NCBI GenBank assembly: GCA_046563655.1
Contig: CM102290.1
Location: forward strand, 558,001-622,000
Reading direction: 5' to 3'
Source: Yuukianura sp. NJ FZ-2021
Taxonomy: Eukaryota
DNA length: 64,000 nucleotides
Part shown: positions 1 through 64,000 of the stretch, piece by piece
Position numbering within the stretch: position 1 is the first letter of the stretch
Layout of the letters: each line of letters starts with the position of its first letter
Notes under the pieces: model-generated
Told to the model about the DNA's origin: nothing
Seen by the model: only the letters and a program-made list of their open reading frames with translations
The model's database searches: none
Made by a program: the position numbers and the translations under genes

Positions 1-694
1 GGTGCTGGACGAGAGTCAACTGTCCAGACTAGTCCAAATGCCCATCTTACACAAGGGGGGGGGGTTCGTAACCCCCCCCCTCCCTCTCTTGGTCCATAAT
101 AAATGTCAAGCGTGTGACCTCCAGGTGAGTTATGATGGTCATCTCTAACGTAGTAAAGGAGGAGAGTAGAAAAAATGGAAATTGATTGAAATCGCGGTTT
201 TTCGAAAACAAAAAAAAAATTCACCTGTCCCCCTCCATACTTTTCGACATGAAAATAAAGTGAATCTCTTCCGGTGTTTTTACATATGCCACTTGAATCA
301 AGAGAGAAAAGGCCCTTGTTCTATACAATTAAGCACAAAATGTTAGTTTTTTTTCAGACATGTTAGGTTATTACATTAGGTTATTGTGACATTGTTGCAT
401 TGAAGGAAAATACAACAATAAAAAGTGCACAACTGACAAAGTTCCCCTTCAAAGGGCGAACTGATTGCTTCTATCCTGATTCAACTTTCCCAGGACAGGT
501 GCAACCACAATTACACAGAAAACATAACATTTGAATTTTGCCTGACTTCAAAATTTCAAAAACAAAGTTTTTGAAATGTTCAAAATTTTGTGTTTTCACT
601 CAATGTTACACTTCTGGCAAAAAGAGAAAGCAGAGATGTCTTTTTCAGTACTATTTCAGTTCACTTTATTTTCTCCTTTTTTAAAAAAATGAAG

Positions 695-768
695 ACCGCT
701 CACTTTTTTCAACTTGAATTCAAAAAACCAAAATTTTTTTGAATTCAAGTTGAAAAAAAGTGAGCGGT
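695..768. repeat. 74-bp near-perfect hairpin
   Basis: ACCGCTCACTTTTTTCAACTTGAATTCAAAAAA and its reverse complement (one A/T indel) around a ~7-nt loop. Confidence 0.85.
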
Positions 769-2989
769 GGTCCTGTGAGTGTTTTCTGTTTAAATTTGGA
801 GGGAATTCGAAGGGAAATGAATGGAGAGATGGGAACCCCTTTGAGAAATCAAGTAATGAAGCCCCCGGGCAATAAAAAATTTACTTTTTGGTTTTCTCTT
901 TAAAAACTTTAAATGCGGAAAAAATAGAAAAAAAAGTTCTTGAGGGGAAGAAGCGGAAGAAAGTGTGAGTGGAAGATTGAGGAGGAGCGGGAGCGGGATT
1001 GTTTAAATTTCTAATGTCAATATGAAGGATTTCGTTTCTCCTCTTCTTAGGAATTTTAGTCAGTCAAAAAACCCACTTCCTTTTCTTTTTCCGGAGGTTA
1101 AAGATGAAGAACGTTTTTCAAAAAACGAAAAAAATGCGGGAAAAGTGCCCATCTCTTTTGTTCTTTTGTTCCCAAAAGATCAGCCATAAACTATCTATTT
1201 TAATCCCACAAATGAAATGATTTTTATAATTTAAGCGATGGAGCCAGTCCGTTCCCAACCGCATGAAAAGAAAAATTCTCTTCTCAAAACCATACTTCCT
1301 GCTTTTGCCAAAATTTTAAAATTTTGAAATCTTCAAAAAAAAATTCTTTGCATTTTTTTCAACCAGACTTATATTAATTTTCTTCAAAGTTTTCAATTCC
1401 GTTTTTTAAAATGAAAATAAAGATTTTGGTTTGTTTAAAAAAAATCTGTGCCTTTAATTTTTTTTCTCATTCTCTAAAAAATGTTGAAAGTTAATTATGT
1501 TCCTTTCCGTTTCAATTAGCTTGTTCAACTTTTTTTTTAATTTGGAAAGTTGAGAAGTTACTCAACCTTGTAAAGAAAAGGAAAAAAAAAGAAAATTAAA
1601 AAACGGGAAAGTTGAATTTGAGTCATTTCGCCTCCGAGCCTTGAAAAGTTTTTTCTTCGTTTTTTTTAAAGTTGTTCATTGCCTTTCTTTTTAATTTCTC
1701 CAAAGTTCCATCCATGGAGAAAGTAAAAGGATTTTTTTTGTTCTCGTTTGAAATGACTGCAGAAGAAGTAAGAGATCTTTTGAGCTCCTTGGGGGAAAGT
1801 GTGGAGTTTCTTTTTCAGCCCTCAAATTTCCAACGTCTTCGTTCTGAAACGATTTCAAAAAAAAAAAACGAAAAAAAAGAAGCTGGAAGCTACAACAAAT
1901 CCCGCTCAAGCTTTAGTTTCACCTGACTTTCTCCAAAAATACACCAAAAAGGAAAAAAAAACTCGAAAAACAAAACAAACATTTTTGAGTACTAACACTG
2001 TCACACATCAACTTTCAAAAAAAAAAAATCCAAAAAAGTAAGTAAAATCGACATTTAAAAATTTTGGTTTAAAAAGTAAAATTATTTTGCTGCCGACCGT
2101 TGATTTCCTTCAAATCAGGAAAAAATCGAACTCTGATAAAAATTCTCACTTTGCTTTCACCGTTTTCTTTCTTCTCATTTTTTTTTGCGTTTGATGCTTT
2201 TAAATTTAGGTTTGGAATTGAGTTGAAAAGAGCAGGAAAATTTGAAACGGAGAGAAAGTCGTGTTTGAAATTTGGTGCTTACAAATGGATATTTTGAGTA
2301 GTGGAATGGTGTAGTAAGAAAGTGGTGCTGTTCTTATGCTAAAGTAGAGGGAAAGATTATCCGATGAAAGTTTAATGCCGTTTCGCCCAAGAGGAAGGCG
2401 GAGGAGAGGTGAATATTAAGACTTGGCTCGCGTACTTAGTAACTCCGACGCTCCAGGACGAAGCCAGAGCGACTCGGACCCTCAAGGGACCCCTCCGACA
2501 AATAAAAAAAGGAACCCTGTTTCTATTCTTTGCACAGCCCTCGTCCAAAGTGGATCTCAAGTACAGGAGCTGGTTCAAATGGAGAAATATCCAAATGAAA
2601 GAAATGTTCCAGGGTCCAAGGGGACTCAGAAGGCAGCTCCCTTTCATTTACTCGGAAGCGGAGCAGAAGAAATGACCCCGGGGGTCATAATTTCCAACCC
2701 CCCACCACCCACCGTCCCACCGAAAACCAAACCCACTTCGACTTTAAGGGTCCCACTACCCACCCTTGAAAAAAAAATTAAACTTTTTGTTTGACTTTTA
2801 AGGGCCCAAATGTGGACAAAAGGGATGCCCTTAGGCATGCTTTCTCCATTTTTTTTCTAATTTCAGCTTTCCAGCTACCATCAAATGCCTCCCACAGCTC
2901 AAACCTAATCTAATCTTTCCTAATTAGGCTAACATTAACCTACTCTTGTTCTGATTAGGTTAATATTAACCTAGTCATTCCCTGATTAG

Positions 2990-3186
2990 CAGACCTGCAA
3001 AAAATATTTACTAAAAACGAACCAAATTTTTGAATAAATATAATATTTACCGAAATAGCTCAAAATAATTACGAAATTAACATTAAGGGCATGGGTGAAT
3101 GAATAAATATTTAGTAACAAAAAGGCCTGAAATATTGATTTTGTTAACATTACAGGCATGGGAACTTAATATTTTTGGCATGTCTG
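2990..3186. mobile_element. ~200-bp MITE family C (CAGAC.TGCCAAAAATATTT TIR)
   Basis: TIRs plus the internal block GTTAACATTACAGGCATGGGAAC, shared with 17480-17652 and 56278-56474. Confidence 0.75.
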
Positions 3187-4069
3187 TTGATCCGGTTAGT
3201 ATTTATTACCGGAATCTCAATGTTTTTAAGTTGCGTTTTTGCTTTCACCCTCACTTTTACCGTAAAACTTCAGCAGCCACTTGCAATGTGGTTAGTTTTT
3301 GGTCAAGTTAGATTGTAGATTTGTGTTAGGTTGTGATGTCATGTGATTAGCTTAAGAAGGGCATTGACCCCTGACCTCTGCCTGCACTTGCAACACCGCT
3401 TCATGTCTACATGAAATTGCGAGGATGGATTTTGATTTTGAGCGTTTTTTTGAAGTTAGGCTATGTTTAGACAGAACTGAAGGTAGGGAAATGGTTGGTT
3501 TGAGCCTATTATTTGGACAGGGATGATTTAGTGTGGATTGTCATTTGGAGTTCTGTGTAATTCCTATCTGTCCACTTTATCCAGTGGAGATAAAAGGCCA
3601 TTAAACGGTTGGACGGAGAAAGCCTTGGGATAGTATTTGTGTTGTGGTGGTTCGGTAGAGAAAGGTGAAGCTTAGGACTTTGTGGGATGGATGGAGAGGG
3701 ACATGATGGATTCGATGTAAAAGTTTAATGAAGTGACTCAATGCAAGACGGAGACAGGAGAGGTAGGGGGACACATGCGAAGGTGTTTGGAGAAAGCATC
3801 ACAGCCATTGGACGAACAGACCCATTTATTCTACGAAATAGCACAAACGGGGTCTGTCTATTCCTCTCCATTGTGTAACAAACGTCTTCCTCCACTTTCC
3901 AAACACACACAACCACTTTCCAATCCACACACGACGAACAACAAAACCACTTTCACCAACTATTTTCACTCCTACCGACCTTTCTTCCAAACACTGTGCT
4001 CTAAAACCTCCTGATTTCAAAAAAAAAAAAAAAAAACTAAGAAAAAATTTGGTGAAGGTTTGGTAAAGC

Positions 4070-4213
4070 CAAGGTTTGTTGAATTTGATTTTCTTTAACA
4101 GGTTGAGTAATACCTCAAGCTTTTTTCGATTTTGCAAAAAAAAAAATTTGCAAGTGTCCTTTCATTTCCGTGCATCGTAGTTATAACAATACCGCCCAAT
4201 TTTTTTAAAATTT
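4070..4213. mobile_element. CAAGG-MITE family A, truncated copy
   Basis: Starts CAAGGTTTGTTGAATTTGATTTTCTTTAACAGGTTGAGTAATACCTC and matches the other family A copies. The other end is missing. Confidence 0.75.
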
Positions 4214-5806
4214 CTGTAGAAAATTGGACAAAAAATTACTTCCAAATTTTTTTTCCGTTTTTTTTAGTGCGAAAATGTAATGAAAACGTAAATAATTGCT
4301 AGATCAAAGGTTAGCAATTAGGTTGTAGTCAGGTTAGCAAGGAAAAGAGAAAATTTTCAGGTTAGCTTTAAAAACACTATTTGAAATCAATAGAGTTTCG
4401 ACTTCAGAAATTCATGTCTTATTCAGTTCCCACTTAATCTTTATTCACTTCACCCATAGTGTGTGGTGTATTATCCACTTAACACCGATTTTTAGCGAAT
4501 CCTAATTACAGTTTCACTCTTTCAATTAGCACATTTTAATTATACATTTTTAGTTCTATTTTTTCATAAACTATTTTCCCGTGTTTTAAAAATAAGCACA
4601 AAATTCTCATCACTTTTTAAGTATTATGCACTCCTTAAATTTCCAATTGTGGCACTTTTTTTAAATTGAGCTTTTCCACCCATAATCCAATTTTTTTAAA
4701 CAGAAGTTAAAAAAAAACAGAAGTTTTTTAAACAAAAAAAAGTTTCAAAATTTTTTGTCTTCCTTAGCAGGAACAAGCGACTAGCAGCAGTTAGCATAAG
4801 CCTGTCCTTTCAAAAATGGCAACACAAAAATTACAAAACCCACTTTTTTAAAATTCCGCCTTACATAAAACTCGTTTTTAATTAATTATACAAAGTAAAT
4901 TTTTAAATTATACTTTCTCTATTTAAAATTTTTCAAAAAGCCTATTTTTTACAAATGGACGGGGCCGTATTTCCAATTTCCATTTTATGCTACCCTAGAA
5001 AAAAAATATGCAACCCACTTTTAAAATTTCGTCAACATTTTTTTAAACTAAAAAAAGGAACTTTTTCTTTGTTTCCGAAACTTACATAGCTATTGAAGAA
5101 GCCCAATAATAAAATTCCCTAATTCAAAAATTAAAAAACATTTTTTTTTAAAAAAGCACGAAAGTCAATAATTTTTAAAAAACCAACAAGGAAGGTCAGA
5201 TCTTAAATAAGAAATTGTTTTAACAGCACTTTGTTCCTTAAATGTTACAGGATGGAATGGAAGATTCATAATTCTCAAAATATTTTAAAATTATGTAAAA
5301 GTTAAAATTTTAAAAAACTTTTTCTTCAGAAAAGTACAAGAAATCCTAATAACTTATGTAGTATGAGTAACCTAAGTAAAAAAAAACCTTGGTAAGGAGT
5401 TAAATTCAATTACTTTTTGAAAGAAGTAACTATTAAGCAGGGCCAAAGTGGAGACAAATAAAATTGTCAAGGTAGTCATAGTCAAGTGGCCAATTAAAGA
5501 AAGCACTTTTTTCTTCTTATGTGCACATTCTTACAAAAAACGGTAACTTCCAAATCCCCCGCCAAAAAAAAGAGCCTCTCCTGCTGTCTGCCTTCTGAAT
5601 TATGCAGAAGAGTGAGCTCATTAAACCTCCTCTCGTCGCTTTCTCCTTATTTAGACTTCCAGGCTTTTCTTCCACAAAAAAAATTTTTTTGGAAGAAATT
5701 TTTTCTTCGATTCTAACCAAAAAAATTCCTTTTTCAACTTTGAAGAATCCACGAGTAAAATGGAAGACAAAAACAATGGATTGACCTCCTTGACTTTTGC
5801 GAATTT

Positions 5807-8800
5807 TCAGACGATTACTGACGGATAAAGTCCTGCTGGATGCTCTCCAATGACTACCAAATAAAAATTTTAGTCAAATTTCAAAAATTTTGTCAAATTT
5901 CAAAAATTTCGTCTTTCCAAATTTTAGTCTCACCCATGGCAGCAATCCATTTATACAAATCCTCTTCCGAACTGCAGCTAACTACGTTTCCAAAATACGG
6001 TTCCTCTCGACTCCTAAAATCAGAAAAAAAAACTTTCTTTTTTTTTGTTTTTTGAAAAAGTTTTTTTGAAAATGCTTTTTTATGTCACTTTCTACAACAA
6101 TCTGCACTATTTAATTAATTCATGAAAGTGAAAGTGCTGAGAGGTTTTAAAAATGGATTGATAAAAAATATTTCAGAAGAGAAAGGGGTGGCTTAGTTAT
6201 TATTTTTTTTTTGAAGATTCCTATCACCTCACACGCTCAAATTTTAAATGGTGACAAGGGAAGTGCACTATTCTTCTTTTTTTCAAAATTTGCCGCCACC
6301 AATATTCAAACTCGCACAAAAGCATGTGAGAAGGGTGAGTAATAAAATCAACTTTTCAAAAAAAGAGGACACAAAATATTTCATTCAGACAAAAACTTTC
6401 TCTCTTGTCCAAAAAACGCAAATTTTGAGTTTCCAGCCCCACCCAATCTCATCCCAATGGGGTAGAGATTGGGTGGGGCCGTGGAGAAGTTAACCAGAAC
6501 CTCAAAAGTCCCACCAAAAGATGAGCGTCCTTAATTATTAACGAGGAGGCGTTAATTGGAGTCCTTCTCTCAATCAGCCTCTCTCTTTTCCTTCATTTTG
6601 ATCAAACCACCTTCACCAGGAATTGAACCCACCACCCCCTCCTCCTTTTTCTAATTAAACCTTCCTCCATGAAACCATAATGAGTTCATACTTTCACCCT
6701 CACTTTTAAAACTCACCTCTTGAAGGGGTAGTTCCGTTTTACAAAAGTGAAAGCCCATCTAAGAAAACAACAAACAAGATGACTTTCTGAGGTTATGATT
6801 CCCAAAACAGATGAAGTTAACTAAAAAGTAAAAGTTAAGACTTCCCCGCCCCCTCTTTCCTTAACACTCAAGTGTCTCAGAAGGGAAATCTGGTGGTGGA
6901 GAGTTAGGTTAGGTAATGAGTGTCTGAATAAGTGATTGGAGAGATGGAGAAAGTTACAAGTGAAGTCAATTACAAGTGAGAAGAGTCATGCATCTCTAAT
7001 GAAAGTCTAGACTTACAAGATCATCAACTCAACCCCACGAGGACCCTCGTCCACAAAGCCTAATTTACCCACATAATTACTCCGCTTTATTAAAACACCA
7101 TTTCCCTACAAAAACTTGCTCCACTTTCTCCATCTAACACAACATACAACAACCTTAACTTGAATGATAACAAAAAAAAAATGTTTTTTCTAGACCAGGT
7201 TGTCCAATAACTCAATGTGTTTCATTTTGTTAAAAAATTTGAAAAACTTTGATCTACTAATTATTTTCATGTAAAGCAATTGGAATTGGGGGAAAAAAAT
7301 TATTTGAACCAAAATTTTTTTCAAACTCCGAGTTATTGGACAACCTGTTGTAGGAAATACCATTCGGTTGTCAAGGAACCTTGGTTACAACTTTGGCTTG
7401 ACAAGAGCGCATCAAAATCGGGACTTACTTTGGAGTAGGAGTTCGTTTGGATTCGGTCCCCATGTACCAGACGCTGAAAACAAAATTCAAAAAATTACAA
7501 AACTAACTTCCGCTTTGGCTAAGTTAGGCTTAACATTCCTCAAAAATTCATAGCCTAACAAGCACATAACTAAAATCTAGAATCTTCCCATTCGAGTCAG
7601 AACCAAGTCGTGTCAATTTTTAAAAATTTGTAACTTTTCCTACCATTAAGTGCCTCTTTCCCAAACATTTTAGATTTCATATCACGAAAGTTAGGCCTTT
7701 TGAGTTGAAAGGCACAATTTGAGACTTACATGTCCTCAATATTCCAGGAACCGAGTTCTGTTGCCGCCTGGAAAAACCAAAAAAAGTAACCGGGATAAAA
7801 CATTTATGACCAAAAGTGATTAATAATGGGCTGGAAAAAGGAAAATGAGGAACACAGTTTCCTTGTTCTTTTTAATTAATGCGAAAATGAGGGAAACTAT
7901 ATACTTTCTTTATCGAAAACTCAAAAAAGCAACCATCTAAGAAAATACCCGGGTGAAAATCGGGCTCCAACTCAAAAAAAACTAATAAAAAATATACAAC
8001 AAATCCAAAAAAGACATAAAATAATAATTGAGGGAAGCTTCATATTTCAAATGGCTTTTCATCATGCAGAGGTGGGTATTTACTCAACAAAAAAAATAAT
8101 AAAAAATAATGAAGCCAGGCTATTTTTTTGTAGCGGGAATCTTGTTTAAGCGTCGACTGGAGATGGAACTATTTTTTTTTTGGTACCGGCGGTAGGTTAC
8201 GAAACCCCGTCCCTAAAAAACTGCCCATTTCCATCTACCCGCGTATTCCATTCGACCTCTTCGTAAATGGAATGATTCCTATCTGCCTCCTGCTCTTCAA
8301 TTCGTAATTAATGGTCACCGTTAAGGCCTTGGATTGGGGAAGTCTTAATTATAAATCGAGGCGGAAAAAATAAAAAACCGGGTTTATACCCGGGTCTTAT
8401 GCATTTCGCTTTAACGAAAAAAAAACCGAGGGAGAAAAAAAGCGCACAAAATTTTGAATTCTTAAGATATGGATTTTGACACAGATGTATAAATTTTCCA
8501 AATTGTTCATTAAAAAGTGGTAGGGATGTTTTTTTTTTTAAAAACGTGCAACACAAGTCGCAAATTTCGTCGCAATTTCATAATGAGAAACGTTAATTTT
8601 TAGTGGTGAGCTATTTGAAACGGTACAATGTTTTGGCGGGAAACTTTTTTTTTGCATACCTTCGAATGCTTGTAGTACTTGAGCATAGCCCGTCCAAATT
8701 TGAAGGCGTACTTTTTGAAAGACTTGGATTTACTGTCAGCAAATTTGAAATCTCCGTAAACTGCAGTTGGATCTTTGGCCTAAAAGTTAAAAACGTTAAA

Positions 8801-11800
8801 AAGTTAAAAGTTAGAAGCTAAATCAAAAAGCTTTTTTTTTAACTTTTTAACTCTAGTTAATTAAAAACTGTTTTGGTCGTACGTATGGAATGAGTGCAGG
8901 GTAGAGCGTGTTTTTCTTGAGAATGAGGTAGTTGTTTTTGCGTTCATCAATGTCCCAAATGCTCCACCGAAGCACCGTTTCAATCACAATTTCTGAGGGA
9001 TGAAGCGGTCTCTCCAGGGAATTCCCACAAATTACTTCATGGATAGACAAGTTCTCATGGTTTCGTAGCTGAGCCAACCGACTCAACTGTTGAACTATAG
9101 TAAAAGCAGTTCCTTGTGGAGTCAACTAAAAACACAAAAACACACATGTAAAAAAAAGTTGAAAAAATGTCAGATTTTGAGGAAATTCCATTACGGTAAT
9201 GTTTATGGCCCGACTTTCATCTTTCTCCCAAATGTAAATCCAGATCTTCATATCTCCAGAACACTTTCTCTTTGTAGCACCCAAATGAAAATTTTCCAAA
9301 GCATCTTGCATCTTCCTCTCTCGCTCTCGTGCAACATTATCAACGCGAAACAGGGCATAGTAGTTTCTAAAAAAATCAAAATTTCGTTAGTTAGCACAAG
9401 TAGATTTTGGAAAATTTAAAAAAAAAATTTAAAAATATGTACCTAATCAAATCTTTGACGACTTCGGATTCATCACATGCAGTTCGGTACTGATCGTCAG
9501 ACTCGAGCGTATTTTGGCCAACTTTCGGAGTCTAAAATAACATAAAAAAAAGCTTTTATGAAAAACTGTTTTTTTTTCTTCTTTTCTTTTCGAATGAATG
9601 TTGAAAATAGACATGGATGCGGATTTACATCTACGTTCATAAGCGTAGGACCCCAAATTGGAGCCAAATTGTTGAGTGGCATAAGATTCTTCTCGTGCAG
9701 TTCATGGACGGCGTAGAGATGGCAAATCAGTTTCTTCAGAATGTTTTTGTTGATGGGCGGCAGAGAGTGGAGTAGATCTTCGTAAGTCTTCATCTTCAAC
9801 TCTTCGTTGGCAATTCCTTCAAAATTACGTCAAAATTAACACCTCAATTCCAAAAAAAAAAAAACTTAATTTTTTTTGTGAAAAAGCATTACTTGAAGTT
9901 GCTATCCAACTGGAGTAAAGTCCAGCAGTAAACAGAGGATCCGGCAAAGTACGGAAAAAACGTTTTAGTGTCCCCGCGACATCATGGGCTGAAAATTCCT
10001 TATGTGAAATCTGCACGCTCCATGCATCTTTTTGAAATTCAGACAACAGTTGACTAATTCGAGTGTTTGAACCGCTTTGGCGGTAAATTCCTTCCGCCAA
10101 TGTTCCTATTTTTAGTCAAAATCGAAATTCAAATTCACCAAAAATCAAAATTCAAAATTTCCGAAGTCAGAATTTTTTTGTTAGGAAATTTTACCATGAG
10201 CATATAGGAAATCAATACATTTGTCTACAATGACAGGAATTTCATCCATGGTGAGCTGCATTTCGTTGAAATGAACTCCATTTTGTGTGGCAGCCTCTTT
10301 GATCACTTTCTCCCAACTCACAGTAACTTTCACCACTTCTGTCTGGATAAAAATTATCTTGGAAATCATGTCCACCGTCAGCACTTCCGAGTTGTCAACA
10401 AACGGACACTTTTGTTCCACGTCCTTGGTGCCAATCACTAAAAATATAAAAAAAATTTTGGAATTTAACATTATTGTTCAAAATTTCTATAAAACCAAAA
10501 GTTTTTCAAAAAAAAAAAAAAAGTTTTCTTACCAACAGATCGAGCTTTCCTCAAGTCCAACTCGAAAAATTCTTCTGAACCAGCAAATCCGTGAATCAGA
10601 TTTCGATCTTTGAGGATCAGCCAGCTTGGATACCATTCGCTAGTCACCGTTTCCTAAAAAGTAACATTTTAGATTAATAATTAGATTAATTAAATTAGTA
10701 ATTAACATACTAATTAGAATAGTTTTACCTTAATAAAACACCATCCAGCTCTATCATACGATGAAACAATGTGTGACGGTACAACGGGAACAAACACTTC
10801 TGCCCATTTGTGCATCCAAGAAGCTCTCTCAGCATCCGTAGCCGCTGCCAACAACAAACTGTTTTTCCCGCCAAACGTAATTTCAAACGGTTTCAGTTGT
10901 GTTCCATTGGATCCCATTTTGTTATCACTCTTCTTGGCAATCAACGTTCCTTTTTCCAAACTAACTTCTTCTATAATCGTTTTCTTGTCGTTGTACACTG
11001 ACAGCTTCCCATTGGACAGAACGACCCACCTCTTCGTAAACTCCTTCTGCACAATCCCAGCAGGTTTGAATAGGTAAGAAGAGTAAACGATATTGGAACG
11101 AACGGAGGGCGTAAACTTGCATAGTCCGTTTTCTCCATGCTCAGAGTGACATTTGTCGCAAATGGGTGGAGCCAAGTTGTCCAGCGATGCTTTACGACTC
11201 CCGCCAAGTGACTCTTCACGGATTGGAATCAGTCGGATTTTGTGGCTTAAACGTCTCAGAAAACTTCCGCCGGTGTCTGATCGTTTCAAACTGGGAGCAA
11301 CGGTAGAAGTGACTCCAGGATCATCAGCTGATACTTCTTCGTCTATTGGTATATCTTCTCTGGACTGATGAGATACGAGTGGAGGAGCAACGTCTTCATA
11401 GTTTTCGTCAACTGGAGAGAGAACTGGACGTGATTCTTTAGACTTTGAATTCTGTTGGATGGATTCAGAAGTTAGAGTGAGTGGAATGTAATTAGGATTT
11501 TCAAAATGATTGAGTTCCAAATTGGAAGGAATGTTAATTCGTTTTGTGACATTGAATTTATCTTCGTCATCGGCATCAGAACTAATGAGTTCGTAGGAAT
11601 GTGAACTTGGTTCGCCCCCTTCTACTGTTTCGTTTCCGTTTTCTTCTATGGACATGCTACTGGAGTTGCGATGATCAATGTCTTGATCTTGATGTAGTTC
11701 AAACAGAGGATCAAATTCCATCACGATTGAATTTTTAGAAGTGTCGAATCTGGGCAATCCTTTGATGACATTGGGTTTAGAATTCAATTGATTGTCAAGG

Positions 11801-12819
11801 AATACGACCGTTCCATCTTCTAGTGTCACATCGTCATATGTGTTTCCTCTTCCAGGTTTTCTGCGTGGAGACAACGAGGCACTGCTGCCTTCGCTGAGAC
11901 ATTGAGTTCGATTTTTAGTTAATTTCGTACTGGAAGTATCAACGGATGGAAGGCTGGTTGTGCGAGATGAACAGCCACTACTCAGCTGACTACAAAAATC
12001 GTCGGTGACTATGGCATGATTAACTTCGTAAAAGTTTTTCCTGTCTTTCCCTTTAATTGGAACGGCATAGTTACATTCACTACTACCAGCTGATGACGGA
12101 ATTGAAGGCGACGAGGAAGAGACAGACGTAACACGAATCGTTTCATTTTCGTATAAAGTTGTTGAACTACTGTCTTCAATTTTCAGTTTGAAGTGGGTAG
12201 TACTTGAAGACGTTAGTTTTTGAACAGTTTTGGCCTCGGTTGAATTGTGATTGTCAAGTATTGAAAGATTGTCGGTGCTTACAGGAGCAGCAGTAGGGAC
12301 GAAACGTCGCTCTGGTTTCTTAGGAACGACAATTGGTTCATAAATTGATTGTTTGTTGGTAGTTGGCTGATTGTAGTAATCTGACGAATCAGAGTCAGAA
12401 CAGTTGAGAGATGAGGACATTGATGGGAAGGAGGCTTTGATTTCTTCACTCAGTTCAGGCGGAATCGGAGACGAGAAGGAAACTGCGCGTAGAGGATGAG
12501 GTTCTTGAAAGTCCTTTTCAAATTCTTCAAATGGATCAATCGATCTGCCTCGTTTGAAAATATTGATTGTTCCACGTTTAGTTTCATCTGAAAGAACTGG
12601 TTCCGTAGTGTTATTTGGCACATTTTGATTGTTGACATCTTTACTATGTTTTTTCTTATCTCCAGATCCAGAACTGAGTCTCTGAAGTAACTTCCGTGGA
12701 AGTGGAATTGGTTTTGAATGCTTTCCAGTACCACTGCCATTGGCATTCACGTCTCCCATGTTGTTGTTGGGCGAGTCTCCTCTGCTACGTGGGATCGGAA
12801 CAGGTTTGTCAACTTCCAT
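5807..12819 (-). CDS. ARAP/centaurin-delta family (RhoGAP15B-like) protein: long disordered N-terminus, PH, RhoGAP, RA and C-terminal PH domains; multi-exon
   Basis: The first coding exon 12819-10729 ends in a PH domain (FTKRWVVLSNGKL...ERASWM). RhoGAP motifs: IPVIVDKCIDFL, AEGIYRQSGS (arginine finger), DVAGTLKRFFRTLPDPL, NLMPLNNLAPIWGPTL. RA-like segment LERPLHPSEIVIETVLRW. The C-terminal PH domain is rebuilt from small GT-AG exons at about 8660-8779, 7730-7767, 7429-7473, 6717-6758, 5933-6013 and 5807-5853, ending ...GLYPSVIV* with TGA at 5807-5809. Confidence 0.85.
7168..7383. mobile_element. CAAGG-MITE family B, short derivative with eroded left end
   Basis: CAGGTTGTCCAATAACTC...GAGTTATTGGACAACCTG subterminal inverted repeat. 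Ends GTTGTCAAGGAACCTTG. The right ~110 bp matches 21226-21330. Confidence 0.8.
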
Positions 12820-15800
12820 TTTTTGTACAATTCACCTGAAAATGACCAAATCCTAGTAAGTGTAAACAATTAAAACTAAACCAAAACCATGGCAACATAA
12901 ATCACTTACTTTCACTTCATTTCCTTCAAGAAAAACTACTCTAATTCCTCGCTACGAAGATCCATCCAGTGACAAAAGAATTTGAAACGAAGGAATCCCG
13001 GATGTTGTCATGTTCTCTGATAGCGTTGACCTTTAGCACCTTCTAAATCAAAATTCTGGACCTGTTGTTAACAAATTAGCACCGATTTAAATGAGTTCCG
13101 ACTAATAGTGAGAGTGGGAACAAAAGAAGTTGACTTACGTAACTCCTGTAGAGCAATGTCATCAATCCTTATCTGCTCCTTGTGCTTTTTTCAATTGTTT
13201 TGACTCTTCTTGCACAAGTTCCTTGAGCGATATTCGTACGTTGTTAAAAGTTGACTATTTACCTCTGTTATCCTTATCAGTTTGAGTTGGTAGGTGAATA
13301 AACGATTGAGCTATGAATCAAATCAAGAGACTATAAACATTCCCTTGGACTTATCTTATAAGCCCGTGTGAAGTGGGACGGGAATGGAAGGATTTAGGAT
13401 GAGAAGGTGTCAAGTGGTTACTTAAGCTTCTTAACAAAGATTAAAGTTAAATATGTTATAACTTACTTAGTATTTTGGTTAAGAGGGAACAATGGTTAGT
13501 TGGACGAGCCCTGCCTAGTCGTTGTTACACTGAAAGGATGACTCTGTTGTTTAGATTACTTTTTTATTTAGTAGTTTAGTTGTTGTCTTCTTCGTCCTTT
13601 TTGTCTCTTCTGGAAATCTCAGTGACTCATCACCTGGCATCCCCACTATTCCTCTGAATCATCTGATATGTTCTTATCTGCCTGATTAGTGATCATTAAT
13701 TATGTACTTGACTAAATACTTCCAATTAATATTTACTAGAGCCTTCAATTCATAATACATGACATAATAGATTGGTTAGATTATCTCCCTGTCATTTTTT
13801 AGTGATCCTGACCACAGACGTATTTAAATTTTTTTTATTCAATCAATCCGGCGGAATCGCATAGTAAATTGAATTAACAAGATGAAAATTTTCTTTGAAC
13901 GCCAGAAATAAAAATACATGCCCTAAATACAGTGAGAATTTTAAATAAGGTTCGGCCTTCAGATTTGAATGATTTCAAAGTTAGGCTTAAGTAACCCGTC
14001 TGAATTATAATCAAGTAATTAAACGCCTAAGGTGAGTTACAACAATAACTAGCGTCGACAATGATGGTTAAAATTAAACTAAATACAGCAGTGATTTTTA
14101 AATCAAGTTTAAAGAATTAAGTAAAAGTAATGTCTGTAATTAAATTATTAAAAGGAATTAAAAGTTAGCCAAATTTCGTACTTTTGCAATGCAAAATAAT
14201 TTACCCCCAACTAATTCAATTAAAGTCAAATGACGATGTTAATTCAGACTGATTCTGAGGATTAGACGCTCCTACCAAAATCTGAAACACCGCGCGTCTT
14301 TAACATCCTCCTAAAACAGAAGCCAAGTACGTTTCTTATGAATACGAGAAGTGTAGTGACTCACCCCGCAATAATTCGGGTGTATTATTGCACTCACGTA
14401 GACACTTAATAGCCTCGTTTTCTAAATCTCAGCACTTTTGCAGCAACTACAGTGCCACTTTGACGTGTGACCTTTGACATTTAACTTCTATCAAAGGTCA
14501 AGCGTCACATTACTTCCAGGGAACTTTTAACATTACAAGACCCTCAAATCCTTGAAAACAGTTGATAATTTTTTGTTTCAAGAAATTCTCATCGATGCCA
14601 AACCTCACTTAAGTCGTCAATTCGTCTCACCAATCTCGTTTCTGACTCATGCCAATTCCCATTCACTTAATTTCACAAACTAATTGCAGCTCCGAAAAAC
14701 TACACTGCAAAAAATCCATAACCTAACTTTTTTTTTTGAATGAGTCACCCATTTTTCTCAGCGTTTAGTCTCCATAATCATTCCATTTTTCAAAATTTCA
14801 TTTACACAACAAGGAAATTCTTGTCCGAAATTTCTCAGTTTATTAAAGAATATCTCATGTCCAAAAAAAAATTTCAAAAAGTCAAAAAAAAAGTTTTTGT
14901 AAAAACCACCCTCCCATGCGTTTGTTACCGGAAATTGTAAAAAGGAGGGGGTAGAAATAGGAAGGTGTTGCACTACATGTAAACTGATCTCCCAAAAAAT
15001 GTTGTTGAAAGGAAGTTCGGAAGAACTCGGAACTGTTCGTAATCGGATCCAAAAAACAGTAAATTGTATCTAAACCTAAGTACTATGAGATGAATGTGAT
15101 CTTCTTCCCTAACTTATATTGCCCGTCATCAGCATCATCCCTCTCCACCCACGCTATAAAAAAATGTTACAAACATAGACAGAACTAAAAAGTTCACAAC
15201 AAAGACAGGTCCACCACCGCTAAAAATCTTTTCGAAACACTTCTGTTCACCATACTTTACAAAAACTTGTCTCTCAAAAATTTTTTTGAAAAAAGTGACC
15301 CTGAAGTGATTTTTAAACAATTCAATTTTGTTGCTTTTTCATATTTTTTTTTCAAGAGTTATGGTAGCGTCCTCTTTTTGTGAGAATTGTTAGTGTTTGT
15401 TAAATCTAGACCAAAATGAAGAGTTAGGTGAACAAAAGCTAGTTGAATTTTTTTGGCAAATTGAACAATAGACGAAAGATCCATGGGGAGTCAATGCTAA
15501 ATGAATCAACGGTAAAACCCATTGTTACTTTGTTAGTAGGAGAGAGAATTTTCATTGTTGCATGTACGTCCATCAGTCACTACACAAACGTCCATACGCC
15601 AACATCAATCTACTGTCGTACTTTTCAAAAGTTGTGCTAATTTTTAAAAGTATAATTTTTAAAAGTTTTAAAAGTGACATAGTTTTTTAGTGGACAAGTG
15701 TGGGAGAAGTCAATGACCTCAAAATTGGATTCTGAAATAGCATCAAGTGACATTGGACAGGTAAAATTTAAATAGGATTTTTTTCAGAATTTGGATTGCC

Positions 15801-16508
15801 CAATTGTTCAACTCCGTCCAACCACAAAACCCAATCTTTCATTACTCAACTCTGTTAAAGTTTCATTGTTCTTCGATGTTGTTGCTAACACTTAGGTTTT
15901 TACAATGTTAAATTTCGTAAAAAAAATTGCTAAAACAATTGCTGGTTTCGAAATTTTTGGTTTACATTATTGTCAAGAAAATTTTAAAGTTAAAATTACG
16001 TAACTTTTGATGTAAAAAGCTACTCGGCATATTTAAAACAAAAGAAAAAGAACCACTGTTTTTTTTTGTAAATGTGGCGTTTTTTTTTTGGAAGCTGCGT
16101 TATGATTTCAGCATTTTTTTTCAGAATTTTGGTTTTTGATTGTTTGATTTTATATGAAAGGAGAGTTGAGGCGTAGTTCCGGTCCAGTCGCTCTTTTATT
16201 CCCACCGCCAATCCCTTGACATTCCTCATCTTCACTTCCGTTTCAAAAACGGCGGGTCATGTTCCAAACCGACCGCATAGCAGTTGGGATCACAACAAAA
16301 GAAATCATTGTTCTGCTTCACTTTTCATTCACAGGTCATCCGGCGGAGTCACCAGTCCCGGATACCTTCAAGGGTACCGATCGGTACCATAAAATACCCG
16401 GCAATTCTTTGACACCACGACATCCTATACGTATCTCCATCACATACTGAGCAATACCTCGGTACCAATCCATAAGATACCTCCGATACCGATTAGGAAC
16501 AATTAGTG

Positions 16509-19500
16509 ATGGGCAGTTACAGTCGAGTGAGATCAGTTAAACTGAAACGCAACTCACCCGAAGATCCCTTTGGCTTCACTCTGCGTGGAGGTCAAGAACA
16601 TGGCACCGGGATCTTCGTATCCTCCGTCACGCCCAAGTCAATCGCACACAAGCAGGGGCTCAAGGTCACTTTCAAAATTTCAGTTTTTGAAGAAAAAAAA
16701 ATTCAGCTTTTTTGAATTTTGGACTATTCCAAGGTTCCTTGACAAACGAATTGTATTTTCTACAACAGGTTGTCCAATAACTCAAAAATCTTGCTTCTAA
16801 TAACTTTCAGCACTAGTTTAGCACCAATTTTGTTTATACATTTTTCACATTTTTTTTTCAAACATTAAACACTTGAAATCGCATACGAATAAAATAAAAG
16901 TGGAAAAAAAATCAAAAACTGTCATAAAATGGAGGCGTTTGGTTTTTGAAAATTTTGACAAAAAATTGAAAAATCCAAGTTGTTGGACAACCTGTTGTAG
17001 AAAAAAGCATTTTTTTTTGTTTACGAACCTTGGACTGACTATTCTTCTGAAAATTTATGATTTTTCAAACCCTGTTTTTCGTTAGGTTGGTGATCAAATT
17101 TTGCGTGTGAATGGATTTCCTTTGTCTTTTGCAACACATAAGGAATGTCTAGCCGTCATGTCCATCCGAAACAGCATCAGTCTCAAAATCAGAAGTAAGT
17201 TTTTTTTTTTTCAAAATTTTGAAATTTTGAAAATCAATGTTTTTATTCGTAAAAAGGAGTACAGTATACAGTACTTGACGTGAGATCCCGTATCTCCATT
17301 GTTTGTAAAAGAAAAAAATTTAATTCAGGGCGTGAACGACGAACGTCGAAAAATTAGTAGGAAAAAGACAAGTAGAGCGGAGCAGGCAAATCTCAAAATA
17401 TTTTCACCAACTTTCTCCATATCTAAACACTAACTTAACATAACATTTTCTAAAAATAACTAATTAGTTGACTAATTAGCAGACGTGCCAAAAATATTTA
17501 GTTCCAATGCGTCTAATGTTAACAAAATCAGTATTTCGGGTCTTTTTGTTACTAAATATTCATTTAGCTAATATTTTTATTTTATTTTATTTACTAAATA
17601 TTTATAAAGTCAACATTACAGGCATGGAGACTAAATATTTTTGACATCTCTATACTTAATTATACTAATCATGCCATTTTGACTTAATTTAAGGTGTGGG
17701 GATGATTCCTGTACGTGAGCGTGGAGAGCCCTTGACCTGGTTTTTAATCGACAACACACAACTTCCGTCGCTCAACGTGCCGGTTGACCCCAGTGACCTC
17801 AGAATGCGCCACTCAACTTTTTTGTCACCAAAAAGATCTGACGGTGGAACGTCACCGCCGGGTGGGATCGATCACATTCCAGAAAATATTTACATTAACA
17901 CCAACGGTCACGTGGGGCTCGGCTGTTGGTAAGCTTGACTACTTCCAGTTGTGGACAATTACAAAACTAGCTAAAACTTTTCGCCTAACCTGAAACTTGG
18001 TGATCAGCAATGTTGACCTCTGTGGCATCTTACATTTTTTGCCAAAGTTGCTGAAAAAGTAGCCAACATTTTATACTTGAGGAAGGTATGGAGGTTATGT
18101 GCGTCATAATAAGCAAGTGCACGGTGTTTGATTTTGTGTGCTAAGAGCCTCCACTGTTGTTCGTCACGGTTGATCCATTGCGAATTGGATTGCAAAACTT
18201 TAGAACAACGCAGCGTCCTTGCACCATCATTCCCTTTTGATCCTCACTAGATAAAGCCTACCGTAACAAACTACCTCTAACAAACAACGGTTATCCACCT
18301 TTCAGTACATACTTCCAAAAAAATAGACAAAAAAAAATGAAATTTGTTGAACTCATAACAATTTGCCAAAAAATGAATGGTTTTGTTCAAATGTTATTTT
18401 TGGCTACTTTTGTCGTTGCAGTATTTGTCGTGGTCCACCCCACAAACCTGGAATATTCGTGCAGTCAACAAAATCCAACGGAGTTGCACGGGAAGCAGGT
18501 CTGCGTCCGGGTGACCAAATCCTGGAATGCAACGGTCACTCCTTCAGAGACGTCGAATTTCCGGAAGTAAGCAGCATTTCCTATTAAATTTTCCTGAAAT
18601 TTTTAACTTTTTGAAATTTAGAATTCTGCTTGTTAAACAGACAAATTTTCCTATTAAATTTATAGCTTTTTGAAATTTGGAATTCTGCTTGCTTAAACAG
18701 GCAAAGTTGGCTCACTTTTCAGAGATTTTAAAGTTATTAAACTGCTTTTTTTTAACTTTCTTTTCCGGCCTTTGATGATAATGGAACATTACACAAAGTC
18801 CGCAAGGAAACAGCGTAGCCTAACTTGAAATAATGTAGACTTTGACCTTGACCTTTGACCTACTTAGGCCATCTACCACTTGAAGTCGAGTAAGGAGCTG
18901 CGCTTGGTGGTGGTCAAAGGTGGAGCCTGTGATCTGTTTCCGGGAGAGTCAAGTGGCTACAACAGTTCATCCAGCAGTGTCAACGGAGAGACCATAACAT
19001 CACACGTATCAGTCAGCAGCGAAACTTCGGCAGCATCAGACGTCAACAACCTCGAAGAAGCTCTCGGTCGAGTACAAGTTTCTCCTGGAACTGGGTCAGA
19101 GGATCCAAAGTAAGTACATTTAAATATTATTTTAATCAAATATATATTAAATATTATTTTAATTAACTTTCCCTAAAGTTTTTCCCAAAACTTTACTGTT
19201 GACGGTTACTGTCTGTGTTGACTGTGATTTTGTTTAACAGGTTGAATAATACCTCATTTGTTTTTTGACTTTGCAAAAAAAAAGAGTGTCTTTCGTTTCC
19301 TTCATGGTATCATATCGTAGTCATGACAATACAGATTGGTACCAATTTTTGTTTTTTCATTTTTTGTTGTCAACAAGCGAGGTAGTACTCAACCTGTTAA
19401 AGAAAATTCATTTCCCGTTGTCAAAGAACCTTGCTTTTCTGGTCTAGGTCTATGGTTCCTCTGGATCGGAACATGGAGTGGGAGGAGGTGGAGCAAGTAT

Positions 19501-22160
19501 GGCGTTGCGCAAAGAAAGAGTCTTTGATAATTCAAATCAAAGGAGAACTCCCGCCTCTCCAAGATCAAATCAGACACAAGGAACTTCAACTCGAACTAGA
19601 ACGAAGGAATCTTGAGGAGGAGCAACGGAAACTTCAACAAGAGGCACAAAAGCTGGAACAGGAGAAACAAAAATTTGAAGTAATTTTGCACAAAAACGTA
19701 TTTTTTGGAAAAAAAAATGATTTTTGAATTTCGGTTTTTGTAGGAAGAAAAACGGAAGGCACTGGAAGAACGGACTGAACTGGAATCTGGGCTAGTACCC
19801 TCCGGGTCAACGGGCGGGTCACCTTCTCCGGCGGGTCACTCAAAACAGAATGACCTCGCTGGAGCTCTGTCCAACGAAATTCTAAAAAGATCAACGGTAA
19901 TCTTTTCAAATTGTTCACAAAATAAGTTTTTTGAAATATTTTTTGTTAAATTTAGCGCCGGGAACTTCAGCAGCAGCTAGAACCCAGCCTCACCAAAGCC
20001 AAAGATGGTGACGCGCATGCCCAACATTTTTCTGCTGCTGACGACATGAAGCGGCGACAACACGAGCAGCTCATAGAAGAATTCAAACGAGCTCACCGGA
20101 AAATGTTTGCACAGTCACAGGAAAACGGCCGGTCAAGTCCAACGGAAGACCATGGCAACGCAGGAGGGTCACCGAGACAGGTCAGTTTTACCGGTTTTGC
20201 GATAACCACTTTGCTACAAGGTTCGTAAGCTAAAAAATGTTTTTTCTACACCAGGCTGTCCAATAACTCGATATTTTTAAAAATTGTTCAAAAAGGAGGG
20301 TTTGCGTTAAGGTCATTTTTTGGGCCCAATGACCATATATGGAAATTGTGTAAATTTTGTTGCACAAGTTACCACCATTCGGGTTTTAAATTGCACAAAT
20401 TCCATTTTTCGGGTTTTTACATTGCACATATTCCACTTTCCGGGTTTTTACATTGCACCATGTACCACATTTCGGGTTGTTATATTGCACAAGTACCACT
20501 TTTAGGTTTTTTTTAAGCTGCACACTTAAACTTTTGGTTGACGAACTGAACAATTCGCAGGTTTCCAGTTTTGGACATTGCACAATTTCAAATTTTTGAA
20601 TTTGTGCACTGCAAACTTTAAACCTTTTCTATTTTTAACACGAATCGTCCCTCCTTTTCGGTTATCGGCATGATGCACCTGCATACTTTTGCGTTTTTAT
20701 ATTGCATAAAGTGCAATGTTTTTAGTTTCTGATGTTGCACAATTTCAAATTATTTAGTTGTAAGAGGTGCACAACTGACCACTTTTCAGTTTTTATGCTG
20801 CACAAATTCCACTTTTCGGTTTTTCTCCTGCACAAATTCCATTTTTTGGTCTTTCTTCTGCACAAACTCCACGTTTCGGTTTTGCGTGCTGTACAGTTCC
20901 AAACTTTGGCGACTTCAGTTTGTTATTTCAACATAAAACATACAAAGCAACAAACGTTGACTAGGCATTTCTTTAAGATTTTTAGCGAAAGTGCAACTTT
21001 TGCGGTGAAAGTGCCAAAAGGGAATGACCAAATTCACATACAAGGACTCCTGGCCACATCACGAAATTTCGGCCCTTACTTGCTAAGGCCATGATTGATC
21101 TACTGTGAAATTTTTGTAATGTGGCCAATAGTCCTTCCCCAGATTTACGGGGGCCCAATTCACCCGTAATAATCGAAAACGTCCTTTGAGAAACTTTTTT
21201 CCTATGATAATTATTTTCATACAAAGCAGTTGGAATTGGGGGAAAAATTATTTGAAGCAAAATTTTTGTAAACCCCGAGTTATTGGACAACCTTTTGTAG
21301 AAAATACAATTGGGTTGTCAAGGAACCTTGCTTTGCCGTGAGCACTTGGTTTTAACTTGGGTATATTCTATATTGTTTCATTAATTCAAGGAACGTGCGT
21401 CCTTTCGGGCCAAACGAACACAGAAGGAATTTGAACACACAAAGAAAATGGTCCAGAATCACGTGGCTGGAATTGTACGCCAGAGACAACTTAAAATTGA
21501 GCGCCAAAATCAAGAAGTGCAAGAAACAGAACGAGAGGTCATCGGAGATGGAAAACCAAAAAGTCGAGCTCCACAACCACCCGTAACATTAGCCGCCAAT
21601 TTCAAATTATCTTTTTCAAATTTCAAGATTTTCAAAACTTTCATTTTTTGGATTAGCAGAATGATGTATCTCGTAAACCCACTCCAGTCAATTCCAAAAG
21701 TCCGCATTTATCAACAGTTAGTTTTTTTTTGTTTTTCTGAAATTTTACTCTTTTTTTTTGGTTGATTTTTTTTTCCCCTGATTTTGAAATTGTCGATTTT
21801 TTAGTCTCCTCCCCCAGCAATTCGAATTCCGGCCAAAACAAGTTTACCGCCAGACAAGAAACTGTCGGATGAACAAATTCGCGACAAAGTTCAAGGTCAA
21901 GGTCAAGGTCATCGCGGGACACGGGGTCAACACCATGTTGAGTTTTCAGATCGCCCGCAAAGTCCTTCTCCAGACTACTCTAACACACCTAGCCCAGAGT
22001 TCGGACGGCGTTATGTAATGTTTTCAAAGTTTTGAAAACCTTAAATTCTAACTTTCAAAATTCGAAATTTCAAAAAAACGATTTTCTTTAGGTTCAGCAC
22101 CGTCGAAACGAAGGTCACCAAAAATCCAGATCAATTGTTCCCGGGATTCTCAAAACATGA
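16509..22160 (+). CDS. USH1C: Harmonin/USH1C-like PDZ scaffold (two PDZ domains, coiled coil, Pro/Ser-rich tail); true 5' start uncertain
   Basis: PDZ1 (FGFTLRGGQEHGTGIFVS...GDQILRVNG...VGMIPVRERGEPLTW) and PDZ2 (GLGCCICRGPPHKPGIFV...GLRPGDQILECNG) closely resemble harmonin PDZ1 and PDZ2. In-phase GT-AG exons: ..16664, 17086-17194, 17694-17928, 18422-18566, 18868-19109, 19448-19679, 19744-19896, 19956-20180, 21391-21582, 21657/21660-21716, 21805-22014, 22092-22160 (TGA). Confidence 0.8.
16730..17032. mobile_element. CAAGG-MITE family B copy (harmonin-like gene intron)
   Basis: CAAGGTTCCTTGACAA...TTACGAACCTTG, with subterminal CTACAACAGGTTGTCCAA / TTGGACAACCTGTTGTAG. Confidence 0.85.
17480..17652. 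mobile_element. MITE family C copy
   Basis: CAGACGTGCCAAAAATATTTAGTT...ACTAAATATTTTTGACATCTC. Confidence 0.7.
19214..19433. mobile_element. CAAGG-MITE family A copy (harmonin-like gene intron)
   Basis: TTAACAGGTTG...CAACCTGTTAA subterminal inverted repeat. Ends GTTGTCAAAGAACCTTG. The left terminus is degenerate. Confidence 0.8.
20217..21330. mobile_element. CAAGG-MITE family B long copy with an internal ~30-bp tandem array (~20360-20900)
   Basis: CAAGGTTCGTAA...GTCAAGGAACCTTG termini. Flanks CTTTGCTA / CTTTGCCG. Internal degenerate repeat TGCACAAATTCCACTTTTCGGGTTTT. Confidence 0.85.
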
Positions 22161-22511
22161 CAACGCCTTCATTTTTATTTTTTTTTCTTCAAAATTTCAT
22201 TTTTTTAAAATTAGGAACCTAATTTTTTTTCTTGAACATCTTAATTTATATCTGTAATTAACTTAATTAAATTACCTCATCAACGCCTCGAAACTCACCT
22301 GTCCTAATTCTCATATTAAAATATTATAAATGCAGTATTCAATTTTTTTTTTCAATTTTTTCAAAATTTCATATGCCTCAAGGAAGCCTTTTTCCGTTTT
22401 TCCGAAATCTCATTCTGACGTTAATCTCATTCGTTCTGACAGCAATTTCATTAATTTTAAAGTTGAAGTTAAAAAACAATCCTAACATACCTAATGTAAA
22501 TTCTCTAAAAC

Positions 22512-22795
22512 TTCCGGATTCTGAAGTATCATGGACGGATTCTGGCGTACGATGGACGGATTCCGGGGTATCACGGACGGATTCTGTGGTACAATGGACG
22601 GATTCCGGGGTGTCACGGACGGATTCTGGGGTACCATTGACGGATTCTGGCGTACGATGGACGGATTCTGGCGTACGATGGACGGATTCTGTGGTACAAT
22701 GGACGGATACCATAGACGGATTCTGTGGTAGAATGGACGGATTCTGGGGTATAATAGACGGATTCCGGGGAATCATGGACGGATTCTGTGTTAAC
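22512..22795. repeat. 21-bp minisatellite (ATGGACGGATTCTGGGGTACN), ~12 full units plus partial units
   Basis: Units start at 22531, 22552, 22573, 22594, 22615, 22636, 22657, 22678, 22699 (truncated), 22712, 22733, 22754 and 22775. Confidence 0.95.
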
Positions 22796-22813
22796 GATGA
22801 TACTGCGACGTAT

Positions 22814-25800
22814 TTAAGCCATGGACGGATTGTGGGGTTGGAGGTCAACGCTCTCTTGAGCTCCAGTGCCGGATGCAGCGTGTTCCGTGGGTTGAGCCAC
22901 TTCTTCCCGCCCAACAAATACGCGGTACTTTTTTGAAATGAGACTCCAATCTGCTACGGTTTCAATCCTCTGTTGATGATGGAGGCCACTCATGGTGGAA
23001 CCCAGTGGGTGCATGGGACTGCCAGGGGTCATCGGACTCACTTGAGCCACACTCAGACGCATAATGTCAGAAACTAACAAAGAAATCAAAATTTAGTTTC
23101 GAAATTTCAATTTTTCCATCTTTTTTTTCAAAAACTACCTCTACCCCTAGGCGCCGCTTTCGTTTTGTTGAAGACTGTTTTCCAGCGTTGTTTGGGGGTG
23201 GGTTTACCAAACTGAAACAAATTTGCACCGCGTCCTACCAGCGGCGCTCCCTTCCTCTCCCACTTCAGGGGGTTGAACGGTTCTACAAAATTCAGGTTGG
23301 GGTTATGCAGATTAGGTTAGTTAGGCTAAGATTAGTCTAGTTAGGCTAAAATTAGGTTAGGGTACGTACCTCTTTTCTTCTTGCATTGACGATAGATCCA
23401 GATGATCCAGGACGTGAAGAGGTTGATAGGCGACGGAGTGGCTGAAGTTCGGTGCATGTTTCGTATGAGTTTGGCCAGGCCAAACTTCCATTCAATGTCA
23501 GACTGAGCTTGGATTCTTTGGTAAGTATCTGACATCATGGCAATTAACAAATTAATTAGCACAATTACTGTCACGAGCAAGTAAATTGCAAAGAAAATTT
23601 TGAACAAAAATTGAGTCCACTTGGGTTGAGTCATTTCCAACATGAGTTGATCAGCATTCGTCTGTCCAAAGAGAGCAAAGAACAGGAGTTCCAAAGTATC
23701 CAGTGGTGTGATCAGCACTAAAGTAAAAAAAAAATATATCTTTGAGGTTCATGATTTACATGGTTTGGGAGACAAAGAACGAGAGTGTAGAAAAAATAAA
23801 GAACCAGGTGGGATTCGAACCCATATCTCTGCGATTCAGGAGGAGCTCTGACCCTTGAGCTATGAAACTCTGTTCTACAACCCTGCAATTTTCGTGCAAC
23901 TTTTTTGAGTTACCTCCGGACGGTAGTCCTTGGGTCACCGTTGGCTTGGAAATGTTAAAATCCGACGGACGTGGATAAAACGGTTGATTGAGCGACGCCA
24001 TCACCATGGAGAATCCAGCCATAAAAATGGCCAATACTGCCAAAAACCGGGCCAAATCCTTCATCAAGTTTCCAATAATGATTGCCCATGGTCCAAACAA
24101 GTAGTGGAAGGACAGGAAGTCCAGAATTTGGACACAGGCAAGTAAAATGGCCACGGCGAACAGCTGATTTCGAATGTAGAAGACATGTGGATACCAAGAC
24201 CGGCCCACAAAATATCCAATCCCATGTACAACTACGGCCAAAATTGAAAATATCAAAACAGCCACTTTTATCCAGCCGAGTCCCGCCTTGTCACTTGGAT
24301 TCGTCACTTCCGATATGATGAGCCCAAGTAGCCATGCGAGTAGCACCCACTCATGCCAGTATGGAAAGAGACGCGTGCGCAGAACAGGGTAGATGGGGGT
24401 AATGGACGTTATGCAGAGGAGGACCATTAAGTAGATATGTGAAGTGAGGTAGGACATGAACTTGATAATGGGGATCTTGTGGAAACGGTGGCCCAGGGGA
24501 AGGGAAAACACTACCCACACTGGGGGGCAAAAGATGAAAGTAGCAAAGAGGAGCAAAAGCTTCCAGGATGCCCAAGTCAAGTTGCCCACCCAGAGTTCTG
24601 ACAAGTATCGCTGTACAGCCGTGTGAGCAATGACTTCCTTCTGCTCGTTTTCGATCAAAATGTCCAGGAATTGGACACTGCGACGGTCCACTGAACGCAA
24701 AAGTTTTCCAGCCGAATCTGGACCAGACGCGAGAGCCAGCAGTTCGGCTGCCATTGACTCGCAATATTTGGCAGCACCAATCAGATCCTTCGCTCGCTCT
24801 TTTTCCTGTTGGAACAACAACGGTGATAGGTTAGGTTATGTTCGTAGTGTTGCTGGATATCCACTTTTTCGACATTTCGTCCATGACTGGATATCCAGTG
24901 GAGGAAATGGACGAAATTATTTTACGAAAGCTTACGCGAGTGGATAGGCTGGACAAAATGTTTGAAAGTTTGGCGGCAATGTCGACGGGTGCAGGAGAGG
25001 CTAGTACGAAGTCGTTGATTGGCTCATTGTCATTGTTTTTTCCACATATAGTTAGGTTGTACACAAACTGAAATTGTTCAAACAAAATGTTGAAGTTTTT
25101 TTCGAAACTTTTTTGAAATATTTTTTGAAAACCTCTTTGTCTTCTAGCAGTCCATACGAGTCATGCTCCGTTTTCATGAGATAGTTGAGAACATGGTTGT
25201 GGTTTTCTGCTGCAGCGTACCAAATGGGGTAGAGCCCTTTGGCCGTTTTGGCCAACGGGGAAGCACCGCTTTCAATTAATAATTTAACAACGTCCAAGTG
25301 ACCAGCTTTGGCTCCACAGTGAAGCGGTGTCCACTTTTCCTAAAATTTTAAAAATTTTGAATTTTCCCAAATTGTAATTCTATGTTATGTTAGACTAACC
25401 TTGTCCACTGCGTCAATTTCTGCTCCCTGTCCCAGCAGTATTTCTACCATGGAGTGGTGCCCATAGACTGCTGCGATGTGAAGCCCCGTCCGTCCTTCGT
25501 TGTCTCTGCTTTCCAGTAGTTCTGAAGAGCGACTGAGCAGTAGTCCAACTATGGTTGTATGACCACCACGACATGCGAGATGAACTGCATTAAGGCCTAG
25601 GTTGACTGAAGGGGCGTCCACTTGGACCCCTTGGGAGTTCAGCAGCAGACGCACAACATTTTCTTCACCAGAGTACGACGCAAGGTGCAACGGCGTCAAG
25701 CCGGACTCCGTTCCTAGCTCTTTTAGAAAACTTGACGCAAGGGAAATTGGTGGGTCGGAGGCAATTGTCGCTGGGATGTACGTCAAAAGCTCACGAACGG

Positions 25801-28800
25801 TTTCTGAAACAGCAAAAAGTCCAAGATCAACGACAGTTTCCAGGAAGGTCAAAGGTCACAATTTCCAAAGTCAAAAGTTAAAGTGAAAAATCAAATTAAA
25901 AGCAAAACGTCAACAATCGGATCTTCAGATCTCAAATTGTAGAAGTGGAAGTGTCAAATTTCTAAAGTGAAAGCAAAACTACAAATTTTAGAATCTTGCT
26001 CCAAATTGAAATTCGGTTGAATTTCAGAGGTCAGAGGTCAAATTCGAAAGGTCAAAGGTTACCAGTCTGTCCAAAGTATGCTGCGATGTGTAGACCAGTG
26101 AGGCCCAACTTTCTGCTGCTAAGGCTAATGGCGTCAGTCTCAGAGTTGCGCAGAGAGTCAATCACATTTGTATGCCCGTTTTTACTTGCGAGGTGAATCG
26201 CTGCATATCCCGCCTAAAATAGTTTCAAAATCTTAAAACTTTTTTTCAAAATTTTGACAAATTGCGCTTTTTTTACTCGGTTTTCATCAGTAGCTGAAGC
26301 TCCCGCTTCCAGCAGAGCTTTGACTAGTTCAGCATGTCCGCCTTCCGCTGCCAATTGCAGCGCAGTCGCATCTGTACTCCGATTTCTAGCTGAAATGACT
26401 CCTTGCTTGTCAAATTTCATGAGTTCCTCTAATACTGACACTGAACCTTGCATTGCCGCCAAGTGAGCACAGGTACTTCCATCCTAAATTTTAAAAAAAA
26501 ATGATTTTTTTTTCAAAATTTTGAAAAAGTTCGAAATTTGGAGTTACTTTAGTAGCACTGGAGACAAGTGCTGGTTGACTCTTGAGAAATAGTTTGATGA
26601 CATCTCCATGGTTGTTTTGTGCCGCCAAGTGAATCGGTCTTTGGCCTTTTTCGTCGGTAGCGTCCGGATTCGCTCGGAGACCGAGCAGCAGCCGACACAC
26701 TTCGAGCTGACCCGTCTCAGCTGCTAGGTGTAGTGGAGTTTGCTTTTTCTAAAAAAAAATACAATTTCAAAATTTCAAAACAATTTCTTAAAAATTTTAC
26801 AAAATTTCTTACCAGAGTGACGACGTCGACGTAAGCGTTATGTTCTTGGATAAGAAAAAGACACAGTTTGGTGTAGCCCTTCATCGCTGCCATATGCAGA
26901 GCAGTAAACCCTATTCGAGACTTGGCGTTGATGAACGCCTTGTGCTTTAGCAGCATTCCACAAACTTGCTAAAAATTTTCAAAATTTCAAAAAAATTAAA
27001 ATTTTGAAAATTTTGAAACACCAAAAGCCTACCTGGTAGCCGTGTTCTGCCGCTAGATGCAGGGCCGTCCTTCCATCATTGTCAAACACATCAACTCGTG
27101 CATTATTTTCCAGCAGCGTTCGTACGACCTCCGTATGACCTTTGTGTAGCAGGTGAAATGGTCAAAATAATTTGATCAAAAAGTGAAAAGGTGAAAAAGT
27201 GACAAGGTCAAAAAGTGAAAATGTCAACAATTACAAATACAGGCTAGGTTTTCTCAAGTTTGATCATCTTACTTTTGACCTTTTTACTTTTTGACCAAAT
27301 TGTTTTTGACCGTATTACATAAAACTGACCTTTGTGACACGCGATGAGTAGAGGTGACCACCCATTGGCCGATTGCTTGTTCAATGCCCGTTGACATTCC
27401 ACTGGAGTCATGCGCGTCAACATTTCTGTCAAAATGTCGTTGTTTCCCTCTCTAGCACAGTAGTGAAACACAGTTTCATGGGTCTACAAAAATACCGTAA
27501 AATTTCCAAAAAGTGGTTCAGGCACTTATGCATCCATTGAATACTGGAGGGTCCGATTTGAACTTTTAAGGTAAAATTAATTCAAAGTTTTTTACGTCTT
27601 TTGTTTGCTGATAGACCGATGCACCACCGTTGAGTAAAAGTTGTGCAATTTCCCGCGCAGCCTCATGCAGATTCCTATTGGTGGATGACATTTCACTGTG
27701 TTTGGAAGCGTAGTGCAGGGCCGTCTCGCCCTTGTTTGTGGGCGTGTTGATGTACAACCCAACGTCAGTCTCTCCACGCTCTCGTGAAATGTACTGTAAA
27801 AGCTCCTTTACAACCCGCAAGTGACCGAAACGACAAGCAAGATGAAGTGGAGTTTCACCATCCTGCAGAAAAGTAATTCAATTATTTTTTTTACTGATTC
27901 AATAATTTAATTAATTAATATACTATTATTAGAGTTATAAATAATTGCTAATACAGTATATTAATTAATTATATATTATATTTATAAATTATATAATAAT
28001 GTATGCATATATTATAATATTAATTGTATATTATATTTTTCTATTCTTTAATTTACAGTTACTTACCTTGGATTTGAACATCGGGTTTGCACCGTCATTG
28101 AGCAGAAGTCGAATAATTCGGAGGCGACCCACACGAGCGGCGACATCTACAGGAATTGGGGAAATTATTGGAACAATTACGGTAAAAGTTTGGAATTTTT
28201 TTTAAAAATTAAGTTGAAATTTTCAAAATTCTGAAATTGAACTTACGAAGAGGCGTTTCCCCGTTTTCCATTGTAATGTTAGGATCAGCACCGGATTTGA
28301 GAAGCATTTGGGCACACTTGTCCCCTTCGTTGACTCGGGCAGCAATGTGCAACGGAGTTTCTTGTGCTCTGCCGCCTTTTAAAAAAAATCAAAAATTTTA
28401 AAAATTTTACTTAAAATTTGTTAAAAAGTTAAGTAAGTGCTAAAATACTGCTGTGCTTTACCTTTGATGTGGACTTGTGCACCATATCCAAGAAGAGTTT
28501 CTACAACGCCTGGTCGTCCTGACTCAACGGCAATGTGCAACGCAGTGTAGTTGTCCTAAATTTGTTAATTTGTATAATTCAAACAATTAATATAATTAAA
28601 ACTTTAAATTATTTTAATTAATATCTAAGTTTACGTTAGTGGTAGCGTCCACTTTCTCTCCTTTCTCCAGCAATTTGCTGATCATGGCAGCATGGCCGTG
28701 GCGAGCCGCAATGTGCAAGCTCCTGGCTCCTCCCTTCAAAGGTCAAAGGGTAATTACTAATTACTTTAGTATTTTGGAGTAATTACTAAGTAATTAGCAA

Positions 28801-31800
28801 GTAATTACTCTATTTGGCATCTGAAGTGGCACACCCTTCCGGAACAGGGCCATTGCAGTGTCAGGATGGCCATGCAGGGAAGCAATGTGCATCAGCGTAC
28901 TTCCGTCCTTGGTTCGTTCAAAAACTGACACTTTGAATTTTTCAGCCAAAAGTTCAATAATAGCGGTATGTCCATGCTGAGCAGCAATGTGAATTGGAGT
29001 TCGATCTAGAAAAAATGTATTCAAAATTTGAACAAAAAAATTCAATTTCAAAAACTAAAATTTTCAAATTCAAACCTTGCTTGTCTGAAATATTTGGATT
29101 TGCTTTACAAAGGTAAAAGAATTTCAAAAGATTTTCTTCTCCTTCAGCGGCGGCGATGTCTGAAAAAAAATTATATTTTTTCTTCTTTTTTTGTCAAAAA
29201 TTTCTGCAAGATTTGCTTTCTTTGTCAAAAAAAAAATTTTTTTTTTAATTTTCTTACGCATTGGGGTTTGTCCATCTCCCTGAAATTTTTGTGACATTTT
29301 AAAAATTTTATAAAAAAAAGAAGTTAATTTTTAATTTAATTTTAATTTAATTTTTTTATAATTATATAAAAAATTTTAAAATTTCAGTTTTAAAAAATTA
29401 CATTTTTGGCATCAACATTGGCTCCTGAATCTACGAAAATTCTGGCAGTTTCCAAATCTCTTTTTCGGATGGCGAGGTGCAGGGCCGTATCACTGCGTGG
29501 TCCGGCCTTGGCACGCATCTGCTCATGCGCAAGATGAGACAACAGTTCTTGACATGCTCCTCGCGTGCCCGTTGTCAAGGCAATGAACAATGGAATATTT
29601 CCGTCTCCATCTTTGACTAGACGGGCGTCTTTCGGCAAAGCTCCAAGCAGAACTTTGATTATGTTGGTGGCATTCCCACTTGGTCTAGTACATGCCAAGT
29701 GCAGAGCCGTCTGCTTCTTACCCTATTTCAAAATTCAATTTCCAAATTTCAAAATTTTCAAAACCAAAATTTTGAACTTTTTGAATTTTTCATACCTGTG
29801 TTACAGCAGTAGCATCAGCCTTCTTAGCCAACAGAAAACGAACAGTCTCATCTCTCCCGAATAAAGCAGCAAGATGCAAAGGAGTGAAAGTCTCCTACAA
29901 AGAAAATTCAAAATTTCGAACATTATTTTTCAAAATTTTCAAAAAATTTAAAAAATCTATTTAGTTTTTCATGTCAACACGAATAGATACCAAACCTGAA
30001 AAATTCGTTTTTGAAAATTGCCGAGAACTTAGCCGAGAACACAATAATTTTAAATATAATATTAATTTTAAATTAGATTACCTAACTGAGGTGTAATAAC
30101 CTGCTAATGCAGGAAACTTTCAGAATAAATTGAAATTGAAATTGAAAATTGACCTTACGTTTTTTTAATTGTTTTCTCAGAATTCGTTGTTTTTGAAAAA
30201 TGTGAACTTTTTCACATCATTTCGGAGAAGTCCGCGTGTGTTTGAAAACGGAAATTTTTGAAAATGGATCATTAAATGAAGAATGGCGTGCTGCATTGAT
30301 TTGGAAAAGGAAATTAACAACTCTTCGTTCCATTTCCAATGACACATTTTTCTAACTAAACAAAAGTTAATTGGAGATTAACAAATCAATTAAATAAGTT
30401 TAGGTTAACATGTAGTCCATGACTAAAAGTAATTCCATTGATTTTAGACTTTTCCCTCCTTTGTCTTCATCTTATGCTTGGATTTTTATGCTTTTCATCA
30501 TTCTTTTTTAGAAAGTAGCGTGCTAGAAACAGTAAAGAAATTTCTAACGATTTTGAGATGACCTCATTCGATACAACTTTCAACCAAAGCTCTAACTCTC
30601 CCCTCCTGTCATGTGACCATAAAGGTTGGTCATTGTCTTGACCTAGGTCACACCACTTACTTAAAGTCCTTATATACTCAGTTTCACACCTCATACATCA
30701 CTGTTAAACTAAAGGTGTGAAAAGTTAATTAACTAATTTTAGTTAATTACAACTAATTTTAGATAATTACAACTAATGTGGCGTCTGTTAGCAGCCCCAC
30801 AGCCAACCCCCAAAGATATTTAGCCTTCCGATTCTATTGCTTCTGATTGGAGTCTGATAGCTCAATGGTTAGAGCTCTTCTAGGATTGAAGCGATTAGGG
30901 TTCGAGTCAAACTCGGTTCATATTTTTTTCTTCACTGTCATTCTTGAGCCATTTTGACCCGTGGGCCCCCTTAAACTACACACTAACGATAAGTTCTTCT
31001 TACCTTATTGCAGGCATTTACATCACAGCCGAGTTCAATCATGCGTTCAGCCAGAGGCACACGATTGTCTTTTACAGCGAACATCAACGGAGTCCAGCCA
31101 GTTTCCTGGAAGAAGGAAAAAATTTTGAAAATTTTAAATTTTAAAATTTCAAAGTTTTTGTGGATCCAAATCAATTTTTTTTACAGTGTGGAACACTAAA
31201 GTGGAGAAAGTGGAAAATAAGTATAAAATTTGAGGCAGTAAAATTTTATGGAAAATTAGGACAATTTCGTTTTATGAGGAGAAGGATGTGAAATATTTTT
31301 GAAATGTTGTTTTTTGAAAAATATGATTCTTTTTTTTTTTTGCAAAATTTTTGATTTTTCTTTTAAACTTTTTTACCTCGTCAGCGATTCCAGCGAGTGG
31401 CTTGAACTCTTCATGTGGCCCAACGTAAAAGCTCTTCTCAAGGTACCTCAGATTCTGTTCCACTGCATGCCAGTCTGACTTCTGACAAAGGGTCAGGACC
31501 CTTAAGGCCAATTCTTTTACTTTCTCTTTTTCCAGCTCATCTATCCTGTCGAGGGCAGGGCCAGTGTCAAGGGTCACTCCTTGGGGGTCCCTTTTCAAAT
31601 CTCCAGCAACAGAAACCCCCGTCGAAGGGTCCCCATGACCACCCACTGGAGGGCCCTTCTTCTTCTCCCCCTCACCACCCACCTTCTTCTCACCGTGCCC
31701 TTCAGCCGTCCCCTTTTTCTTGTCAGGGAGCCCTTCAGCCGCCACCTTTTTCTTTTCAGGGAGCCCTTCACCCGCCCCCTTCTTCTTGCCCTCAGGCGGG

Positions 31801-33562
31801 TGGGGACCAGTTGAAGGTTCAGGAGGGCCCTTAGAAGGTCCTTGACGAGCAGGACTCGGGCTTTTCCGACCATCCGGAGACTTGGATCTATCACTTTTTC
31901 TGGAAGGGCCACCAGAACCTACGGATAACAGATCATCACTTTTGAGCGGCACGGAGGTCACTTTTCCCTTTGCACCTTGACGTGTCGAACCCGGCGTTTC
32001 AACTTTTTTACGAACTTCGTCCACTTTTTTGGAAATGTCTTCCACTTTTTTGGAAATGTCGTCTACTTTTTTTAAACTTTCACCACCCCTTTTTGTCGTC
32101 GAAAGTACTTCTTCTGGCACTGTTGGCATTAAGGGGAGTTTCGCTGGAGATTTGGGTACTTTTGGTGAAGGCGCCACAGAAAGTGAGGGCCCCTTTTTGT
32201 CAGAATCGACGGACGGCCCTGAAGGGCTCGGTTTGTCTTTAGATGAAGGATCACTTGATGTCTGCTTTGTCTTGACACTTTGTCGCGGTGTCCTTGGAGT
32301 CCCCCGGGGGGCACTTCCGTCAGGTCCGAATCCAGCAAGGTCACTTGGCACTGCAGGAGTCTACCGGGTTCGAAATTATTACTTAGCCCTCGTCACACAA
32401 CCAATATTCGAACAAAAAATATCCGATTCTCAACAAGGTTCCTTGACAAAAAAGAATTAATTTTCTTTAGCAGGTTGGGCACGACCTCGCTTGTTGATAA
32501 AAAAAAACAAAACAAAAAGAATTGTACCAATTCGTATACAAAATTTAAAAACTTCGGCTGTATTGTTATGACTACGATGCCCTGAAATCAAAAGACATTT
32601 TTCTTTTTGCAAAATCAAAAAAAAACATGAGGTACTACCCAACCTGTTAAACAAAATCAAACTCAACAAACCTTGGATTTTCAAAAATCCCATTTTTTTT
32701 CGACATTTTGAAGAAAAAAAAATTCAGCGTGTGTCTAAATTTTTTCAACCGGGCTTTTTTAAAAAATGGATGAACTAAATAGCACAACGAGGTTAAAATA
32801 AATTCAAACCCGATGGAGCCCTTTGGAGACTGCAGACGCAGTTTTTCCAGCCTTCTTGTCCACAGAAGCTCTTGATAAGGGGCGGGGGGACTTTGCCTCT
32901 AAGGGACGTTGGGACTTTGCCTCAAAGGGACGGGGGGACTTTACCCCGAGGGGACTTGCCGACTTTGTCCCAAGGTCACTCAACTTTGACACTGATTTGG
33001 ACTTCCTTCGGTCCATTCTGGAAGCTACTCTTTGGAACGGCACTTGGGGGGTGGTGGGGGTTGCGGAACTGGTGACGTCACCACCCACTTCCGTGAGGTT
33101 CTCCATTGACCGACTGCCTTGTCGCGGCATTTGACCTCCACGTGACCTCTCCTGCTCTGCTTGACCTTTGACCCCTCCTAGGAACTTGTCTACTTTAGTT
33201 TTTACGAGGTCAGAAGATGCTCTGGCTTTGAGGTCAGGCGGTTTCTTGCGTTTGTTTCCTCTGCGCCTGATGTTCACTGAAGATGGACCAGGAGTAGCGT
33301 CGGGGTCAAAGTCCAGTTCAGCGATATTGGGCACAGGGACCCTTGGCGGGAGGACTTGAAGCTCCTCCTCCTCGTGGGTGAAGGGGTCAGGAGGTTGGAG
33401 GGGAGGGGGACTTGGAGGGGCAGGGGGGACTGTAGACAGCTCATCGTAGAAAACCTGGTCACTTAACTCTGATAGGAATTTGAGTGAGGCACGAGAACTG
33501 CTCAGGAACGGGGACTCAGGAACTGGAATTTTGGATTTCGGAAAATTTAGTGGAGAATCCAT
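22814..33562 (-). CDS. nompC: NompC/TRPN1 mechanosensitive TRP channel with a long ankyrin-repeat array (about 29 by my count), six TM segments and a TRP domain
   Basis: Ankyrin exons include ETGWTPLMFAVKDNR and DRTPIHIAAQHGHTAIIELLAEKFKVSVFERTKDGSTLMHIASLHGH. TM region FGPWAIIIGNLMKDLARFLAVL. Pore/S6/TRP box LINLLIAMMSDTYQRIQAQSDIEWKFG. C-terminal RIETVADW motif, stop at 22814-22816. Exon 1 (33562-32810) joins exon 2 (32360-31377) in phase 0 through a GTTTGA donor. That join is less certain than the rest of the model. Confidence 0.93.
23776..23870 (-). mobile_element. tRNA-derived SINE-like element (nompC intron)
   Basis: Minus strand reads GAGTTTCATAGCTCAAGGGTCAGAGC (A box) ... GGGTTCGAATCCCACCTGG (B box), followed by a non-tRNA tail shared with 30850-30944. 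The acceptor and anticodon stems do not pair. Confidence 0.7.
27140..27329 (-). mobile_element. Introner-like element: nompC intron consisting of a ~179-bp TIR element plus one copy of an 11-bp direct repeat
   Basis: TGACCTTTGTG occurs at 27136-27146 and 27326-27336. On the minus strand it reads CACAAAG|GTCA at both the donor and the acceptor. The interior has ~40-bp degenerate inverted repeats (GGTCAAAA..AATTTG(A/G)TCAAAAAGT(A/G)AAAAGGT). Confidence 0.75.
30850..30944 (+). mobile_element. tRNA-derived SINE-like element, second copy (nompC intron)
   Basis: GAGTCTGATAGCTCAATGGTTAGAGC...GGGTTCGAGTC, then GGTTCATATTTTTTTCTTCACTGTCATTCT, similar to the tail of 23776-23870. Confidence 0.7.
32434..32675. 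mobile_element. CAAGG-MITE family A copy (nompC intron)
   Basis: CAAGGTT...AACCTTG termini. Flanking 9-bp repeat GATTCTCAA / GATTTTCAA. Confidence 0.88.
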
Positions 33563-35352
33563 TGTTGTTTTTTCAAAAAACGAAACTTTTGAAAAACTTT
33601 TTCGAAAAAGTGATTTTGTGACACACTAAACCTCTGAGTCCGAACTCGACGGTTATTGAGGACGCAGGACTGTTTTGGATTTTGGTCGAGTCGGACTGAG
33701 GTTTGAAGATGAAGTGATTGTGTGACCCATTAAGAACAGCAAAGAAACTTTTTCGAAATTGTGAACCTTCGTTTTTTGCTAAAATTTTGAAAGTGCCCTG
33801 CGCCTTGGCTCACTTCCCTTTTTAGAAGTCATGCCAAGAAGTGAAATGAGGACCGTGAAGTGGGCCACATAGCCTCACTTTGACTTGATCCCACTTTAGT
33901 AAGCCCTTAAGATGACGAATCCACTGGAAGTGTGGCTCAGGCCATGCATCACTCAGTCACAATAGCCTAACGAATGCTAAAAAGTGGAACTCTGTCAAGA
34001 AGCTAATGCACTCCGAACCCTCCAGAATGGATCTCAGGCGAAGGCAACTTCCGCTCTCAAGCTATACAACTTTCACCGAGAGTGAATCGAACCCCCGCCT
34101 CCTTTAGTTCGCAACCAACAATAAGACCACACAGCTACACTCAACATTCCGTTTTACTTCGAAAGTCACACAAAACAAAAACGATTTCTTGGAATATTGA
34201 GTCTCCACATCATCAGGAGGTCACGATTGACATTTATGCTCATGAAAACGTAAATTCTTTTTGGTCATTATAACACAGTTGAAAAGAAACTTTTTTGTCT
34301 AAGTCTCAGGAATACCTAAAATTTATTTTTTCTCCAAACCCACTTAAAACTCATTTTGCACCGTGAAACGATAAAAAGTTGTTTTTTTTTTAATTTTAAA
34401 ACTGGACCAGAAAATTTTTCGGATCACGTAGAAAACTTTTTTTTTTGTCTTTCTTAGCTTTTTTTTTTCACGTTTTACGACGTTTCAGCTCATTTTCAAT
34501 CGTTTTCCTCACAATTTTTTTTGGTGGACACCAATTGTTTTGGTCATGACCATGTTGAGAGACTGGTGACAACTCAAGTGTCTTGGACCATGTTCCATGT
34601 CAATGGCATCGTCTGATGGTTTTGGAATGTTTTAGTGCGAAGAATTGTAAGGGTGGAGAAATGTGGGAAGTGCCACGCACGATTTGGCACTCTTTGGTCC
34701 ACTTCTGCTTTCCCCACTTTCTCCTTACGGGAAGTCTGGGAGGAATGAATGGTTGTTTTGCATGTTGGCACCCTCCCCAGTTCAAAGTTTCACAACTCTT
34801 AAAACAGTACACACCAACCATCGTTCCAATTGCATTGCCCCCGAGGGGGTGGGGGGAGGGGGATGGGTCAACTTAAGAAAGTCATAATTCCCATGCACAC
34901 ACACAGCAAATGGACAAAACAAACGCAAAAACCCCAACTTTCCCTCATTTCTTGGCAGAGCCGTTGACCCACTTTCAAATTTTTTATAAACTCCCGCCTG
35001 CTCCAGAAGTTCCAAATTTAAAACTCCGACGTAAAATGGAAACAGTGTTGGAAAAAAATACCGTAGAGGTCAAAGGTCAAAGTTCAACAGGTGACCTACA
35101 GCACAGTTCAAAGGCATAACGTCCAAAGTGTCTAAAATTTGAAATTTTTCAAGGCAATCGGTCGTCTCAAAAAATTTTCAAATTCTTCTTGAAAAAAAAA
35201 ATCGTTTTTGGTCTGAACCCAAATTAAAATTTCACACTGAAATGCAGGCAGCGGAGAAATGGCAAATTTGACTTCAATTTTTTTTTCTCGAAAAACAAAA
35301 CAGTTTTTTTTGTCTTTAAAAAAGAAAATTGGTATTATTAGTAGATGGCGAC

Positions 35353-35593
35353 CAAGATTGCTATAGCGACCATTTATACAAATGGCGTTAAGAGGTTATG
35401 TCATAACTCCAATTCAAAAAAACAAACAAGAAAAAACAACTTTTGGACCAATTTTGGACCAATCCCATTTACTTTACATGGTGCGAGGTCAACAAAATCG
35501 TAGAAAATTTCAAAACAAACAATTTATGACATAAACAAGTTATGACATAACCTCTTAACGCCATTTGTATAAATGGTCGCTATAGCAATCTTG
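35353..35593. mobile_element. Young 241-bp MITE with perfect 56-bp TIRs and a perfect 9-bp TSD
   Basis: CAAGATTGCTATAGCGACCATTTATACAAATGGCGTTAAGAGGTTATGTCATAACT at 35353-35408 and its exact reverse complement at 35538-35593. GATGGCGAC lies on both sides. Confidence 0.93.
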
Positions 35594-36058
35594 GATGGCG
35601 ACATTGAACAAAACTTTTTTAGCCAGTAGCACCTCGAACCAATCCACTCGTTTTCTTTATTTTTTTGAATTTCTGAGCCAAGCCAACCAGTTTGTCTTTT
35701 GTCACTACAAAGGAAGCAAGTGAGTAGAAAAATGTCTAATCCTACAAATCTAGGCTTCAATGGTCACATTGGAATGACGTCAATCCAGCTCATTTCCCTA
35801 CACTCCAATACAAGTACTTTTATAGCAACTAATTTACCAATATAGGACAAAAACTAAACTAAAACTCAAATTTCAACTGTTGAAGTTAACTAAACTTGGG
35901 TGTACGGTAACTAAAGTTAATCAAAACTGAGTTGGCTGGTCAGGAATTCCTTAATATAATATGTATGGATGCTCTTATAACTTTTGTAGAGATACGTGGC
36001 AGGTTATGTCATGGGTCATTGATTGGCTGCGAGTAACTTAAGTGGTCCACTTGTCAAA

Positions 36059-39000
36059 TTAGAATGTGTCTAGAATGTTTTGATAGCTCGACGCAGGATC
36101 AAAGGAGTAGTCGTCACCCATCCCCTCCAGAAGAAGATTGAAATCAGATGAATCCGCTTCCGTTTTTAGCACAACCCCACCGCTGTCGTCTCCAGACCCA
36201 CCGATCTTCCCGTCGTTCTTGGTGGAATGTGTTAACCTTTGGTTCTGAGCGTATCCAAATCCACCACTCTGATGATTCGCTACAAAAGACATGCTCTGTT
36301 GCTGACTCACACCGGCTGAAACAAAAATGGACCAATCAGAACGCTAAGCGGGAAATTCAAAAATTTAAAATTTAAAATTGAGTGAACATGTGGCTGAGGT
36401 AATGTTTAACGACTGTCACTGTAGTCCCACAGTGTAGCCACTCTATGGCTGCAATGAGTGGCAACACTCCGCGGCAAATTATGTTGCCACTTTAGCTTAG
36501 GCTAGCATTAAGTGGCTACAAAAGATGCCACCAAGGTGTAACCGCCTATCGTAGCCACACGACTCAAGATGGCCGAAGTGGCTACCACTGTGCGGCTATA
36601 ATGACGGTTGTTAGTCTTTACCACGCACAGTGGGGAAACAGTCTTCCTTTTGAGACAAAAAATCACGTGTAACCTCTTGTCTCAAAAGTACGACTTTTTT
36701 CTACTGTGCCTCGCACAGTGGGAGATATAAAGGGAATGTGTTTCAGGTTTTCCATTCACTTTGCACGTAAAAGTTGAAACACATTCTCTTCTCATCTCCC
36801 GTAGTGCCTCGACCGAACTTACTAGAATGGAAATGTTGTTGTTGGTGAAACGACCTGGCGTGGTCTGGAAGAGCAGAATGTGGATGCCAAGTATTATCGT
36901 GGTGCTGGGAATGCGGTTGATTCTGATTGGAGATTCGGTTGTCCTGTCCTGGAAGTGGACAAGGAGGCCCTAAACGTCGTGGAGGAATGCCCATATGCTG
37001 TGGTCCCATCTGCTGATGATGATATCCGCCCGTGTCACCGATCAGCTGATGACGATGTCGTTGATTCGGACCTTGTCCAGGAACAAGAGAACTTCCATTG
37101 TGAAACCGGTTCATCATGTCACTTCCTGGAACATTTCCACCCATTCCTTCTCGCATCATCATTCGATGTTGAACTTCCAGTGGCACTCTGCTTCCTACAT
37201 CACTAATCTCTCCTTCACCTACATTTACACAAACAAAACGGTGGTTAGCCCAGATAAATGCAAAAGTGGTTAACATTTATCATACTTTACCTGACGGAAG
37301 ACGAAGAGGCTGTCTTGACCTGTCTATGTGGTGACCCACAAGTGATTGTTGCTGTGGATTCGGTATGACTCCCATCCGTCCTCCCATGGCTTGTTGTTGT
37401 TGAGGGTGTCCACTCTGGGATAACCTCAAATGTTGTTGTGTAAAGTTGATAGTCTGACCTTTGTCCTGTTGTGGTGCACCGGGAAAACAACCATCTGAGG
37501 CTGCTGCGTGGTAGTACTGGGAAGGCGGAAATGGCTGATGGTGGACCATCGGCAGCCCACCGCCTTTCAAGTCTTGGCCCATCGTCATCTGTGGCCCCTG
37601 AACAACAACGAAACATTTAGTTACCATTTTTAACAAATTATCTTTTATTCTAAACCGAGTGACATTAATACACCCCCCTCCATACTAGTAGGGGATTTGC
37701 GTTATAAATAATTTATAGAATTTATAGAAATTATAGAATTTACGGCGAATACTGACGTCACTTTTCAAATTTTTGGGATTTATTTTATAAATACGAGTAT
37801 AAGTTCCATAAATGAGAGAAGCTTGGAAAGTGACGTCACAGATTTGAAATCGACCAATAGGGAGAGCCGTAACAAAATGGGTTGCAGGGGGTGGAAAGAG
37901 GCGGGACTTCATAAATTTCATACTTCCTATAAATTCTATAAATTGTTTATAACGCAAACTCCCTAATAGCACATTCCTAAACGCCCACATGAAGTCACAA
38001 CCATGCACTATGCATTTACCAATGTTGAATTGTTTAGCAACATCTGGAATGCAGTGTGTCACTAAACACTTAACACACTTAATTAATTTATACTCGAATG
38101 TTATTGAATTTAGAGTGAAACTGAAACAGTACTGACCTGATGAACAGCAGAATGCTGCTGCTGGAGTGTCATTTGTTGGGAAGAGTTAATTTTGTGCTGC
38201 ATAAAAATGGGTTGGTTGGAAGGAGGAAAAGTGGTAGGCGGTGAAAAAGAGGTTCGATACGACGGAGGAAGCTGTGGATTGAGATGCGCTTGCGTGAAAG
38301 ACTTTGAATGCCCCATCGTTCCTGGAGATTTTGATCTTTTGGCCATAGCAATGAGGTCCACTGGACTTCTAGGATAAGTTGGACAGGCACCGTACATTGG
38401 GCCAGGATTCTCCTGCTTAACGACAACTCCATCTCCAGAGTGACATCTTACGTTGCGGAAGGCCGCTCCCGGCCCTGTAGGCACAAAATCCCCATTCATA
38501 GGAGAGTAAGGGTCACTGCCAAAGGGGGAGCGAACAGGAGACGAATTGGACTGAGGAGGCTGGGCCTGAAAGGCTCCAGCAATTTCAAGTTGTTTGTGTT
38601 GCTGCTGATGATGAGCGGCCATTTGTTTGAGAGTTTGGGCTGCAGGGCTGTCGTGACCCATGGTAGGAGACTCATATGGCATTCGAATATGTTTTGGATT
38701 TCCGGTTGTTGGAGAGACGGTTTGTGGGCAGTATGAAGCGTTGGGTGTGGAGCTGCGAGAAGTTGAATGATTCGTACCACTGGGGGATGAAGTCGGGTCA
38801 AACATATTTGGAACTTGCGGAGGTGTTTGGGATAAATGAGGACTGGCAGTGGAATTAGCTGCTGGACTTGGGCCTGGAAGGACAGAAAACGTTATGATGA
38901 CGAAAAATTAATCAAATTGTAACTTAACTTTGTACATTTGACTTACCTTCTTCTTGTTTGACATTCCGGGGTGAGAAAGTTACTGATGATGGAGTTATTG

Positions 39001-39928
39001 GTGTTCCATGGTAGTGAGAGGAGGAGTAACAAGATTGATTTGTACTCTGAGAGTGACGATCTTCATCAAAGTCAAAGTCTCCTATAAAGTCGGGATTAAG
39101 GTCGGCAACATCAAAGATGAGATCCTTGAGTGTATCTGACGGAATGTAACCGTCCGAAGTCCCCTCGATGTAACCCATGGATGTGGAAAATGAGGTGGTT
39201 CCATCTTTTTCCAGAGCTGCTGCACACTGGTCCAAATCTGCAAAGTTGGAAACATCATGGTTCTCTTGCTTCATGCAAATTTCGGGTGGAGCGACTGGAG
39301 CGCTGCCGTATCTGGGAGGTGTAGGAGCGGCCAACGCTGGAGAATCCTTTGGATTTGGCTTGAGATTCGACACTGGAGTGGAGCCATTCTTGACCTGGTG
39401 AACAGTATCTGCAGGGAACTTGGTAATTGACGTCGTCGTGTCGTTTTTTCGTTTCTTAAACGTTGGGGATGAACTGCCGTTGCAATGGCCCATTTTAGTT
39501 TGCTCGTGACCATTATGCTGCTCAGTCAGATCAATCTCTTCGCTACTACGGTCTCGTTTTGGCAATTTCGAGGCAGTCTATAAACAAAACAATGTTATGT
39601 TAATTTAAATTCGGAACTTTAAATTCCTTTTAACTAGTAATGGTGACGTTAAACTTACGTTTACAGTGCTTGTATTATTAGTATTCTGAGGTTCAGCTGG
39701 CGACGGTTGAGTAGTCGTTTTCTTGTCCGTTTTCTTCGATGACTTTTTTGCCCTTGGTTCCAGAAATCGTTGCCGTAGGTTGAGTGTATCCTGACGTTGT
39801 TGCTCATTAATTGAATTGAAGGTGTGTTCAAAACGAGGAATTGACTCCTCATGTCTCGCTCGATACTTTTCCATGCGACGTTGAGCCCTCTCCTGCTCTT
39901 GACCCTTCGTAAGAAGAATGTCACTCAT
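36059..39928 (-). CDS. mam: Mastermind (Notch transcriptional co-activator)
   Basis: The N-terminal basic helix ERAQRRMEKYRARHEESIPRFEHTFNSINEQQRQDTLNLRQRFLEPRAKKSSKKTDKK matches the Mam/MAML CSL-NICD-binding domain. It is followed by DLDQCAAALEKD and acidic blocks, an SPAAQTLKQMA motif, Q/P/G-rich regions and an acidic C-terminus. About six coding exons. Confidence 0.88.
36407..36613. mobile_element. Degenerate TIR element in the last mam intron
   Basis: TAACGACTGTCACTGTAGTCCCACAGTGTAGCCACT aligns with the reverse complement of AGTGGCTACCACTGTGCGGCTATAATGACGGTTGTTA. Internal TAGCCAC/GTGGCTA repeats. Confidence 0.6.
36626..36708. mobile_element. 83-bp Transib-like MITE (CACAGT termini, 5-bp GC-rich flanking repeat)
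   Basis: CACAGTG...TACTGTG termini with ~32-bp imperfect TIRs containing CTTTTGAGACAA. Flanks CCACG / CCTCG. Confidence 0.65.
37690..37964. mobile_element. ~275-bp MITE with AGGG...CCCT termini (PIF/Harbinger-like) in a mam intron
   Basis: AGGGGATTTGCGTTATAAATAATTTATAGAATTTATAG pairs with CTATAAATTCTATAAATTGTTTATAACGCAAACTCCCT. Flanks AGT / AAT. Confidence 0.75.
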
Positions 39929-40832
39929 CCTGTGTCCATTGGTAAATTGTTCCGGGGGATATGTCCAAAGGTGCCCAATTTGACTTTGTGACGAGGATGG
40001 ACGTCTCTGTCGCTGGCTCGAGAGATCTGTCTAGGAAGAGTAAATAACAACAAACGGAGGAAGGAAGAAGATGAAGATGAGATGAACGTGACGAGGAACG
40101 GATAGATCCCACACTCCAAGTAAGTACTCGTATGTTACCGTCGATGTTGAGATATACTCTTATAAAGATCTACTTGAACTAGGGATCATATGGGTTAGGT
40201 TGAACTCATCTCGTAGCGGAATACGAGGGTCCACCATATTAAAGTTCCATGATCATGATCATGATCCCGTTCCGAATCTCCTCCCTCGTCCACATCTTCT
40301 GTGCACTTCGTCATACGCATGCCATCGGCCACCCACCCAACTACATCTGAGTCAATTAATGGACGATGATGATGGGTACAGCGACACCAATCCATATGCT
40401 CAAGATAGGATTTCCCAATGACCCCTTACATTGACACCCCCACTTACTCTAAGCACACTCTAAGTGGAGACAATGGCATAACTTGCAGCATCTTTCCCCC
40501 AAACCCACAAAATCATTCGGAAAATTTGACAATTTCAATACAAAAGAGGAAGGCCAGCCAATGCTAAACTGAAATAAGCTAACGTCGTCACACCCACCTC
40601 AAAACGAAGTCAAAATAAAGTGACACATCACTACATTTGAGTTGGTTGTGGGTCTATCTACGAGCACAAGTCTACACACTCATTCTTTCTTTATTACCAC
40701 GTATGACGAATGAAAATGCTAAGGACTAAGTTGACAGAAGTTTTAAATCTAGGCTAATTGCATCGGCTGATGTCTCTCCCTCCTCCGTCGGCCATTCCTT
40801 CTCCTTCCGAAATCCAGTGATCTGTTCTTTCC

Positions 40833-41645
40833 TTAGTTCTTGGTATATAAGTAGATAGCTACAATAAGACCGTAGAGGCCAAGTACTTCAGCGAAGATCA
40901 AAATAAGGATCATGCCAACAAAGAGGCGAGGTTGTTGTGCAGTTCCTCTCACACCAGCATCTCCTACGATTCCAATGGCGTACCCAGCTGCTAATCCACT
41001 CAGACCAACTGACAGCCCAGCCCCCAAATGCAGGAACCCTCTGCAAAAATCAAAAGAATAACATTAGTGCCTACTATAACTAATTCTAAATTAGAATTCT
41101 TCAATGACTTTTGAATAACCTAGCCTACTAACATGGATTAACTAAAGAAAGTTAAGAAGCTTACTTGTAGGCGGCGTACTTCGCGGGTTCTTGTAGGGAT
41201 CCCGCAATGAGGACAGCCACGACCAAGCCGTAAATGGCAATGATACCTGCCATGACTACTGGAATGATACTTTTCATGATGAGTTCTGGTCTCATCACAG
41301 ACATTGCTGCAATACCCGTTCCGGACTTGGCGGTTCCATATGCAGCTCCGAGTGCTGGAATTACAAAACCATGATCTTATTATAACATTCTTATAATGTG
41401 TACATCTACATTAACTTCACTTTACGTCTACAACATCAAACAAGTTGTTTTTCCTTGGATAAGATACACGAGGCTAAGAGTAACGAGTAAGTGCAGTGGC
41501 CGCTGGAGGATCCACCCACTTAAACTGATTGTCTGATAAACACATGTACACATGTGACTTATGAGAACTTACCACTGAAGATCATGGCTGAGGCGGCCCC
41601 CATGACCCCAAAGAAGGGCCCGTAGATAGGATTAGTTTCTTCCAT
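40833..41645 (-). CDS. Vha16: V-type H+-ATPase 16 kDa proteolipid subunit c
   Basis: Three exons encode [24 protein letters not shown] / [50 protein letters not shown] / [58 protein letters not shown], including the conserved TM4 Glu. An AATAAA lies on the minus strand at 40690-40695. Confidence 0.97.
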
Positions 41646-43161
41646 TGTGATTAGTGTTACCTAAGGGTGCTACAGTTCCTTAACTTATGATTAGTGTTGA
41701 GTAAGAGGTGTTAAGGAGAGTACTTAATTGGTAACTTCTTGAATGACGAACGTATGGAATGTGTGTGTGGTGAGTGAGAGAGACTAGAACTGAGAGCGTA
41801 GAGATGTTCTTCGTTCGTGGGGTGTTGGCTCCGGACTTTTTAATCCCAAATGTTTCCAACTGGTTTTACACTGGTTTCTGGACAGACTTTCTCTATTCAC
41901 TACTACTGCAGAGCAGCTTTCAACCACCTACCTCCCTAGTAGCTCCTAGTCAAACGCAGGTCGACCCCTCAAGGCCTTCACCACCCAACCCACTCACCCA
42001 CTCGCGGCCCCACCAATCACAAACCCACCCGCCAAACTCGGCCGCACCACGTACGAAACTTCACGAGCGTCAATTCAGATCGCGGATAACACGTCGGAGT
42101 GACTATTCCTCAGAATCGTGTGTTAGGATTTCTAACCATAACAATTCTGAGGATTAGACTTTTTCCACTCCGCGGTTATACCGTGTTCTGAATTCATTCA
42201 CATTCCACAACCCGCGTCCTTCCTAATGTTCCTTTTAATGTCAATTCGTCCGTCAATCGTCCAGAAACTAGACTCCACATTGATGAAAAACCAATGATTA
42301 AAAGTGAAATAATTATTGGAATTATTATATTATTTATATTAATCCTATATTCTGGCAATTATTGCTACGCTACAGGTGAGAATCTTGCTTTTACAGTGGT
42401 CAGTTTGTTACTAAACCTTAGATACTATTAGGTACAAATTAACAAATTAATTTAGGACTACGAATCCGAAACGTTTTCAAAACTATTAAGAATTTCAAAA
42501 AAGAATTAAATTCGCCCCGCGACATATCCGCACCCCCTGTTGCACACATGAGATCAAAATCACTTCGATCCAAAATATTCGAAAAAGGATCAGATATCGG
42601 TATCCCATATGCCGATCAAAATCATACGTTGAAGGCAAGTTATATTAACCCGGACTAATCGTGCGTATTAGATTTAATTTCGATGTAATTCAGAAGAATA
42701 GAAGAAATTCCACAATTTGTGGAACAAACTTTGGTAAGTGGTCATACGTTTTTACAATCACTGATAAAATAGTATTTTGTAGATTAAAGAAAACTGAAGC
42801 GTTTCATCTGATTGTTAGTAGGAGCAAGAAATGCTGATGGGTGGTGTGCAAATTTTTTATTTTCTTTTTCCATGTGCTTCACTTTCACATCAACGCAACT
42901 TTTGCAATTAATTTGTTTACTGAGTTACTTAATTTGCAATTAATTGTGTGACAAAGACCTGTAAATTTAGATCCGGGAATCACTTTCTAAATGTAAATAT
43001 CAATTTAATTACTGGGTTGATCGTTGATTTTTAGTTTTGTGTGAGAGGCCTTCCGGCACTCTTCTAAACAAAGCGAGGTAAAAGTTCATGGTTTTTTCTT
43101 TTTTTTTATAGGCAGAACACTGACCGAAGGAGTTAATTGAAGGAATAGTGACCGAGTCAAC

Positions 43162-46100
43162 ATGGCTGTCGCTTCGTATCAGGTAAGATGAATTGAACGA
43201 TGTTCTATGGACTGGTTGGTTTTTGGTGATACGTCAACGGTTATTAATCTCGCGACTTTGTGTTTTTTTCTAAATTTCTTTTTTCTTGCAGTTGGAAACA
43301 TTGATAGGATCCGTTTATAGAAAGGGGAACGTCGTATTTCTACCTACCAGTGGAGACACTGTTCTTAGTCCAGTTGGCAACAGAATTAGTGGATTCGATT
43401 TGAAGAAGTAAGACTTCAACCATAATAAAGAATTGAACATCATGGACCGGCTTTTCTATTTTTGTTCAAATTTGCAGTTATGTCGCCAGTACAATTTCGG
43501 TGGAGAGCAGCCACAATTATGTCACCATGCACGTTTCGCCTAATGGAAAATTACTCATTGCTGGAAACGAGAGTAATTTTCAAATATGTCTATAAGTTAC
43601 TGATACTCACGCCTGGGAACTAATTTCTCTTTGTTTATTGTTTGTTGCATTGGCAGTTGGTGAAATTCACGTAATTAGTCTCGAGTCGAAGAAATTACTT
43701 CACTTGCTCAAAGTCGGCCAGCCACCAATTGCTATTAGGTTCTCACCAAACGGGATGTATTTTGCTGTTCTCAAACAAAGTTCAGGTAGATTCATACATA
43801 GCAAACTATGTAGTTAATCGATAAATTTCAACATTTGTTTATGTTTCAGTTGTTATTTATGAGTCACCTTCTGCCCTTGAAAATACTAACCCTTATTACA
43901 TGAAGAGAGTATTCTCTGATTTCGCTGATTCCCCAACATCAGTGGACTGGTCATACGATTCCAAGTAAATTACATTAGTTAGCAGATACTTTTTTTGCTT
44001 GCAATCTTTCTGTTTTTCAGAAGCATTTAGCCAACTTAACTATTTCTTATTTCGTTTCAGATTAATTGGAATTGGTGGAAGAGATAACTGTATTCGGGTT
44101 TATCCGATGGACAAATATGCCAACTTCGTTCCAGTAACATTCACGGGACATTCAGATGTAATAGTCAACCTATTTTTCGAATCAGACAGTTACGATTTAC
44201 TGTCACTGAGCAAGTAAGACTTTTTAAAATTTTGAAATTAGAATCTAAAATTTCAAAAATCCAAGTTAACTTGTTTCAGAAACGGACAACTGTGTAAATG
44301 GGAATGTTCAGGAACTGAACTTTTCGCATACGTTGAAAAACGTGACCTTTCTGAAGCATTGAGTGATGACGAAATTGTGGATAGACAGAAACTGGAAGCC
44401 GTTTCTAGAAAAAGTAACAAAGTTTCACAGTTTAATCACATCAATCCTGTTTTTAATAATTTTGATTTCTTTGTAGAGAAACATGCCAAAGGAAACAAAG
44501 TTCCTGCTAAGAAGATGGAGGAACACAACGATACTTCAGTTCGTGAACGGCCACTATTTTTTAAGAAAACTGCTCGTCTGTACTTCTCTGATTTATTCAA
44601 AGACCAAAAACGAGCTGATCTCACTTGTGTCGACTACAACAAAAGTACGAAAGTGCTTGTTACGGGTTTTGCCAATGGCATGTTCGCTCTGCACCAGCTA
44701 CCCGAATTCACGCTCGTCCAAATCCTCAGGTAATCAATTAACTTTCAATCAATTGATTCCGTAGCACATCATTACCGCGAAAACAATAAGCACTTTGGAT
44801 TCCCAATAATCAAGGTTCTTTGACAACGAAAAGTTAATTTTCTTTAACAGGTTGGCTCCTACCTCGCATGGCGACAAAAAAAAACATTTAAACTTTTTAA
44901 CAAATTAACAAAAAAGAAACAGTACCAATTTAGTCCTAATCCGAAAAATTGGTACCAATTCGCATGCAAAATTAAAAAAAAAAATAGCTGTATTGTTATG
45001 ACTATGATACCCCGAAGTGAGAAGATATTTTTTTTTGCAAAATCAAAAAAAAAAAACATGAGGTATTACCCAACCCGTTAAAGAAAATGAAAAGTCAACA
45101 AACCTTGCCCTGTAATCATGTTAATGAACTGCTTCTTGTTTGTTCTACAGTCTCGATGAACAACAGATTTCTACAGTGTCCATGAATAAGTCCGGAGATT
45201 TGATTGCCTTTGGATGCTCTAACCTTGGTCAACTGCTGGTGTGGGAATGGATTTCGGAGACTTACACTCTAAAACAACAGAGTCACTTTGACACTATGAA
45301 TGTCTGTGAGTACTCTCCGGATGGGTCAAAGATTGCCACTGGAGGCGAAGATGCAAAGGTCAAAGTATGGGAAGCGGACTCTTCTTTTTGCTATGTCACG
45401 TTTAGTGAACACACAAGTGCAGTTACTGGCATTGCCTTCTCTAGTAACGGAAAAGCCGTTCTGTCTTCGTCTATCGACGGAACCGTTCGTGCCTTCGACT
45501 TGGTACGGTACCGGAATTTCCGAACTTTCACGTCACCAACACCAGCACAATTTAGTTGTGTCGCTATTGACTCAAGTGGTGACATTGTTGCCGCTGGATG
45601 TCTCAATCTTTTCGACATTTTTGTATGGTCTCTCAAAACTGGGCGACTCATTCAGGTAACTAACCAGTCCATCATTAGTATGAAGTTCATTTTGAACACG
45701 GTTTGTTGAGTTTGATTTTTTTTAACAGGTTGGGTAATTCCTCATGTTTTTTTTTTTTGAAAATTAAAAGTGCTTTTCATTTCAGGGCATCGTAGTCATA
45801 ACATAACTATACAGCCGAATTTTTTAAATTTTGCATACGAATTGGTAGCGACTTTTCGGATTGGTACTAAAATTGGTACCAATTTTTTTTTTCGTTTTTC
45901 TGTCAACAAGCGAGGTAGTATCCAACCTGCTAAAGAAAATTAACTTTTCGTTGTCAATGAACCTTGATTCTGAATGTTAAAGTGAACTGAAATTTTGTTA
46001 GGTGCTGTCCAAACATACTGGTCCAGTATCCAATCTAAAGTTTAATCCGACTCCAGGAAACAGTCAGCTGGCATCGGCAAGTTGGGATAAATCACTTCGA

Positions 46101-47489
46101 ATCTGGGATATTCTCGGAGATGCAACACCAACAGTTACAACGGAATTTGGATCTGAAGGTAAGTTCTTGATTGGTTGAAAAACGTTTGAGATTCGTTTCA
46201 AAATTTTGAATCGTTGGTAGTAACGTGTTTGGCGTTTCGACCGGATGGAAAGCAACTTGTTGTGGGAACATTAGATTGTCAGCTGACTTTCTGTAGTTCA
46301 GAAAGTTCTTCAGAATTTGGAAGCATCGATGGGAGGAATCATTTGGGCGGAGGACGCTCCGATCATGACAAGATTACAGCACAGAAGAGTCTTCAAGGAA
46401 AAAGTTTTCGGTGTTTGGCCTACTCTCCAGATGGATCATATGTTCTGGCTGGTGGTCAGTCTAAAACGATATGTCTGTACAGTGCAGAACGACAGTTACT
46501 CCTACGCAAATTTGAAATTACGCAAAACAAGTCTTTGGACTGCATGAATGTAAGTAACTCCGAAAAATTAGTGAAATGTTTCATATAATTGATTGATGAT
46601 TTTTCAGGAATTTGTCCATCATCGGAAACTGACTGAATTTGGAAACATGGATTTAGTGGAGCAGCGAGGAGATGGAGACGCAGTGACTCTTCCTGGCGTA
46701 CGACGAGGTGACTTGTCTTCACGTTCGACTAAACCCGAAGTCCGGTCTTCTTGTATCCAATTTTCCCCTGCTGGAGATTCCTGGATTGTGGCAACAACGG
46801 AAGGACTCTTTCGCTATGCGCAAGGCTCCAAGAAAGTTTTCATGCCGTCCGATTCGGATGAATCAATTACACCATCGAACATACTTGAAACTGTGGAACA
46901 TGGAAAATATGACCTTGGTGGGTTCAAAATTTAAGTTAATTAGCTTAACAAACTGAACTAACTATTTTTATGTTACGTCCTAGCGGTAATCATGGCTCTT
47001 CGTCTCAACATGCCGGACTTGAGCAGAGAAGTTATTGAAAAAATTCCACTCACTCATGGTAAGACTGAAGTAATTGAATATTTAGCATAAGAGTTATAAG
47101 TTAGTTGAGGATTTGTTTGTACTTGTGATTCAGTTGATGCTGTTTGTTCGTCGATTCCTTACAAGTACCACGCTGCATTCCTTCAGCTGATCAGCAATGG
47201 ACTAGGAAAATCTAGGCATTTGGAATTTTTTCTCATTTGGTGCGAGAAGTTTCTAGCCCTTCATCTCCTGACATGGCAAAAAGGGAAGGACAATGGCCTT
47301 CTAAGTGCTCTCACTTCTGTACAGAAAACTGTCACTCGAGTCATGGACTCCTCTTTGTAAGGACGTTGAAAATTACAATGGTTTTCAGTATTTCGTCAAT
47401 TCAATTGATGTTTGTTTCTTTCCAGAGCAAATCACAACAAATATTCGGTCGAGTATTTTCTCAAGTTGGGCAAAATTAAGGATCGGTGA
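43162..47489 (+). CDS. PWP2: Periodic tryptophan protein 2 (UTP1), WD40 SSU-processome component
   Basis: N-terminus MAVASYQ|LETLIGSVYRKGNVVF...SPVGNRI. Characteristic segments GQLLVWEWISETYTLKQQSH, YSPDGSKIATGGEDAKVKVW, DGTVRAFDLVRYRNFRTFTSP, LLRKFEITQNKSLD and LPGVRRGDLSSR. Utp12-like C-terminus SRHLEFFLIW. Stop TGA at 47487-47489. Confidence 0.93.
44811..45107. mobile_element. CAAGG-MITE family A copy (PWP2 intron)
   Basis: CAAGGTT...AACCTTG termini. Flanks CCCAATAAT / CCCTGTAAT (7/9). Confidence 0.88.
45697..45966. mobile_element. CAAGG-MITE family A copy, inverted relative to 44811-45107 (PWP2 intron)
   Basis: CACGGTTTGTTGAG...GTTGTCAATGAACCTTG. Flanks ATTTTGAA / ATTCTGAA (7/8). Confidence 0.88.
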
Positions 47490-47923
47490 AACTTCTGGAC
47501 TGAAGAGATGCAGAGTTGATGGGATCTTTTACTATGAAATCCATAATTAGCTTTTTATGTGTTAAGTTATGACAATAAACAGATTATTTTACTAATTATG
47601 AAATTCAATTACAATTATAATTATTTCCATGGTCGCTTTGTTATGCTCATATTGTTCTCACTATTTGCCAATGGTTTTGCGTGTGAGAATCGCCACGCGG
47701 TTTCGGTGATCAACACTTTTGGTTTGATCGAATATCGCAGCTCATCTCCCTCCTTGTCCTTCCAGAAGAATCGGCGGTGGTGGGAATTTTTCGATCATTT
47801 TCAATCATTTTTGTGTCGGTGTGACCCCTTGACTCGGAGTACTTCAGTACTAGTTGGCCTTGACGCAACGACAACTTGACGTTGTTCTCGTGTGGTAATC
47901 ATTGTCACCCTCATACTTGTACG

Positions 47924-50401
<2,478 letters not shown>

Positions 50402-50634
50402 ACTTTAGTCTCCTAATTTACAAACTATAAAGTTGGCTACGTTTTTCTAAAAATCTTAAAACTCTGATTCCTTTTTGTACCACATTTCCTAAATATCCTA
50501 CACTCCTTGTAATACTTTGAAGTTTCAAAACTTCAAATAAAAGTTTAAAAAGTTAAATGGGCTGGTTTTTAATGAACAATGAAATTTAAACCGCAATTAG
50601 TTCCTAAACTGAATTCAAAAGTCGGCGCCTTTTT

Positions 50635-54324
<3,690 letters not shown>

Positions 54325-54593
54325 GGTATGTGGATGAGGTTAGGTAGCTGCTTGGTGTCAAAAGAACGATTGAGGATCCAATCTGGAATGACCAGCAGAT
54401 TCGCTAACATTATAAGATCCGAGTGGGGAAGTACTGGTGGTCACCATGACCTCTTAGTATAGAAACCTACACAAAAAGTCAAGAAATTGGACAGGGTTGG
54501 GTTGTCGTACCCTCCCAACCACTTGGGCAATGAATCAATTCATTAACATTTTTAAACAAGGAAAAGTCAATCGGCTAGTACTCTGGGTAATGT

Positions 54594-54841
54594 AAAGGTT
54601 TGTTGACTCGTGATTTTCTTTAACAGGTTGGGTAATACCTCATGTTTTTTCGATTTAGCAAGAAAAGTATCTTTTCATGTCGTGTATCGAAACAGTAGAG
54701 CTAATTTTTTGAAATTTTGCATACGAAGTGGTTTCAATTTTTGGGATTGGGGCTAAATTAATACTAATTTTTTTTTGTCAACAAGCGAAGTGGTACCCAA
54801 CCTGTTAAAGAAAATTAACTTTTCGTTGTCAAGGAACCTTG
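54594..54841. mobile_element. CAAGG-MITE family A copy (upstream of TDO)
   Basis: AAAGGTTTGTTGAC...GTTGTCAAGGAACCTTG. Flanks GGGTAATGT / GGGTAGAGT (7/9). Confidence 0.88.
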
Positions 54842-56277
54842 GGGTAGAGTGGTGCTTGAGGAAGTGGTCGGTTATCGGGAAGTGGTCGGTGGTCGTGAAG
54901 TAATTTGACTAACCCTGGTCGACCTATCCAGTTACCATCAATTTAGTTACCATCATAAAAAACATATGTAAAAAAAGTGGCATGATTCATTAGCTTTTCT
55001 GCTTCTGGACAACTTTTTTGGCTTTTTTAAGACAGGGCGATAACCTTTTGCCCTTCTAATGTCTCAAATGGAAAACTATTTTTTTTTAAAGATTCGCCAC
55101 TTTCAGCATCATCTAACTGGACCACTTTGGTTAGAAGCCAATATGTTTTCGACTTTTTTTTTGTGAAAAAAATTACTGTTTCCAAATTAATTGGCGGGCT
55201 TCTGTCATTTTAACTGTCCATTTTTTGTTGTAAAATCATCAAAGATTTTATGAGTGAAGTTAAGTTCTGATTGGCAAAACTTTTTTTTTTCTTTGTACTA
55301 AAAAAACTCAACTACTACATTCTATTTCCTTTTTCTTTTTTGCTCAAAAGCCCAACGTTACAAATATTTTTAGAAAGTGTCAAATTTGATTAATCTATTG
55401 CCAAAATTAAGCTTTAAAATTTGTTTTCAAAATTTGGTTTAAGGAGTTTGAAATTTCGACGCCTATTGAATGTTGACACTGTCATACTTCACTTTATTCG
55501 TACTTGGGACACAATCTACAGTTTGGCTTGGAATTCTCCTCTGACATAACATTGGTTCACCTTAACCTAACTGCAATCATAGCCTATTTTTAGGCTATGA
55601 TTACGTTAGCTTTTAGGTTATTGACAAATGTCGAAGTCACACTTTAACCTTCAAGGTGTGACTTCATGTTCTTTTCCTTGAGCGTCAAAGACATTTGTCA
55701 ATAGGAGGTGACAAATAACAAAAATTTACGGAACTAAAAAAATTTCCAATGAATGAAATCACTTCCGTTGAAAATTTTTTGAGAAAATAGAAATTTTTGA
55801 AGACAACCAATAAGTTATCTCGGTTGATCGTTCTCCAAATTAAATGACTTTCAAAAAAAAAAAATCACAAAATCCATTTTTTTTCTCAACCGGAAACAGA
55901 AAATTACGAATTCGTCCATGACTGATTTAGAGTTACATCATATTGGCACGAAAGTTCAAATTCATTGGCGGAAATGAGCAACTAAAAAGGACAAAAAAAA
56001 TTAGTTTTGTGTGAATTTGCAATTGTCATTTCCTCAAGAACTCGAAATTGGCGTCAACACGGAACTTCTTTTGCCTAAGAACGTCATTCTTTACACAAAA
56101 AAATTAAATAAATCAAACTTAATCAGCGATCACAAAGACGAAACTGCGCAATTCAAATAATTTTACTCTTAATCACTTGTGACGCTTGACACAAGTTTGT
56201 AAATAAAAGATTGACGCCTATATTTTTATATTTCGAGTGTCAAAAATAAATCTTGCAGGGCACAAAAACTTGTCTTT

Positions 56278-56474
56278 AATACATGCCAAAAATGTTTACT
56301 AAAAACCAACGAAATATTTAAACAAATACAATATTTACTGAACAAGCTCGAAATATTTGCAAACTTAACATCAAGGGCATGGGCAAATAAATAAATATTT
56401 AGCAACAAAAAGACACAAAATATTGATTTTGTTAACATTACAGGCATGGGAACTAAATATTTTTGGCATCTCTG
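56278..56474. mobile_element. MITE family C copy
   Basis: ACATGCCAAAAATGTTTACTAAAAA...GGAACTAAATATTTTTGGCATCTCTG, colinear with 2990-3186. Confidence 0.75.
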
Positions 56475-57225
56475 TAACACCAAGGGATTTTTTTAGCAAG
56501 AAAACTTTATTTTCAAGAAAAAGTTATTTTTTTTTCATTTTATACAAAACGATTTTGGAAATATGATTATTTGCGATTCTTTTAGAGTTTTGAAATTTTT
56601 TAATTTTTGTGCAAAAATATGAATGTTTGAATGCAAAATGAATTCTGAGAAATCCATGCTCTCAATTTTAATTTTTATTTCATAACTTATTTTGGTTGAA
56701 TTCATTTAAATACTTGGAGGTTTGACGCAAAAATAGACGTAGAGTACATATTGTTTCCAATTAAACACAATTTATATTCACTTCTGGAGTTCTAGAAGTC
56801 AACAAATTGTTGTGGATGGACATGGAATCACAAGTGACGATTGCAAATTTCTTGGAACCTTGGAAGGAAATTGAGCCAAGTGAAGGATGCTGATTTCTGC
56901 CAATTGTTTCTTCTGATGAGTTAATTTTTAATTCAACTTTTGCAAAAAAAAGATGTTTGCTTGTTTTTTATAGACATGAACTTGGCTTTTGGCATTCGGT
57001 TGAGTCTTGTCCACTTCATTATTCAAAGTGGATCCATCATCTTCTGGATTCTGGACTCTGTGCAATAAAAAGTGTAGGTTCCCATGGTCACCTCCTCACA
57101 TCCACTTTCTTCTTCTTCCCAAGAGCCAAGTCATCACACACGCTCTTGTGCCTTTTCCTTTCAGTTTCTTCCAAAAAAAAAATCTACAATTTTCAAAATT
57201 TACAAAAAAAAAATTGCAAGAGTTT

Positions 57226-57450
57226 CGAATAATTCCCAGCAATTTCCACGAAATCACAGCAGTTTTTCAGGAAATTGTTACAGTTTTCACGAATTGACGT
57301 CACGCCTCAGAAATTCGTTACAGTTTTCAGGAATTAGCAGCGCTTTAAAACAACTTTAAAGAATTTTGAAAGAATTTGTGACTATTCTGGAAAATTTGAA
57401 AGATTTTGAAGGAATTCGCAACAATTTTGAAGGAATTCGCAAAATTTCGG
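57226..57450. repeat. Degenerate 20-21-bp tandem repeat upstream of the Pvf start codon
   Basis: Units like GAATTCGCAACAATTTTGAAG and GAAATTGTTACAGTTTTCAC. Confidence 0.55.
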
Positions 57451-57499
57451 CCATTTTCAATCACGTGACCTTCCAGAATTGTGTTAGTGGTGACCTACC

Positions 57500-59568
57500 A
57501 TGGTTTTTGTGTGTTCCAGAAGTTTTTATATCCTCGTTGTAGTTGGACTACTGAGTCACATGACCTGTTCGGTCCAACCGCACTCTCCCATTGGTCAGGA
57601 GGATCATGAGGATGTAGATTCGGGAGAATCCGAAACGGAACTTAGACGACATCGTGTGGGCTATGGACAGGTCAAGAGTGCCCAGTCACTGTCAGGTCAC
57701 GGCTCAAACCGAGCTACGATAACTTTTCCAGAAGAAGAACCAAATCAAAGAAACAATGAAACGGGATATGAACGCCGAAAGTTAAAAAAATCCGTAGGAA
57801 TAAACTATAAATGTTGTTTTTTCTAAGACAATTTCAACTAATTTTTCAAAATTTTCCAGATTCCGCTTAAACTGCTACGAAATTTGAACAATGAGAGGAC
57901 AGTGTCCAAAATTTTTGAAAAATATGTGTCAAATGTCAAAGTTCAAGATTCCGATGGACAGAAATATTTTGTAGACATGGACGGTCGACCAATTGATGCA
58001 GGACTCGAAGGTAATTAATTAACAATTAATTGCAATCTACATTAAATCAACAAATTTGCAATTGCAAATGTCAAAAGTCAAGGTGACTTCAGAAAGCAAA
58101 GAAGTCAAAAGTCAAAGTGACGTCGGAAGGCAAAAAGGTCATGTCAAAGTGACGTCAGAAAGCAAAAAGGTCAAGTCAAAATGACGTCAGCAGGGAAAAG
58201 GGTCAAAAGTCAAAGTGATGTCCGAAGGCAAAATGGTCAAAATTCAAAATGACGTCGGAAGGCAAAATGGTCAAAAGTCAAAGTGACATCAGAAGGCAAA
58301 ATGGTCAAAAGTCAGAGTGACGTCAGAAGGGAAAAAGTGAAAAGGTCAAACGTTTGAAATTTTTTTCAGAGCTTGTAGGACCACCAGCGGTAACTCAACT
58401 TACTGAAACGCCTCAAAAAACAATCAATACGTTCAATCGTCCCAGTACATTTTCACATAATAGACATAAGCAAGTACCCCTCACCCTTACAGGTTTGCTA
58501 ACATTTCAAATTTCAATCTGAGCATGCTCACATTTTTTGCATGCGCATCGTAGTCCACCGTGTAGTGTTCTTTGTTTAGACATTTTTGTTTAGTTAGTTT
58601 GTAGTTGGCTTCTGTGAATTGTTGTGTCCGTAGTGTTAGAAAAGCTTGTCCGAACATGCTAAACGCTTGATTCGTCGCTTAACACTCCGCCTTTATCAAA
58701 AAACTATCAGCGTCTTTTTCACATTTTTGGCAGATCGTGTCGGAATTCCAACCAGAGTCACGAAACCGGCCGTTTGTGAACCGGAACTCCGAACTGTCGA
58801 AATTCCACCACCAAACGACCCCAATGTCGTCCAATTTCCAAAATGTGTTCGACTCGATCGGTAAGTTCGCGTTTTTGAAACAACATTGAAAAAACTTCTT
58901 TTTTTTTTGAAAATTTCGATTATTTTTAAACTCAGATGCGGGGGATGCTGTGGATCCGACTTACTAATTTGTGAACCTCTGCGAACAGTTCAAACGGAAG
59001 TTCAAGTAAGAAAAAATTATGAAATTCTTCTTTTTCAAATTTATGTCTATTTCAAAAATTTGTGCCAAATTTCTGAAAATGTTTAAATTTTAGGTTCAAA
59101 AATTTGCTTACAACGACGAAACTGAAAAATTGGAGTACCGTGATACACAAATTCTTCTTCTACCGTCTCACACTCAATGTCGCTGCAACTGCAGAATCAA
59201 AGCAGCAGTTAGCACTAACATATCATGTGACATGTTTTCGAAAAAAAAAATTGAAATTTAAAATTTGATTTTTGAAATTTCAGGACTGCAGTGCCCGTCA
59301 TGTGTACAACAGTGAAGACTGTCTGTGTATTTGTAAGAACCGGGGAGAGCAGGAGTTGTGTGCGCAGACGCAGCACAAACTCTGGGACGCCAGTCTCTGT
59401 CAATGCGTATGTCGAGAAATCAAAGTTTGTTCGAGTGGATACACTTTTAACATTGAAACTTGCGACTGCGTTTTGGACAGAAGACGACTGGGGCTAGCTG
59501 ACGACGATACGAACTCTAGAAGAGATCGACGAGAGTTCGGACGAGTCCGGTTTTGGACCCAAAATTAA
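57500..59568 (+). CDS. Pvf: PDGF/VEGF-related growth factor with C-terminal CXCXC repeats
   Basis: Hydrophobic signal peptide (FYILVVVGLLSHMTCS). Cystine-knot motif CEPELRTV...PKCVRLDRCGGCCGSDLLICEP...HTQCRC. VEGF-C-like CLCIC/CQCVC/CDC repeats in the last exon. Confidence 0.9.
58070..58350. repeat. ~34-bp tandem repeat, 8 units, in a Pvf intron
   Basis: Consensus GTCAAAAGTCAAAGTGACGTC(A/G)GAAGGCAAAATG. Confidence 0.92.
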
Positions 59569-60301
59569 AACGGCGGGAAATTTTGAAATTTTAAAAGTTA
59601 GCCAATCAGCACACGTTTGGCTCCATCTTTTCGTCGCAGTATTACGAAAAAAAAAATGTGCGTCGTAGGTTGTTTTCGGTGTTTTACGAAATTCTCCTTT
59701 CGTGTTTCATAAATTTTAATTGTTACCGCCAAAATTTTAAGTTTTCCAGTCGATATGAATTTGACGTTGCACTTGTAGTTAAATACATAGTTATTTTTAA
59801 AGTTAACGAATCTAAGGTAGGTAAAATTAGTCAATTTTGCTTTTTAGTTAATGAACTTTTTAATTACTCTGATTAATTAAACCGTTCTAAGAAAAAATCA
59901 ACAGAAACCCTTCGTAGCCAATTTTTTTTGGTTCACTGTATTGATTTCAATTTGTAAAATAAAATATGCAATCATCTTTAATTAAAAAGGTGAAAAGTAG
60001 TTTTTGTTATTGATTTTTAGTCGAGGTCATTGACCTCAACTGCTGAAATGGTCTATATCGACCAAACTTCCTTATTGTTGATAGAAGTTAATAAATTGTG
60101 TGCTCCATTTCCATTGTTACACTTTGCACTTTCACAAAACATCACAAGAGGAACAATGGAACATCATCCTGTCAACACTTGTCGCCTGACAGCTATTGAT
60201 CTCTTCACTTCAAAGGTTTTATGACCTCCAATAATCAATTTTGGCAACATGCATTTCGATAGCAACCAGGTCAAAAACACAAAACTAACTAACCTAAACA
60301 C

Positions 60302-60574
60302 CAAGGTTCCTTGACAGCTAAAAGTGAATCGTCTTTAACTGGTTGAGTACTATCCCACTCTTTGACAAAAAAATGAAAAAACACTAAAGTTGGTACCAAT
60401 ATTAGTCCCAATCCGATAAATTGTACCAAATTGTATGCAAAATTTATAAAATTCAGCTGTAATATTATGACTACGATGTCCTGAAATGAAACAACATTTT
60501 TTCTTTTGCAAAGTCGAAAAAAAACGTGAGGTATTACATTACCTGTTAAGGAAAATCAAAGTCAACAAACCTTG
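60302..60574. mobile_element. CAAGG-MITE family A copy (between Pvf and catalase)
   Basis: CAAGGTTCCTTGACA...GTCAACAAACCTTG, with internal sequence shared with the other A copies. Confidence 0.85.
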
Positions 60575-61427
60575 TCTAACATAATCTTAAGTTAAATACT
60601 CCAACTTCGGCTCAGAAAGACATAAGGTTAATCATTTGACACTGAAAAGCCAATCAGATCAGATCAGCCTTCCTCACTTGACCTGTTGACCTCTTGACCT
60701 TTCTAAGCTAACTCTTATGTCACTCATTGTCCGTGTTTTATCAAAATAAAGCTTTGAGAATCATAAAATGTGAAGAGGTCATGTCGTAGTGACAAGGTCA
60801 GACGCGTACACGATAAAAAAAACAACGAATTTTGTTACTTTTTTGTGTGTCGAATTCACTCTTTCATCAATTTGTCAACATTTTTATGACTTTTCACTGG
60901 AACCGCTTGAAATTTTTTTAAATTTTCAATTTTTCTACATAATTGCTAAATGTTAGTTTTTTGGCATGTTTTCTTTAATTTTGTGGATCAAGAACTTATG
61001 TTGGAAACTCGTTTATTTTTGTACATGAAAATGCTCAAATTTTTCTCATCAATCAACACTAAACAAAAATTTTCCATTACTGGTCAGATATTTTTCAAAA
61101 GTGCAAATGACTTTAGACATTTTCAAGAAAATGAATAATATTAATAATAAACTATTCTAATAAAAAGTAAATAATTATAACATAAAAATTGCAGGGGCGG
61201 TTTTTTCACATTGTATCGTCTTCACCTGAATTTCCAGAGTTGCTACCTCCCTGCCCGTAAAATATTTTTTTTGAGTGGCATTAGGTTTTAAAAGAGGTGG
61301 AACCTGACTGAACCACCTTCAGTCTTGGACTTAGCAACCACCACTTCGGACTCCACGAACTGCATCTCCAGCGCCAAAATTTGAATTTGAAAGTGAAATT
61401 TCGAAAAAGTCAATTTTTTTTAGAAAA

Positions 61428-64000
<2,573 letters not shown>

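Follow-up and report, generated by a model that had tools for sequence, protein, structure and literature searches.

How did a predicted intron come to interrupt an ankyrin-repeat exon of nompC with the same 11 nt at both of its junctions, and what agent placed it there? The original prediction for this locus in Yuukianura sp. held that a DNA transposon, its ends formed by inverted repeats, had entered the exon and that the duplicated target had supplied both splice sites. We addressed the question in the window, the whole 64-kb stretch of DNA analysed here, and in orthologous sequence from relatives. All coordinates are those of the window unless another locus is named.

The nompC locus and the predicted intron

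The gene spans 22868..31766 on the minus strand and consists of ankyrin-repeat exons followed by an ion-channel domain. Its transmembrane exon showed 65-72% identity to at least 120 hexapod proteins among the matches listed, most of them 1200-1800 aa in length. These proteins carry ankyrin and PF00520 domains, and some are named NompC at source. A tblastn search with P0005 returned a colinear chain covering residues 5-1710. Judged from its sequence, the gene is a NompC/TRPN orthologue, with a long ankyrin array and then a TRP ion-transport domain.

The predicted intron (27140..27329, minus strand; 190 nt, GT..AG, phase 1) interrupts a Gly codon. The upstream exon (27330..27483, minus strand; 154 nt) ends in ...TGT CAC AAA G and is preceded by the acceptor ttttgtag/ACC at 27484/27483, a position that is the same in the orthologous locus L002. 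The downstream exon (27036..27139, minus strand; 104 nt) runs from GT CAT ACG to GGC TAC CAG, and its donor, CAG/gtaggc at 27036/27035, is common to L002, L001 and the fragments P0121-P0125. On the minus strand the junctions read ...GCG TGT CAC AAA G/GTCAGTTTT...CTGCTACACAAAG/GT CAT ACG. Splicing at 27330/27139 would yield the peptide ...LLIACHKGHTEVVRTLL... across the joined exons, within an ankyrin repeat. When this joined-exon peptide was aligned to 120 stored NompC proteins, 116 of 116 matches were gap-free within ±5 residues of the junction. The expectation that removal of the element and one repeat restores the protein was therefore borne out in silico.

Read with the first two inserted bases, the donor is GTCAGT, with C at +3. 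The acceptor, ctacacaaag/G, lacks the T-run that precedes the AG in each of the 13 other nompC introns. Most other nompC introns measure 64-130 nt, and two measure ~260-270 nt.

An exact 11-nt repeat at both junctions

The minus-strand 11-mer CACAAAGGTCA was found as an exact direct repeat on either side of a 179-nt insert. In its plus-strand form, TGACCTTTGTG, it lies at 27136-27146 and 27326-27336; the copies are 190 nt apart and 100% identical. The upstream copy in gene orientation (27326..27336, minus strand; CACAAAG/GTCA) contributes the GT donor and the 7 bases that close the exon, and the downstream copy (27136..27146, minus strand; also CACAAAG/GTCA) contributes the AG acceptor and the 4 bases that open the next exon; this origin of GT and AG is as had been predicted. 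The duplication was identical at 11/11 positions, and no target bases were lost. Eleven identical bases are what is seen; a true 9-bp duplication could also give them, with two further bases that match by chance (about 1 time in 16).

The junction repeat of the predicted intron was 7+4=11 nt, compared with 0-5 nt in the 13 other nompC introns. Among random GT..AG pairs drawn from the window, 4 of 200,000 (~2e-5 per pair) had a junction repeat that reached 11 nt. These results suggest that the repeat is unlikely to have arisen by chance. Among AGGT-containing repeats of at least 8 nt in the window, the nompC repeat was the sole case of at least 11 nt with long open frames on both sides, and no other candidate intron in the window combined a junction repeat of at least 11 nt with open frames on both sides.

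The chance estimate is tempered by a common motif: the 9-mer CAAAGGTCA, which lies inside the 11-mer, was present at 17 sites in the window where ~1.1 were expected, an excess of about 15-fold. In 24.6 kb of L001-L003 there were 0 sites. The duplicated 11-mer also resembles GTGACAAGGTCAAAA (27199-27213), a repeat unit of the insert itself. This likeness, together with the common 9-mer, gives a hint of homology-guided repair, as opposed to random targeting by a transposase.

Empty sites in relatives

The relatives were represented by five ORF fragments (P0121-P0125) and by L001-L003, three orthologous genomic loci of metagenomic origin. In each of them the 11-mer region was present as a single copy with no intron. 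Both window copies aligned to one stretch, at 10157-10167 in L001 and 6376-6386 in L002, and the insert was absent from L001, L002 and L003. In L002, the closest of these relatives, a single exon of 258 nt lies between the acceptor and donor shared with the window and equals the window's 154+104 nt. The 40-aa junction peptide was contiguous in L001, L002 and L003 at 87, 90 and 74% identity, respectively. The ORF fragments were uninterrupted through ...LLIACHKGH... (...LLIASQKGH... in P0125). P0121 and P0125 continue past GYQV into non-conserved sequence, and the other three fragments stop at GYQV.

A single-copy 'spliced' site would result from precise intron loss as well, and the empty sites by themselves therefore give no direction of change. 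L002 is interrupted at the same places as the window for 10/10 of the other window introns covered. L001 keeps 10 of the 13 covered (2 of the rest are ambiguous), and the L003 lineage lacks 6 of the 7 covered (1 is ambiguous). In a small tree the window was sister to L002 (support 89/91) and nested among taxa without the intron. The intron was absent from its tree neighbours wherever genomic sequence exists (L001/P0123, P0121, P0122 and L003/Orchesella). This position points to a gain on the window's own branch.

Taken together with the uninterrupted exon in the loci and fragments, the tree supports the predicted reading of the nompC intron as a young, lineage-specific gain. The window and its relatives share about 70% nucleotide identity in exons; the relatives are thus distant, and 'recent' is a relative term. 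The identical 11-mer copies, the atypical acceptor and a length greater than that of most nompC introns are signs of youth.

The inserted segment

The inserted segment (27147..27325, minus strand; 179 nt) is an A/T-rich, hairpin-forming palindrome whose interior is built of 8- and 16-nt units of the GGTCAAAA/GTGAAAAG type. As DNA it folds into a hairpin that is long but imperfect (-28.3 kcal/mol, z -4.6), and 0 of 200 shuffles folded as well. In gene orientation, the 5' arm of the subterminal inverted repeat lies at 27259..27311 (minus strand; core 27273-27306) and the 3' arm at 27160..27212 (minus strand). As RNA, the 3' arm consists of T-rich TTTTGACC/TTTTCACC units. The best-paired arms, 27164-27197 (3') and 27273-27306 (5'), are 34 nt long and 88% complementary, and blastn returned a longer inverted-repeat alignment of 54 nt at 81%. 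A period of 8/16 nt was seen at 27176-27227 in one arm and was mirrored in the other; the arms are short tandem sub-repeats.

The 14 and 13 bases at the two ends of the insert are unpaired and non-complementary, and the ends match at ~6/13 positions. Because the arms begin 13-14 nt inside the ends, the insert is without terminal inverted repeats. The palindrome that had been proposed was recovered as this hairpin, but its supposed ~40-bp terminal inverted repeats, of which the 3' arm is one, proved to be subterminal. A candidate branch point in this arm is the A (27162) of a TTGAC motif, 22 nt ahead of the acceptor.

Searches for further copies and relatives of the insert

No second copy of the insert was found in the 64-kb window, where blastn gave motif-level matches only, and none was found in the 24.6 kb of L001-L003. 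With at most 3 mismatches allowed, each terminal 16-mer of the insert had a single chance match in the window. The window held no donor sequence for the insert, and its other inverted-orientation AGGTCA clusters formed no comparable foldback. With arms that are not terminal and a single copy within the window and the L001-L003 loci, the insert lends no support to the proposed DNA transposon with terminal inverted repeats. In Rfam the insert had only sub-threshold matches, to plant miRNA hairpin families (27.8 bits vs a gathering score of 95), and the phage collection gave no match.

A degenerate pattern for one motif of the repeat unit had 0 matches in viral contigs. It had 84 matches in 80 bacterial contig loci (Prevotella, Acidobacteriota and similar), of which 83 were one all-purine 16-nt unit, a variant that the pattern permitted, and 1 was close to it; these are simple repeats and were rejected as unrelated. 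Two similarities within the window were likewise not taken as evidence of a shared element: one to the repeat-rich part of the intron at 26062-25804 (weak, z 4.2) and one to a minisatellite in another intron, at 58066-58350 (weak and local, z 3.3).

True MITE families in the same window have at least 3 copies, with terminal repeats that abut their duplications. The MITE at 35352-35594 has perfect 57-nt terminal repeats and a 7-8-bp duplication. Elements of this kind indicate that the genome holds recently active MITEs.

Origin of the intron

Whichever agent was at work, we consider it very probable that an insertion which duplicated its target gave rise to the intron. The nompC intron is a clear example of a known route of new-intron formation. 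In the proposed sequence of events, 179 bp of foldback repeat DNA would have entered the nompC exon at CACAAAG/GTCA through an 11-bp staggered cut. Fill-in of both overhangs would then have duplicated the 11-bp target, leaving an AG/GT in each copy, and the upstream copy would have become the donor and the downstream copy the acceptor. Since the duplicated target holds AG/GT, the reading frame is exactly restored when the insert and one copy are removed. In the transcript, T-rich TTTTGACC units in the 3' arm may supply both a branch site and a pyrimidine tract; the hairpin would draw the two splice sites together.

As agent we tentatively favour a non-autonomous foldback or MITE-like DNA element acting in a transposition-type event; we hold this at somewhat less than even confidence and prefer it slightly over passive capture of filler. 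The clean duplication, the fold beyond that of shuffles, the sub-repeat arms and the recently active MITEs of the genome speak for a transposon-like agent. An Introner variant that takes both splice sites from its insertion site is also on record, described for Florenciella in the Introner survey text (PMC9860276). The absence of a second copy from the searched sequence, the non-complementary outer 13-14 nt and a duplication that, at 11 bp, exceeds the lengths given for Mutator-like elements and for Introners speak against it. It appears doubtful that the insert is one member of a family of small, Introner-like foldback elements with an unusually long 11-bp duplication, at work in a land-dwelling hexapod that is probably a springtail relative.

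A serious alternative, to which we give a somewhat lower probability, is that the new intron formed by staggered double-strand-break repair, in which 11-nt overhangs were filled and stray or templated local repeat DNA was captured. Either a piece of a foldback element or sequence copied from a GGTCAAA-rich minisatellite could have served as the filler. The 11 bp and the internal 8/16-nt repeats fit the new introns of Daphnia pulex as these are characterised in PMC4202315. The insert is single-copy in the window and L001-L003 and has no terminal inverted repeats, its units resemble both the target and a motif that is common in the window (17 sites vs 1.1) and has 0 sites in the relatives' 24.6 kb, and a similar minisatellite lies in another intron (58066-58350), although the local similarity is weak. 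However, 179 nt with 54-nt complementary arms is not expected of random filler, the window contains no donor sequence, and this route would call for some agent to create an 11-nt stagger. Most large, clean insertions with exact duplications are made by mobile elements.

It is improbable that the insert is no working intron and is instead either an artefact of the assembly or a recent insertion that stays unspliced and disables the gene, as a null or a polymorphic allele. Weak splice sites (a donor with C at +3, an AAG acceptor, no T-run) speak for this reading, and if the insert were retained a stop would be met 28 codons into it (ORF 27244-27483). Yet all downstream exons are intact, the junction peptides are 74-100% identical to those of L001/L002 and the channel domain is 72% identical to that of insects. 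With arms at 81-88% complementarity, an insert that was once a perfect palindrome would have persisted for long without decay of the gene. The reading is also opposed by the presence of 79-85% of the sampled words of a 2.3-kb stretch in three DNA runs from one sample, possibly the assembly's own source.

Least probable is an old intron, precisely lost in all sampled relatives, with a coincidental 11-nt repeat aided by the frequent CAAAGGTCA: intron content does vary in the group, as the L003 lineage indicates, but the tree position demands several independent precise losses as opposed to one gain, L002 and L001 retain their other introns to the extent given above, an 11-nt junction repeat is found at ~2e-5 per random GT..AG pair, and the acceptor is atypical for nompC.

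Two further sources of an intron were rejected. Intronisation of coding sequence was set aside because the orthologues show no additional residues at this position. The other source, tandem duplication of an exonic segment that contains AGGT (e.g. PMC4974935), resembles the present case in that one exonic AG/GT, now present twice, serves as both donor and acceptor. By that route, however, the intron is the duplicated exon, whereas nompC duplicates 11 nt only and the interior of the insert is unlike the flanking exons.

Comparison with known systems

Introners are transposon-derived introns, described in the survey texts for Micromonas, Aureococcus, dinoflagellates, Florenciella and copepods (Gozashti et al. 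2022, PMC9860276; 2025, PMC12130899). The nompC intron resembles them in its insertion into an exon, in a flanking duplication that supplies splice sites and in an mRNA length that is unchanged after splicing (here predicted). In contrast to Introner families, which consist of many near-identical copies, no second copy was found in the searched sequence, and the 11 bp of nompC lies above the 3-9 bp quoted for Introner duplications in the survey text (PMC9860276). Where that text treats animals, it places Introners in two groups only and names copepods; the survey supplement flags Eurytemora and Lepeophtheirus for Introners and none for Daphnia. A literature search joining 'springtail' and 'introner' found nothing, and one on 'Collembola' and 'intron gain' found nothing on springtail intron gain, judged by title and abstract.

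In the account of Daphnia pulex by Li et al. 2014 (PMC4202315), the passages on new introns list 33 that repeat the adjacent exon end at the far intron end, over 4-12 bp, and internal direct repeats in 55 of 90, and they ascribe these introns to staggered double-strand-break repair. Similar to Daphnia, the nompC case has a pancrustacean host, presence or absence among relatives, internal short repeats, an insert without a traced source and a direct repeat of the exon end, whose 7+4=11 nt is within the 4-12 bp range. It differs in that the nompC comparison is between species and not within a population, and in that the nompC insert is a long hairpin, which has the look of a mobile-element feature.

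The original prediction gave 9-11 bp as the duplication length of Mutator-like elements. The relevant passage of PMC5225508 gives a target duplication of 8-10 bp, which places 11 bp outside the range unless two of the identical bases match by chance. The same passage describes foldback derivatives of Muta1 in Aedes aegypti with arms of short tandem sub-repeats. The nompC insert shares with these derivatives its sub-repeat arms, a small non-coding structure and a long target duplication. Unlike nompC, where the ends of the insert are not inverted repeats and the duplication is 11 bp, the Muta1 derivatives occur in hundreds of copies and end in a motif directly next to an 8-9-bp duplication.

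Implications

In animals it is rare for an individual intron gain to be documented with its empty site, inserted DNA and duplicated target all in view, and gains of this kind are the raw material for deciding how introns arise. Here the conversion of exon to intron can be followed at single-base resolution in nompC, an essential mechanosensory channel gene of touch and hearing, where the duplicated target alone provides the GT and the AG. A multi-copy insert would add a land arthropod to the cases of transposon-driven intron gain, and a unique one would carry the Daphnia-type break-repair route beyond Daphnia. Were an Introner-like family to exist in this lineage, its high intron density would be partly transposon-made.

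Results

A nompC (TRPN) gene runs on the minus strand from ~31766 to 22868 as a colinear tblastn chain. Over the transmembrane exon it shares 65-72% identity with at least 120 hexapod proteins, part of them NompC in their source naming, and by homology the gene is a NompC/TRPN channel. The coding sequence reads ...ATC GCG TGT CAC AAA G|GTCAGTTTTATG...CCTGCTACACAAAG|GT CAT ACG GAG GTC..., and the 11-mer CACAAAGGTCA (plus strand TGACCTTTGTG) was found in exact copies at 27326-27336 and 27136-27146, confirming the duplication at both junctions described in the original prediction. Only one canonical GT..AG pair, 27329..27140, keeps the frame; it delimits a 190-nt phase 1 intron inside a Gly codon. 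Joining exons 27483-27330 and 27139-27036 in silico yielded the peptide THETVFHYCAREG...LLIACHKGHTEVVRTLLENNARVDVFD..., which was matched by 116 of 120 NompC proteins. All 116 matches cross the junction, gap-free within ±5 residues: removal of the intron restores the protein, as had been proposed.

With the ORF that continues out of the upstream exon into intron sequence as query, a protein search recovered five ORF fragments (P0121-P0125) that lie on genomic contigs belonging to other organisms. All five were uninterrupted, reading ...LLIACHKGH(K/T/A)(D/E)V... (...LLIASQKGH... in P0125). After GYQV, P0121 and P0125 continue into non-conserved sequence and the remaining three end. Because GYQ|V is the window's next donor position, the next downstream intron appears to be kept in the fragments.

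A metagenome scan with the alignment of P0121-P0125 recovered three orthologous nompC loci, L001 (15.5 kb), L002 (7.3 kb) and L003 (1.9 kb), colinear with the window across many exons at 65-82% nucleotide identity. When aligned to L001 and L002, the sequences on either side of the window's insert share exactly 11 bases (10157-10167 in L001, 6376-6386 in L002), so that both window copies map to one copy, the signature of an unoccupied target. In L002, one 258-nt exon (...ccag|ACC CAC GAA...GGC TAT CAG|gtatgt...) corresponds to the 154+104 nt of the window, with the acceptor and donor positions that bound the window's two exons. The target site is TGTCACAAAGGACAT in L002 and TGTCACAAGGGACAC in L001, which indicates that only the window's lineage has AG|GT as such. 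Junction-peptide tests showed the focal junction to be contiguous in L001 (87% identity), L002 (90%) and L003 (74%). The window's other introns were interrupted at the same place in L002 (10 of 10 covered); in L001, 10 were interrupted, one (29257-29160) was contiguous and two were ambiguous. Six of the seven covered by the Orchesella-like L003 (1-1852) were contiguous and one was ambiguous, which makes this lineage intron-poor. The density of nompC introns differs greatly among related lineages, by gain or by loss. Intron 25804-26062, shared with L001, is 259 nt here and ~100 nt there; its first 15 nt, GTAACCTTTGACCTT, reappear as GTGACCTTTGACCTT 203 nt downstream, which may reflect a second insertion, accompanied by a duplication, that hit a short intron of older date, or mere motif recurrence.

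In a phylogeny built from the 84 aa that the exon encodes (84 columns only; hand-picked rows comprising 7 of 120 NompC proteins, P0121-P0123 and L001-L003), the window was sister to L002 with support of 89/91. P0124 and P0125, which begin inside the exon, were left out. The window's clade also held L001 with P0123, P0121, P0122, and L003 with the Orchesella NompC protein (P0099), and split from six insects at 100/99. Clade members with genomic DNA to examine were all without the focal intron. With empty single-copy sites in L001-L003 and P0121-P0125, and the window nested among taxa that lack the focal intron, the predicted lineage-specific gain was upheld. By its grouping with Orchesella, the window probably comes from a springtail or close relative. 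The nearest relative to hand shares only ~70% nucleotide identity in exons, so the intron is recent in a relative sense only.

The focal junction repeat measures 7+4=11 nt, compared to 0-5 nt in the 13 other nompC introns, and of 200,000 GT..AG pairs drawn at random within the window, only 4 had a junction repeat of at least 11 nt. Exact 11-mers spaced 30-600 nt apart form 196 pairs in the window, many from tandem arrays and ankyrin repeats. Such pairs are not rare as such; a repeat that coincides with the two splice junctions in an open frame is. Among AGGT-containing repeats of at least 8 nt in the window, the focal one alone was at least 11 nt long and also had a long open frame to either side, in agreement with the earlier statement that no other intron there has so long a junction repeat. 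A caveat is that the 9-mer CAAAGGTCA within the 11-mer is over-represented (17 window sites, ~1.1 expected), an excess that stems mostly from short (A)AAGGTC arrays dispersed across the window. Sites of CAAAGGTCA/TGACCTTTG (e.g. 18849, 25850, 35071, 53666, 61619) often occur as GGTCAAAGGTCA or in such arrays. The motif was not found in the 24.6 kb of L001-L003 and is a lineage-specific repeat; it presumably resembles a nuclear-receptor DR1 site.

The 179-nt insert (27147-27325) folds as a long imperfect hairpin (as DNA -28.3 kcal/mol, z -4.6, equalled by 0 of 200 shuffles); the whole 190-nt intron as RNA gave -45.2 kcal/mol (z -4.3). Units of 8/16 nt make up the arms; on the plus strand they read TCAAAAAGTGAAAAGG, in 3.2 copies. 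The best complementary arms, 27164-27197 and 27273-27306, pair over 34 nt at 88% and are extendable to 54 nt at 81%. A palindromic element with terminal inverted repeats had been described: the inverted repeats and hairpin are present, but they are not terminal, as 14 and 13 nt at the ends are unpaired and mutually non-complementary. A degenerate repeat-unit pattern run on genome contigs matched short GTGAAAAGGTGAAAAA-type arrays in many Prevotella, Bacteroidaceae and Acidobacteriota genomes (L005-L084); these arrays have no relation to the nompC insert.

Genuine MITEs of the window have inverted repeats abutting their duplications and occur in several copies, unlike the nompC insert. The small element at 35352-35594 has the look of a MITE inserted very recently: its terminal inverted repeats are perfect over 57 nt, and ATGGCGA(C) flanks it at each end as a duplication of 7-8 bp. 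A multi-copy MITE-like family with ends ...CAAGGTTCCTTGAC...CTACAACAGGTTGTCCAATAACTC lies at 7183-7360, 16744-17016 and 20235-21311, with related ends at 19227-19407, 44834-45091 and 45043-45760; together these make up one family or two related ones. Several copies apparently lie between exon-like ORFs. Small DNA elements of a kind different from the nompC insert are thus active in this genome.

Other repeats were also observed. Inverted repeats of 488 nt (51284-51771 and 51902-52389; 99% complementary, 130 nt apart) adjoin a tryptophan 2,3-dioxygenase-like ORF (50981-51433); a foldback duplication may account for them, or else an artefact of assembly. A minisatellite at 58066-58350 (8.5 copies of the 34-nt unit AAAGGTCAAAAGTCAAAGTGACGTCAGAAGGCAA) fills most of a plus-strand intron of another gene and is like the nompC insert at motif level. 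A tandem repeat at 22515-22788 (~9 copies of the 21/42-nt unit CGGATTCTGGGGTACCATGGA) lies at or beside the last nompC match (22868-23020).

Discussion

The intron is very probably a new one, made by an insertion with an 11-bp target duplication, whatever the agent. The upstream 11-mer copy plus the first two inserted bases would form the donor AAG|GTCAGT, and the downstream copy the acceptor ...CACAAAG|G. These predicted splice sites agree with the proposal that the GT donor comes from the first copy and the AG acceptor from the second, the duplicated target containing AG|GT. The focal acceptor is without the T-run that precedes AG in 13 of 13 other nompC introns. On the RNA, the 3' arm carries repeated TTTTTGACC/TTTTTCACC, and TTGAC lies 22 nt upstream of AG; the T-rich units and TTGAC are candidates for the pyrimidine tract and the branch site. 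The insert being a palindrome, T-rich units would come to lie on the 3' side in either orientation. The hairpin would also draw both splice sites together.

That a small, non-autonomous foldback DNA element inserted here in a transposition-type event is plausible, if just short of an even chance. The target was duplicated cleanly and over a long stretch, the genome has active MITEs, sub-repeat hairpin arms are common to foldback-type Mutator derivatives (as described in part of PMC5225508), and Introners deriving both splice sites from the target are known (PMC9860276, in part). However, the insert is without terminal inverted repeats, no second copy was found in the 64-kb window, L001-L003 or a pattern scan of viral contigs, and 11 bp falls outside the 8-10 bp quoted for Mutator-like elements (PMC5225508) and the 3-9 bp quoted for Introners (PMC9860276).

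A more tentative reading, although the two remain close, is that a staggered break was repaired with filler DNA that was captured or templated, the mechanism put forward for new introns of Daphnia. The insert units resemble the target and the abundant lineage-specific motif absent from L001-L003. Among new Daphnia introns, exon-end repeats of 4-12 bp occur in 33, and internal repeats in 55 of 90 (PMC4202315), comparable to the 11 bp and 8/16-nt units here. So strong a hairpin would be unexpected in random filler.

Splicing of 27329..27140 is inferred from exact frame restoration and intact conserved downstream exons, and a non-functional insertion or artefact is unlikely. An old intron lost elsewhere is less probable still: since every clade member with genomic DNA lacks this intron, a single gain on the window's branch would be far more parsimonious than several precise losses.

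Both routes of intron gain, transposition and break repair, are already published. In the parts consulted, the 2022 survey reports Introners from no more than two groups of animals and names copepods, and its supplement flags Eurytemora and Lepeophtheirus and shows none for Daphnia (PMC9860276). Our literature search, judged by titles and abstracts, found no report of springtail intron gain, nor did it find one of Introners in springtails. Given the two groups of the survey and the lack of springtail reports, an Introner family in this lineage, if true, would be new.
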